From Pristiophorus japonicus (taxonomy: Eukaryota): a stretch of DNA of 64,000 nucleotides. This document shows positions 1-64,000 of the stretch, piece after piece. The notes under the pieces are model-generated. The model worked only from the letters and a program-made list of their open reading frames with translations, was not told the DNA's origin and did not search any database. How positions within the stretch are numbered: the stretch's first letter is position 1; every line of letters starts with the position of its first letter. The translations under genes and the position numbers were made by a program. Location of the stretch: NCBI RefSeq assembly GCF_044704955.1, contig NC_091980.1:150970001-151034000 (forward strand). The letters run 5' to 3'.

Positions 1-4
1 CAAC

Positions 5-17
5 TGGCGATGAGAAT
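5..17 (+). promoter_or_regulatory. Primer-binding site, tRNA-Ser(GCU)-type
   Basis: TGGCGATGAGAAT matches TGGCGACGAGGAT (complement of the tRNA-Ser(GCU) 3' end) at 11/13; it directly precedes gag. Confidence 0.75.
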
Positions 18-1404
18 ATGGACTTTCACGCGATTATGGCTACCTTTGGCACACTAAAAGATTTTGCAGAGGGTGATGATTGGGATGCTTTCACAGAAAG
101 GCTCGAGCAATATTTCATGGCCACCAACCTGGCAGGGGAGACGGACACATTGGCAGAGAAGCGCAAGGCTATACTGTTGACCAGTTGTGGGCCCATGGTC
201 TACCACCTCATCAGGGACTTGCTGACACGCACGAAGGCCAAGACATATGATGAGCTGACTGAACTAATTCATGACCAACTAAAACCAAAAGAGAGCATCC
301 TCACGGCCAGGCACAGATTCTACACTCACCGCAGACCTGAGGGCCAGGAGATTGCAAAATATGCCGCCAACCTCAGGAGACTTGCGGCACCGTGTGATTT
401 CGGCATGCACCTCAACGAAGCATTGCAAGACATCTTCATTATGGGAATTGGCCACAAGGGCCTCCTTCACAAGCTATTATCTGCCGACACCACAATCAAC
501 CTGCAGAAGGCCATCAGCCTCAGTCAGGCATTTAGGACCTCGATCTGCAGCACCAAGCAAATTATTCATCCTGTGGACTCAAACCCGACAAGTACTGTAC
601 ACAGAATGGTGCCTTTCACAGGCAAGACCTTAGAACGTGGCTCTGCCTAGTTCAGAGAGCACAGACCTCAGGGTTCCAGAACTCAGAGTCCGCCGAGAGG
701 TGCAAATCGAGTAGCACCATGCTGGCATTACGGAGTAAACCATAGGGCTCACCAGTATCGGTTTGCTGAGTACGTATGCAAAGCCTGTAACACGAAGGGC
801 CACCTCCAGCCTATGTGTAAAAGAAATATGACTCACCGCAGAGGTGTCGGTAGATGACTTTGAATCCAGCGGGGAGTATGATGATTTGGCCAGAGAGGCA
901 GCTCAGCCCCAAGAAGAAGTGTATGGAGTGTATACCTGCACCACCGATTGTCCTCCAGTGAAGATGGAAGTCGAGATAAACGGCGTTCCAGTCTTCATGG
1001 AAGTGGACACGGGAGCGAGCCAGTCAGTGATGAGGCAGGATGCCTTTGAGAGGCTATGGAACGAAAAATGACCCGAGCTGGTTCCAATACAGGAAAAGTT
1101 GCGCACCTACACCAAGGAACTGATCCCAGTCCTTGGTCGTGCGGATGTAAGTGTAATCCATAATGGCGTGGTGCACAAGTTACCTCTGTGGATTTTTGCA
1201 GGTGATGGTCCAACACTATTCGAAAGATGGTGGAAGGGGAAGATCCAGTGGAACTGGGAAGACCTCTTCACTCCAGCAATCGATATCCCCCGTGCTCAGA
1301 GGCAAAGCAAAACCTCACCTTCGCTTAGGTCAGGCACCAGAGAACAGATCAGCGCAGCACCTGAGGCACAGACCGTCCATCACGACTGCGTGGCAATGAT
1401 CTGA
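18..1404 (+). pseudogene. Gypsy gag-protease pseudogene (element A)
   Basis: Gag N-terminus MATFGTLKDFAEGDDWDAFTERLEQYF; zinc knuckle CKACNTKGHLQPMC (~777-818); protease MEVDTGASQS and GDGPTLF; several stops and frameshifts. Confidence 0.9.
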
Positions 1405-2655
1405 CCAGAACGACCTAAAAGTACCTTTCCTGCTCCAGTGGCAGGACTCCTGCGGAGGAAGATCGAATTCACAGGCCCTCTTCCAGCTTTTGTGGCAGAA
1501 TCGCGGGAGAGAAGGATCAAGGCAGTCAACCTCGAGGACCGAGGCAAGATGGCATCCCTGCTGCAGCGAGAGGCAGCGTGGTGGAAAAAAAAGATGGCCG
1601 CGGCCATATCACGAGGTGCAACGCTGAGGGACCAACATGTGGTCTCTAACAAAGGATTTGATTGGGGTAAAGCCAGCAGGGATCTCTTAAAGGAGACCTG
1701 CAACCAACTGAACTTAAAGAGACATTGTATGCATGGCAATCAATGTAACGAACCAATTAAGAATGTGAACAAAATGTTGTTGCGAGATGTCGGGAATAGA
1801 GTGTCCCCAAAAGTTGCAAGTGAGCGAATTCGGGGGGGGGGGGGTGGGGGAGGTAAAGGCGCTGATCCTGATGCCCTGCCCCAGGTGTCACCACAAGTTA
1901 TAGGCCAGCGACCTCAGGAGGGTGAAGGCACTGATCCTGATACCCTGCCCCAGGTCTATCCCACGTTGCAGGCACCCAATGGCACTGGAAATGAAAATGG
2001 TGCCAATACTCACAATGGGCCGCCGTTGCCCATCACCCGGGTGGAGACGGCGCAGCCCCCAGACCCAGTCACTACCTCGGCCATGTCTGGGAGTGAAAGG
2101 TCAGAACCAACAAGTTCCCCAAACAGGACCGGGAACAGCCAGGTTCCCAACACCGTTAGAGAGCAGGCAGAAGAATCTGCAACCATCAAAGGAGGACAGG
2201 GAGGCCACACACATCTGTGGCTCTGCCCAGCACTAGGCAACAGCAAAGGCCCTGAGTCCTGGCAAGGTGAGCGAACCAAGCCCACCTCACTAGCAGGGGG
2301 CGCAGTGCCGCTATCAGACGACTAGGACCCCGTCCATTTGCTCTGGAACCTGAGTCCTCGCATACCTGTACTGCTACCTCAGTACTTACCATGACTGAAC
2401 CATGAATGCAATCTACCCAATCCTGGTGCACGACCGCAAAACGTAGCAAATGTAAGTCACTGAACCAAGGTTTCATGATACAAACTGTAACTTCCTTTCT
2501 TAGTACTTGCACTGTGTCTGATCCTGTATGTTAATGTAATGGACCTGCTGCACGATCTTGCTGTGGGGGGGGCAATGGATGTACAGGCAAATCTCGAATA
2601 TCCGGGTCCCTCGGGGATTGGGCTATTCCGGGTGAACGACTTTTCCGTTCGGGTG

Positions 2656-2892
2656 TGTGGTGTATGTAGCACACAAATCACTGACTCCACACGGTCTGGT
2701 GTAAGTCTAACTGCTGTGACCTTCGTCCTTTATTGTTCAGCTCCAGAGTGCCTCCCAGGTGTGGTGGTCAGCCTTATATAGTCCTTATTACAGGTACTAC
2801 CAGGGTTTCCCACCGCAGCGCCCTCTGTGGTGTGGCATAGTACTTACATTACATTTAAGGTACTGGGACGATACACACATCATTACATAACA
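2656..2892 (-). repeat. 3' LTR of element B
   Basis: Direct repeat of 7926-8162; TATATAA and AATAAA on the minus strand; adjacent to the PPT. Confidence 0.95.
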
Positions 2893-3639
2893 TCACCTTC
2901 CCCCCCCCCACCAACCTGGACGCAGGACAGCGATACACACATCATTACATAACATCACACTTGTCCAACGGAAGGCAGGTGGGCATAGACAGTGCGTTAG
3001 TATGGTACATATTATCTGGTACATTAACTGGTTATTGACTGGTAGCGGATCCTTGATTTCCTTGTTAGCCGTTATCATTAATTGTACTTCATCCATCATT
3101 TTACACAAATACAGTGGCCATTCAGCATAAAAAAGTAATTCTTATTATAAATTCACTATCTCACATTAACATTGCTCATTTTAGACTCGCTCTGCCGAAC
3201 AGAAGTCCTTTGTGGGGACCACCTCTTTGTAAGGCCCTTTTAAGACTCCCGGGTGCATTTCCTTTTTAAGGCGCCATCTTTGATGCAGGAGGATTCCATG
3301 AGGCTTCTCCTTGGGCGCCGCCATCTTTGATGCTCTGCAGCTCCGACACGATGCCGCCGCCATCTTCTTCTCCGCCGCTCCGGATGCCCTCCGCCGTCGC
3401 AGCCTCTGCTCCCCTCCGCTGCCACCTGACTTGCCGCCTCCCTCGCGGCTGCCATGGCCGCCTCCCCCGCGGCTGCCGTGGCCGCCCGACGCTACCAGCT
3501 CCTCGGCGGGGCCTGCCCAACGGCCTCTTCCTCTGCGGGGCCCTTCCGAACCGCCGGCCCCTGGATCCCTCAGCACCCCGCCCACAGCGCCCCGCCGGCT
3601 CACCCCCCCCCCCACAACTAGGCCCCTCTGTGCAGGGCT

Positions 3640-6592
3640 GCTTGCCTGTGGGGGTTGAGTCTGCAGGGTCTCTGTGTGAGGTCCGGGCCTGGGACTTGCC
3701 TGTGGGGGCTGGGGCTGCAGGGTCTCTGTGTGAGGTCTGGGCCTGGGGCTTGCCTGTGGGGGCTGGGGCTGCAGGATCTCTGTGTGAGATCCGGGCCTGG
3801 GACTTGCCTGTGGGGGCTGAGGTTGCAGGGTCTCTGTGTGAGGTCCGGGCCTGGGGCTTGCCTGTGGGGGCTGAGGCTGCAGGATCTCTGTGTAAGGTCT
3901 GGGCCTGGGGCTTGCCTGTGGGGGCTGGGGCTGCAGGGTCTCTGTGTGAGGTCCGGGCCTGGGGCTTGCCTGTGGGGGCTGAGGCTGCAGGATCTCTGTG
4001 TGAGGTCTGGGCCTGGGACTTGCCTGTGGGGGCTGCGGCTGCAGGATCTCTGTGTGAGATCCGGGCCTGGGACTTGCCTGTGGGGGCTGAGGTTGCAGGG
4101 TCTCTGTGTGAGGTCCGGGCCTGGGACTTGCCTGTGGGGGCTGAGGCTGCAGGGTCTCTGTGTGAGGTCTGGGCCTGGGGCTTGCCTGTGGGGGCTGGGG
4201 CTGCAGGATCTCTGTGTGAGATCCGGGCCTGGGACTTGCCTGTGGGGGCTGAGGTTGCAGGGTCTCTGTGTGAGGTCCGGGCCTGGGACTTGCCTGTGGG
4301 GGCTGGGGCTGCAGGGTCTCTGTGTGAGATCTGGGCCTGGGGCTTGCCTGTGGGGGCTGGGGCTGCAGGGTCTCTGTGTGAGGTCCGGGCCTGGGGCTTG
4401 CCTGTGGGGGCTGAGGCTGCAGGGTCTCTGTGTGAGATCCGGGCCTGGGGCTTGCCTGTGGGGGCTGAGGCTGCAGGGTCTCTGTGTGAGGTCTGGGCCT
4501 GGGGCTTGCCTGTGGGGGCTGAGTCTGCAGGGTCTCTGTGTGAGGTCCGGGCCTGGGGCTTGCCTGTGGGGGCTGGGGCTGCAGGATCTCTGTGTGAGGT
4601 CCGGGCCTGGGACTTGCCTGTGGGGGCTGAGTCTGCAGGGTCTCTGTGTGAGGTCCGGGCCTGGGACTTGCCTGTGGGGGCTGAGGTTGCAGGGTCTCTG
4701 TGTGAGGTCTGGGCCTGGGACTTGCCTGTGGGGGCTGAGGCTGCAGGGTCTCTGTGTGAGGTCCAGGCCTGGGACTTGCCTGTGGGGGCTGAGGCTGCAG
4801 GGTCTCTGTGTGAGGTCTGGGCCTGGGGCTTGCCTGTGGGGGCTGGGGCTGCAGGGTCTCTGTGTGAGGTCCGGGCCTGGGGCTTGCCTGTGGGGGCTGA
4901 GGCTGCAGGGTCTCTGTGTGAGATCCGGGCCTGGGGCTTGCCTGTGGGGGCTGAGGCTGCAGGGTCTCTGTGTGAGGTCTGGGCCTGGGGCTTGCCTGTG
5001 GGGGCTGAGGCTGCAGGGTCTCTGTGTGAGGTCCGGGCCTGGGACTTGCCTGTGGGGGCTGAGGCTGCAGGATCTCTGTGTGAGATCCGGGCCTGGGACT
5101 TGCCTGTGGGGGCTGAGGCTGCAGGGTCTCTGTGTGAGGTCCGGGCCTGGGACTTGCCTGTGGGGGATGAGGCTGCAGGGTCTCTGTGTGAGGTCCGGGC
5201 CTGGGGCTTGCCTGTGGGTGGATTGAGGCTGCAGGATCTCTGTGTGAGGTCCGGGCCTGGGGCTTGCCTGTGGGGGCTGAGGCTGCAGGATCTCTGTGTA
5301 AGGTCTGGGCCTGGGGCTTGCCTGTGGGGGCTGGGGCTGCAGGGTCTCTGTGTGAGGTCCGGGCCTGGGGCTTGCCTGTGGGGGCTGAGGCTGCAGGGTC
5401 TCTGTGTGAGATCCGGGCCTGGGGCTTGCCTGTGGGGGCTGAGGCTGCAGGGTCTCTGTGTGAGGTCTGGGCCTGGGGCTTGCCTGTGGGGGCTGAGGCT
5501 GCAGGGTCTCTGTGTGAGGTCCGGGCCTGGGACTTGCCTGTGGGGGCTGAGGCAGCAGGATCTCTGTGTGAGATCCGGGCCTGGGACTTGCCTGTGGGGG
5601 CTGAGGCTGCAGGGTCTCTGTGTGAGGTCCGGGCCTGGGACTTGCCTGTGGGGGATGAGGCTGCAGGGTCTCTGTGTGAGGTCCGGGCCTGGGGCTTGCC
5701 TGTGGGTGGATTGAGGCTGCAGGATCTCTATGTGAGGTCCGGGCCTGGGGCTTGCCTGTGGGGGCTGAGGCTGCAGGATCTCTGTGTGAGGTCTGGGCTT
5801 GGGACTTGCCTGTGGGGGCTGAGGCTGCAGGGTCTCTGTGTGAGGTCCGGGCCTGGGGCTTGCCTGTGGGGGATGAGGCTGCAGGGTCTCTGTGTGAGGT
5901 CTGGGCCTGGGGCTTGCCTGTGGGGGCTGAGGCTGCAGGGTCTCTGTGTGAGGTCCGGGCCTGGGACTTGCCTGTGGGGGCTGGGGCTGCAGGGTCTCTC
6001 TGTGAGGTCTGGGCCTGGGGCTTGCCTGTGGGGGCTGAGGCTGCAGGATCTCTGTGTGAGGTCCGGGCCTGGGGCTTGCCTGTGGGGGCTGAGGCTGCAG
6101 GATCTCTGTGTGAGGTCCGGGCCTGGGACTTGCCTGTGGGGGATTGAGGCTGCAGGGTCTCTGTGTGAGGTCTGGGCCTGGGGCTTGCCTGTGGGGGCTG
6201 AGGCTGCAGGGTCTCTGTGTGAGATCCGGGCCTGGGGCTTGCCTGTGGGGGCTGAGGCTGCAGGATCTCTGTGTGAGGTCTGGGCCTGGGGCTTGCCTGT
6301 GGGGGATAAGGCTGCAGGATCTCTGTGTGAGGTCCGGGCCTGGGGCTTGCCTGTGGGGGCTGAGGCTGTAGCATCTCTGTGTGAGGTCTGGGCCTGTGAC
6401 TTGCCTGTGGGTGGATTGAGGCTGCAGGATCTCTGTGTGAGGTCCGGGCCTGGGACTTGCCTGTGGGTGGATTGAGGCTGCAGGATCTCTGTGTGAGGTC
6501 CGGGCCTGGGACTTGCCTGTGGGGGCTGGGGCTGCAGGGTCTCTGTGTGAGGTCCGGGCCTGGGACTTGCCTGTGGGGGGATTGAGGCGGCA
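3640..6592. repeat. 54-bp minisatellite, ~54 copies, inside element B
   Basis: Unit CTTGCCTGTGGGGGCTGAGGCTGCAGGGTCTCTGTGTGAGGTCCGGGCCTGGGG; 18-aa periodicity in the ORF track; occasional 55-bp variants (GGGTGGATTGAGG). Confidence 0.97.
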
Positions 6593-6689
6593 GTTCCAGC
6601 TCGGTCGGCGCTGCTCTCTGGGGACCCGGGGCACGGCAGCACCCCGGGGAGCAGCAGCCTGTGGAGTGTATCTGGCCGTGAGCTCCCAC

Positions 6690-7890
6690 GGACTGTCCCC
6701 ATCCACCTCCGGCCGAGGAGCGTCGGCCCATCGCCTGCAACGACCCACAAAGGTGAAGCGTGCGTCTCGTCCCCATGGGATACCTGCACCATCGCTCTGC
6801 CAAGAACAGGTATCAGTTCCCTGGTGTAGGTACGCAGCTTCGCCATGACCGGGACCAGCTTGGGTCGTGCAGCTGGGTTAATCCACAGTTTATCAAAAGT
6901 TCTCCGACTCATCAACTACGGACCCGAGCTCGTGTCCACTTCCATACTCACTGGGACTCCGTTGATTTTTACTTCCCTTATCACTGGGGGCGAATCGTCG
7001 GTGCACGTATACAGTCCAAGCACCTCATCTTCTTCTACCTGCTGCTCGCTGAACAGTGGATCATCCCCCATCTCCTCAGCCACATGGTGAGTCCGATTTC
7101 TTTTACACATACGCTGAGGGTGGCCTTTAACGTGGCAGGTATTGCACGTGTACTCCGCAAACCTGCACCAGTGAGCCCCATGACTTCCTCCACAGCGCCA
7201 GCATGGTGCTGCTTGATTGGCCCCCCTCGGCGGACTCTAAGTTCCAGGATCCCGAGGTCCGTGCTCTCTGCCCCGGGCAGAGCCACGTTCTGCAGTTTTG
7301 TCCGTGCTGGGCGCTATCCTGTGGACAGTGCCTGCCGGGTTCGAGACTGTGTGGATTATTTGCTTGGTGCTGCAAGTCGAGGTCATATATGCCCGGCTGA
7401 TGGTGATGGCCTTTATCAGAGTGACTGTGGGTTCCGTGGCCAGCAGCTTGTGAAGGAGGCCCTCGTGGCCAATCCCTATAACGAAAACGTCCCGTAAAGC
7501 CTCGTCGAGGTGTGCCCCGAAATCACACGGCGCCGCGAGTCTCCTGAGGTCCGCAGCATATTTGGTGACATCCTGGCCCTCAGGTCTGCAGTGATGGTAA
7601 AATTTGTATCTGGCCGTGAGGATGCTCTCCTTCGGTTTTAACTAGTCACGAATGAGTTCAGTCAGCTCCTCGTATGACTTGTCCCTGGCGCTCCCAGGTG
7701 CCAGCAAATCCCTGACGAGACAGTAAACCTCATCTCCACAACTGGAGAGCAATATCGCCTTACGCTTCTCTCTCATTGAGTATGTGTCCTCCGTCAGGTC
7801 GTTTGCTGTGAAGTAGTACTCGAGCCTTTCCGTAAAGGCCTCCCAATCATTGCCCACGGTAAAATCCTTTAGCGAGCCCAGAGTCGCCAT
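6690..7890 (-). pseudogene. Gypsy gag-protease pseudogene (element B)
   Basis: MATLGSLKDFTVGNDWEAFTERLEYYF; knuckle remnant; MEVDTSS and GDGPTLLGRRW; stop at ~7642 and several frameshifts. Confidence 0.9.
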
Positions 7891-7925
7891 GGTTGCGTGG
7901 AGTTCGTCCACTTCCTCGTTGCCAA

Positions 7926-8162
7926 TGTGGTGTATGTAGCACACAAATCACTGACTCCACACGGTCTGGTGTAAGTCTAACTGCTGTGACCTTCGTCCTT
8001 TATTGTTCAGCTCCAGAGTGCCTCCCAGGTGTGGTGGTCAGCCTTATATAGTCCTTGTTACAGGTACTACCAGGGTTTCCCACTGCAGCGCCCTCTGTGG
8101 TGTGGCATAGTACTTACATTACATTTAAGGTACTGGAACGATACACACATCATTACATAACA
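7926..8162 (-). repeat. 5' LTR of element B
   Basis: Direct repeat of 2656-2892; followed in minus sense by the PBS and gag. Confidence 0.95.
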
Positions 8163-8375
8163 GGGTGAGTCTACATTTTAAAGTTAAAACCTAATGAATA
8201 AATACAATTGTTCGGGCGAGTTTACATTTATAAGTTAAAACTTTAATGAATCAATACAATCAGCGACAAAAGATGGACATTACCAGCATGCATGTACAGG
8301 TTCTGTGCCTGGAACCCGGTGCCGGCTCTGCCCTCCATTCCCAACGTCAGCGGCGGCCGCGAGATAGCGGCTGCA

Positions 8376-8411
<36 letters not shown>

Positions 8412-8810
8412 AGCAGCGCAAGGGCAGAGGAGGGTGATTGTTATGGTGAGTGAGAGAGAGAATGAGCGAGTGTGAGAGAGAGTGTGTGAGAGAGAGAATG
8501 AGCAAATACAAATGAGCACAGTGTTTGGAAGGCGATTTCCAAATTATTTTGAGCTGTCTTTTCACTTGTTAGCAACAGAATTTTAAATCCTGTTACAACG
8601 GTTTCCTGTTGGATCCGTGTATGGATAATCGAGAGTTGCCTGTATGTAGCCATGGACACACACATGGATCGCACCCATAACCCACTGGAACCTCCACTGC
8701 TTCATCGAACCATCCTAATTGGTAACCACTACCCAACGTTGTGGCAAAAGGACTTGGGAGTTAACAGGAAGCGAGCCAAGCCAAAGCACAGCCAAGGTGC
8801 AAGAGCTATT

Positions 8811-10490
8811 GGTCAAGCGTGGAATCAGCAAGGATTTGGAGTACATCAGCCTCAGTCTGCAGCTGCCTGGGTCGGTGGATTTGGGCAGGGTACAGCTGTT
8901 ATACCTAACCAAGCTGGCTTTAGGATGACAGGTTACCAGACGCAATGAGCAGGGACTCATTCTGTTTACCTACAAATAAGAGGAGCCCATATTTTTCTAA
9001 AGACAACATCAAAATGTTCACTGACACCATGAACAAAATATAGACTATTTATTTTAAAGCTGAATATTTAAAAAAGTGCAATCACAGTTGAGCTCATGGT
9101 GGAAGATGTGAAATGTTTCCCAGTTCTGCTCTCTTTTTTTTGTTCTGGGATGGGGAGGGGGTGAACATATAATCTGTTAATTTGTTTTTGAAGAGCAAAG
9201 TAATCGAGAATTATGAATTTATTTTGAAAATGAAGTGCTATTGTGTCTGAATTTAAAAATAAATGCAGTGTTAGTGGGAAAATGTCAACCAGACTTTTGA
9301 CAATCTTTTTTTTTAGTTGAGCATTCCACGATATTAATTTCATAGATATTGTTGTAAAGGGATCTTTAAAGCCTTGTATCATAAAGCCAGGCTAAATGTT
9401 CAATAAACATGAGACAACTGAATTTCACATTGCTATGGACCAACTGGCTGCTGTTTTATCAGAAAAGTTCTAGTTCATGGCCATCCTGAAATGCCAGTGC
9501 ACTGGCACAGATTGAGATGCATCAAATTTAACACTGTACATCAACTTTAAATTGTTTCTTTGCTTCACCATCCTATGCATTGAACAAGAAGCCCGATGAA
9601 GGCAACAGGTTTCTATTAAAAGTGAGTTGCACTACACTCTAAAATCAGGAAACTATTGCTGGAATCCTTTGCAATGTTTTGGTTATATTGGAGGTGTGCT
9701 CTACATATATGCATACACCTGGACAAAGGGGATTAGGGTGAAAGGTTGCAAATGTAAATCTCTATAGATAACATTTAATACACTAATATGATTTTTAAGG
9801 CATGCTTTAGTGTAAAGGTATCACAATTACTACTTTGTGTCAGTTAGAAGCTGTGGAAAGAGTAAAAAAAGCTATTAAATTGTACAATACTGAAGTAGCA
9901 GGTTGCCCAGAATGTGCAATGTATGGCTGTGTTTCACAAGAGTATGTTAATATATCTTTCCTACTGCAGTTACATGATATGTAAAATTATACAAAGTAAA
10001 TTTCAAACTGAAGCCTTAAATTTTATTTCTTCAAACAGCTTTGGGTGTAGTCATTAATAGTTTCAGTGCTCTTTTTTTTTGGCTTTTCTATCTATTCTGT
10101 TGCTGTGCTTAGTTAATATCATGCAGGTTTATTGAACCATATAAAATTAATGCAAGGTTGAATAGTTGCATAATTTCTTCAGGCCATCTATAAATGGAGT
10201 GTTTTTAAGTCTAAAATTAAAAATGTAAAATACAATCATGTCAGAACCAACTATTTAATTTTAACAGTAATATGTGCCATTTGTTAACTGAAGGTGCAGT
10301 GCAAAACTCTGTACCAGTTATTTGTCATTTTAAGGTATTTTTCAGTGGTTTGCATGTTACTGCAATTCACATTTGTAAAAAAAAGATTAATGCTAGCTCA
10401 TTTGAGAGTTGGCTGTGGAATGGGTGGATTATGAAGAAATGCTGAAAGCAAATTGACATTAATTGTGTCTAGATTATTTCTTTGTTCTGT
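8811..10490 (+). pseudogene. TIAL1: 5'-truncated TIAL1 (TIAR) retrocopy: last ~45 codons plus ~1.5 kb AT-rich putative 3'UTR
   Basis: GQAWNQQGFGVHQPQSAAAWVGGFGQGTAVIPNQAGFRMTGYQTQ* (8811-8948) matches the TIAL1 C-terminus as I recall it (WNQQGFGV..SAAWMGGFG..NQAGYGMASYQTQ*). Composition switches abruptly to AT-rich sequence after the stop. The 3' boundary is inferred from the adjoining CR1 tail. Confidence 0.85.
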
Positions 10491-10494
10491 AAAA

Positions 10495-10604
10495 GGGGTA
10501 CTAAGGGAATGATCAGCCATGATCTTATTGAATAATGGTGCTGACTCGAAGGGCCGAATGGCCTACTCCTGCACCTATTTTCTATGTTTCTATGTTTCTA
10601 TGTT
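10495..10604 (+). mobile_element. CR1 LINE 3' tail
   Basis: GATCAGCCATGATC..CTCGAAGGGCCGAATGGCCTACTCCTGCACCTATT followed by (TTCTATGT)n; same tail as the CR1 at 15013. Confidence 0.9.
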
Positions 10605-10675
10605 AAGTCTGGGGAGAGCTAAGCCAGAGCACATAGTGCAAAGGTAATCGGCACAAAGGAATTGGGGGAGAGTGA

Positions 10676-11033
10676 TGTTGTATATGCAGACTATCGATAT
10701 ACTCTCTGTGTAGCCCCTGTATAGTTACATAAGATGGAGACTTGTTACCTGATGTACTATCAATAAGGTTTACAATGTGTATATACGATGCTGGCACCAC
10801 TAGAGGGTGCAACTGGCGGAGACCGGGGTTTCCCGCTCCTGTGGCAGAGGCTGTCCACCAGAGCGCACTGCGGTGGGAGACCTGAGGGTCACCTGCATAG
10901 GTTTGCAGGACCCAGTATAAAAGGCTGCCCACCATGCTTGTGCCTCACTCTGGAGTTACGAATAAAGGACCAAGGTCACTACAGTTTGAGTACAACACAT
11001 TGCCTCATGGATAAGTGCATTACAGACACAACA
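10676..11033 (+). repeat. 3' LTR (358 bp), probably of element A
   Basis: TGTTGT..ACAACA termini; preceded by a PPT; TATAAAA at ~10916 and AATAAA at ~10961; cuts the pol frame of element C. Confidence 0.9.
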
Positions 11034-13361
11034 GTTACCAAAATAGTTGAGGAGTCCCAGGAACGAACGCAGCTCCATCACATTCTGTGGTCTGGGTGCA
11101 TTCTTGCTGGCCTCTGACTTTGAGTCCGTGGGTCTGATGCCATCTACCGCAATCTTTCTCCCCAAAATTTGACCTCTGGCACCAGGAAAACACATGTGGA
11201 GCATTTCAGCCTGAGTCCCACTTTGTCTAATCGACTTAGAACCTCTTCCAGGTTGTACAGGTGTTTGGTGGTGTCACGACCGGTGATCAGGATGTCGTCT
11301 TGAAACACAACGGTGCGGGGAACTGATTTCAGCAGACTCTCCATGTTCCTCTGGAAGATAGCAGCAGTCGAGCGAATCCCAAAAGGGCACCTGTGGTATA
11401 TAAACAGTCCTTTGTGCGTGTTGATGCACGTCAATCTTTTTGAAGATTCAGCCAGCTCCTGTGTCATGTAGGCGGAGGTTAGGTCCAACTTGGTGAATGA
11501 CTTTCCCCCTGCTAACGTTGCGAACAGGTCATCTGCCTTGGGTAGTGGGTACTGGTCCTGCAGTGAGACTCGGTTGATCATTACCTTGTAGTCTCTGCAG
11601 ATTCTGACCGTGCCATCGTTTTTCAACACCGGAACAATTGGACTGGCCCACTCGTTTGAACTCGACTGGTGATATGATTCCCTCTCGTTGAAGCCTGTCC
11701 AGTTCGATCTTGACTTTCTCCCTCATCACATATGGAACCTCTCGAGCCTTGTGATGAACAGGCCTTGCATCGGGGACTAGATGGATCTGCACCTTGGCAC
11801 CTGTGAAGTTGCCGATGCCTGGTTCAAATAGCGATGGAAACTTGCTCAGCACTTGGGCGCACGAGGCATCATCCACTGAAGATAGTGTTTTGATGTCGTT
11901 CCAGTTCCATCGAATCTTTCCCAGCCAGCTTCTGCCGAATAGCGTTGGACCATCGCCTGGTATAATCCACAGTGATAAATCATGCACAGCTCCATTGTAT
12001 GATACCTTAACTGTCGCACTGCCAATTACTGGTATGAGCTCTTTGGTGTAGGTGCACAGCTTTGTCTGAATCGGACTCAGTTTGGGTCTTTGTGCCTTGT
12101 TGCCCCACAGTTTCTTAAAAGCCTTCTGGCATATAATTGATTGACTCGCCCCAGTGCCAAATCCATTGATACCGGAATACCATTCAATTTGACTTTCAGC
12201 ATAATAGGAGGGCTCTTGGTGGTGAAGGTGTGTACCCCATACACTTCTTCCTCGGGTTGAGTTGCCCCTCTTGTTTGTTCTGCATGATCCATGCCGGATC
12301 GATCATCCTCTGCCGACTCTGCCACGTGGTGAGTCACAGCACTCTTGCACATTCGCTGGAGGTGCCCCATTGTTTCGCAGCCTTTGCACACGTAGTGCTT
12401 GAATCGACATTGATGGGCTCGATGATTACCCCAGCAGCGCCAACATGGTGCTAATGGATTTGCATTCACACCCGATGGCGGACTCTGCGTCATCCTAGGC
12501 CTTGCAGCTGCAGACGTGTAGGCCCTGCCATATGCAGTTCTGTCTGCTAGCGATGTTATTTTATGCACAGTACTTGCCGGTGAGCTCGGAAGATATCTGT
12601 CTGATATTATCGCTCATGGATATGAATGCCTGGGCTATCGTGATGGCTTTGCTCAGGTCTAGGGATTCGGTGGACAGCAGCTTGCGAAGAATGACCTCGT
12701 GGCCAATGCCAAGCACAAAAAAGTCCCTCAGCATTTTCCCCAAAAATTGTCCAGCAAATTTGCAAGTTCCGGCAAAGCGTCTCAGGTCGGTGACCTAACT
12801 CGCCACGTCCTGGCCCTCGGAGCGGCGGTGCGTGTAGAAGCGTTACCTGACCATTAAGACACTCTCCTTCAACTTGAGGTGTTCCCGAACCAGCGTACAC
12901 AACTGGCTTCTCCAGCAGATCTGAGTGCTAGCAGATTCTTGATGAGGCCATATATTGTGGACCCACACACGGTGAGGAGAATCACCCTGCGCTTGATCGC
13001 TGTGCCGTCCCCATCCAGCTCGTTGGCCACGAAGTACTGGTCGAGACGCTCAACGAAGGCTTCCCAATCATCACCCTCTCCAAATCTCTCTAAAATACCA
13101 ACGGCAGCCATGACCACGTGAAAGTTCATAATCTGTTACTCGTCGCTAATTGTTAAGTATGGAAGAACTCCACAAGACTGAGTACTGTGAGCTAAAACTG
13201 ATGTGACCTTAGTCTCTTTAATACAACTCCAGAGTGCCTAAGCAGCCTGGCAGACAACCTTTTATACTCCCTTGCATGAGGTGTGCAGGTGACCCTTGGG
13301 CCTCCAACAGTTGCGCTCTCTGGTGGCAAGTCTTATAGTTACAATGTTTACATACATAACA
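11034..13361 (-). mobile_element. LTR element C: 5'LTR-PBS-gag-PR-RT of an autonomous-type Mag-like Gypsy, decayed and interrupted at 11034
   Basis: LTR TGTTA..TAACA at 13151-13361; PBS TAGCGACGAG; gag EGDDWEAFVERLDQYF; two knuckles CWRCWGNH..C and [10 protein letters not shown]; RT motifs RICRDYK, KLDLTSAY, PFG, VFQDDIL; ends at ELRSFLGLLNYFGN. Confidence 0.93.
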
Positions 13362-14837
13362 CTCTCTGTCCCTCTCTCTCTCTCTCTGTCTCTCTGTCCC
13401 CCTCTCTCTCTCTCTCTGTCTGTCTCTCTCTCTCTGTCCCTCTGCCCCTTCTCTCTCTCTCTCTGTACCCCTCCCCCTCTCTCTCTTTCTTTCTGTCCCT
13501 CTCTCTCTCTCTCTCTCTATTCAGAAGAATGAGAGGTGATCTTATTGAAACATAAGATGATGAGGGGGACCGACAAGGTTGATGCAGAGAGGATATTTCC
13601 ACTTATAGGGGAAACTAGAACTAGGGGGCATAGTCTCAGAATAAGGGGCTGCCCAGTTAAAACTGAGATGAGGAGGAATTTCTTCTCTTAGAGGGTTGTG
13701 GATCTGTGGAATTCTCTGCCCCAGAGAGCTGTGGAGGCAGATTTTTGAGCGATAAGAGAATAAAGAGGGTTATGGGGAGCGGGCAGGGAAGTGGAGCTGG
13801 GTCCATGATCGGATCATCCATGATCTTATTGAATGGCAGAGCAGGCTCGAGGGGCCAAATAGCCGACTTCTGCTCATATTTCTTATGTCTCTCTCTGTCC
13901 GTCTCCCTCTCTCTGTTTCTCTCACTCTGTGTCTCTCTCTCTGCCTCTCTCTGTCTCCCTCTGTCCCTCTCTCTCTGTCACTCTCTCTCCCCGTCCCTCA
14001 GTCTCTCTCTATTCCTCAGTCTCTCATTGTTTCTTTCTCTCTCTCTTTCTCTCTCTGTCCCCCCTCTCACTCTTTGTCTCTCTCTCTGTCCCCATCTCTT
14101 TTTGTCTCTCTCTCTGCTCTCTCTCTCTCTCTCTGTCTTTCTCTGACTCTGTCGCTCTCTCTCTNNNNNNNNNNNNNNNNNNNNNNNNNNNNNNNNNNNN
14201 NNNNNNNNNNNNNNNNNNNNNNNNNNNNNNNNNNNNNNNNNNNNNNNNNNNNNNNNNNNNNNNNNNNNNNNNNNNNNNNNNNNNNNNNNNNNNNNNNNNN
14301 NNNNNNNNNNNNNNNNNNNNNNNNNNNNNNNNNNNNNNNNNNNNNNNNNNNNNNNNNNNNNNNNNNNNNNNNNNNNNNNNNNNNNNNNNNNNNNNNNNNN
14401 NNNNNNNNNNNNNNNNNNNNNNNNNNNNNNNNNNNNNNNNNNNNNNNNNNNNNNNNNCCTCTTGTCTCACCTTCTCCCTTTCTCTGTCTCTCTCTCTCTC
14501 CCTGTCCCTCTCTCTCTCTTTCTCTCTGTCTCTCTCTGTCCCTCTCGCTCTCCCTGTCCCTCTCTCTCTCTCTGACCTTCTCTCTCTCTCTCTGTTTCTC
14601 TCTGTCTCCCTCTCTCTCTCTCTGACACTCTCTCCCTCTCTTTTGCTGTCCCTCTCTCTCTCTATCCTTCTATTGTCTCCGTCTGTCTCTCTCTGCCCCT
14701 TTCTTCTCTTATGATCATATTGAATGGTGGTGCAGACTCGAAGGGCCGAATGGCCTGCTCCTGCATCTATTTTCTATGTGTCTATGTTTCTATGTTTCTC
14801 TTCTGTCTCTCTCTCTCTTTCTGTCCTCTCTCTCTTT
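13362..14837. repeat. (CT)n-rich low-complexity tract containing CR1 3' fragments (13519-13887, 14709-14797) and an assembly gap
   Basis: CT/CTGT repeats; FRRMRGDLIET CR1 ORF2 C-terminus; CR1 tails. Confidence 0.9.
14165..14457. other. Assembly gap (293 N)
   Basis: Run of N. Confidence 1.
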
Positions 14838-15012
14838 GTGGGCTAGAATTTACACTTTGCTGGCTATTGCCCCAAAAATGAGCGATGTTCCAGCCTTAGC
14901 GGTGTGTCAGCCTTACTGGTCGCTGGAACATCGGCCATTTATTGGATCGAGATTTTCGGCTCAGTGATAGCCCAGCGAGGTGAAGTGGGCCCTGCGATAC
15001 ACCAGCGATGTG

Positions 15013-18000
15013 AAACATAGAAACATAGAAAATAGGTACAGGAGTAGGCCATTCGGCCCTTCGAGCCTGCACCACCATTCAAAATGATCATGGCTGATCA
15101 TGCACTTCAGTAGCCCATTCCTGCTTTCTCTCCATACCCCTTGATCCCTTTAGCCGTAAGGGCCACATCTAACTCCCTTTTGAATATATCTAACGAACTG
15201 TCCTGAACAACTTTCTGAGGTAGAGAATTCCACATGCTCACAACTCTCTGAGTGAAGAAGTTTCTCCTCATCTCGGTCTTAAATGGCTTACCCATTATCC
15301 TTAGACTGTGACCCCTGGTTCTGGACTTCCCCAACATTGGGAACATTCTTCCTGCATCTAACCTGTCCAGTCCCGTCAGAATTTTATATGTTTCTATGAG
15401 ATCCCCTCTCATTCTTCTAAATTCCAGTGAATACAAGCCTGGTCGACCCTTCCTTTCTTCCTATGTCAGTCCTGCCATCCCGGGAATCAGTCTGGTGAAC
15501 CTTCGCTGCACTCCCTCAATAGCAAGAATGTCCTTCCTCTGATTAGGAGACCAAAACTGATCACAATATTCCAGGTGTGGCCTCACCAAGGCCCTGTACA
15601 ACTGCAGTAAGACCTCCCTGCTCCTATACTCAAATCCCCTAGCTATGAAGGCCAACATGCCATTTGTTTCCTTCACCGCCTGCTGTACCTGCATGCCAAC
15701 TTTCAATGACTCATGTACCATGACACCCAGGTCTCGTTGCACCTCCCCTTTTAATAATCTTCACCATTCAGATAATAATCTGCCTTCCTGTTTTACCACC
15801 AAAGTGGATAACCTCACATTTATCTACATTATACCGCATCTGCCATGTATTTTCCCACTCACCTAACCTGTCCAAGTCACCCTGCAGCCTTTTAGCGTCC
15901 TCCTCACAGCTCACACCACCACCCAGTTTAGTGTCATCTGCAAACTTGGAGATATTACATTCAATTCCTTCGTCTAAATTATTAATGTATATTGTAAACA
16001 GCTGGGGTCCCAGCACTAAATCTAGTGGTACCCCACTAGTCACTGCCTGCTATTCTGAAAAGGACCCGTTTATTCATACTCTTTGCTTCCTATCTGCCAA
16101 CCAGTTCTCTATCTACGTCAGTACATTACCACCAATACAAAGTGCTTTAATTTTGCACACTAATTTCTTGAGTAGAACCTTGTCAAAAGCCTTTTGAAAG
16201 TCCAAATACACCACATCCACTGGCTCCCCTTTTCCACTCTACTAGAAAGTGGACTCCTGTGCTGAATTCTAAATTTCTCCCAGTCCTCAGTTTTGCTGCT
16301 TTTTTGGGCCAATTTATATGCCTCTTCCTTGGATTTAACACTATCCCTAATTTCCCTTGTTAGCCACAGTTGAGCCACCTTCCCTGTTTTATTTTTATGC
16401 CAGACAGGGATGAACAATTGTTGAAGTTCATGCATATGATTTTTAAATGTTTGCCATTGCCTATCCACCATCAACAATTTAAGTATCATTCACCAGTCTA
16501 TCCTAGCCAAATCACGTCTCATACCGTCGAAGTTACCGTTTTTAAGTTCAGGACCCTAGTCTCTAAATTAACTGTGTCACTCTCCATTTTAATGAATAAT
16601 TCTACCATATTATGGTCACTCTTCCCCAAGGGGCCTTGCACAACAAGATTGCTAATTAGTCCTTTCTCATTTCACATCACCCAGTCTAGGATGGCCAGCT
16701 CTCTAGTTGGTTCCTCGACATATTGGTCTAGAAAACCATCCTTTATACACTCCAGGAAATCCTCCTCCAACGTATTGCTACCAGTTTGGTTAGCCCAATC
16801 AATATGTAGATTAAAGTCACCCATGATAACTGCTGTACCTTTATTGCACACATCCCTAATTTCCTGTTTAATGCCAACTCCAACTTCACTACCACTGTTT
16901 GGTGGTCTGTACACAACTCCCACTAGCGTTTCCGGCCCTTTGGTATTCCGCAGCTCCACCCATACCGATTCCACATCATCCAAGCTAATGTCCTTCCTTA
17001 CTACTGCATTAATTTCCTCTTTAACCAGCAATGCTACCCCACCTCCTTTTCCTTTCAGTCTATCTTTCCTGAATGTTGAATACTCCTGGATGTTGAGTTC
17101 CCAGCCTTGGTCACCCTGGAGCCATGCCACCGTCACTGCAATTACATCATATCCATTAACAGCTATCTGTGCAGTTAATTCATTCACCTTATTACGAATG
17201 CTCCTCGCATTGAGACACAGAGCCTTCAGGCTTGTTTTTTTAACACACTTTGTCCTTTAGAATTATGCTGTAATGTGGCCCTTTTTGATTTTTGCCTTTG
17301 ATTTTTCTGCCCTCCACTTTTTCTTTTCTTCTTTCTATCTTTTGCTTCTGACCCCATTTTACTTCCCTCTGTCTCCCTGCATAGGTTCCCATCCCCCTGC
17401 CTTATTAGTTTCAACCCTCCCCAACAGCACTAGCAAACATTCCCCTAGGACATCGGTTCCGGGCCTGCCCAGGTGCAGACCGTCCGGTTTGTACTGGTCC
17501 CACCTCCCCCAGAACCGGTTCCAATGTCCCAGGAATATGAATCCCTCCCTCTTGCACCATTCCTCAAGCCACGTATTTATTGTGTTCCTAACACAGATGA
17601 GGCTGCATACAGGGAGGTTAAAGTAACAGTGAGCTCAGTCTTTAATAAGACACTCCAGAGTGAGGAACAGGCCTTAGGGGCCGGCTTATATACAGTGCTC
17701 CCAAGGAATGCTGGGATCCCTTGGGACTTCAGGGGATGAGCTCCCTGGTGGCAGAACATGGGAGTGCATGCTTTACAGATACACAACATAACTTCCCTCC
17801 CAAAGTTAAAGTGAAAACTATTTACAAGGTGAGGCGGTCGGGAGCCTTTCTTTCCCTGGTGGACCGCTTCGGTACAAATGTCTGTTCTGGTGTGTTGGCT
17901 GTGCCCTCGCTGGGTTGGCGTGTGTTGGCCCTGCAGGGATGCTAGGTGAGCCTGGCCTTGTTGGGCTGTTGGACGTGATGGGTTCGATTTGTAGGTTTTG

Positions 18001-21000
18001 TAGGTACTCGGCGGTGTCCCGACCCGTGACCAATTTGTCATCCTGAAGGACCACCATGTGTGGTACCGACTTGAGTAGGCTCTCCATGTTTCTCTGGAAG
18101 ATCGCTGCAGCCGACTCAATTCCAAACAGGCATCTGTTGTAGATGAACAGTCCCTTGTGCATGTTGATTGAGGTGAGGCCCTTTGAAGACTCCTGCGTCA
18201 TGTAGGCCGAAGTCAGGTCAAGCTTGGTGAATGTCTTGCCTCCTGCCAGCGTCGCAAATAGGTCGTCTGCCTTAGGTAGTGGGTATTGGTCCTATAGTGA
18301 GAAATGATTAATAGTTACTTTATAATCGCCGCAAATCCTGACCGTGCCATCACTTTTGAGTACTGGAACAATCGGGCTGGTCCACTCGCTGAATTCCACT
18401 GGGGAGATGATGCCCTCATGTTGCAACCTGTCCAGCTCGATTTCCACTCTCTCCCTCATCATGTGAGGTACCGCTCGCGCCTTGTGGTGAATGGGTATTG
18501 CCTCTGGGACCAAGTGGATCCGTACTTTCGCCCTGGAAAAGTTTACAATGCCTGGCTCAAAAAGGGAAGGAAATTTGTTAAGAACCTGGGTACATGAGGC
18601 TTCATCGACATGTGATAGCGCTCGGATGTCATCCCAGTTCCAGCAGATTTTGCCCAGCCAGCTCCTTCCAAGCAGTGTGCGGCCATCGCCTGGGACAATC
18701 CAGAGTGGCGGTTTGTGCACCGTGCCCTCGTAGGTGACCTTGACCATGGCACTGCCCAGGACAGTGATAAGCTCTTTGGTGTACGTTCTCAGTTTCGTGT
18801 GGATGGGGCTCAGGGCTGGTCTGAATACCTTGTTGCACCACAGTCTCTCAAACATCTTTTTACTCATGATGGATTGGCTAGCGCCAGTGTCCAGTTCCAT
18901 TGCTACGGGTAAGCCATTCAATTTTATATTTAGCATTATAGGTGGACATTTCGTCAAAAATGTGTGCACCTTGTGTAATGATGTTGTGTATCTGTAAAGC
19001 ATGCACTCCCATGTTCCGCCACCAGGGAGCTCATCCCCTGAAGTCCCAAGGGATCCCAGCATCCCTTGGGAGCACTGTATATAAACCGGCCCCTAAGGCC
19101 TGTTCCTCACTCTGGAGTGTCTTATTAAAGACTGAGGTCACTGTTACTTTAACTTCACTGTGTGCTGCCTCATCTGTGTTAGGAACACAATAACTGGATA
19201 CGAATCCAACGTAAAGATGCAGCAAACTGTGGGCATCCTGGAGAAGTTCTCGGAGGGCGAGGACTGGGAAGCCTATGTCGAACGGCTAGACCAGTACTTT
19301 GTAGCCAACGCGCTGGACGGAGAAGGAAGTACTGCAAAAGGACTCCTCACAACTGTGGGGCACCGACCTACAGCCTCATGAAAAATCTTCTGGCTCCGGT
19401 GAAACCCAGAGATAAGTCATATGAGGAGCAGTGTACACTGGTTCGGGAGCATCTTAACCCGACTGAGAGCATGCTGATGGCGAGGTATTGGTTCTCCACG
19501 TGCCAGCGATCTGAAGGTCAGGAAGTGGCGAGCTACGTCGCCGAGCTAAGGCGACTTGCAGGACAATGTGAGTTTAATGGCTACCTGGAGCAGATGCTCA
19601 GAGACTTTTTTGTACTGGGCATTGGCCACAAGACCATCCTATGAAAACTTTTGACTGTAGAGACACCGACCCTCAGTAAGGCCATTGCGATAGCACAGAC
19701 GTTTATGTCCACCAGTGATCACAGCAAACAAATCTCTCAGCACACAAGTGCTAGCAATGTTCATAAAGCAATGTTCAGAAATGTACAGGGCAGAACCCAC
19801 GGGTATGCAACTGCCAGCAGGCCTCAGGTGACCCAGATGACTCAAAGAGTTCCCAACAAAGGATGAATGCAAGGCAATTCACACCTTGTTGGCGTTGTGG
19901 AGGCTTCCATTCAGCCTATTCATGCCGCTTCAAAGGGTATGTTTGCAAGAGCTGTGGAATAATGGGGCACCTCCAACGAGCTTGCAAATGAACTACAAGC
20001 TCTGCAAAACCTGCTAACCACCACGTGGCAGAGGAAGATCAGTCCATGGTGGATCAAAGCAATTTCGAGCCTTAGAGAGAGGAGGCAGATGCTGAAGTAC
20101 ATGGGAGTGCATGCTTTGCAGATACACAACAGTATTCATCTTAACTATCCGGCTATTTCTACTCTAACTACCACGTGGTACTGGTGGCAATCCTGAGATT
20201 ACCATCTTTGAGGTCCTACTTTTTAATTTAACTCATATCTCCCTAGATTCAGCTTGTAGGACCTCATCCCGCATTTTACCTATATCGTTCGTACCTATAT
20301 GTACCACGACAACTGGCTGTTCACCCTCCCCCTCTAGAATGCCCTGCAGCCACTCCGAGGCATTTTTGACCCTTGCACAAGGGAGGCAACATACCATCCT
20401 GGAGTCTCGATTGCGGCCACAGAAACGCCTATCTATACCCCTTACAATAGAATCCTCGACCACTATAGCTCTCCCACTCTTTTTCCTGCCCTCCTATGCA
20501 GCAGAGCCACCCATGGTGCCATGAACTTGGCTGCTGCTGCCTTCCCCTGATTGGCCATCTCCCCCAATAGTACACAAGGTGGTATATCTGTTTTGGAGGG
20601 AGATGACCGCTTCCTTCCACTGCTCTTCCTGATGGTCACCCATTTCCTATCTGCCTGTGTAACCTTTAGTTGCGGTGTGACCAACTCACTAAACGTGCTA
20701 TTCACGACATCCTCAGCATCGCGGATGCTCAAGAGTGAATCCATGCGCAGCTCTAGTGCCACAATGCGGTCTGTCAGGAGCTGCAGCTGAATACACTTCC
20801 TGCACACATAGTTATCAGGGACACAGGAAGCATCCCTGATTTCCCACATAGCACTGGAGGAGCATGATATGGATCTGGGCTCTCCTGTCATGACTTAACC
20901 CATAAATTACTTAATTTGGCAACAATGCCAAGGTTTCTTACTGCTAAGAAAAAGAAAAAAGAAAAAAGATAAAGAAAAAGGAAACTACTCACCAAGCAAC

Positions 21001-21165
21001 CAGCCATTCACTTACCCTCTTGGCTGTGACGTCACACTTCGATCACTTTTTACTTCTTTCTTACTTTTGACCCTGCTGCAGCTACAGCTAGCTGCTCCTC
21101 ACTGACTGCCGCTGTTCCTTGCTGCCACTGGGCTATTTATAGGCCTTGCTGCTCCTCCCCAACTG
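15013..21165 (-). mobile_element. Near full-length CR1 LINE (ORF1 zinc finger/esterase, ORF2 EN-RT), decayed, internally deleted, interrupted by element D
   Basis: Tail (CATAGAAA)n at 15013; RT KFADDTK and RPHLEYC; EN GGGVALLVK, YRPPNS, MGDFNL; ORF1 esterase DSIVRGIDRRFC and VHIGTNDI; Cys-rich CRKCIQLQLL. Confidence 0.93.
17578..20131. mobile_element. LTR element D: Mag-like Gypsy with internal pol deletion and inverted LTR+gag segment
   Basis: TSD GTATT (17573-17577, 20132-20136). In order: LTR (minus) 17578-17788, PPT, pol C-terminus RSTRERKAPDRLTL, RT and PR (minus) to 18970, LTR (plus) 18982-19192, gag (plus) 19217-20100, 33-bp LTR end (minus) 20099-20131. Confidence 0.9.
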
Positions 21166-21167
21166 CA

Positions 21168-22360
21168 AAGTGGGCCCAGCAGTACCCCAGCGATGTGGTG
21201 GGCCCAGTGATACCCCAGTGATGTGAGCTGGGTCCTGTGAAACCCCAGTGATGTGAAGTGGGCCCAGCGATACCCCAGCGATGTGGTGGGCCCAGTGATA
21301 CTCCAGTGATGTGAGCTGGGTCCTGTGATACCCCAGTGATGTGAAGTGGGCCCAGCGATACCCCAGCGATGTGGTGGGCCCAGTGATACTCCAGTGATGT
21401 GGTGGGCCCAGTGATGTGGTGGGCCCAGTGATACCCCAGCGATGTGGTGGGCCCAGTGATACCCCAGTGATGTGGTGGGCCCAGCGATACCCCAGTGATG
21501 TGAAGTGGGCCCAGCGATACCCCAGTGATGTGAAGTGGGCCCAGCGATACCCCAGTGATGTGGTGGGCCCAGTGATACCCCAGCGATGTGGTGGGCCCAG
21601 TGATACCCCAGTGATGTGGTGGGCCCAGCGATACCCCAGTGATGTGAAGTGGGCCCAGCGATACCCCAGTGATGTGAAGTGGGCCCAGCGATACCCCAGT
21701 GATGTGAGGTGGGCCCAGCGATACCACAGTGATGTGAAGTGGGCCCAGCGATACCCCAGTGATGTGAGGTGGGCCCGGCGATACCCCAGTGATGTGAAGT
21801 GGGCCCAGCGATACCCCAGTGATGTGGTGGGCCCAGCGATACCACAGCGATGTGGTGGGCCCAGCGATACCCCAGTGATGTGGTGGGCCCAGCGATACCC
21901 CAGTGATGTGGTGGGCCCAGCGATACCCCAGCGATGTGGTGGGCCCAGCGATACCCCAGTGATGTGGTGGGCCCAGCGATACCCCAGTGATGTGGTGGGC
22001 CCAGCGATACCCCAGCGATGTGGTGGGCCCAGCGATACCCCAGTGATGTGGTGGGCCCAGCGATACCACAGTGATGTGGTGGGCCCAGCGATACCACAGT
22101 GATGTGGTGGGCCCAGTGATACCCAAGCAATGTGAAGTGGGCCCAGCGATACCCAAGCAATGTGAAGTGGGCCCAGTGATGTGAAGTGGGCCCAGTGATA
22201 CCCCAGCGATGTGAGCTGGGCCCAGTGATACCCCAGCGATGTGAGCTGGGCCCAGCGATACCCCAGCGATGTGAGCTGGGCCCAGCAATACCCCAGTGAT
22301 GTGGTGGGCCCAGCGATACCCCAGCGATGTGGTGGGCCCAGCGATACCCCAGCGATGTGA
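21168..22360. repeat. 28/30-bp minisatellite, ~40 copies
   Basis: Unit GTGGGCCCAGCGATACCCCAGTGATGTG(AA). Confidence 0.96.
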
Positions 22361-22619
22361 AAGGCAAAAGATTCCCTAGCAAAGGCCTTCTGCTCATGCG
22401 ATTTTGTTTCTGGTTGACAGGTTTTCCCGCGTTTCAGGAGGTCAGGGGTCATCCACACATGCGCAGAAGGCAAAGGGAGGGGTGGAGAGAGAGAGGAAAG
22501 AGAGAGAGAGGAGGAAGGCAGAAACGGAGAGGAGAGAGAAGAGAGAAAGAAAAAGAAAGAAAGAGAAAGATAGAATACTTACTGCTTACTTTGTCGGACA
22601 GTGATCAAGATGTGGAGGG

Positions 22620-24050
22620 GGTAGGAAGTGGGCCAAACCCTTTTCTGACGAGGCCAACGAGACCCTCATTGCAGAGGTGCACTCAAGGTGGGGCCAATTA
22701 ACCCGGTGTGCAAAGGAGAAGCCCCACTCCGGGCTTACTGGCGTAGTTGGGGCGAGATAGCCGACGTCATCTCCTCGACGTTGAACGTTGCGAGGGGTGC
22801 AGTCGCGTGCCGGAAGCGCTGGAACATCCTGGTTGCTTTGGCAAGAGTGAGTAGGATTCTTTATTGTAAGGATACGAATTGTATTTAGAAATAATTTTCT
22901 GGATTGAATTTAGGCTTGTTATTCTTACATATATTACATATAGTCCCTGCTATGAACCTGCGCCCTTTTTAAGTCTCTCTGGCTGCTGTCATTTACAGAG
23001 ACCCATCATGGACTGGGGGAAGAGCTGCCCTTGCTCAATCTCTGCCTTGTAGTACGAGAAAGATGTATCAAGCGTTAGCTCTTATGATCTTTTTTTATAA
23101 CCGTGCATCAATTGTGGAGAAAAACCCTCTTAGCATATAACTGTGGAAACACGTTTGCCAAGGAAATGATCTACCAACAGACGCGAGCTCGGGCACACTG
23201 GAGGCGGCTCTGTGCAGCTCCAGGAACTGTCGAGCATTGAGGAATGATCAGCAGCGTTGGTGGGAGCCACGGTCGCTCGACCACCACCCGTGGTGTGGCA
23301 GAGCCCACACAGGCAGTGCCTGAGTGTTTGAAGCAGTGTTACAGTAATGTTCAAGAGGTGTAACGCCATTTAATTATAATTATAATATACAAATATTATA
23401 TCCGAATGATGTCATGTAATGCATGCTGCCTCTGTGCTACATTCAGCTTGACAGCACAAGAATAAATGACATCATAGCAGGAGCAGGCGATCTGTCCGTT
23501 TGTCCCCTTTTCTATTGGTTCCCCATACAGTCCCTTATCATTCTGTCTATATCTGACTTATCCAGCATCCACAGCTCTCTGGGGCAATGAATTCCACATA
23601 GATTCATGAGTAGTACTTCTCCTCATATGTCTGTCAGCGCAGCACAGCACAAGATTAAGGTGTACTCTTCTGTTCCAATTGTGTTTTGCAGGTCGCCCAG
23701 CACCAGCGGCCCAACCTATGGAGATGACCTCAGGTGGAGAGGATGAGGATGAGGATGAGCAAGCACCGGATCATGAGACCACCGAGAAGGAGCAAACGGA
23801 GGAGGGGCAGGAGCACTCAGTGTTGGAAGTTGCAGTAACTGGGAGAACCTGCGGTGCACAGTTCGGTTGCGAGCAAAGAGGTAGCAGGAGCAAGCGGCAT
23901 GCAGTTGGCGACGCCAAGGTGCACACTTTTGCCCTGGCAGAGCCCACGGAGGTGGGGTCAGCGAGTGGAGCATGCGCCTACCCCGGCCCATCGCATCGAG
24001 GGCTCGGCCGCGACTGTGACCATCTCCAGACAGTTGTGGCCTTCACAGAG
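22620..24050 (+). pseudogene. Harbinger Myb/SANT-like DNA-binding gene remnant, three probable exons (22620-22846, ~23160-23310, ~23691-24050)
   Basis: RKWAKPFSDEANETLIAEV, then after a frameshift WGEIADVISS..CRKRWNILVALAR followed by donor GTGAGT. Exon 2 reads NRRELGHTGGG..LSSIEE with TGA stops. Acceptor TTTTGCAG precedes an acidic EDEDEDE exon. Confidence 0.8.
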
Positions 24051-24071
24051 GAGTTCTCCCCCCCGGGTGTC

Positions 24072-24094
24072 GCCTTTTGGCTAAGATCAAGTGT
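24072..24094 (+). ncRNA. U2 snRNA 5' fragment (nt 12-34), head of the Tx1-like element; not a functional U2 gene
   Basis: GCCTTTTGGCTAAGATCAAGTGT is a 23-nt exact match to vertebrate U2 as I recall it. Confidence 0.9.
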
Positions 24095-24315
24095 TGATTG
24101 GGTATTCATATGCTAATTGACTAATTGCAGAAACTCATCTTTCCAGTTTGGCTGGGTCTGGCCTTTTGGCTTGGGCCAATTGGAGAGAAGAAGAAATCTG
24201 CATGTCGACCAACCATTGGGTGGACCAGGAGGTCTGCCAAGGTGCCGGACTGGCACCACAAAAGATTGAAGGCTTCGGCCAAAACACAAGCCGAAAGGAG
24301 GAATCTGCAACCCGG

Positions 24316-25578
24316 ATGGCGGCCAACCGAGCGGCGAACCAGGGAGTCCGAAACACCATCCGAGTGACTGTGGAGAAAGTGGAAGGACAGACAACGATCA
24401 ACTGGGACCTCTTCATGAAGAAAATCCTGCTGGGAACCTGTGGCCTGAAAGTCGCGGATGTCTTCGCCTTGCAGGACGTCCCGAAGAGAGATTACTTTGA
24501 TGTAACCTTCAGAAATGTCACCCTATGCCTGAAGTTCCTGAAGGGATTGAAGGAGGCGAGTGAACCACTGCGGTCAATGCTGACTTGGGAACCACTGTTC
24601 ACCCTCCCGTCGCAGAGGAAACGTACTATCACAGTGCACACGTATAACCCCCACAACCCAGTCATTGATGTGCTGACATTCCTCGCCAGGTATGTCAATG
24701 GGGCAAGAAACAACATCGACCTGAAAGACCTCCACGGGATATGGACCAGCAAACGCCAGATCCAGGTCACCTTGAAAGTGGACGCCAGCGGAATCATCCT
24801 GCACCCCTCCTCCAGCTTCGCCATCGGAGGAAGTTGGAGCTACATGGTGTTCGCTGGTCAACCCAACGTGTGCCGCACCTGCGGGAAGGCGGGCCATGTG
24901 GCGGCAAGCTGCAAAACCCTCATCTGCCGCAACTGCAAGAACGAAGGCCACCAGACAAAGGACTGTAAGGAGACCAAGTGCTGCAACCTTTGTGGTCTGG
25001 CTGGGCACCTTTACAAGAACTGCCCCAAACGCAACTTCAGCTATGCACAGGTGGCAAAGAACATTGCACGAGAGGAGGAGGAAGCTGAGGAACACAATGC
25101 TCCAGAGGAGACCTACACCCTCCCACCGACCAACGCCCTGGGCAAAGAAGCAACTGCCCTCGTAGACTCCGAACAAGTCAGGGAGGAAGAGAAGCCTGCT
25201 ACAGTGAGCTGCGAGACACCAGCACCCAGCAGTGAAGCTCTCCCCCAGCACACCAAGTCCATGAACGAGGAGGCAGCAGATGATGGAGCGGGATGGGAGA
25301 CCATCAAGAAAAAAGCCTGCAAGCGTAAGGAGAAGAGGCAAGCAAGGGCTCCTGCTGAAACGAAAGGGAAGAGGCAGCTAATGTCCATGACAGATAGCAG
25401 CGGCAGCAGCTCGTCTGATGATGAAAGGCGAGACAAAGCCCCTCACTACCGCCACCAGAACAAGAGGCAAAACGCCAATTCACAGCCCCAGGTGACCGGG
25501 GGCAGTGAAACAACGAGTGCAGCCCCGCTCCCTCACCTATTCTGTGTATCGTATAGTGCCACATGTAATGTAATTTGA
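24316..25578 (+). CDS. Tx1/Keno-type ORF1 protein (ZCCHC3-like, three CCHC knuckles), ~420 aa
   Basis: Uninterrupted ORF; QGVRNTIRV..FDVTF RRM-like region; knuckles CRTCGKAGHVAASC, CRNCKNEGHQTKDC, CNLCGLAGHLYKNC. The start ATG is inferred, and the last codons run into the tail. Confidence 0.8.
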   Translation: MAANRAANQGVRNTIRVTVEKVEGQTTINWDLFMKKILLGTCGLKVADVFALQDVPKRDYFDVTFRNVTLCLKFLKGLKEASEPLRSMLTWEPLFTLPSQRKRTITVHTYNPHNPVIDVLTFLARYVNGARNNIDLKDLHGIWTSKRQIQVTLKVDASGIILHPSSSFAIGGSWSYMVFAGQPNVCRTCGKAGHVAASCKTLICRNCKNEGHQTKDCKETKCCNLCGLAGHLYKNCPKRNFSYAQVAKNIAREEEEAEEHNAPEETYTLPPTNALGKEATALVDSEQVREEEKPATVSCETPAPSSEALPQHTKSMNEEAADDGAGWETIKKKACKRKEKRQARAPAETKGKRQLMSMTDSSGSSSSDDERRDKAPHYRHQNKRQNANSQPQVTGGSETTSAAPLPHLFCVSYSATCNVI

Positions 25579-26024
25579 TGACTGTATTACTGTGTATCCT
25601 GGATTGTACTGAATTGTACCTTGAAATGTAAAGCAAGCAAATGTATTGAACGGAACTGCCGTCAGCATCCAAATGTATTGTATGGAATTGCTGACCGCAT
25701 CCAAATGTAATGAACTGCTTTCCAATGTATTGTGCAAATTTTTATATGAATAAAGTATATTTTGAAATTAAAAGAAAAATTCTGGCTGCCTGGCCCCTTT
25801 AAGGGGTTGCATGGCCATTCAGTTTTGTGCATCTGCGAAATTTAACTTTGAAAAAGCCGGGCGAGGTATGCGCAGGACGGACAGAGAGCTGTACGGCTGA
25901 GCGGTGTAGAGGGAACATTGCACAGGACCGACAGAGAGCTGCACGGCCAAGCGGTGTGGAGGAAATGTCACACAGGGCCGACGTGCACCTCTCTGAGGAG
26001 CTTCCTGAAGAGGCAAGAGAACAG

Positions 26025-26730
26025 CTCTGTGACCTACAGCAGCGGCCAAGCTCACTGTACGCAGGGCTCTCTGTGATCTACAGGAGGAGCGGCCAAGCTG
26101 GTGCATTGTATGGAACTGCTGTCAGCATCCAAACAAATTGTATGGAATTGCTGACCGTAAGTTGCTGAGCTATTTTCCAATGTATTGTGAAAATTTTATA
26201 TGAATAAAGTATATTTAAAAAAAAAAGTGACCTACTACAGCAGCGGCCAAGCTCACTGTCCGCAGGGCTCACTGTCACCTACAGCAACGGCCAAGCTCAC
26301 TGTCCGCAGGGCTCACTGTCACCTACAGCAGCGGCCAAGCTCACTGTCCGCAGGGCTCACTGTCACCTACAGCAACGGCCAAGCTCACTGTCCGCAGGGC
26401 TCACTGTCACCTACAGCAGCGGCCAAGCTCACTGTCCGCAGGGCTGTCTGTCACCTACAGCAGCGGCCAAGCTCACTGTCCGCAGGGCTGTCTGTCACCT
26501 ACAGCAGCGGCCAAGCTCACTGTCCGCAGGGCTCTCCTTCACCTACAGCAGCGGCCAAGCTCGCTGTCCGCAGGGCTCTCTGTCACCTACAGCAGCGGCC
26601 AAGCTCACTGTCCGCAGGGCTGTCTGTCACCTACAGCAGCGGCCAAGCTCACTGTCCGCAGGGCTCTCCATCACCTACAGCAGCGGCCAAGCTCGCTGTC
26701 CGCAGGGCTCACCGTCACCTACTACAGGAG
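26025..26730. repeat. 44-bp minisatellite, ~13 copies
   Basis: Unit CACCTACAGCAGCGGCCAAGCTCACTGTCCGCAGGGCTCACTGT; interrupted at 26101-26226. Confidence 0.95.
26101..26226 (+). mobile_element. Second, 5'-truncated tail of the same Tx1-like family
   Basis: Homologous to ~25645-25779 (GGAACTGC.GTCAGCATCCAAA..TTTTATATGAATAAAGTATATTT plus poly-A). Confidence 0.9.
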
Positions 26731-26909
26731 CGGCATGTTACCACGCCCTTTTTCACTTCTCCGCTCTCAGGTACTCTGCCCTCACACCCCCCAAACCTTC
26801 AACACTCCTCGACCGTCCTACTCTCCTGTCATCATCATGGCTTGACTCGCTCTTAGACAAGCCTACAGCTTCTCTCTGCTTCTCTCTTGGCCTGCATCTC
26901 TGTACATTC

Positions 26910-27835
26910 AAAGACTGAACTCCAAGTCATAGTCAACATCTTCACTGAAAGCATGGGCCTTGCAATAAACCCGTAAGACAAAGGTCCTCCACCAACCTGA
27001 CACTGGCACACAGCACTGCCCCCCAGTCATCAAGGTGCCCTGGACAATGTGGACATTTCCCATACCTTGGGAGCCTCTTATCAACAAGGGCAGACATTGA
27101 CGACGAGACTCAAAACCGTCTCCAGTGCGCCAGTGCAGCCTTCAACCGCATGAGGAAGAGCGTGTTCGAAGACCAGATCTGGCATCAAGCTATTACTGCA
27201 AAGGTCCTCTGTAGTAATACCCACCCTCCTGTATGGTTCAGAGACATGGGCCATGTACAGTAGACACCTCAAATCGCTGGAGAAATACCACCAACGATGT
27301 CTCCGCAAGATCCTATAAATCCCCTGGGAGGACAGACGCACCAACATTAGCGTCCTCGACCAGACCAACATCCCCAGCATTGAAGCACTGACCACACTTG
27401 ATCAGCTCCGCTGGGCAGGCCACATTGTCTGCATGCCAGACACAAGACTCCCAAAGCAAGCGCTCTACTCAGAACTCCTTCATGGCAAACGAGCCAAAGG
27501 TGGGCAGAGGAAACGTTACATGGATACCCTCAAAGCCTCCCTGATAAAATGCAACATCCCCACCGACACCTGGGAGTCCCTGGCCAAAGACTGCCCTAAG
27601 TGGAGGAAACGCATCCGGGAGGGCGCTGAGCACCTCGAGTCTCATCGCCGAGAGCATGCAGAAACCAAGCGCAGGCATCGGAAAGAGCGTGCGGCAAACC
27701 AGTCCCACCCACCCCTTCCCTCAGCGACTATCTGTCCCACCTGTGACAGAGACTGTAATTCCCGTATTGTACTGTTGAGCCACCTGAGAAGCCAGTCTTC
27801 CTTGATTTCGATGTACTGCCTTTGATGATGATGAT
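26910..27835 (+). mobile_element. RTE-clade LINE 3' portion
   Basis: LLYGSETW, QRCLRKIL, LRWAGHI, RLPKQALYSEL, GGQRKRY; terminal CPTC..H motif; (TGA)n tail. Confidence 0.92.
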
Positions 27836-27839
27836 TTAT

Positions 27840-28097
27840 CTCTCTTGGCATCCTCCGAAGGGCCATCGACGCACTCGTCGCTGCCTCCTTCTGAGCAGCA
27901 ACCCCACCTGTCCCATCCTACTCTCTCCGATATTCCCACCCAGCGAGCCTGCTGAGGGCTAATGCTCCCAGCCCCTTTCCCCTCCCACTCACCCTTCCCA
28001 ATGCTGATCCTGCAGACTCTGCCAGTGGATCAACTATCACCACCTCTTTCCTCATCTCCCTCCACAATGTCCATTCACTTGTGAACAAGGCCCTTAA
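27840..28097 (+). mobile_element. Probable L2 LINE fragment (start of endonuclease ORF)
   Basis: Pyrimidine-rich leader, then SLHNVHSLVNKAL. Confidence 0.5.
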
Positions 28098-28335
28098 CAA
28101 CATAAGAATATGAGAACTAGGAGCAGGAGTTGGCCTTGTGGCCTCTCGAGCCTGCTCTGCCATTCAATCCGATCACAGCTGATCATTGACCTCAACTCCA
28201 CTTTTCCGCCTGATCTCCATATCCCTCGATTCCCCCAGAGTCCAAAAATCTATCTGTCTCCGCCTTGAATATACTCAACGACTGAGCCTCCACAGCCCTC
28301 CGGGGTAGAGAGTTCCAAATATTCACAACTTTCTG
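28098..28335 (-). mobile_element. CR1 3' end
   Basis: QKVVNIWNSLPRRAVEA..FKAETDRFL plus tail. Confidence 0.9.
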
Positions 28336-28337
28336 TC

Positions 28338-31300
28338 CTATTGACCAGGTAATGTCCCAGCATATTGACCAGGACACTGACCGGGACATTGTCCGGGGCA
28401 CTGATTGGGGCATTGACCCCGATATTGACCCCGACATTGACCGGGATATTGACCGGGGCATTGAACGGGGTATTGAACCCAACACTGAATCTGACATTGG
28501 CACCGACATTGACCCCGACACTAACCCCGACAGTGACCCCGCCATTGACCATGACATTGACCGGGGCATTGACCCCAACAGTGACCCCGACATTGACCGA
28601 GACATTAACCCTGACATTCACACCGACAGTGACCCCGACATTGACCGAGACATTGACCCCGACAGTGACTTCGACATAGACCCCGACATTGACCCTGACA
28701 TTGACCCTGACATTGACCTCGACACTGACCCCGACACTGACCAGGTCATTGACCCCGACAGTGACCCCGACACTGACCAGGTCATTGACCCCGACAGTGA
28801 CCTGACATTGACCCCGACAGTGACCATGACATTGATCGGGGCATTGACCCCGACAGTGACCATGACATTTACCGGGACATTGACCCTGGCATTGACCTCG
28901 ACACTGACCCTGACAGTGATCCCGACATTGACCCAGACAATGACCCCGACATTGATCGAGACATTGACCCTGACATTGACCCCGACAGTGACCCCTATCT
29001 TGACCCTGACACTGACCCCGACATTATCCCCAACAGTGACCCCGCCACTGACCAGGTCATTGACCCCGACAGTGACCCCGACATTGACCCCAACAGTGAC
29101 CCCGACATTGACCCTGACATTGACTGGGACATTGACCCTGACAGTGACCCCGACACTGACCCCGACATTGACTCTGACATTGTTCCCCAACAGTGACCCC
29201 GACATTGACCGGGGTATTGACCCCGTCAGTGACCCCGACATTGACCACGACATGGACCCTGACATTGACCCCGACATTGTTCCCGACATTGACCCCGACA
29301 TTGACTGGGGCATTGATCCCGACATTGACCCCGACATTGAACCCGACATTGACCCCGACATTGTTCCCAACATTGACCCCGACATTGACTGGGGCATTGA
29401 TCCCGACATTGACCCCGACATTGAACCCGACATTGACTGGGGCATTGATCCTGACATTGACCCCGACTTTGAACCCGACAGTGACCCCGACATTGACCGA
29501 GACATTGACTCTGACATTCACACCAACAGTGACCCCGACATTGACCGAGACCTTGACCCCGACAGTGACACCAACATAGACACCAACATTGACCCCGACA
29601 TTGACCCCGACATTGACCCCGACACTGACCCCGAAATTGACCAGGGCATTGACTCCGACAGTGACACCAACATTGACCCCGACATTGACCAAGACGTTGA
29701 TCCCGACATTGACCCCAACATTGACCCCGACATTAACCCCGACAGTGATTCCGACATTGACCCCGACATTGATCCCGACATTAACCCTGACAGTGACCCC
29801 GACATTGACCCCGAGTTTGACCGGGGCATTGACCCAGACAGTGAAACCGACATAGACCCCGACATTGACCAATACATTGACCCCAACATTGACCCCACAT
29901 TGACTCCGACAGTGACCCCGACATTGACCAAAACATTGACCCTGACATTGACCCCGACATTGACCAAGACATTGACCTCAACATTGACCCCGACATTGAC
30001 CCCAACAGTGACCACGACATTGATCCTAACAATGACCCCAACATTGACCCCGACACCGACCCCGACACTGACCCCTACATTGACCAAGACGTTGACCCCG
30101 ACACTGACCCTGAAATTGACCGGGACATTGACCCCAACATTTACCCCGACATTGGCTCCGACATTGACCTCAACACTGACCCCAACACTGACCAAGATGC
30201 TGACCCCAACATTGACCCCGACATTGACCCCAACATTGACCAAGACATTGATTCCGACATTGACCCCGACATTAATCCCGACATTGACCCCGACACTGAC
30301 CGCAAAGTTGACCGGGACATTGACCCCGACAGTGACACCAACATTGACCCCGACATTGACCCGAACAGTGACCCCGACATTGACCAAGACGTTGACCCCG
30401 ACATTGACCAGGACATTGACCCTGACACTGACCCCGACAGTGACCCCGACATTGACCAAGACATTGACCCCAACATTGACCCTGACATTGACCCCGACAA
30501 TGACCCCGATATTGACCCCGACACTGACCCCGCCACTGACCCCGAAATTGACCCCGACACTGACCCCGAAATTGACCCCGACACTGACCCTGACACTGAC
30601 CTCGAAATTGACCCCGACACTGACCCCGACATTGACCCCAACAGTGAACCCGAAATTGACACCGACAGTGAACCCAACATTAACCGGGACATTGACCCCG
30701 ACAGTGACCCAGACATTGATCCCGGCAGTGACCTCGACATTGACCCCGACAGTGACCCTGGCAGTGACCCCGACATTGACTCCGACATTGACCCAGCATT
30801 GACCGGGGCATTGACCCCGACAGTGACTCCGACATTGACCTCAACACTGAACCCGACATTGACCCCGACAGTGACCCCAACATTGACCTCAACACTGACC
30901 CCGACATTGACCTCGACACTGACCCCGATATTGACCCCGACATTGACCCCAACATTGACCTCAACACTGACCCCGACATTGACCCCAACATTGAACTCAA
31001 CTCTGACCCCGACATTGACCCCGATATTGACCCTGACATTGACCCCGACATTGACCCCGATATTGACCCTGACATTGACCCCGATATTGATCCCGACAGT
31101 GACCCCGACATTGATCCTGACAGTGACCAGGACATTGACCCCGACATTGACCCCGACATTGACCCCAACTTTGAACAGGACATTGACCCCGACATTGACC
31201 CCGACATTGACCCCGACATTGACTCCGACATTGACCTCAACACTAACCCCAACACTGACCAAGACGCTGATGCCGACATTGACCCCGACATTGACCCCAA

Positions 31301-34300
31301 CATTGACCAAGACATTGATCCCGACACTGACCCCGACATTGATCCTGACAGTGACCAGGACATTGACCCCGACATTGACCCCGACAGTGACCCCGACATT
31401 GATCCTGACAGTGACCAGGACATTGACCCCGACATTGACCCCGACATTGACCCCAACTTTGAACAGGACATTGACCCCGACATTGACCCCGACATTGACT
31501 CCGACATTGACCTCAACACTAACCCCAACACTGACCAAGACGCTGATGCCGACATTGACCCCGACATTGACCCCAACATTGACCAAGACATTGATCCCGA
31601 CACTGACCCCGACATTGACCCCGATATTGACCCTGACAGTGACCCGATATTGACCCCGACAGTGACCCCGACATTGATCCTGACAGTGACCAGGACACTG
31701 ACCCCGACATTGACCCCGACATTGACCCCAACATTGAACAGGACATTGACCCCGACATTGAACCCGACATTGACCCCAACATTTACCCCGACATTGACTC
31801 CGACATTGACCTCAACACTGACCCCAACACTGACCAAGACGCTGACCCCGACATTGACCCCGACATTGACCCCAACATTGACCAAGACATTGATCCCGAC
31901 ATTGACCCCGACAGTGATCCCAACATTGACCCCGAGTTTGACCGGGGCATTAACCCTGACATTGACCCCGACATTGACCCTGACATTAAACCCGACATTG
32001 ACCGCAAAATTGACCGGGACATTGACCCCGAAGTGACACCGACAGTGACCCCGACATTGACCCCGACAGTGACCCCGACTTTGACCAAGACGTTGACCCC
32101 GACATTGACCAGGACATTGACCCTGACATTGACCCCGACATTGACCAGAACATTGATCCTGACACTGACCCCGACAGTGACCCCGACATTGACCGAGACA
32201 TTGACCCCAACATTGACCCTGACATTGACCCCGACAATGACCCCGATATTGACCCCGACACTGACCCCGACACTGACCCCGAAATTGACCCCGACACTGA
32301 CCCCAATACTGACCCCGAAATTGACCCCGACACTGACCCCGAAATTGACCCCGACACTGACCACGACACTGACCCCGACATTGACCCCAACAGTGAACCC
32401 GAAATTGACACCGACAGTGAACCCAACATTAACCGGGACATTGACCCCGACAGTGACCTCGACATTGACCCCGACAGTGACCCTGGCAGTGACCCCGACA
32501 TTGACTCCAACATTGACCCAGTCATTGACCGGGGCATTGACCCCGACAGTGACTCCGACATTGACCTCAACACTGACCCCGACATTGACCCCGACAGTGA
32601 CCTCGACATTGACCTCAACACTGACTCCGACATTGACCCCAACATTGACCTCGACACTGACCCCGACACTGACCCCGACATTGACCCCAACATTGACCCC
32701 GACATTGACCCTGACAGTGACCCCGATATTGACCCCGACAGTGACCCCGACATTGATCCTGACAGTGATCGCGATATTGATCCTGACAGTGACCAGGACA
32801 TTGACCCCGACATTGACCCCAACATTGAACAGGACATTGATCCCGACATTGACCCCGACATTGACCCCGACAGTGACCTGGACATTGACCCGGTCATTGA
32901 CCCCGACAGTGACCCCAACATTGACCTCAACACTGACCCCGACATTGACCCCAACATTGACCTCAACACTGACCCCGACATTGACCCTGACAGTGACCCC
33001 GATATTGACCCCGACAGTGACCCCGACATTGATCCTGACAGTGAACTCGATATTGATCCTGACAGTGACCAGGACATTGACCCCGACATTGACCCCAACA
33101 TTGAACAGGACATTGACCCCGACATTGACCCCAACATTGACCCCGACAGTGACCCCGACATAGACCCCGACATTGACCCCGACATTGACCCCGACAGTGA
33201 ACCCGACATTGATCCCGACATTAACCCCGACATTGACCCCGACATTGACGCCGGCAGTGACCCCGACATTGACCCCGACATTAACTCCGACAGTGACCCC
33301 GACATTGACCCCGACATTAACCCCGACATTGACTCCGACATTGACCCCGACATTAACCCCGACATTAACCCCGACAGTGAACGGGACATTGACCCCGACA
33401 TTAACCCCGACAGTGACCGGGACATTGACCGGGACATTGATGCCGACATTGACCCCGACAGTGACCCCGAAATTGACCCCAACAGTGAACCCAACAGTGA
33501 CCGGGACATTGGCCCCGACAGTGATCCCGACATTTACCTCGACAGTGACCCCGACATTGACCCCGACATTGACCCCGGCAGTGACCTCGACATTAACCCT
33601 GACAGTGACCCCGACATTGACTAAGACGTTGACCCCGACATTGACTCCGACACTGACCCCGAAATTGACCCCGACACTGACCCCGAAATTAACCCCGACA
33701 GTGACCGGGACATTGACCGGGACATTGATGCCGACACTGACCCCGACAGTGACCCCGAAATTGACCCCAACAGTGAACCCAACAGTGACCGGGACATTGA
33801 TCCCGACAGTGACCCCAACATTGACCTTGACATTGACCCCGACAATGAACCCGATATTGACCCCGACACTGACACCGAAATTGACCCCGACACTGACATC
33901 GACACTGACCCCGAAATTGACCCCGACACTGACCCCGAAATTGACCCCGACACTGACCCCAACACTGACCCCGACATTGGCCCCAACAGTGAACCCGAAA
34001 TTGACACCGACAGTGAACCCAACATTAACCGGGACATTGACCCCGACAATGACACCGACATTTACCCCGGCAATGACCTCGACATTGACCCCGACAGTGA
34101 CTCCGACATTGACCTCAACACTGACCCCGACAGTGACCCCGACATTGACCTCAACACTGACCCCGACATTGACTCCAACATTGACCTCGACACTGACTCC
34201 GACATTGACCCCAACATTGACCTCAACACTGAACCCGACATTGACCCCAACATTGACCTCAACACTGACCCCGACAGTGACCCCGACATTGATCCTGACA

Positions 34301-36914
34301 GTGACCCCGATATTGATCATGACAGTGACCAGGACATTGACCCCGACATTGACCCCAACATTAAACAGGACATTGACTCCGACATTGACCCCGACATTGA
34401 CCTCAACACTGACCCCGACATTGACCCCAACATTGACCTCGACACTGACCCCGACACTGATCCCGACATTGACCCCGACATTGACCCTGACAGTGACCCC
34501 GATATTGACCCCGACAGTGACCCCGACATTGATCCTGACAGTGACCGCGATATTGATCCTGACAGTGACCAGGACATTGACCCCGACATTGACCCCGACA
34601 TTGAACCCGACATTGACCCCGACATTGACCCCGACAGTGACCCCGACATTGACCCCGACATTGACCCTAACATTGACCTCAACACTGACCCCGATATTGA
34701 CCCCAACATTGACCTCAACACTGACCCTGACATTGACCCTGACAGTGACCCCGATATTGACCCCGACAGTGACCCCGAAATTGATCCTGACAGTGACCCC
34801 GATATTGATCCTGACAGTGACCAGGACATTGACCCCGACATTGAACAGGACTTTGACCCCGACATTGACCCCGACATTGACCCCGACAGTGACCCCGACA
34901 TTGACCCCGACATTGACCCCGACAGTGACCCCGACATTGATCCCGACATTAACCCCGACATTGACCCCGACATTGACCCCGACAGTGACCCCGACATTGA
35001 CCCCGACATTAACCTCGACAGTGACCCCGACATTGACCCTGACATTAACCCCAACATTGACTCCGACATTGACCCCGACATTAACCCCGACATTAACCCC
35101 GACAGTGAACAGGACATTGACCCCGACATTAACCCCGACATTAACCCCGACAGTGACCGGGACATTGACCGGGACATTGATGCCGACATTGACCCTGACA
35201 GTGACCCCAAAATTGACCCCAACAGTGAACCCAACAGTGACCGGGACATTGACCCCGACATTGACCTCGACAGTGACCCCGACATTGACCCCGACATTGA
35301 CTCCGGCAGTGACCTCGACATTGACCCTGACAGTGACCCCAACATTGACTAAGACGTTGACCCCGACATTGACTCCGACACTGACCCCGAAATTGACCCC
35401 GACACTGACCCCGACACTGACCCCGAAATTAACCCCGACAGTGACCGGGACATTGACCGGGACATTGATGCAGACATTGACCCCGACAGTGACCCCGAAA
35501 TTGACCCCAACAGTGAACCCAACAGTGACCGGGACATTGATCCCGACAGTGACCCCGACATTGACCTCGACATTGACCCCGACAATGACCCCGATATTGA
35601 CCCCGACATTGACACCGAAATTGACCCCGACACTGACCCCGAAATTGATCCCGACACTGACCCCAACACTGACCCCGACATTGACCCCAACAGTGAACCT
35701 GAAATTGACACCGACAGTGAACCCAACATTAACCGGGACATTGACCCCGACAGTGACACCGACATTGACCCCGGCAGTGACCTCAACATTGACCCCGACA
35801 GTGACCTGGCAGTGACCCCGACATTGACTCCGACATTGACCCAGTCATTGACCGGGGCATTTACCCCAACAGTGACTCCGACATTGACCTCAACACTGAC
35901 CCCGACATTGACCCCGACAGTGACCCCGACATTGACCTCAACACTGACCCTGACATTGACCCCAACATTGACCTCGACACTGACCCCGACATTGACCCCA
36001 ACATTGCCCTTCTGCTCCACGGGAGGTTTCTGTCCTCCCTGAGCTCGCCTTAGGACACCTGCGTTACAGTGTGACTGTTTAATTGGATGGCGGGTCCCTC
36101 TTTTGATCTATATTCTACTTGTAGATACACAAGGAAAATACTACCTATGACCCCGGCAGTGACCCCGACGTTGACCTCAACACTGACCCCGACATTGACC
36201 CTGACAGTGACCCCGATATTGACCCCGACAGTGACCCCGACATTGATCCCGACAGTGACCTCGATATTGACCCCGACAGTGACCAGGACATTGACCCCGA
36301 CATTGACCCCGACATTGAATAGGACATTGACCCCGACATTGACCCCGACATTGAACAGGACAGTGGCCCCGACAGTGACCCCGACATTGAACACGATATT
36401 GACCCCGACAGTGACCCCGACATTGATCCCGACAGTGACCCCGATATTGACCCTGACAATGACCAGGACATTGACCCCAACATTGACCCCGACATTGATC
36501 CCGACAGTGACCCCGATATTGACCCTGACAATGACCAGGACATTGACCCCGACATTGACCCCGGCATTAACCCCAACATTGACCCCGACATTGAATCCGA
36601 CATTGACCAGGACAGTGACCCTGAAATTGACCCCAACAGTGACCCCGACATTGACCCCGACATTGACCAGGATATTGACCCCGACAGTGACCACGACATT
36701 GACCCCGACAGTGACCCTGACATTGACCCCGGCAGTGACCTCGACATTGACCCCGACAGTGACCCTGACATTGACTTAGACGTTGACCCCGACATTGATC
36801 CCGACATTGACTCCGACATTGACCCTGACATTGACCGGGGCATTGACCCCAACAGTGACCCCGACATTGACCCCGACATTGACCGAGACATTGACCCCGA
36901 CAGTGGCCCCAACA
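28338..36914. repeat. 12-bp minisatellite (GACATTGACCCC)n, ~8.6 kb, ~700 units
   Basis: 12-bp period with a 6-bp sub-period; produces the TPTL/DPDI/VGVN/SGSM pseudo-ORFs. Confidence 0.98.
36004..36075 (-). pseudogene. 28S rRNA fragment (~72 bp) embedded in the 12-bp array
   Basis: The reverse complement contains GTAACGCAGGTGTCCTAAGGCGAGCTCAGGGAGGACAGAAACCTCCCGTGGAGCAGAAGGGCAA, a conserved vertebrate 28S segment. Confidence 0.92.
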
Positions 36915-37294
36915 ATAATCAGGATACTGATGACGATATTGATCAGGGTCTGAGGTCCCCTGTCACTGTCTATCTCCAGCGCTCTGCTCTTTGATCTATG
37001 GTTTATAAAGCAACCAACAAACTTACACTGAGCCAGGAATGGATAATAAACCTCTCTGTAACACGGGCAGGTGGCTTCACGTAGGACGTGAGGGCGACGT
37101 CGCGAAACATCCCACGTCAACGCGTTCCATGTTCTTGCTTGTATGGGAAGTAAAGCCTGTATTACAACCATGTCTTCCCTGTATTGGTTTATGTAATGCA
37201 TATGTGTGTGTGTTTATTAAACTGTTCTAGTTCACTAAAGCGATTAACCCTGTCGCACCATTTATGCCAGTTGAATCTTCAGTAAATAAGGGGC

Positions 37295-37815
37295 AGCAGC
37301 TGCTCGAGGCCATAAAAGGAGGAGCGTGCGGCAGCCCTGGAGCAACGTGGTGGGCCATTGCAAGGGACAGCACGTACTGGTGCAGAGGGCGACTGGATTG
37401 GACATCACCATAACCCAGGTCACTGATTGGAGCGTGGGCAGGTACAGCAGGAATGGCGAGGTCGGGGCGAAGGAGTGGTGAGTGATCGTAGAGCGACGTG
37501 ATCGCGGTCCAGCTGAGCCGAGGGCCCAGGGGCAGCAAGGGACCAGCCCACACTGCGATATGTGTGCACGCTAGGTCTGTGCAGCAGAACTGGTCTCCAG
37601 TCGTCTTAGTTAATCCTTGCCACTGGACCAAGACCTAATTCTGTCAAGCCCGTGTGGTGGCTGATATGCAACGGCCACCACATGTTAAAAAAATCCACGC
37701 ACAGGCATCTCCCGCCCTTGAGGATGTAGTTTGGGATACAGAATATTAGGTCCTTCATTGAAACACCTATGAACTCATCCCTTTTTGGTGTGGAAGCAAG
37801 TCATCCTTGCTATGA
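37295..37815 (+). mobile_element. Probable RTE-dependent non-coding retroelement
   Basis: 3' GAAGCAAGTCATCCTTG resembles the RTE end GAAGCCAGTCTTCCTTG at 27788; GC-rich non-coding body. Confidence 0.5.
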
Positions 37816-38624
37816 GAAAAAGAAATAAAGGTACAAAACTTGACTCAGTAAGAATGTTGTCCACCTCCAGTGACAGGTACCGTGAAGAGGCCTGGATACG
37901 GAATCACTTGCAAATCCTGGGGAGTTGTTTACACATAAGATTCTGGACTGACGGCTGTGTTTCCTGCTCTGAATGTTGGCCCACGATGTTCATCCCTGAA
38001 CTCTTCTATAGTGTGTAACAGAGTCCGCCTTTGACACCAGAGCCTTCGCTCCCTCTCCCCCACCTTCAAATAATGGGACATTCCCTCATCCACGACCCAT
38101 CCTATCACATGACAACACATCAGTCCTCTGTGTCTCTACATGACCGAGCCACGAATCATCACCTGACTGAATAAGTCAGCAGAAACTGAAGGCCCACTTT
38201 CCTGTGTGACTCCAACCTGCATGGATAACTCGGTGCCGGGTCAGTGCACAGTGTATTTTGTGAAAGCCCAAAGTGAACACAGGCCTCTGTTCTCACATGG
38301 TGCTTCCTCTGTGGGGTTACCTGAGTTACCACCACCCAGACTAGCGATCCCACTAAGTGCCACCTGAGGGTCATGGGAGCTGGTTGCCTCCTCATGCTCT
38401 GCACAAGGCTGTGGGAGTGAGCAGCCTCCGTCATGGCATCTCGCTCATGGGTAGCTTGGTACTGCCTCCCATGGTCCACTGCGTGGTGCTATGAGGGATG
38501 GCCTGAGGTCTGGCATGTGCTGCTGGCCTGAAAGATGGCAGATGTTTTGCCTGTCATCATTCTCTTCACCATCACAATCTTCCTCCCCCTCTGGCCTGAA
38601 TGGTGAGGTTGTGTGGCCTTCTTT

Positions 38625-40155
38625 AAATGTTGGTGCTCAGACAGATTTAGGTGTCCTTGTGCATGAAACACCGAAAGTGAGCATGCAGGTACAGCAAGCA
38701 ATAAGGAAGGCACATGATATGTTGGAGTACAAGAGTAAGGAAGTCTTGCTGCAACTGTACAGGACCTTGGTGTGACCACACCTGGAGTACTGTGCATAGT
38801 TTCGGTCTCCGTATCTAAGGAAGGATATACTTGCCGTGTAGGTGGTACAACAGAGGTTCACTGGATTGATTCCTGGGATGAGAGAATTGTTCTCTGAGCA
38901 GAGATTGTGTAGAATGAGCCTATACCTCTGGAGTTTCGAAGAATGAGAGGTGATCTCATTGAAACATATAAGATTCTGAAGGGTATAAACAGAGTAGATG
39001 CTGAGAGGCTGTTTCCCCTGGCTGGAGAGTCTAGAAACAGGGGTCACAGTCTCAGGATAAGGGGAAGGTCATTTAATAATAATAACTTTTATTTATATGG
39101 CGCCTTTAACGTAGTAAAATGTCGCAAGGCGATTCACAACAGTGTTACAGATAAACAGATCAATTTGACACCGAGCCACAGAAGAAATGAAGGCAGATGA
39201 TTAAAAGCTTGTTTAAAGAGGTAGGTTTTAAGGAGCGTCTTAAAGGAGGAAAGAGAGAGAGAGGCAGAGAAGTTTAGGGAGGGAGTTCCAGAGCTTGGGG
39301 CCCAGGCAGCTGAAGGCACAGCCACCGATGGTTGAGCAGTTATAATGAGGGATGTTCAAGAGGCCAGAATTTGAGGAGCGCAGACATCTTGTGGGGTTGT
39401 GAGGCTGAAAAAGATTACAGAGATAGGGAGGGCAAGGCCATGGAGTGATTTGTAAACTAGGATGATCATTTTGAAATCGAGGCATTGTTTAACTGGGAGC
39501 CAATGTAGGTCAGAAAGCACAGGGGGTGATGGGTGAACGGGACTTGGTGCGAGTTAGGACACAGGCTGCTGAGTTTTGGATGACCTCAAGTTTACGTAGT
39601 GTAGAATGTGGAAGGCCAGGCAGGAGTGCGTTGGAGTAATCAAGTCTAGAGGTAACAAAGGCATGGATGAGGGTTTCAGCAGCAGAAAAGCTGAGGCAGG
39701 GGTGGAGACGGGCGATGTTACTGAGGTGGAAAAGGCAGTTTTAGTTATGCCGCGGATATGTGGCTGGAAACTCATTTCAGGGTCAAATATGAAACATAGG
39801 TTGCGAACAGTCTGGTTCCCCCTCAGATTGATGCTAGGGAGAGGGACGAAGTCAGTGGCTAGGGAACGCAATTGTGGCGGGGCCCATCTTAAGACAGAGA
39901 TGAGGAGGAAGTTCTTCACTCAGAGGGTGGTGAATCTTTGGAATTCTCTGCCCCAGAGGGCTGTGGATGCTGAGTCTCTGAATATATTCAAGGCTGAGAT
40001 CGATAGATTTTTGGAGTCTAGGCGAATCGAGGGATATGGGGATCGGGCGGGAAAGTGGAGTTGAGGTCGAAGATCAGCCGTGACCTGATTAAATGGCGGA
40101 GCAGACTCGAGGGGCAGTATGGCCTACTCCTGCTCCTAGTTCTTATGTTCTTATG
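38625..40155 (+). mobile_element. CR1 3' portion interrupted by an L2
   Basis: PHLEYC, MRGDLIETYKILKG, RRKFFTQRVVNLWNSLP; tail (TTCTTATG)n. Confidence 0.92.
39075..39875 (-). mobile_element. L2 LINE 3' portion
   Basis: Minus-strand GCAFSCLGPKLWNSLP and SFKTLLKTYLF; L2-type tail ending AAAGGCGCCATATAAAT and (TTA)n. Confidence 0.88.
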
Positions 40156-40249
40156 TTCTTCTCTGGTGTGGCACCATGCTCTGTTGCCCTGTTGTTGCTG
40201 TTGTTGTTGTATTACTTGGGCAGTACAAGGTAAAGACTCAGACATTGAC

Positions 40250-41890
40250 CTGGATTGTGCCGAAGCTCAGAGGGCAGGTTCGGAGGGGGGTCTGCGGTCA
40301 AAATATAAAAGATTGACAGCGGGGCGGTACCCCGCTCTGAACCCGCCTCCGTGTCAGTTTCCCAAGTGCTCGGTCTGCCTGCGCTTTACAGACCCGACAC
40401 TAGACGGCGGGTGAGCCAATTGAAATAGTTAAGAGGGTGTTTAAAGGTAGTAAACAGCATTTAACCACTGACGTACCATTTTTTCAACTTTTTCCGAAGT
40501 TCTCTGCGCTCAGGGATCGCGTCAGGTCATAAGCCGGGTTCTCAATGACTCTCCATTGCTCTGAATCGGTGACAGCTGCAGAAGTGGTATAAAAGCTACC
40601 ATTTCACAGCTGTTCACTTTCCAATGTTACAAGCTGGAGTGTTCAGGATTTGGAATACACTTTTAAGCTTTAGGGAGGTTGGAGGTCTTTGGATTAAACC
40701 CTCTATCCAGTGTCACCTCCTTGGAGCAACCTCTCACCATTGACAGGTCGCTTCTGTCATCTCAACTTCAGCTGCCATCTATTCCAGCAGCATCGGTGCC
40801 CTTGAATAAATCTCACCTTGGTCCTCAGAATCCCACCACGATCAGCCCCAACACCAGCAGCACCAGGCACATTAACATCACCAGCAACAACACCCACCTT
40901 CTCCACAATCACCTGATGCTGCACAGGACACAGGGCATCAGCACCCAACCACATTGCTGCCCAGGATGGTCTCACCATGATGGTCTCACCATGTCCAGAT
41001 TTACTTCACTTGATGCTGTACACCCTGGCTGCCACATGATTCGCCAGGTTGGTATCATGCCACACCAGCTTCATAAAGCATCCCTACAATGCCCAAGCCA
41101 CTCCGTTCACACTCATCACCATTGTGGAGGGTACTGCTATATCTGACCATTCACTGCAACTCACTAAGCCATTTCCAAAGATGCACACAAATCTGTCAAC
41201 GAAGACAAAGTATTGAAATAAAGGTTTCAAAGTTTGATACCACAATAACAGAAACTTTACATGACCATTGCATAAAACACCCAAGTGCCTACCCCTGTGT
41301 GTTGTTAGTTGGTATGATTGCACCAGGATGAGAGTGAGTGTGAGGTGGCTAGTGAGATGGGGATGTGATGGTGTAGATAGAGAGGGATGGGTGGAGGTGC
41401 AAGGTAAGTTGGTGTGAGTAAGGATCTGCAGGAGTAGGGTAGGGAAGGCAGAGTGATGGGGATGAGCTTGAGGCTTTGTACTAATGTTTCGTGATCTACT
41501 GAGATCATTGAAACATTTGCATCACTGCACCCAGCTCCTCCTGACCACATCCCTGCTTGTGCCCTCCTATGCAATGTGCAGCCAGGCTGTGTTGGTGTCC
41601 TGGGGAGGTCTCTTCCGCCAATGGGAAAGGAAGAGAATCTACCTGTGTGCTGGGAGGGAGTGATGGGAGAGCTGGGTGCAGCCGTGCCCCTCTGTGCAGA
41701 ACTTGTCAATGTTTGCAGCACCTCAATACTGCTGAACACTGACAGCACAAATTTCAAAATCGATGTGGACATGGTCCCTTTAATGGAACCAGCTGATGCA
41801 TCATCGAATGACATTGTCAGACCTGCTTCTGTTTAATTGGCCGGGAACCTTGCAGGGTGGGGTTTAACAAGCCCCATCAATGAAAGATTC
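40250..41890. mobile_element. Second decayed, internally deleted Harbinger-like element
   Basis: Minus strand 41490-41700 reads RKRPPQDTNTAWLHIA*E..RRSWVQ*CKCFNDLSRS (Myb/SANT). Plus strand ~41020-41045 resembles the transposase PG.xHD motif. Boundaries are approximate. Confidence 0.6.
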
Positions 41891-41924
41891 TTCAGACAGA
41901 GCGGGCCTGAGCTAGGAGTGGAGT

Positions 41925-42205
41925 CACAGTCCACCACCTACCCTGGGCATTGGGCCCGCCTAGGGGGGGTTATACCCGAGCCACACTGGGTCCACCTCAG
42001 GGTTATATGGGAGGGGGATTATACCCCGGGCCACCCTGGGTCCACCTCGGGGGTTATATGGGAGGGGGGTTATAACCCGGGCCACACTGGGTTCGGATCG
42101 GAGGTTTATACTGGGGTTGGGGTGGGGGTTATACACGGGCCACACAGGGCCCGCCTTGGCGGGTTATACGGGGGGTTATACCATGGGCCACACTGGGCTC
42201 GGATC
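41925..42205. repeat. Degenerate ~45-50-bp tandem repeat
   Basis: Recurring GGGCCACACTGGG..GGGGTTATA. Confidence 0.75.
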
Positions 42206-42224
42206 GGTCAGTGAGATCCATGCC

Positions 42225-43830
42225 CTTGAGTGAGGTTCTGGGGGAGTTCAGTCCCACTCTGTGACGGGTCAGTGAGATTCTGGGGAGTTCAGTCCCACTC
42301 TGTGACGGGTCAGTGAGATTCTGGGGAGTTCAGTCCCACTCTGTGACTGGTCAGTGAGTTTCTGGGGAGTTCCATTCCACTCAGTGACGGGTCAGTGATG
42401 TTATGGGGAGCTGGGTCCCACTCTGTGACGGATCAGTGAGGTTCTGGGGAGTTCAGTCCCACTCTGTGACGGGTCAGTGAAGTTCTGGGTGAGATCAGTC
42501 CCACTCTGTGACGGGTCAGTGATGTTATGGGGAGCTGGGTCCCACTCTGTGACGGATCAGTGAGGTTCTGGGGAGTTCAGTCCCACTCTGTGACTGGTCA
42601 GTGAGGTTCTGGGGAGCTGGGTCCCACTCTGTGACTGGTCAGTGAGTTTCTGGGGAGTTCAGTCCCACTCTGTGACGGGTCAGTGAGGTTCTGGGGAGCT
42701 GGGTCCCTCTCTGTGACTGGTCAGTGAGGTTCTGAGGAGTTCAGACCCACACTGTGACGGGTCAGTGAGGTTCTGGGGAGTTCAGACCCACACTGTGATG
42801 GGTCAGTGAGGTTCTGGGGGAGCTGGGTCCCACTCTGTGACTGGTCAGTGAGTTTCTGGGGAGTTCAGTCCCACTCTGTGACGGGTCAGTGAGGTTCTGG
42901 GGAGCTGGGTCCCACTCTGTGACTGGTCAGTGAGTTTCTGGGGAGTTCAGTCCCACTCTGTGACGGGTCAGTGAGGTTTCCGGGGAGTTCCATTCCACTC
43001 AGTGACGAGTCAGTGAGGTTCTGGGGAGCTGGGTCCCTCTCTGTGACTGGTCAGTGAGGTTCTGGGAAGTTCAGACCCACACTGTGACGGGTCAGTGAGG
43101 TTCTGGGGAGTTCAGACCCACACTGTGATGGGTCAGTGAGGTTCTGGGGAGCTGGGTCCCACTCTGTGACTGGTCAGTGAGTTTCTGGGGAGTTCAGTCC
43201 CACTCTGTGACGGGTCAGTGAGGTTTTCGGGGAGTTCCATTCCACTCAGTGACGCGTCAGTGATGTTATGGGGAGCTGGGTCCCACTCTGTGACGGATCA
43301 GTGAGGTTCTGGGGAGTTCAGTCCCACTCTGTGACGGGTCAGTGAAGTTCTGGGTGAGATCAGTCCCACTCTGTGACGGGTCAGTGAGGTTCTGGGGATC
43401 TGGGTCCCACTCTGTGACGGGTCAGTGAAGTTCTGGGTGAGATCAGTCCCACTCTGTGACGGGTCAGTGAGGTTCTGGGGAGTTCAGTCCCACTCTGACG
43501 GGTCAGTGAGGTTCTGGGGAGCTGGGTCCCTCTCTGTGACGGGTCAGTGAGGTTCTGGGGAGTTCAGTCCCACTCTGTGACGGGTCAGTGAAGTTCTGGG
43601 TGAGATCAGTCCCTCTCTGTGATGGGTCAGTGAGGTTCTGGGGATCTGGGTCCCACTCTGTGACGGGTCAGTGAGGTTCTGGGGAGTTCAGTCCCACTCT
43701 GACGGGTCAGTGAGGTTCTGGGGAGCTGGGTCCCTCTCTGTGACGGGTCAGTGAGGTTCTGGGGAGCTGGGTCCCTCTCTGTGACGGGCCAGTGAGGTTA
43801 TTGGGGAGCTGGGTCCACTCTGTGAGCTGG
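42225..43830. repeat. 41-bp minisatellite, ~39 copies
   Basis: Unit GGGTCAGTGAGGTTCTGGGGAGTTCAGTCCCACTCTGTGAC. Confidence 0.96.
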
Positions 43831-44568
43831 GCTGGGGAGCTGCAGATTGCAGGTATGAGCAGCAGAGGGCAGCAAAGTTTAGGTTTCATACGGTGCAAGA
43901 GAGCCACAGAGAGGTTGCGGACCAGTATTATTGTGACCAGTATTATTGGTCACAAGGCTGAAGTTTGTCTTGACCCACTCCGGGTTGCCGTGGAGACTGG
44001 CGTCAACTGTAAAGGATGTTCTAGTGTCCTGAGCTTAAATAAAGGAGACTACAAATGTATGAGGGCAGAGTTGGCTAATGTGGCCTGGGAAAATAGACTA
44101 AAGTATGGGATGGTTGATGAGCAGTAGCAGACATTTAAGGAGATATTTCAGAACTCACAACATAAATATATCCCAATAAGAAGGAAAGATGTAAGACAAG
44201 GGATAACCATCCGTGGCTAACTAAGGAAATAAGGGATGGTATCAAACTGAAAACAAGGGCATACAATGTGGCCAAGACTAGTGGGAGGCCTGAGGATTGG
44301 AAAACTTTTAAAAGCCAACAGAGAACAACTAAAAAAATGATTGAGAGGGAAGATAGATTTTGAAAGTAAACTAGCACAAAATATAAAGACGGATAGTAAG
44401 AGTTTCTACAGGTACATAAAAAGGAAAAGAGTGGCTAAAGTAAATGTTGGTCCCCTACAGGATGAGACTGGGTAATTAATAATGGGGAACAATGAAATGG
44501 CAGAGACGTTGAACAAATATTTTGCATTGGCCTTCATGGTAGAAGACACTAAAAACATCCCAATAGTG

Positions 44569-44865
44569 ACATGCAGGCCGTGATCCTTACCAACGGATCC
44601 ATCGCAGACCACGTCCGGTCCGGGGTCAAACAGGGCTGCGTCATCGCCCCAACCCTCTTCTCAATCTTCCTCACTGCCATGCTCCACGTCACAGTCAACA
44701 AGCTCCCCGCTGGAGTGGAACTAAACTACAGAACCAGTGGGAAGCTGTTCAACCTTCGCCGTCTCCAGGCCAGGTCCAAGACCACTCCAACCTCTGTCAT
44801 CGAGCTACGTACGTGGACAATGCCTGCGTCTGTGCACACACACAGGCTGAACTCCAGGACATAGT
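44569..44865 (+). mobile_element. RTE RT internal fragment
   Basis: [18 protein letters not shown] and [15 protein letters not shown]. Confidence 0.9.
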
Positions 44866-45010
44866 AACTAGTGGGGTGCTGCAGGGATCGGTGCTGGGGC
44901 CTCAACTATTTACAATCTATATTAATGACTTGGATGAAGGGACCGAGTGTAAAGTAGCCAAGTTTGCTGATGTTACAAAGATAGGTGGGAAAGAAAATTG
45001 TGAAGAGAAC

Positions 45011-47399
45011 ATAATAAGAGCATAAGAAATAGGAGCAGGAGTAGGCCACACAGGCCCCTCGAGCCTGCCCCACCATTTAATACCATCATGGCTGATCCAA
45101 TCATGGACTGAGCTCCACTTCCCCGCCCGCTCCTCATAACCCCTTATCCCCTTATTGGTTAAGAAACTGTCTATTTCTGTCTTAAATTTATTCAATGTCC
45201 CAGCTTCCACAGCTCTCTGAGGCAACGAATTCCACAGATTTACAACCCTCTGAGAGAAGAAATTTCTCCTCATCTCAGTTTTAAATGGGCGGCCCCTTAT
45301 TCTAAGATCATGCCCTCTAGTTCTAGTCTTCCCCCATCAGTGGAAATATCCTCTCTGCATGAGTAGAGGCCCAACCTACTCAACCTTTCCTCATAAGTCA
45401 ACCCCCTCATCCCCGGAATCAACCTAGTGAACCTTCTCTGAACTGCCTCCAAAGCAAGTATATCCTTTCGTAAATATGGAAACCAAAACTGCTCGCAGTA
45501 TTCCAGGTGTGGCCTCACCAATACCCTGTATAGCTGTAGCAAGACTTCCCTGCTTTTATACTCCATCCCCTTTGCAATAAAGGCCAAGATACCATTGGCC
45601 TTCCTGATCACTTGATGTACCTGCATACTAAACTTTTGTGTTTCATGCACAAGGACCCCCAGGTCCCGCTGTACTGCAGCACTTTGCAATTTTTCTCCAT
45701 TTAAATAATAACTTGCTCTTCAATTTTTTTCTGTCAAAGTGCATTACCTTACACTTTCCAACATTATACTCCATCTGCCAAATTTTTGCCCACTCACTTA
45801 GCCTGTCTATGTCCTTTTGCAAGTTTTTTTGTGTCCTCCTCACACATTGCTTTTCCTCCCATCTTTGTATCATCAGCAAACTTGGCTACGTTACACTCGG
45901 TCCCTTCTTCCAAGTCGTTAATATAGATTGTAAATAGTTGGGGTCCCAGCACTGATCCCTGCGGCACCCCACTAGTTACTGATTGCCAACCCGAGAATAA
46001 ACCATTTATCCCGACTCTCTGTTCTCTGTTAATTAGCCAATCTTCTATCGATGTTAATATATTACCCCCAATCCCGTGAACTTTTATCTTGTGCTGTAAC
46101 CTTTTATGTGGCACCTTGTCAAATGCCTTCTGGAAGTCCAAATACACCACATCCACTGGTTCCCCTTTATCCACCCTGTTCGTTACATCCTCAAAGAACT
46201 CCAGCAAATTTGTCAAACATGACTTCCCCTTCATAAATCCATTCTGACTCTGCCTGACCGAATTTTGCTTTTCCAAATGTCCTGCTACTGCTTCTTTAAT
46301 AATGGACTCCAACATTTTCCCAACCACAGATGTTAGGCTAACTGGTCTATAGTTTCCTGCTGTTTGTCTGCCTCCTTTTTTAAATGGGGGCGTTACATTT
46401 GCAGTTTTCCAATCTGCTGGGACCACCCCAGAATCCAGGGAATTTTGCTAAATTACAGCCAATGCATCCACTATCCCTGCCGCTACTTCTCTTAAGACCC
46501 TAGGATGCAAGCCATCAGGCCCAGTGGATTTATCCGCCTTTAGTCCCATTATCTTACTGAGTACCATCTCCTTAGTGATTGTGATTGTGTTAAGTTCCTC
46601 CCCCCACCCCCCCGCCCCCCCCTATAGCCCCTTGACTATTCACTGTTGGACTATTGTTAGTGTTCTCGACCATAAAGACTGATACAAAATATTTGTTCAG
46701 AGTTTCTGCCATCTCCATGTTCCCCATTATTAATTCCCCGGTCTTGTCCTTTAAGGGACCAACATTTACTTTAGCCGCTCTTTTCCTTGTTATATACCTA
46801 TAGAAACTCTTGCTATCTGTTTTTATATTTCGTGCTAGTTTACTTTCATAGTCTATCTTCTCTTTCTTAATCATTTTTTTAGTCGTTCTTTGCTGGCTTT
46901 TAAAAGCTTCCCAATCTTCTGTCCTCCCACTAGTTTTGGCCACTTTATATGCCCTTGTTTTTAATTGGATACCATCCTTCATTTCTTTAGTTAGCCACGG
47001 ATGGCTATCTTTTCTCTTACACCCTTTCCTCCTCACTGGAATATATTTTCCTTGAGAGTTGTGAAATATCTCCCTAAATGTACACCACTGTTCATCAACC
47101 GTCCTGCACTTTAATCTATTTTCCCAGTCCACGTTAGCCAACTCTGCCCTCATACCTTCATAATCTCCATTATTTAGGCTTAGTACGCTGGTTAGAAATC
47201 CAACTTTCTCATCCTCCATCTAGATTTGAAAATCAACCATGCTATGATCACTCATTCCGAGGGAATCCTTTACGAGAAGATTATTTATTGATCCTGTCTC
47301 ATTATACAGGACCAGATCTAAGATAGCCTGTCCCCTGGTTGGTTCCGTTACATACTGCTCAAGGAACCCATCCCTTATGCACTCGATGAGCTCTTCCTC
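45011..47399 (-). mobile_element. 5'-truncated CR1 inserted antisense into the plus-strand CR1
   Basis: RT motifs NYRPVSLTSVVGK, YLDFQKAFDKVPH, GVPQGSVLGP and KFADDTK; tail at 45011. Confidence 0.93.
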
Positions 47400-48692
47400 A
47401 AGAAGGACACAAAAAATCTGCAAAGGGACATAGACAGGATAAGTGAGTGGACAACATTTTGGAAGATGGAGTATAATGTGGGAAAGTGTGAGGTTATCCA
47501 CTTTGGCAGAAAAAATAGAAAAGCAAATTGTAATTTAAATGGAGAAAAATTGCAAAATGTTGCAGTACAGAGGGACCTGGGGATCCTTGTGTATGAAACA
47601 CAAAAAGTTAGTATGCAGGTACAGCAAGTAATCAGGAAGGCAAACGGAATGCTGGCCTTTATTGCGAAGGGGGATAGAGTATAAAAGCAGAGAAGTCCTG
47701 CTACAACTGTACAGGGTATTGGTGAGGTCACACCTGGAGTACTGCGTACAGTTTTGGTCTGCGGGGGTTGACTTATGAAGATAGGGTGAGTCGGTTGGGA
47801 CTATACTCATTGGAGTTCAGAAGAATGAGAGGTGATCTTAAGATAATGAGGGGGCTCAACAAGGTGGATGTAGAGAGGATGTTTCCACTCATCGGGAAAA
47901 CTAAAAGTAGGGGGCATAGTCTCAGAATAAGGGGCTGCCCATTTAAAACTGAGACGAGGAGGAATTTCTTCTCTCAGAGGGTTGTAAATCTGTGGAATTC
48001 TCTGCCCCAGAGAGCTGTGGAGACTGGGTCATTGAATATATTTAAGGCGGAGACAGACAGATTTTTGAACAATAAGGGTAAACTCTTCACTCAACATGCC
48101 CTACAATCTGAATCTTTCCATGAACAAAGTCTTATTGAAATGTTGATGAGCGACTGAGAGTACTTTAAAGGCCCATCGTTGCCCTAGAAGTAGTGGGCAA
48201 TTGGGGCACTAACAACTTCAAAGGGTTATGGGGAGCGAGCAGGGAAGTGGAGCCGAGTCTATGATAAGATCAGCGTTATGATCATGATCTTATTGGCGGA
48301 GCAGGCTCGAGGGGCCAAATGGACTACTCCTGCTCCTATTTCTTATATTCTTATGTTCCACATAGGTGTGGGATTGCACACTGACCTGAGGTCGGCACTG
48401 TCACAGGGCCACCTGACTGTGCTATTTCTGAACTTATAACCTGAGTATTGAACTGTTGTTGTTTGGTACCGGGAAACTGCGATTCTCCAATTCCAATCGC
48501 TGTGTTTCACAGCCCCCACAACGAGTGTGAGACTCGGTTTGCCCGATGTGGAGAGCGTATCTCTCTCCCTTTAGGGACACCCCGAGTTCACTGAGCCCAG
48601 CTAGCGATCAGCGTTCCAGCCATTGTGACCGGCCCACACGTCCTAGACCACGTTGCAGTGTTACTTGTCGCTAACTAACAAGAAAAGGAATA

Positions 48693-48824
48693 AAGACTTG
48701 CATTCATATAGCGACTTTCAGGACGTCCCAAAGTGCTTCACAGCCAATGAAGTACTTTGGAAATGTAGTCAGTGTCATAATGTAGGAAATGCGGCAGCCA
48801 ATTTGCGCACAGCAAGCTCCCACT
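48693..48824 (-). mobile_element. 3' fragment of a DeuSINE-type SINE
   Basis: Homologous to 49953-50090. Confidence 0.85.
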
Positions 48825-49572
48825 ATGTACTGTACAAGTACGGCGGACACTGAGACACACACAGGGTGTACAGTACCAGATGGGAGTGAGTCATTCCCCT
48901 TCACCCTGTGTACTGTACATGTACAGGGGGCACTGAGACACATGGGATGTACAGTACCAGACATGAGTGAGTCATTCCCCTTTACCCTGTGTACTGTACA
49001 TGTACAGGGGGCACTGAGACACACGGGGTGTACAGTTCCAGACGTGAGTGAGTCATTCCTCTTTACCCTGTGTACTGTACATGTACAGGGGGCACTGAGA
49101 CACACATGGGATGTACAGTACCAGACGTGAGTGAGTCATTCCTCTTTACCCTGTGTACTGTACATGTACAGGGGGCACTGAGACACACGGGGTGTACAGT
49201 ACCAGACATGAGTGAGTCATTCCCCTTCACCCTGTGTACTGTACATGTACAGGGGGCACTGAGACACACGGGGTGTACAGTACCAGACATGAGTGAGTCA
49301 TTCCCCTTTACCCTGTGTACTGTACATGTACAGGGGGCACTGAGACACATGGGGTGTACAGTACCAGATGGGAGCGAATCGTTCCTCTTTACCCTGTGTA
49401 CTGTACATGTACAGGGGATACTGAGACACATGGGGTGTACAGTACCAGATGGGAGCGAATCGTTCCTCTTTACCCCCTGTATACTGTACATGTACAGGGG
49501 ATACTGAGACACATGGGGTGTACAGTACCAGATGGGAGGGAGTCGTTCCTCTTTACCCTGTGTACTGTACAT
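48825..49572. repeat. 81-bp minisatellite, ~9 copies
   Basis: 27-aa period in the ORF track; units contain the palindrome TGTACATGTACA. Confidence 0.95.
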
Positions 49573-49952
49573 ATATGTTTTCTAAATCTTGTATTTGTGA
49601 CTCCATAATGGGCAAAGTTTTTAATAATGAATAAATCTTTGCTAGGTTTAATTAAACTGCCATTACATTTAAGAACATTGTACAGCTGGACATTAAACAT
49701 TTATTGAACAGCCGTGCCAAGTATCTCGACTCCCGCTGGCTCATAGTGGAAGAGTCAGTGATCTGTAAAACACCAACATCTCGGAACTATTAAAGGCCCA
49801 TTATATATTTATGCAGGGTGGTGTGGCACTAAGAATAGCAAGCTATTTGACTACTTACTAAATCATGTTTTATACACATCACAACACCCTCTGCTGAACA
49901 GGAAGTGCCTGAACCTTTCAGCTGCCATTAGTGCTGACTTTAATTAAACAAA

Positions 49953-50470
49953 AGACTTGCATTTATATAGCACCTTTCACAACCTCAGGAAGTCCCAAAG
50001 CTTTACAGCCAATGAAGTACTTTTGCAGTGTAGTCACTGTTGTAATGTAGGAAACGCAGCAGCTAATTTGTGCACAGCAAGCTCTCACACACAGCAATGT
50101 GATAATGACCAGATAATCTGTTGTAGTAATGTTGGCTGAAGGATAAATATTGGTCAGGACACTGGAGAGAACTGCCATGCTCCTCTTCGAAATAGTGCCA
50201 GGGGGATCTTTACATCCATCTGAGAGAGCAGACGGGGCCTCGGTTCATCCTCTCATCTGAAAGATGTCACCTCTGACAGTGCGGCACTCCCTCAGTACTG
50301 CCTCTCTGACAGTGCAGTGCTCCCTCAGTACTGCCCCTCCAACAGTGCGGCGCTCCCTCAGCAATGCACTGGAGTGTCAGCCTAGATTTATGTGCTCAAG
50401 TCTCTGAAGTGGGACTTGAACCCACAACCTTCTGACTCAGAGGTCAGAGTGCTACTCACTGAGCCATGGC
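49953..50470 (-). mobile_element. Full-length tRNA-headed SINE with L2-type tail (DeuSINE/SacSINE1-like)
   Basis: Minus-strand A box TGGCTCAGTG and B box GGTTCAAGTCC; tail AAAGGTGCTATATAAATGCAAGTC; internal ~32-bp triplication at 50268-50362. Confidence 0.85.
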
Positions 50471-50584
50471 TGATACAATGGACATTACAGCTGTAATTAG
50501 ACTAAAATTAGGGAATTTGGGACATGGGAATATGGGATTTGGGAATATAGGAACATGGGGATCTGGGAATATGGCAATAAGGGA

Positions 50585-50765
50585 AAATGGGAACAGAAGT
50601 CGACCATTCAGCCCCTCGAGCCTGTTCCACCATTCGATTATATCACGGCTGATCTGTATCTTAACTCCATCTACCCTCCTTGCTTACATATCCTTTAATA
50701 CTCTGGCCTAACAGCAGTCTATCAAAATCAACTTTTACATTTTCAACTGATCCCCAGCTACAACA
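50585..50765 (-). mobile_element. Older CR1 3' tail
   Basis: CCATTCAGCCCCTCGAGCCTGTTCCACCATTC..GGCTGATC. Confidence 0.75.
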
Positions 50766-50809
50766 GCATGATGCACTGCATTGTTGCAATGATGGGTTTA
50801 GTACCTGAG

Positions 50810-51396
50810 TCCGGATCAGTGCCTAGGGCCGGGATCAGTGTCTGAACCCGGATCAGTGTCTGGGCCCCAGATCAGTGTCTGGGACCGGGATCAGTGTCTG
50901 GGCCCAGATCAGTGTCTGGGCCGGGATCAGTGTCTGGGACGAGGATCAGTGTCTGGGGCCGGGATCAGTATCTGGGACCGGGATCAGTGTCTGGGCCGGG
51001 ATCAGTATCTGGGACCGGGATCAGTGTCTGGGCCCAGATCAGGGCCTGGCCTGGATCAGTGTCAGGGGCCCGGATCAGTTTCTGGGGCTGGGATCAGTGT
51101 CTGGGGCCAGGATCATTGTCTGGGGCCAGATCAGTAGCTGGGACGGATCAGAGCCTCGGGTCAGGATCAGTGTCTGCGGCCTGGATCAGTGTCTGCGGCC
51201 TGGATCAGTGTCTGGGGCCGGGTTCAGTGTCTGGTGCCTGGATCAGTAGCTGGGCCCGGATCAGGGTCTGGGGCCAGGATCAGGGTCTGGGGCCCGGATC
51301 AGTAGGTGCCCGATCAGGACCTGGGGCCAGGATCATGATCTGGGGCTGGATCCGTGAATGGACCGAGATCAGTGTCTGGGGCCCGGATCAGTGTCT
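50810..51396. repeat. ~19-20-bp minisatellite
   Basis: Unit GGATCAGTGTCTGGGGCC(G/C). Confidence 0.93.
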
Positions 51397-54300
51397 GCGT
51401 AGAGTGTGTGATAGGGTAGAGTGCGTATGGGGGGATAGAGTGTGTGTGGGGGTGGAGAGTGCCTGGGGGGATAGAGTGTGTGTGGGGAGAGTGTGTGGGG
51501 GGGGGGGGGTAGAGTGTGTGGGGGGTAAAATGTGTGGAGGGAGAGTGTGTGGGGGGTAGAGTGTGTGTGGGGAGAGTGTGTGGGGGGGGGGTAGAGTGTG
51601 TGGGGGGTACAATGTGTGGAGGGAGAGTGTGTGGGGGGTAGAGTGTGTGGGGGGCGTTGAGTGTGTGGGGGGGTAGAGTGTGTGTGTGGGTGGTGAGTGC
51701 CTGGGGGGGTAGAGTGTGTGTGGGGGGATAGAGTGCGTGTGGGGGTGTAGAGTGCCTGGAGGGTAGAGTGTGTGGGGGGCAGAGTGTGTGGGGGGTGGAG
51801 AGTGTGTGGGGGGGAGAGTGTGTGGGGTAGAGCGTGGGGGGTAGAGTGTTTGGGGTAGAAAGTGTCGGTTGGAGTGTGGGGGGTAGAGTGTGTGGGGTAG
51901 AGTGTGTGCGGTAGAGTGTGTGTGAGGTAGAGTGTGTGTGGGGTAGAGTGTGGGGGGTAGAGTGTTTGGGGTAGAGAGTGTCGGGTAGAGTGTGGGGGGT
52001 AGAATGTGTGGGGTAGAGTGTGTGGGGTAGAGTGTGTGTGGGGTAGAGAGTGTGTGGGGTAGAGAGTGTGTGGGGAAGTGTGTGTGGAGTAGAGTGTATG
52101 TGGGGAGGTAGAGTCTGTGGGGGTAAAGTATGTGGGGGTTAGAGTGTGTGGGGGGGTAGAGTGTGTGTGGGGGTAGAGTGTGTGTGGGGGTGGTGAGAGC
52201 CTGGTGGGGTAGAGTGTGTGTGGGGGGATAGAGTGCGTGTGGGGGTGTAGAGTGCCTGGAGGGTAGATTGTGTGGGGGGCAGAGTGTGTGGGGGGTGGAG
52301 AGTGTTTGGGGGGGAGAGTGTGTGGGGTAGAGTGTGGGGGGGGTAGAGTGTGGGGGGTAGAGTTTGTGGGGTAGAGTGTGTGTGGGGTAGAGAGTGTGTG
52401 GGGTACAGAGTGTGTGGGGAAGAGTGTGTGGAGTAGAGTGTGTGGGGGGAGGTATAGTCTGTGGGGGTAGAGTGTGTGGGGGTAGAGTGTGTGGGGGTAG
52501 AATGTGTGTGGGGTAGAGAGTGTGTGGGGTAGAGAGTGTGAGGGGTAGATAGTGTGGGGGGTAGAGTGTGTGGGGGAGTGTAGAGTGTGTGGAGGGTAGA
52601 GTGTGTGGGGGTAGAGTGTATGGGGGTAGAATGTGTCAGGGGTAGTGTGTGTGTGGGGTAGAGAATGTGGGCGGTAGAGTGTGTGGGGGAGGGTAGAGTG
52701 TGTGGGGGTAGAGTGTGTGTGGGGTAGAGAGTGTGTGGGGTAGAGTCTGTGGGGTAGATTGTTTGGGATAGAGTGTGTGTGGGGTAGAGTGTGTGGGGAG
52801 GTAGAGCGTATGGGGTAGAGTGTGGGGGAAGGTAGTGTGTGTTGGGGTAGAGTGTGTGGGGGGAGATTGTGTGGGGGTGGTAGTGTATTTGGATTAGAGT
52901 GTGTGTGGGGTAAATTGTTGCGGGTAGAGAGTGGGGGGTAGAGTGTGTGGGGTAGAGTGTTTGTGGGGAGGTAGTGTGTGTGGGGTAGAGTGTGTGGGGG
53001 GAGAGTGTGTGGGGGTAGAGTGTGTGGGGGGTAGAGTGTGGGCGGCTGGAGTTTGTGGGGGTTAGAGTGTGGGGGGTAATGTGTGGGGGTGTGGGTAGAG
53101 TGTGTGGGGGGTAGAGTTTGTGGGGGAGAATGTGTGGGGTAGAGTGTGTGGGGGAGAGTGGGTGGGGAGGTAGTGTGTGTGGTGTAGAGTGTATCAGGGG
53201 GAGAGTGTGTGTGGGGTAGAGAGTGTATGGGGTAGAGTGTGGGAGGGTAGAGTGTGTGGGGTAGAGAGCGTGTGGGGTAGAGTGTGTGGGGAGTTAGAGA
53301 GTGTGGAGTAGAGTGTGTGAGGTAGAGTGTGTGTGGGGTAGAGTGTGTGGGGGGTAGAGTGTGTGGGGGGTAGAGTGTGTGGGGGGGTAGAGTGTGCGCG
53401 GGGGTCGAGTGTGTGGGTGGTAGAGAGTGTGTGGGGTAGAGTGTGTGGGGGAGAGTGGGTGGGGAGGTAGTGTGTGTGGTGTAGAGTGTATCAGGGGGAG
53501 AGTGTGTGTTTGGGTAGAGAGTGTGTGGGGTAGAGTGTGGGAGGGTAGAGTGTGTCAGGGGTAGAGTGTATAGGGTAGAGAGTGTGTGGGGTAGAATGTG
53601 TGGGGTAGAGAGTGTATGGGGTACAGTGTGTGGTGGATAAAATGTGTGGGGGGGTAGAGTGTGTGTGGGGTAGATTGTGTCAGGGGTAGAGTGTATGGGG
53701 TAGAGAGTGTTGTGGGGTAGAGTGTGTGGGGGGTAGAGTGTGTGGGGTAGAGTGTGCGGGGTAGAGAGTGTGTCGGGAAAAGTGCGGGCGGTAGAGTGCG
53801 TGAGGTAGAATGTATGGGGAGGTCGAGTGTTTGGGGTAGAATGTGGGGTGTAGAGTGTGTGGGGGGTAGAGTGTGTGAGGTAGACTGTGAGAGAGATATA
53901 ATGTGTGTGGGAAGGTAGAGTGTGTGGGGTAGAGTGTGGGGGCTAGAGTTTGTGTGGTAGAGAGTGTGTGGGGGTAGAGTTTGTGGGGGTAGAGTGTGTG
54001 GGGTGTAGAATGTGTGGGGGGTAGAGTGTGTGAAGTAGACTGTGAGAGAGATAGAATGTGTGTGGGAAGGTAGAGTGTGTGGGGTAGAGTGTGGGGGCTA
54101 GAGTTTGTGTGGTGTAGAGTGTGTGGGGGGTAGAGTGTTTGTGGGGTAGAGTGTAGTGGGCAGAGTGTGTGTGGGGAGGTAGTGTATGTGGGGTAGACTG
54201 TGTGGGGGGTAGAGTGTGGGGGGCTGGAGTTTGTGGGGTAGAGTGTGTGGGGGGTAGAGTGTGTGGGGGAGAGTGTGTGGGGTAAAGTGTATGTGGGGTA

Positions 54301-57300
54301 GAGTGTGTGTGGGGTAGAGTGTGTGTGCGGTAGAGTGTGTGGGGGTAGAGTGTGTGGGGTAGAGTGTGGGGGCTAGAGTTTGTGTGGGGTACAGTGTGTG
54401 GGATAGAGCGTGTGTGGGGTAGAGTGTAGTGGGCAGAGTGTGTGTGGGGAGGTAGTGTATGTGGGGTAGACTGTGTGGGGGGTAGAGTGTGGGGGGCTGG
54501 AGTTTGTGGGGTAGAGTGTGTGGGGGGTAGAGTGTGTGGGGGAGAGTGTGTGGGGTAAAGTGTATGTGGGGTAGAGTGTGTGTGGGGTAGAGTGTGTGTG
54601 CGGTAGAGTGTGTGGGGGTAGAGTGTTTGGGATAGAGTGTGTGGGGTAGAGTGTTGGGGATAGAGTGTGTGGGGTAGAGTGTGTGGGGTAGAGAGTGTGT
54701 GGACTAGAGTGTGTTTGGAGTAGAGTGTTTGGGGTAGAGTGTGTGGGGGTAGTGTGTGTGGGGGGAGGTTGTGTGGGGGGTAGAGTGTGTGGGGGAGAGT
54801 GTGTGAGGTAAAGTGTGTGTGGGGTAGAGTGTGTGGGGTAGAGTGTTGGGGATAGAGTGTGTGGGGTAGAGAGTGTGTGGGCTAGAGAGTGTGTGGGGTA
54901 GAGTGTGTGGGCTAGAGTATGTGGGGGTAGAGTGTGTGGGGTAGAGTGTGTGTGGTGTAGAGTGTGTGGGGGTAGAGTGTTTGGGGTAGAGTGTGTGGAG
55001 TAGAGCGTGGGGGTTAGAGTTGGTGAGGGTAGAGTGTGTGGGGGTAGAGTGTGTGGGTTAGAGTGTTGGGGGTGGAGTGCTGGGGGTAGAGTTTGTGGGG
55101 TAGAGTGTGTGGGGTAGAGTGTGTGTGGGGTAGAGTGTGGGGGGTAGAGTTTGTGGGGTCGAGTGTGAGGTGTAGAGTGTGTGTGGGGTAGAGTGTGTGG
55201 GGTGGAGTGTGTGGGGTAGAGTGTGTGGGGGTAGTGTGTGGGGGGATATTGTGTGGGGGGTAGAGTGTGTGGGGGAGAGTGTGTGGGGTAAAGTGTGTGT
55301 GGGGTAGAGTGTGTGTGGGGTAGAGTGTGTGGGGGGTAGAGTGTGGGGGGCTGGAGTTTGTGGGGTAGAGTGTGTGGGGGGTAGAGTGTGTGGGGGAGAG
55401 TGTGTGGGGTAAAGTGTATGTGGGGTAGAGTGTGTGTGCGGTAGAGTGTGTGGGGGTAGAGTGTTTGGGATAGAGTGTGTGGGGTAGAGTGTTGGGGATA
55501 GAGTGTGTGGGGTAGAGTGTGTGGGGTAGAGTGTGTGTGGGGAGATTGTGTGGGGGGTAGAACTGTGTGGGGGAGAGTGTGTGGGGTAAAGTGTGTGTGG
55601 GGTAGAGTGTGTGTGGGGTAGAGTGTGTGGGGGTAGAGTGTGTGGGGGTAGAGTGTGTAGGGGTAGAGTGTGTGGGGTAGAGAGTGTGTGGGCTAGAGAG
55701 TGTGTGGGCTAGAGCGTGTGTGGGGTAGAGTGTGTGGGCTAGAGTATGTGGGGGTAGAGTGTGTGGGGTAGAATGTGTGTGGTGTAGAGTGTGTGGGGGG
55801 TAGAGTGTTTGGGGTAGAGTGTGTGGAGTAGAGTGTGGGGGGTAGAGTTTGTAAGGGTAGAGTGTGTGGGGATAGAGTGTGTGGGTTAGAGTGTGGGGTG
55901 TAGAGGGTTGGGGGTAGAGTTTGTGGGGTAGAGTGTGTGGGGTAGAGTGTTTGTGGGGTAGAGTGTGGGGGGTAGAGTTTGTGGGGTAGAGTGTGGGGGG
56001 TAGAGTGTGTGGGGTAGAGAGTGTGTGGGGTAGAGTGTGTGGGGGTAGAATGTGTTGGGTGTAGAATGTGTGGGGGGTAGAGTGTGTGGATGGCAGAGTA
56101 TGTGGGGGGGGGGGGTAGAGAGTGTGTGAGGTAGACTGTGAGAGAGATAGAATGTGTGTGGGAAGGTAGAGTGTGTGGGGTAGTGTGTGGGGGGCAGTGA
56201 GTGTGTGTGGGGAGCTAGAGTGTGTGGGGTAGAGAGTTTGTGGGGTAGCGTGTGTGGGGTAGAGTGTGGGGGCTAGAGTTTGTGTGGTGTAGAGTGTGTG
56301 GGAGAGAGTGTTTGTGGGGTAGAGTGTGTGGGGAGGTAGAGCGTGTGGGGGAGAGAGTGCGTAAGCTAGAGTTTTTGGGGTAGAGAGTGTGTGGGGTAGA
56401 GTGTGGAGGCTAGAGTTTGTGTGGGGTACAGTGTGTGGGATAGAGCATGTGTGGGGTAGAGTGTGTGGGGTAGAGTGTGTGGGCTAGAGTTTTTGGGGTA
56501 GAGAGTGTGTGGGGTAGAGTGTGGAGGCTAGAGTTTGTGTGGGGTACAGTGTGTGGGATAGAGCATGTGTGGGGTAGAGTGTGTGGGGTCGAGTGTGTGG
56601 GCTAGAGTTTTTGGGGTAGAGAGTGTGTGGGGTAGAGTGTGTGGGGTAGAGAGTGTGTGGGGTAGAGTGTGCGGGGTAGAGTGTTTGGGGTAGAGTGTGT
56701 GGGGTAGAGTGTAGTGGGCAGAGTGTGTGTGGGGAGGTAGTGTATGTGGGGTAGAGTGTGTGTGGGGTAGAGTGTGTGGGGAGGTAGAGAATGTGGAGTA
56801 GTGTGTGGGGGGGGAGAGTGTGTGGGGGTAGATTGTGTGTGTGGGGGGATTAGAGTTCTGGGGGGGAAATGTGTGAGGGGGTGGGTAGAGTGTGTGGGGG
56901 TAGAGTTTGTGGAGGAGAGTGTATGGGGGGTAGAGTGTGTGGGGGAGTGTGTGTTGGGTAAAGTGTGTGTGGAGTAGAGTGTTTGTGGGGTAGAGTGTGT
57001 GGGGGTTGTGTGTTTGGGGTAGAGTGTGTGGGGTAGAGTGTTGTGTAGAGTGTGTGGGGTAGAGAGTGTATGGGCTAGTGTGTGTGTCCGGTAGAGTGTG
57101 TGGGGTAGAGTGTGTATGGTGTAGAGTGCGTGGGGGGTAGAGTGTTTGGGGTAGAGTGTGTGGGGTAGAGTGTGGTGGGTAGAGTTTGTGGGGGTAGAGT
57201 GTGTGGGGGTAGAGTGTGGGGGTTAGAGTTTGTGGGGAAGAGTGTGGGGTGTAGAGTGTGTGTGTGGTAGAGTGTGTGGGGTGGAGTGTGTGTGCTAGAG

Positions 57301-60300
57301 TGTGGGGGGTAGAGTTTGTGGGGTAGAGTGTGTGGGAAAGAGAATGTGTAGGGTAGTGTGTGGGGGGGTAGAGAGTGTGTGGAGTAGAGTTTGTGTGGGG
57401 TAGAGGGTAGAGTGTGTATGGGGAGATTGAGTGTGTGGGGTAGAGTGTGTGTGGGGTAGAGTGTGTGGGGTAGAGTGTGTGGGGTAGAGAGTGTGTGGGG
57501 TAGAGTGTGCGGGGTAGAGTGTGTGGGATAGAGCGTGTGTGGGGTAGAGTGTAGTGGGCAGAGTGTGTGTGGGGAGGTAGTGTATGTGGGGTAGTGTGTG
57601 GGGGTTAGAATGTGTGGGGGAGAGTGTGTGGGGGAGAGTGTGTGGGGTAAAGTGTGTGTGGGGTAGAGTGTGTGTGGGGTAGAGTGTGTGGGGGTAGAGT
57701 GTGTGGGGTAGAGTGTAGTGGGCAGAGTGTGTGTGGGGAGGTAGTGTATGTGGGGTCGAGTGTGTGTGGGGAGGTAGTGTATGTGGGGTAGAGTGTGTGG
57801 GGGTTAGAGTGTGTGGGGGAGAGTGTGTGGTGGTAGTGTGTGTGGGGGGAGATTGTGTGTGGTGTAGAGTGTGTGTGGTGTAGAGTGTGTGGGGGTAGAG
57901 TGTTTGGGGTAGAGTGTGTGGGGTAGAGTGTGGGCGGTAGAGTTTGTGAGGGTAGAGTGTGTGGGGGTAGAGTGTGTGGGGTAGAGTGTGGAGGGTAGAG
58001 TGTTGGGGGTAGAGTTTGTGGGGTAGAATGTGGGGGTAGTGTGTGTGTGGGGTAGAGTGTGTGGGGAAGAGAGTGTGTGGGGTAGTGTATGGGGAGTAGA
58101 GTGTGTGTGGGGCAGACTGTTTGGGGGAGAGTGTGTGTGGGGTGGAGTGTGTGTGCTAGAGTGTGGGGGGTAGAGAGTGTGGGGTAGAGTGTGTGGGAAT
58201 AGAGAGTGTGTGGGGTAGTGTGTGTGGGGTAGTGTGTGGGGGGTAGAGTGTGTGGAGTAGAGTTTGTGTGGGGTAGAGTTTGTGGGGTAGAGTGTGTGTG
58301 GGGTAGAGTATGCGTGGGGTAGAGTTTGTGGGGAGGTAGAGTGTGTAGGGTAAAGAGTGTGTGGGATAGAGTTTGTGTGGGGTAGAGGGGAGAGTGTGTG
58401 TGGGGAGATTGAGTGTGTGTGGTAGAGTGTGTGTGGGGTAGAGTGTGTGGGGTAGAGTGTTGGGGATAGAGTGTGTGGGGTAGAGAGTCTGTGGGGTAGA
58501 GTGTGTGTGGGGTAGAGTGTGTGGGGGTAGAGTATTTGGGTTAGAGTGTGTGGGGTAGAGTGTGGGGGGTAGAGTGTGGGGGGTTGAGTGTGGGGGGTGT
58601 AGTTTGTGGGGGGTGTAGTTTGTGAGGGTAGAGTGTGTGTGGGCTAGAATGTGTGGGGTAGAGTGTGTGTGATGTAGAGTGTGTGGGGGGTAGAGTGTTT
58701 GGCGTAGAGTGTGTGGGGTAGAGCGTGGGGGGGTAAAGTGTGTGGGGTAGAGTGTTGGGGGTAGAGAGTAGAGGGTAGAGTGTAGGGGGTAGAGTTTGTG
58801 GGGGTAGAGTGTGTGGGGTAGAGTGTGTGGGGTTGAGTGTGTGGGGTAGAGTGTGGGGTGTATAGTGTGGGGGGTAGAGTGTTGGGGGTCGATGGTGTGT
58901 GGGGCAGAGTGTTTGGGGGAGAGCATGTGGAGTAGACTGTGCGTGGGGTAGAGTGCGTGAAGAGGTAGAGTATGTGGGATAGAGTGTGGGGGAAGGTAGT
59001 GTGTGTGGGGGTAGTGTGTGTGGGGTAGAGTGTGTGTGGGGTAGAGTGTGTGTGATAGGGTGTGGGGGGTAGAGTGTGTGGAGTAGAGTGTGTGTGATAG
59101 GGTGTGGGGGGTAGAGTGTGTGGAGTAGAGTGTGTGGGGAAGAGAGTGTGTGGAGTAGAGTGTGTGGGGAAGAGAGTGTGTGGGGTAGTGTGTTTGGGGT
59201 CGAGAGTATGTGGAGTAGAGTGTGTGGGGTAGAGTGTGGGGGCTAGAGTTTGTGTGGGGTACAGTGTGTGGGATAGAGAGTGTGGGGTAGAGTGTGTGGG
59301 CTAGAGTTTTTGGGGTAGAGGGTGTGTGGGGTAGAGTGTGTGGGGTAGAGAGTGTGTGGGTTAGAGTGTGCGGGGTAGAGTGTGCGGGGTAGAGTGTGTG
59401 GGGTAGAGTGTGGGGGCTGGAGTTTGTGTGGGGTTGAGTGTGTGGGATAGAGCGTGTGTGGGGTAGAGTGTAGTGGGGAGGTAGTGTATGTGGGGATGAG
59501 TGTGTGGGGAGGTAGAGAATGTGGAGTTGTGGGGGGGGGGAGAGTGTGTGGGGGTAGATTGTGTGTGTGGGGGGTTAGAGTTCTGGGGGGGAAATGTGTG
59601 AGGGGGTGGGTAGAGTGTGTGGGGGTAGAGTTTGTGGGGGAGAGTGTGTGGGGGGATAGAGTGTGTGGGCGAGAGTGTGTTGGGTAAAGTGTGTGTGGGG
59701 TAGAGTGTTTGTGGGGTAGAGTGTGTGGGGGTTGTGTGTTTGGGGTAGAGTGTGTGGGGTGTAGAGTGTGTGTGGGGTAGAGAGTGTGTGGGGTAGAGTG
59801 TATGGGGTAGAGTGTGTGGGGTAGTGAATGTGGGGTAGAGAGTGTGTGGGGTAAAGTGTGTGAGGGGTGGAGTGTGTGGGGGTTAGAGAGTGTGTGGGGG
59901 TAGAGTTTGGGGTGTAGAGTTTGTAGGACAGTAGAGTGTGTGGGGGATAGAGTGTGTGTGGGGTAGAATGTAGGGGTAGAATGTGTGGGGTAAAGTGTGT
60001 GGGGTAGAGTGTGTGTGGGGTAGAGTGTGTGGAGGTGGAGTGTGTGGGGTAGAGTGTGGCGGATAGATTGTGTGTGGGGAGGCAGAGTGTGTGGGGTAGA
60101 GTTGAGGGGAGAGAGTGTGTCTGGGCTAGAGTTTGTGGGGAGAGTATGTGAGGGGTAGAGTGTGTCGGGGGTAGAGTATGTGTGGGGTAGCGTGTGTGGG
60201 GGGTAGAATATCGGGGGTAGGGTGTGTGTTTGGTAGAGAGTGTGGGGGGTAGAGTGTGTGGGGTAGAGTGTGTGTGGGGTGGAGAGTGTGTGGGGTAGAG

Positions 60301-63300
60301 TGTGTTGGGGTAGAGTGTGTGTGGGGTGGAGAGTGTGTGGGGTAGAGTGTGTCAGGGGTAGAGTGTGTGGGGTAGAGTGTGTGGGGGGGGTAGAGTGTGT
60401 CAGGGGGAGAGTGTGTGTGGGGTAGATAGTGTGTGCGGTAGAGTGTGGGGGGGTAGAGTGTGTGGGGGGTAGCGAGTGTGTGGGGTAGAGTGTGCTTGGG
60501 GTAGAGTGTGTGGGGTAGAGTGTGTGTGGGGTAGAGTATGTGGGGAGGTAGAGTGTGTCGGGGGTAGAGTATGTTGTGTAGAGAGTGTGTGGTGTAGAGT
60601 GTGTGGGGTAGAGTGTGGGGGCTAGAGTTTGTGTGGGGTAGACTGTGTGGGATAGAGTGTGTGTGAAATAGAATGTGTGTGGGAAGGTAGAGTGTGTGGG
60701 GTAGTGTGTGGGGGGTAGAGAGTGTGTTGGGTAGAGTGTGTGGGGTAGAGTGTGGGGGCTAGAGTTTGTGTGGCGTAGAGTGTTTGTGGGGTAGAGTGTG
60801 TGGGGAGGTAGAGCGTGTGGGGTAGAGTGTGTGGGGCAGTGTGTGTGGGGTAGAGAGTGTGTGGGGTCGAGTGTGTGGGGTAGAGTTTGTTTGGGGTAGG
60901 GTGTGTGGGATAGAACGTGTGTGAGGTAGAGTATGTGTGGAGTAGAGTGTGTGGGGTTAAGTGTGTGGGGGTAGAGTGTGTGGGGGGTAGAGTGTGGGGG
61001 GCTGGAGTTTGTGGGGTATAGTGTGTGAGGGTTAGAGTGTTGTGGGGAAATGTGTGGGGGGTTGGGTAGAGTGTGTGGGGGTAGAGTTTGTGGGGGAGAG
61101 TGTGTGGGGCGTAGAGTGTGTGGGGGTAGCGTATGTGGGGGGGAGATTGTGTGGGGGTAGAGTGTGTGGGGGAGTGTGTGTGTGGGGTAGAGGGTGTGTG
61201 GGGTAGAGAGTGTGTGGGGTAGAGTGTGTGGGGTAGAGTGCGTGGGGTAGAGTGTGTGGGGTAGAGTGTGTGGGGTAGAGTGTGTGTTGGGTAGAGAGTG
61301 TGTGGGGTAGAGAGTATGGAGCAGAGTGTGTGGGTACAGTGTGTGGGGTAGAGTGTTTGGGGTGTAGAGTTTGTGGGGCAGTACAGTGTGTGGGGGATAG
61401 AGTGAGTGTGGGGTAGAATGTGGGGGGAAGAATGTGTGGGGTAAAGTGTGTGGGGCATGTGTGGGGTAGAGTGTGTGGGATAGAGTGTGTGGGGTAGAGT
61501 TGTGGGGGGAGAGTGTGTCTGGGGTAGAGTTTGTGGGGAGAGTATGTGAGGGGTAGAGTGTGTCGGGGTAGAGTGTGTGTGGGGTAGTGTGTGTTAGGGA
61601 TAGATTGTCGGGGGTAGAGTGTGTGGGGGGGTAGAGTGTGTGGGGTAGAGTGTGTCTGGTGTAGAATGTCGGGGGTAGAGTGTGTGGGGTAGAGAGTGTG
61701 GGGGTAGAGTGTGTGGGGGTGGAGTGTGTGGGGTAGAGTGTGGGGGGTAGAGTTTGTGGGGGGTAGAGTGTGTCTGGGGTAGAATGTGGGGGGTAGAGTG
61801 TGTGGGGTAGAGAGTGTGGGGGTAGAGTGTGTGGGGGTGGAGTGTGTGGGTAGAGTGTGGGGGGAGAGTTTGTTGGGTAGAGTGTGGGATGTAGAGTGTG
61901 CGTGGGGTAGAGAGTATGGAGTAGAGTGTGTGGGGTAGAGTGTGTGGGGTAGAGTGTGTGGGTTAGAGTGTGTGGGGAGGTAGTGTGTGTGGGGTAGATT
62001 GTGTCAGAGGGAGAGTGTGTGGGGGGTAGAGAGTGTGTGGGGTAGAGTGTGGGTGGGGGGTAGAGTGTGTGGGGGGTAGAGAGTGTGTGTGGGAGACTGT
62101 GTGGAGGGTAGAGTATGTGCGGGGGTAGAGTGTGTGTGTGGTAGAGTGTGTGGGGTAAAGAGTGTCAGGGGTGACTGTGTGTGGGGTTGAGAGTGGGTGG
62201 CGTAGAGAGTGTATGGGGTAGAGTGTGTGGTGGATAGAGTGTGTGGGGTGTCGAGTGTGTGGGGGGTAGAGTGTGTCGGTGGTGAGTGTGCGTAGGTTAG
62301 AGAGTGTGTGAGGCAGAGTGTGGGGGGTAGAGAGTGTGGGGAGGTAGAGAGTGTGGAGTAGAGTGTGTGGGGTAGAGAGTGTGTGGGGTAGAGAGTGTCA
62401 GGGGTGAGTGTGTGTGGGGTAGAGAGTGGGTGGGGTAGAGAGTGTATGGGGTAGAGTGTGTGGTGGGAGTGTTTGGGGTGTAGAGTTTGTGGAGCAGTAC
62501 AGTGTGTGGGGGATAGATTGTGTGTGGGGTAGAATGTGGGTGGAAGAATGTGTGGGGTAAAGTGTGTGGGGTAGAGTGTGTGTGGGTTAGAGTGTGTGGG
62601 GTAGAGTTGTGGGAGGAGAGTGTGTGGGGTAGAGTGTGTGTGGGGTAGAGTGTGTGGGGTAGAGTGTGTGGGGTAGAGTGTGGCGGATAGAGTGTGTGTG
62701 GGGAGGCAGAGTGTGTGGGGTAGAGTGTGTGTGGGGTAGAGTGTGTGGGGTAGAGTGTGTGGGGTAGAGTGTGGCGGATAGAGTGTGTGTGGGGAGGCAG
62801 AGTGTGTGGGGTAGAGTGTGTGGGGTAGAGTGTGTGGGGTAGAGTGTGGGGGGTAGAGTTTGTGAGGGTAGAGTGTGTGGGGGTAGAGTGTGTGGGGTAG
62901 AGTGTGGAGGGTAGAGTGTTGGGGGTAGAGTTTGTGGGGTAGAGTGTGGGGGTAGTGTGTGTGTGGGGTAGAGTGTGTGGGGAAGAGAGTGTGTGGGGTA
63001 GTGTATGTCTGGGGTAGAATGTGGGGGGTAGAGTGTGTGGGGTAGAGTTTGTGAGGTAGAGTGTGTGTGGGGTAGACTGTGTGGGGGTAGATTGTGTGGG
63101 GGTGGAGTGTGTGGGGGTAGAGTGCGGGGGTAGAGTTTGTGGGGTAGAGTGTGGGATGTAGAGTGTGCGTGGAGTAGAGAGTATGGAGTAGAATGTGTGG
63201 GTACAGTGTGTGGGGTAGTGTGTGTGGGGTAGAGTGTGTGTGGGGTAGAGTGTGTGGTGTAGAGTTGTGGGGGGAGAGTGTGTCTGGGGTAGAGTTTGTG

Positions 63301-64000
63301 GGGAGAGTATGTGAGGGGTAGAGTGTGTCGGGGTAGAGTGTGTGTGTGGGGTAGTGTGTGTTGGGGATATAATGTCGGGGGTAGAGTGTGTGGGGTAGAG
63401 TGTGGCGGATAGAGTATGTGTGGGGAGGCAGAGTGTGTGGGGTAGAGTGTGTGTGGGGTAGAGTGTGTGGGGTAGAGTGTGTGGTGTAGAGTTGTGGGGG
63501 GAGAGTGTGTCTGGGGTAGAGTTTGTGGGGAGAGTATGTGAGGGGTAGAGTGTGTCGGGGTAGAGTGTGTGTGGGATAGTGTGTGTTGGGGATAGAATGT
63601 CTGGGGTAGAGTGTGTGGGGGGGTAGAGTGTGTGGGGTATAGTGTGTCTGGTGTAGAATGTCGGGAGTAGAGTTTGTGGGTTAGATTGTGTGGCGGTGGA
63701 TTGTGTGGGGGTAGAGTGTGGGGGTAGAGTTTGTGGGGTAGAGTGTGGGATGTAGAGTGTGCGTGGGGTAGAGAGTATGGAGTAGAATGTGTGGGTACAG
63801 TGTGTGGGGTAGAGTGTGTGGGGTAGAGTGTGTGGGGGATAGAGTGTATGGGCTAGATTGAGGGGAGTAGAGTATGTGGGGTAGAGAGTGTGTGGGGTAG
63901 AGTGTGTGTGAGGTAGAATGTGTGGGGTAGTGTGTGGGGGGTAGTGAGTGTTTGTGGGGAGGTTGAGTGTGTGGGGTAGATTTTGTGGCTTCGAGAGTGT
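51397..64000. repeat. G-rich ~14-bp satellite (GTGTGTGGGGTAGA)n, >12.6 kb, runs off the window
   Basis: Degenerate GGGGTAGA(GT)n units; almost no C on the plus strand. Confidence 0.98.

Follow-up and report, generated by a model that had tools for sequence, protein, structure and literature searches.

We found that the spliced end of a TIAL1 (TIAR) mRNA and a CR1 3′ tail lie together, as one block, inside a copy of an LTR element, and that a single CR1 target-primed insertion into an element copy already in place very probably put them there. The block occupies positions 8813-10602 (1,790 bp) of the 64-kb stretch of DNA that was analysed (the window), and consists of the TIAL1 coding end, its 3′UTR, 94 further bases and the CR1 tail. 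Both outer junctions are well resolved and the feature is real. A sequence-only reading had given its span as 8811..10604; we move the bounds inward, as the outer 2 nt on each side are microhomology. The block and the LTR elements around it are laid out as follows.

3-2655, + strand: 5′ internal part of LTR element A, with a primer-site-like start and decayed gag/protease-like DNA (reading of the sequence)
2656-8162, − strand: LTR element B, inserted in A and carrying a satellite within it (LTRs, flanking duplication)
8163-8812, + strand: non-coding internal stretch of element A that ends at the insertion (high-copy over 8520-8839 in X1/X3, joined to 10603)
8813-8845, + strand: remnant of the penultimate TIAL1 coding exon, 5′-truncated (protein match; X5 contig from 8816 on)
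8846-8948, + strand: last TIAL1 exon, coding part with stop (parent-type DNA contigs, codons, protein alignment)
8949-10397, + strand: TIAL1 3′UTR (X5 RNA-like contigs, ~4.4% divergence)
10398-10491, + strand: 94 AT-rich bases between UTR and CR1 tail (GC 0.34)
10492-10602, + strand: CR1 3′ tail, 111 bp (homology to CR1 copies, fold, octamers)
10603-10675, + strand: element A resumes, with pre-PPT DNA and polypurine tract (joints from 8812 to 10603; sequence)
10676-11033, + strand: 3′ LTR of element A, TG...CA (72-77% similarity with LTRs of other elements nearby)

We aligned public contigs to 8520-10900. X1 and X3 are DNA runs of one sample of organism A, mutually dependent and possibly from the window's own source sample. 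X5, also from organism A, is called RNA-like on the grounds of its size and a spliced contig of depth 545, the run not being on record as RNA. X9 is a DNA run of organism B. Summed contig depth was used as a rough guide to copy number.

Translation of 8811-8945 gives the last 45 TIAR residues, followed by the TIAL1 stop codon at 8946-8948 and AT-rich DNA (GC 0.30-0.35). A protein search with this stretch returned TIAR/TIAL1-type RRM proteins as 20 of 20 matches, of which 17 are named TIAR or TIA1-like 1 and 3 are unnamed RRM or hypothetical proteins. The top BLASTP match is a shark protein (80% identity, E 1.5e-12), and the fragment is 89-93% identical to four chondrichthyan TIAR proteins when a 6-residue gap is ignored, which places the host among the cartilaginous fishes. 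The translation and the protein matches confirm that TIAL1 C-terminal codons begin inside element A, as had been read from the sequence. The copy has an 18-nt in-frame deletion after 8882, the 18 letters being present in X1, X3 and X5 contigs, and D>H, G>R and A>T replacements at conserved residues. Its codons share a frame with an open stretch of element A (8553-8948, + strand; ATG at 8652, 98 codons to the TIAL1 stop); an in-frame join of this kind has a 1-in-3 probability by chance, and the reading frame is known from sequence alone.

The coding part had been said to cross an intron position, GFGV|D, and to be spliced, and the contigs agree. A 346-nt parent-type DNA contig, present in the same form in X1 and X3, carries the 18 missing letters; its alignment begins only at 8846, the 104 letters ahead of that position being left unaligned. 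The X5 contig of depth 545 crosses 8845/8846 from 8816 with nothing unaligned. It has 30 letters to the left of the junction, where the bridging rule requires 31, and its start would fit graph branching of spliced and unspliced forms at 8845. The exon junction splits the Asp codon, and chimaera isoform P0040 and chicken isoform P0010 both depart from the common sequence right after GFGVD. These contigs and isoform breakpoints, from which the intron letters themselves are not displayed, support the loss of the parent's last intron from the TIAL1 copy, which like a processed retrocopy is without an intron present in its parent. We considered a proximity-ligation chimera at a GATC site as the cause of the 8846 break and rejected it, because the same 346-nt form occurs in two runs and because the alignment starts at 8846, not 8845. 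At five positions in 8922-9001 the 346-nt contig also agrees with the window against X5; since parent and copy share 39 identical bases there, these mixed letters probably reflect graph simplification across a common stretch.

RNA-like X5 contigs cover 8816-9195, 9227-9870 and 9864-10397, and they differ from the window at 69 of 1,558 positions in 8816-10397 (4.4%, CI 3.5-5.6%). The roughly 1.5 kb of UTR-like DNA reported earlier is thus borne out as far as 10397, the last position to which homology to the parent RNA is shown. The final X5 contig of the parent RNA ends at 10397 with no letters left hanging. X5 does not cover 10398-10439, since the bin that takes in these positions has a depth of 114.0, equal to that of the final contig alone. 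This stop, seen in one study, is a weak hint that 10397 is the parent's main RNA end; it could also be a filter or assembly effect. The 94 bases that follow are probably parent DNA from downstream of that end. They have no second match anywhere in the 64-kb window by self-comparison, and one exact 22-nt pattern from them gave 0 matches in metagenome contigs. In the window, neither 10397 nor 10491 is preceded at a distance of 10-35 nt by a canonical poly(A) hexamer; one-mismatch hexamers do occur before these positions, as expected by chance in AT-rich DNA. Further upstream, the depth of the parent RNA-like contigs halves at 9864-9880 (521 to 240), beside an ATTAAA at 9874, which may mark a proximal poly(A) site of TIAL1.

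CR1 homology begins at 10492, as seen from the loose ends of contigs and from 89% identity to 15012-15119. The tail, put at about 110 bp in the sequence-only reading, measures 111 bp and ends in three TTTCTATG octamers (10579-10602) that are one letter off the amniote motif. These octamers and a terminal hairpin close the block, with no poly(A) tail, again as first read. The stem-loop has its inner stem at 10551-10564, and the fold of 10530-10604 reaches z −1.98, with 9 of 200 shuffles as good; the whole of 10490-10604 has z 0.12, and of the stretches folded only 10530-10604 beats its shuffles. A 3′ hairpin followed by an 8-nt microsatellite, as found in 10492-10602, is how CR1 3′ ends are described (PMC4316615, PMC5729268, both in excerpt). 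Four A's lie at the UTR/CR1 junction (10491-10494). An element of the kind that supplied the tail is present nearby in the window.

15015-21169, − strand: long decayed CR1 of the same octamer family as the tail (tail 89% identical over 108 bp)

This long CR1 is interrupted by an LTR element at 17577-19193. It retains endonuclease (PF03372, E 2.9e-8) and RT (PF00078, E 2.2e-7) matches, both past the cut-offs, and a weak esterase-like match (PF13472, E 0.0057) that falls below its cut-off, which together make up the endonuclease, RT and esterase ORF1 of a CR1-clade source, the esterase part weakly. Canonical vertebrate CR1s have an esterase ORF1 and chondrichthyan L2s are without ORF1, according to the excerpted text of PMC13343379. 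Judged from this domain content rather than from an RT tree, CR1 is the right label for both the tail and the long LINE. The ends of the long CR1 are nearly blunt, with 2-3 nt of tail/target microhomology; it sits within a tandem repeat of ~24-26 bp and has a big internal ORF2 deletion. The short LTR element inside it has two LTR-like ends that are inverted and 96% complementary. By octamer, two CR1 tail families can be told apart, TTTCTATG (10579-10602) and TTCTTATG (13880, 40140, 48348). Contigs of organism B mostly carry the TTCTTATG octamer, and the TTTCTATG family may be lineage-restricted.

We then asked what the insertion site looks like in copies of element A without the block. At least 9 joints skip the whole block, in 21 contigs of X1 (summed depth 1,702), 19 of X3 (1,304) and 2 of X5. 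The commonest among those listed links 8812 to 10603 through three letters, usually CAC, and the listed joints from 8810, 8811 and 8813 for which letters are given agree with it in net length. Uninterrupted copies of element A thus join 8520-8812 to 10603, and the 1,790-bp block replaces 3 bp. We looked for a target-site duplication at the block and found none. At the 5′ junction GG (8811-8812) is common to the target and a TIAL1 Gly codon, and at the 3′ junction TT (10603-10604) is common to the target and the next octamer. The empty-site joints indicate that both parts of the block were inserted in one event at one target, as in template-switch chimeras, and support the CR1 reverse transcription that the sequence-only reading had offered in its first option. 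Among the 32 DNA contigs listed of 138,215 pieces, none bridges the element/TIAL1, exon or UTR/CR1 junction, so that the linkage of the parts of the block rests on the window assembly. After contig filtering, X1 and X3 have gaps in cover at 9880-9959 and 10280-10359, and X9 is nearly without UTR cover and without cover on the element A flanks, the latter being what a lineage-restricted family would give.

Past the tail the pre-PPT DNA of the LTR element resumes, as had been claimed, with a polypurine tract and the TG...CA LTR. At the other end, 3-2655 matches gag-like DNA from LTR elements nearby at 72-79% similarity, and a Pfam search of two pieces of it found no domain; the 5′ LTR of element A lies before the window start. 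The LTRs of element B (2656-2892 and 7926-8162) show 3 mismatches over 237 positions and have GGGTG on either side, and this 5-bp duplication suggests that 3-2655 was continuous with the DNA from 8163 on. Element B is younger than the TIAL1 insertion, given how little its LTRs differ. A G-rich tandem repeat with a ~56 bp unit has expanded inside it (3620-6590), with the LTRs still 98.7% identical. Element A looks non-autonomous, as an RT match is absent from the stretches of it that were examined. Related LTR families are nested over 1-13352: B interrupts A, and A itself seems to have split the pol of a minus-strand element (11034-13352) that has an RT match (PF00078). Elsewhere in the window, a 485-codon open frame at 24121-25578 (+ strand) has CCHC zinc-knuckle-like motifs and may resemble a Tx1/L1-type ORF1. 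Satellite arrays at 28250-36900 and 51300-64000, with a 12-bp period, occupy about a third of the window, and G skew exceeds 0.9 in the latter.

A single CR1 target-primed event accounts for the end flush with the octamers, the nearly undisturbed target, the truncated 5′ end and the microhomologies. In this event the ORF2 protein would bind the hairpin, as in CR1/L2 biology, the nicked target would pair with the octamer over 2 nt and prime synthesis there, about 1.8 kb would be reverse transcribed, and the 5′ end would be joined by microhomology with a short target deletion. CR1/L2 insertions show short target alterations, mostly 3-5-bp duplications and also blunt joins and truncations, so that a 3-bp truncation is allowed but not modal (PMC4245944, in excerpt).

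How the TIAL1 RNA came to carry a CR1 tail is a closer matter. By a narrow preference that is one of judgement, we give about an even chance to a tail that was present in cis beforehand, a little beyond the main RNA end of the parent. A truncated CR1 tail in the same orientation would sit ~94 nt beyond that end, and a spliced TIAL1 transcript overrunning it would carry the tail and become a SINE-like substrate. Stringent LINEs can reportedly prime inside longer RNAs (Kajikawa and Okada, 2002). Stringent LINEs require host RNAs that bear their tail (PMC4476161), and this genome is rich in CR1 tails. The copy continues for 94 bases past 10397, and if that position is the main RNA end, its template overran it. 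Such an overrun would follow from a CR1 tail a little farther downstream in the parent, and fits less well with an RT that jumped onto abundant TIAL1 RNA; the extension is a weak hint from one study, as the contig stop may be a filter or assembly effect. A CR1 tail within the parental 3′UTR, raised in the sequence-only reading as a case that would refute it, is excluded for 8816-10397 only, and a tail just downstream is at least as likely. Against a tail in cis, the abundant parent RNA has none in 8816-10397, and several truncated copies would be expected, yet there are only two DNA haplotypes at 9040-9195. Nor does summed depth rise toward the 3′ end, at 13.7/16.3 for 10200-10279 and 7.0/6.2 for 10360-10439, under patchy cover. 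The absence of a bridging DNA contig among those listed weighs on this best explanation too.

The main competitor, a template switch or a joining of RNAs before reverse transcription, is the same single event with a parent that never bore a tail, and we regard it as a substantial if lesser possibility. In the switch version the CR1 RT would start on the RNA of a CR1 or a CR1-tailed SINE, copy 111 nt, and then plausibly move, at a short run of A's, onto a spliced TIAL1 transcript with a long UTR. All the single-event evidence applies here as well, and the copy being about single-copy and the four A's at 10491-10494 fit it. There is precedent in the 5′-truncated U6 sequences before short L2 tails in platypus (40 chimeras, PMC4476161) and in the heads of CR1-tailed SINEs in birds (PMC5729268, in excerpt). 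The tail has 4 private differences in ~84 columns (CI 1-12%) against two other copies in the window, which fits the 4.4% divergence from the parent. However, this matching age and the junction microhomology are equally expected with a tail in cis and do not discriminate, and the jump would have to land 94 nt past the point where the abundant RNA seems to end, itself a weak hint.

Two steps, an L1/Tx1-type poly(A) retrocopy followed by a CR1 insertion that removed the A-tail and the right target duplication, are very unlikely. The window has 7 other CR1 tails in 63.7 kb, a 4-A run is left at the junction, and Tx1/L1 content tracks retrocopy counts (bioRxiv 10.64898/2026.06.26.734816, in excerpt). 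However, neither side has a duplication and the net loss is only 3 bp, where L1-type duplications peak at 13-15 bp (PMC4245944, in excerpt). The second insertion would also need to be precise: at the window's tail density, the chance of a same-strand tail within 7 bp of a given junction is p ~4e-4.

Equally improbable is capture by the LTR element, in which the RT of element A left its own RNA for TIAL1 mRNA and then returned, the CR1 tail being either a later arrival or part of the mRNA. Such capture is documented across animals (PMC5131818, in excerpt), and the block does lie in an LTR element's internal region, in the same orientation and with 2-nt microhomologies. The version with a later CR1 tail, the second option of the sequence-only reading, is strongly disfavoured, as element A is continuous save 3 bp; the discontinuous element with a part-replaced internal region that marks LTR-mediated retrocopies is not found. 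All 15 of 15 fly cases replaced part of an internal ORF, with a median microsimilarity of 6 bp (PMC5131818, in excerpt). The 3′ border of the block coincides with the end of the octamers, the place at which CR1 begins priming, and nothing suggests that the block was amplified as part of an A-derived element. Least probable of all is a DNA-level duplication or assembly artefact without an RNA step, for which speak the three junctions without a bridging DNA contig among those listed and the one contig that joins intron-side parent-type to window-type letters at 8922-9001, readable as an intron-bearing duplicate, and against which stand window-specific contigs with 0 differences in both DNA runs (e.g. 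9040-9195, 9166-9410, 9627-9837) and a spliced junction that DNA assembly cannot invent.

After its insertion by CR1, the copy has decayed like a processed retrocopy, with 4.4% divergence, and 3 replacements and a 6-codon deletion in 45 codons. The two haplotypes at 9040-9195 have depths of 9.5/10.1 (window type) and 5.5/6.4 (parent type). The flanks in element A are thousands of times deeper than the TIAL1 block in X1/X3, which indicates that element A did not amplify its TIAL1 passenger. The TIAL1 copy is a dead pseudogene, about single-copy, and function is not evident. The private differences in the tail are compatible with the same age as the UTR divergence and too few to discriminate.

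The junctions of the TIAL1 block indicate that a spliced protein-coding mRNA with an attached CR1 tail can be inserted by the CR1 machinery, a candidate route for the many retrocopies described from shark genomes rich in CR1. That birds have few retrocopies is usually explained by CR1 accepting only RNAs that bear its own tail (PMC5470649, in excerpt). The rarity of retrocopies in CR1-dominated genomes, taken as known in the sequence-only reading, holds for birds, but for cartilaginous fishes 14,081 retrocopies are reported, 5.4% of annotated loci (bioRxiv 10.64898/2026.06.26.734816, in excerpt). CR1-group elements make up 22-34% of the genome in these fishes (PMC13343379, in excerpt), and retrocopy counts are tied to CR1/Tx1 content by correlation only in the excerpted part of the former source. 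This raises the question of whether the reported cartilaginous-fish retrocopies are made via attached CR1 tails. We suggest, tentatively and as something we think rather unlikely, that CR1 tails in or just past 3′UTRs routinely make host mRNAs SINE-like, and that a large share of these retrocopies is CR1-tailed, not poly(A)-tailed. If this is true, the choice of retrocopied genes would be set by the positions of CR1 tails and not only by expression, and the TIAL1 locus would be a clean example whose empty site can still be read.

Chimeras of host RNA and LINE tails are already established; the TIAL1 case adds a spliced protein-coding mRNA with a CR1 tail. In human, mRNA-L1 chimeras were reportedly described by Buzdin in 2003. 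We found no description of a spliced protein-coding retrocopy ending in a CR1 tail in the literature searched, most subscription papers being outside it. LTR-mediated retrocopies (PMC5131818, in excerpt) are alike in being partial mRNA copies in an LTR element, on the same strand and with junction microhomology. They differ in that 0 of 15 looked like an interrupted continuous element, whereas element A is interrupted, not part-replaced, and the 3′ end of the TIAL1 block is a LINE priming repeat. L1-type processed pseudogenes (PMC3747384, PMC5470649, both in excerpt) share the intron loss, 5′ truncation and neutral decay; the TIAL1 block, in contrast, is without their poly(A) tail and 13-15-bp target duplication, and has an octamer end and a 3-bp target loss. 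CR1-tailed SINEs (TguSINE1/PittSINE, PMC5729268; shark HE1/HER1, PMC3747384; both in excerpt) likewise are foreign RNA bodies mobilised by a CR1 hairpin-plus-octamer tail, and arise by similar switching according to the excerpt of the former. Unlike these SINEs, the TIAL1 block has no tRNA head, Pol III promoter or family of many copies; it is single-copy-like and dead, and its 5′ end is truncated coding DNA. The closest likeness in form is to the U6-L2 and U6-Mon1 chimeras, in which a 5′-truncated host RNA stands before a short stringent-LINE tail ending in a simple repeat and the target duplication is small or absent; 40 U6-L2/Mon-1 chimeras are described in platypus, several in lizard, and one gapped U6-CR1 in turkey (PMC4476161). 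Unlike the U6 chimeras, the TIAL1 block joins a spliced protein-coding mRNA of ~1.7 kb to the tail of a CR1 LINE in a cartilaginous fish, with the switch only a candidate.

What the first reader, a model, noticed from the sequence alone, without database searches (positions are those of the whole stretch)
24070..25779. U2 snRNA-headed, ORF1-only Tx1/Keno-like retroelement outside a U2 gene
Seen: a 23-nt U2 5' fragment (a 12-nt echo GGCCTTTTGGCT recurs at 24160-24171), a leader, an unbroken ~420-aa ORF1 with three CCHC knuckles, then directly an AATAAA/poly-A tail. There is no ORF2 and no downstream U2 sequence. It is the only clean TE ORF in a window where the others are broken. Known: Keno (Tx1 clade) targets U2 genes close to this position; crocodilian SINEU elements have snRNA heads; HAL1 is an ORF1-only L1 relative. 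Inference: a non-autonomous half-Keno family, transcribed by read-through from a U2 promoter and carrying the U2 head to off-target sites. It would be an intermediate between a site-specific LINE and an snRNA-headed SINE.
Basis: partly seen in the sequence, partly recalled or inferred. Interest (0 to 1): 0.8.

Follow-up and report, generated by a model that had tools for sequence, protein, structure and literature searches.

The report
Broken copy of shark Keno retrotransposon
This is a single broken copy of a known kind of jumping gene that targets the U2 RNA gene; the more interesting find is beside it: the same shark-like genome holds thousands of short U2-derived jumping elements, of a class described in crocodiles, and some have landed in exactly the same target site.

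Summary
The anatomy is real, but the 'half-Keno family' is not. The element is one copy of a ~5.6-kb two-ORF Tx1 LINE in a shark-like genome. It has lost ~3.9 kb (end of ORF1, all of ORF2) at a 2-nt microhomology at 25530-25531. That junction occurs once in the genome, whereas 75 of 80 fetched relatives carry ORF2. The 420-aa ORF is a cut ORF1 (native 523 aa) plus 15 codons of 3' UTR. The parent is a true Keno: an ORF-intact copy sits in a U2 gene at nt 38, and 31 tails abut that site. Found on the way: three U2-derived, poly(A)-tailed SINE-like families (5,583 diagnostic joints). One of them abuts the Keno site at 14 places, so these are SINEU-like elements outside crocodilians, probably moved by Keno. 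The scan earlier noted an analogous spliced-leader-headed system in another genome (e1-7803915), not this one.

The parts
23800..24071 (+). Left flank: old dispersed repeat, cut off where the element begins; its normal continuation is absent
   Evidence: 43 other matches; 8 of 8 paralogues read on into sequence that does not follow the element here
24072..24094 (+). U2 snRNA nt 12-34: 5'-truncated 'short' form of the family's U2 head
   Evidence: 100% to the genome's own U2 gene; 25 of 82 copies have this short head form
24095..24315 (+). Family 5' leader; contains the U2-like echo at 24160-24171 (probably a relic of an older head) and an upstream in-frame ATG at 24202
24316..25531 (+). First 405 codons of Tx1 ORF1: ZCCHC3-type RBD1 (~24349-24564), RBD2 (~24634-24849), three CCHC knuckles (~24871-25023), then low-complexity region
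   Evidence: Pfam PF23057, PF23058, PF00098; 263 of 381 aligned residues identical to ORF1 of the intact on-target copy L147
25530..25531 (+). Junction: CC microhomology shared by ORF1 and the 3' UTR; ~3.8-4.0 kb of the parent is missing here
   Evidence: gap 3,804-3,997 nt in 9 of the 11 copies (of 20) whose tail lay in the fetched span; the other two are longer through insertions; unique in the genome; bridged by a 380-nt contig of a second sample
25532..25779 (+). Last 248 nt of the family 3' UTR; supplies 15 codons and the stop (25576-25578); AATAAA 25749-25754; A-rich end
   Evidence: 39 other tails at 93-96%; same tail ends full-length copies
25780..25920 (+). Right flank: a different old dispersed repeat, apparently lacking its first ~20-25 nt; no target-site duplication
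26094..26226 (+). Separate 5'-truncated tail of a sister subfamily, next to a 44-bp tandem array
   Evidence: 81% to the focal tail, 92-93% to L169; array 26235-26722

Best explanation
A one-off, retrotransposition-dead remnant of an autonomous Keno (Tx1-clade) LINE. SHOWN: the parent is ~5.6 kb with ORF1 (RNA-binding, CCHC) and ORF2 (APE endonuclease, RT, zinc domain). It inserts at nt 38 of U2 genes but is also widely dispersed, and it carries its own U2 5' head (U2 1-44 in the long form). SHOWN: this copy lost ~3.9 kb at a 2-nt microhomology, is 5'-truncated at U2 nt 12, has no TSD, and its flanks are not contiguous. INFERRED: the join arose by microhomology-mediated end joining or an RT template jump, either inside one insertion with loss of target DNA (about 60%) or by a genomic deletion fusing two nearby insertions (about 40%). 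INFERRED: the head was captured when a master copy in a U2 gene (with U2 38-44 duplicated) was co-transcribed from the U2 promoter, and further heads (U1, an unidentified 60-nt piece) were added later. The open frame is probably chance survival in a copy ~5% from its nearest node.
For: Junction pattern with <=2 mismatches: 28 hits, 1 exact (this locus), 0 with one mismatch, 27 with two (backward control 15); 27 of 27 fetched and none is this family. Junction-spanning DNA search: 39 of 39 other scored hits match the tail side only (40 of 999 candidates scored). 75 of 80 relatives hold >=300 nt of ORF2 and 48 of 80 hold >=3 kb. Other shortened copies (L175, L182, L216, L217, L207) each have their own breakpoints, so sporadic deletion is common. 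On-target copy L147: U2 1-53, 33-nt filler, own U2 1-44 head, ORF1 523 aa, ORF2 1,147 aa (APE, RVT_1, zf-RVT), poly(A), U2 38-191. Tail+poly(A)+U2 38 onward: 31 places, control 0. Both halves of the focal copy are nearest the same short-head subgroup (rank correlation 0.60 over 45 copies; trees). 9 of 70 copies are open over the first 300 codons.
Against: ORF1 differences lean synonymous: omega 0.45, p=0.02 against the nearest 14 copies; private changes only, 10 N / 8 S, omega 0.44, p=0.10, against 1.04 pooled over the other copies. A broken copy, L031, shows omega 0.12, so changes inherited from unsampled masters can cause this. DNA searches score only 40 candidates, and a pattern misses copies with >2 changes in 23 nt. 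Route of formation and U2-promoter transcription are untested. Many of the 31 on-target places lie in arrays and are not independent insertions.
Confidence: 0.88

Rival explanations
1. A non-autonomous ORF1-only 'half-Keno' family (HAL1-like), of which this is one member.
For: Head, leader, open ORF1 core and poly(A) tail are all present; an autonomous partner exists.
Against: No second copy of the junction. No shared ORF2-less structure among 80 relatives; the only repeated internal gap (L211/L225) goes with identical flanks. No TSD, against 26 of 36 intact-length copies with one (control 1 of 36).
Confidence: 0.04
2. An exapted ORF1 gene: a Keno ORF1 core freed from ORF2, with its own poly(A) signal, kept by selection as an RNA-binding protein (ZCCHC3- or L1TD1-like).
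For: All folded domains kept and frame open; omega 0.44-0.45; junction present in two samples of the species (assembly and run X5).
Against: Private omega not significantly below 1 (p=0.10); 9 of 70 copies are equally open; it sits among decayed repeats; no promoter shown; no expression data.
Confidence: 0.06
3. Assembly artefact joining two repeat copies.
For: Non-contiguous flanks and no TSD.
Against: A 380-nt contig from a different sample and study (X5) covers 25220-25599 with 2 differences, bridging the junction; an X1 contig bridges tail and right flank, 25745-26130, with 0 differences.
Confidence: 0.02

Closest known systems
Keno (Tx1 clade; Kojima and Fujiwara 2004, not seen; described via PMC4494074, PMC4640811, PMC6136364)
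   Same: Two ORFs, APE endonuclease, insertion 37 nt into U2; the 3' flank equals the published 3' target quoted in PMC6136364.
   Different: Carries its own U2 head even at the on-target site, and most fetched copies are dispersed outside U2 genes; the focal copy has lost ORF2.
Tx1-Mar families of crocodilians, e.g. Tx1-11_Crp (U2 head), Tx1-2_Crp (U1 head) (PMC4494074)
   Same: Keno-related Tx1 LINEs with U1- or U2-derived 5' ends; recurrent head addition (6 of 82 copies here have a U1-like head).
   Different: Tx1-Mar prefer a Mariner element; this family still hits U2 itself.
SINEU-1/2/3 (PMC4494074)
   Same: The three short families found here have U2-derived heads and bodies, stacked U2 pieces, poly(A) tails, some TSDs, and no tail shared with the LINE.
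   Different: Reported only from crocodilians, with Tx1-Mar as partner; here a shark-like genome, with insertions at the exact Keno site. The focal element itself is not a SINEU.
HAL1 (half-L1; definition from PMC5753468)
   Same: ORF1 without ORF2, with 5' and 3' ends kept.
   Different: HAL1 is a replicating family; this is a single locus with a truncated ORF1.

Membership tests
Keno (parent family) | Two-ORF non-LTR element with APE endonuclease and RT | tested here: met
   L147 ORF2 1,147 aa: Exo_endo_phos, RVT_1, zf-RVT; homologues include Tx1-labelled proteins
Keno (parent family) | Insertion 37 nt into U2 snRNA genes, with the 3' flank starting at U2 nt 38 | tested here: met
   L147; 31 tail+poly(A)+U2-38 places, control 0; site as in PMC6136364
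Keno (parent family) | RT phylogeny groups with named Keno elements | not testable with these tools
   Hits BAD04856.1 and BAC82621.1 carry no family name; no RT tree built
Keno (focal copy) | Located in a U2 gene | tested here: not met
   No U2 beyond nt 12-34 in the window; it is an off-target, broken member by sequence (86% to L147 over the 5' part)
HAL1-like half-LINE family | ORF1 only, no ORF2 | tested here: met
   0 nt of ORF2, but ORF1 is itself truncated
HAL1-like half-LINE family | Multiple independent insertions sharing the same internal junction | tested here: not met
   1 locus
SINEU (the short families A-C, not the focal element) | Short (<500 nt), U1/U2-derived 5' part, poly(A) tail | tested here: met
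   Full units 264-364 nt (one 5'-truncated, 97 nt); 17 of 20 sampled loci classed by script
SINEU (the short families A-C) | Same composite structure in many dispersed copies (not one-off retrocopies) | tested here: met
   5,583 exact U2-3'/U2-5' joints, control 0; TSD in 6 of 17, control 0 of 17
SINEU (the short families A-C) | Mobilised by a Tx1 partner (shared target) | tested here: met
   Family B tail+poly(A) abuts U2 nt 38 at 13 places, and nt 31 onward at 1; control 0. Families A and C not tested.
SINEU (the short families A-C) | Transcription start and polymerase | not testable with these tools
   No RNA holder listed

The most novel reading that the evidence does not exclude
This shark-like genome holds a Keno-SINEU system, probably of independent origin from the crocodilian one. 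A LINE that still cuts U2 genes at nt 38 has taken U2's 5' end as its own head, spread off-target, and mobilises thousands of U2-built SINEs that it also places into U2 sequence at the same base. Landing in a U2 gene would give such SINEs an external snRNA promoter and a fresh U2 head, which would answer how promoter-less SINEU are transcribed and why heads stack up.
Probability: 0.5. Interest if true: 0.6.

Novelty: new variant of a known kind. Interest (0 to 1): 0.4.

Why it matters
The focal locus alone matters little: it is a broken copy. The family context matters to retrotransposon specialists. Kojima 2015 found no SINEU outside crocodilians and left their transcription open. A second vertebrate lineage with abundant SINEU-like elements, an ORF-intact U2-targeting partner, and SINE insertions at the partner's exact site makes both partner identity and promoter source directly testable. 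It also shows a site-specific LINE that keeps its target while spreading genome-wide.

Tried and rejected
Rfam on the window: no hit, so it does not confirm the short U2 piece. Rfam on the ~60-nt 5' extension: no family. The extension does not match the two U2 upstream flank types sampled; its origin is unexplained. A gap in the U2 array at C1003:3815-8276 held only U2 repeats, no LINE (L146). Empty-site test: right flank is not the continuation of the left flank (0 of 8 adjacent; one weak non-adjacent score above shuffles), and the left flank is not upstream of right-flank paralogues (0 of 4). Target preference of dispersed tails: 34 distinct 3' flanks show T at positions 1 and 3 in about half, and no longer likeness to U2. 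The TSD count was faulty and was redone; the echo regex was too strict and was redone. SINE tails share nothing with the Keno body or tail at E<0.2. No RNA holder listed; run X5 is of unrecorded kind and its uncovered bins are not used. Contig depths are not used as copy numbers. Naming the fish RT hits as Keno failed. Literature: 'SINEU'+'shark' 1 irrelevant paper; 'Tx1'+'U2 snRNA'+'shark' 0; 'SINE'+'U2 snRNA'+'cartilaginous' 1, irrelevant on reading the passages; 'SINEU' whole word, 21 of 23 listed, none on sharks by title; 'ZCCHC3'+'Tx1'+'ORF1' 0. The HAL1 paper is not held. Repbase and Dfam could not be searched. No look-alike among earlier scan findings by sequence.

Full report
Observation. 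The U2 match is 23 nt, U2 nt 12-34, at 24072-24094, judged against the genome's own U2 gene. It has one match in the window and none in 100 shuffles. The ORF runs 24316-25578 (420 aa), with Pfam RBD_ZCCHC3_1st, RBD_ZCCHC3_2nd and three CCHC knuckles. AATAAA lies at 25749-25754. The named protein relatives are from sharks (5 of 6 hits named, 42-82% identity), so I treat the genome (5.9 Gb) as shark-like; that is an inference.

The parent family. A DNA search of the genome scored 40 of 2,682 candidates. No other hit ran past 25531 in one piece. The fetched copies continue there into the rest of ORF1 and an endonuclease-RT ORF2. In 11 of 20 copies fetched at length the same tail appeared downstream, 3,804-3,997 nt further on in 9 of them. 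An exact head+leader pattern found 76 places, control 0. I read 75 of the 76 (one on C4309 not fetched), plus 6 copies, giving 80 relatives. Of these, 75 hold at least 300 nt of ORF2 and 48 hold at least 3 kb. Four of the five without it have no tail within the fetched span; the fifth (L217) has its own deletion.

The junction is unique. ORF1 and the 3' UTR share CC at the join. A search across it gave 39 of 39 other scored hits on the tail side only (40 of 999 candidates scored). A 23-nt junction pattern with up to two mismatches gave 28 hits: this locus exactly, none with one mismatch, and 27 with two, against 15 for the backward control. All 27 were fetched and none belongs to the family. 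Other shortened copies each have different breakpoints; one apparent ORF1-plus-tail copy (L220) is a short tail nested in a full copy. The join is not an assembly error: a 380-nt contig from another sample bridges it with 2 differences. The 420-aa frame is 405 ORF1 codons plus 15 UTR codons; the intact ORF1 is 523 aa.

How it formed. No TSD was found, whereas 26 of 36 intact-length copies have one (shifted control 1 of 36). The left flank is a repeat cut mid-way. The right flank is another repeat, apparently short of its first ~20-25 nt. Both halves resemble the same short-head subgroup. Either one insertion lost its middle and its target DNA, or a deletion fused two nearby insertions; these data cannot separate the two. 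On selection: 9 of 70 copies are open over the first 300 codons. The focal copy's changes lean synonymous (omega 0.45, p=0.02 against near relatives; private changes omega 0.44, p=0.10, against 1.04 pooled). That is a result against pure neutral decay, but a broken copy (L031) leans further (0.12), so unsampled master lineages can explain it.

It is a Keno, and the head is built in. A gap in a tandem U2 array held L147: U2 1-53, a 33-nt filler, a second U2 1-44 head, ORF1 (523 aa), ORF2 (1,147 aa; APE, RT, zf-RVT), poly(A), then U2 38-191, so U2 38-53 is duplicated. Tail, poly(A) and U2 from nt 38 occur at 31 places, control 0. Many are in arrays and so not independent, and only L147 was read in full. 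This is the Keno site as quoted in PMC6136364 (passages) and discussed in PMC4640811 (passages). Head forms among 82 copies: long U2 1-44 in 35, short in 25, a variant in 17, unclassed 5. Upstream of the head, 45 of 82 carry a shared ~60-nt extension, 6 a U1-like piece (Rfam U1, E 6.8e-6 for L203, below the gathering score), 29 neither, and 2 were not placed. Capture of the head by co-transcription from a U2 promoter fits a master with U2 38-44 duplicated, but it is inferred. The extension matches neither U2 upstream flank sampled, so many masters began upstream of U2 +1 or gained another head.

Short U2-derived elements. Paired U2 motifs ~175 nt apart led to 20 loci, 9 chosen for the pairing and 11 single hits from the start of the list. 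By script, 17 of 20 fall into three composite, poly(A)-tailed families of 264-364 nt (one truncated at 97 nt). Of the other three, one is by eye a family A variant, one a Keno copy and one unrelated. TSDs were found in 6 of 17, control 0 of 17. Their internal joint, U2 3' end fused to U2 nt 7, occurs 5,583 times, control 0. The family B tail plus poly(A) abuts U2 nt 38 at 13 places and nt 31 at one, on 10 contigs, control 0; I did not read those loci, so they may be U2 genes, pseudogenes or other SINEs. The tails share no sequence with Keno, so recognition would be by poly(A) (inference from L1 biology, recalled).

Comparison with what is known. Kojima 2015 (PMC4494074; main text parts 1-4 of 5 read; supplements not seen and may bear on head alignments) already reports Keno-related Tx1 families with U1 or U2 heads (Tx1-11_Crp), so a U2-headed Tx1 is not new. 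It states that no SINEU was detected outside crocodilians and leaves transcription open. HAL1 is a replicating ORF1-only family (PMC5753468, passages), which this locus is not. My searches found no paper on SINEU or Keno in sharks, but the library lacks subscription papers and Repbase, so 'undescribed' is provisional. An earlier scan note (e1-7803915) describes an analogous spliced-leader-headed LINE/SINE system elsewhere; I did not check it.

Verdict. Focal element: one broken Keno copy (0.88), of low interest by itself. Family context: a headed, partly relaxed Keno with probable SINEU partners in a new lineage, a new variant of a known kind. Interest 0.4 overall.

Noticed in passing
L126-L145 (G000:C1); genome-wide patterns: Three U2-derived poly(A) SINE-like families; 5,583 diagnostic joints; family B abuts the Keno site at 14 places.
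   Followed up: partly
L147 (G000:C1003:16600-24300, minus strand): ORF-intact Keno inside a U2 gene of a ~765-bp tandem U2 array, with 16-nt TSD and 33-nt filler.
   Followed up: yes
e.g. L174:~312-371; 45 of 82 copies: Shared ~60-nt 5' extension ahead of the U2 head, in several forms; no Rfam match; origin unexplained.
   Followed up: partly
L203:6060-6157 (minus); also L031, L050, L169, L186, L188: U1 5' sequence added to or replacing the U2 head, as in crocodilian Tx1-Mar and SINEU.
   Followed up: partly
L169, L186, L195, L198, L207, L208, L220, L223; L039, L187, L206, L210: Keno copies often lie directly behind another Keno tail or a SINE B tail (head-to-tail stacking).
   Followed up: no
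G000:C9 111.0-113.8 Mb and C19 69.6-69.7 Mb: Two U2 gene classes with different upstream flanks; C9 units spaced ~18-21 kb, many with a short Keno tail at the U2 site ~330 nt downstream of an intact U2 gene.
   Followed up: no
window 26094-26226: Second, 5'-truncated tail of a sister subfamily beside a 44-bp array (26235-26722).
   Followed up: partly
window 51399-63988, 28364-36914, 3640-6579, 21169-22360, 42229-43830: Large tandem arrays (periods ~14-16, 12-48, 54, 28-30, 41); the last 12 kb has GC skew above 0.9.
   Followed up: no
window 5731-6912 (minus) and 18295-19062 (minus): ORFs of 394 and 256 aa that look like LTR-retroelement protease regions (label recalled).
   Followed up: no
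window 14165-14457: 293-base run of N.
   Followed up: no
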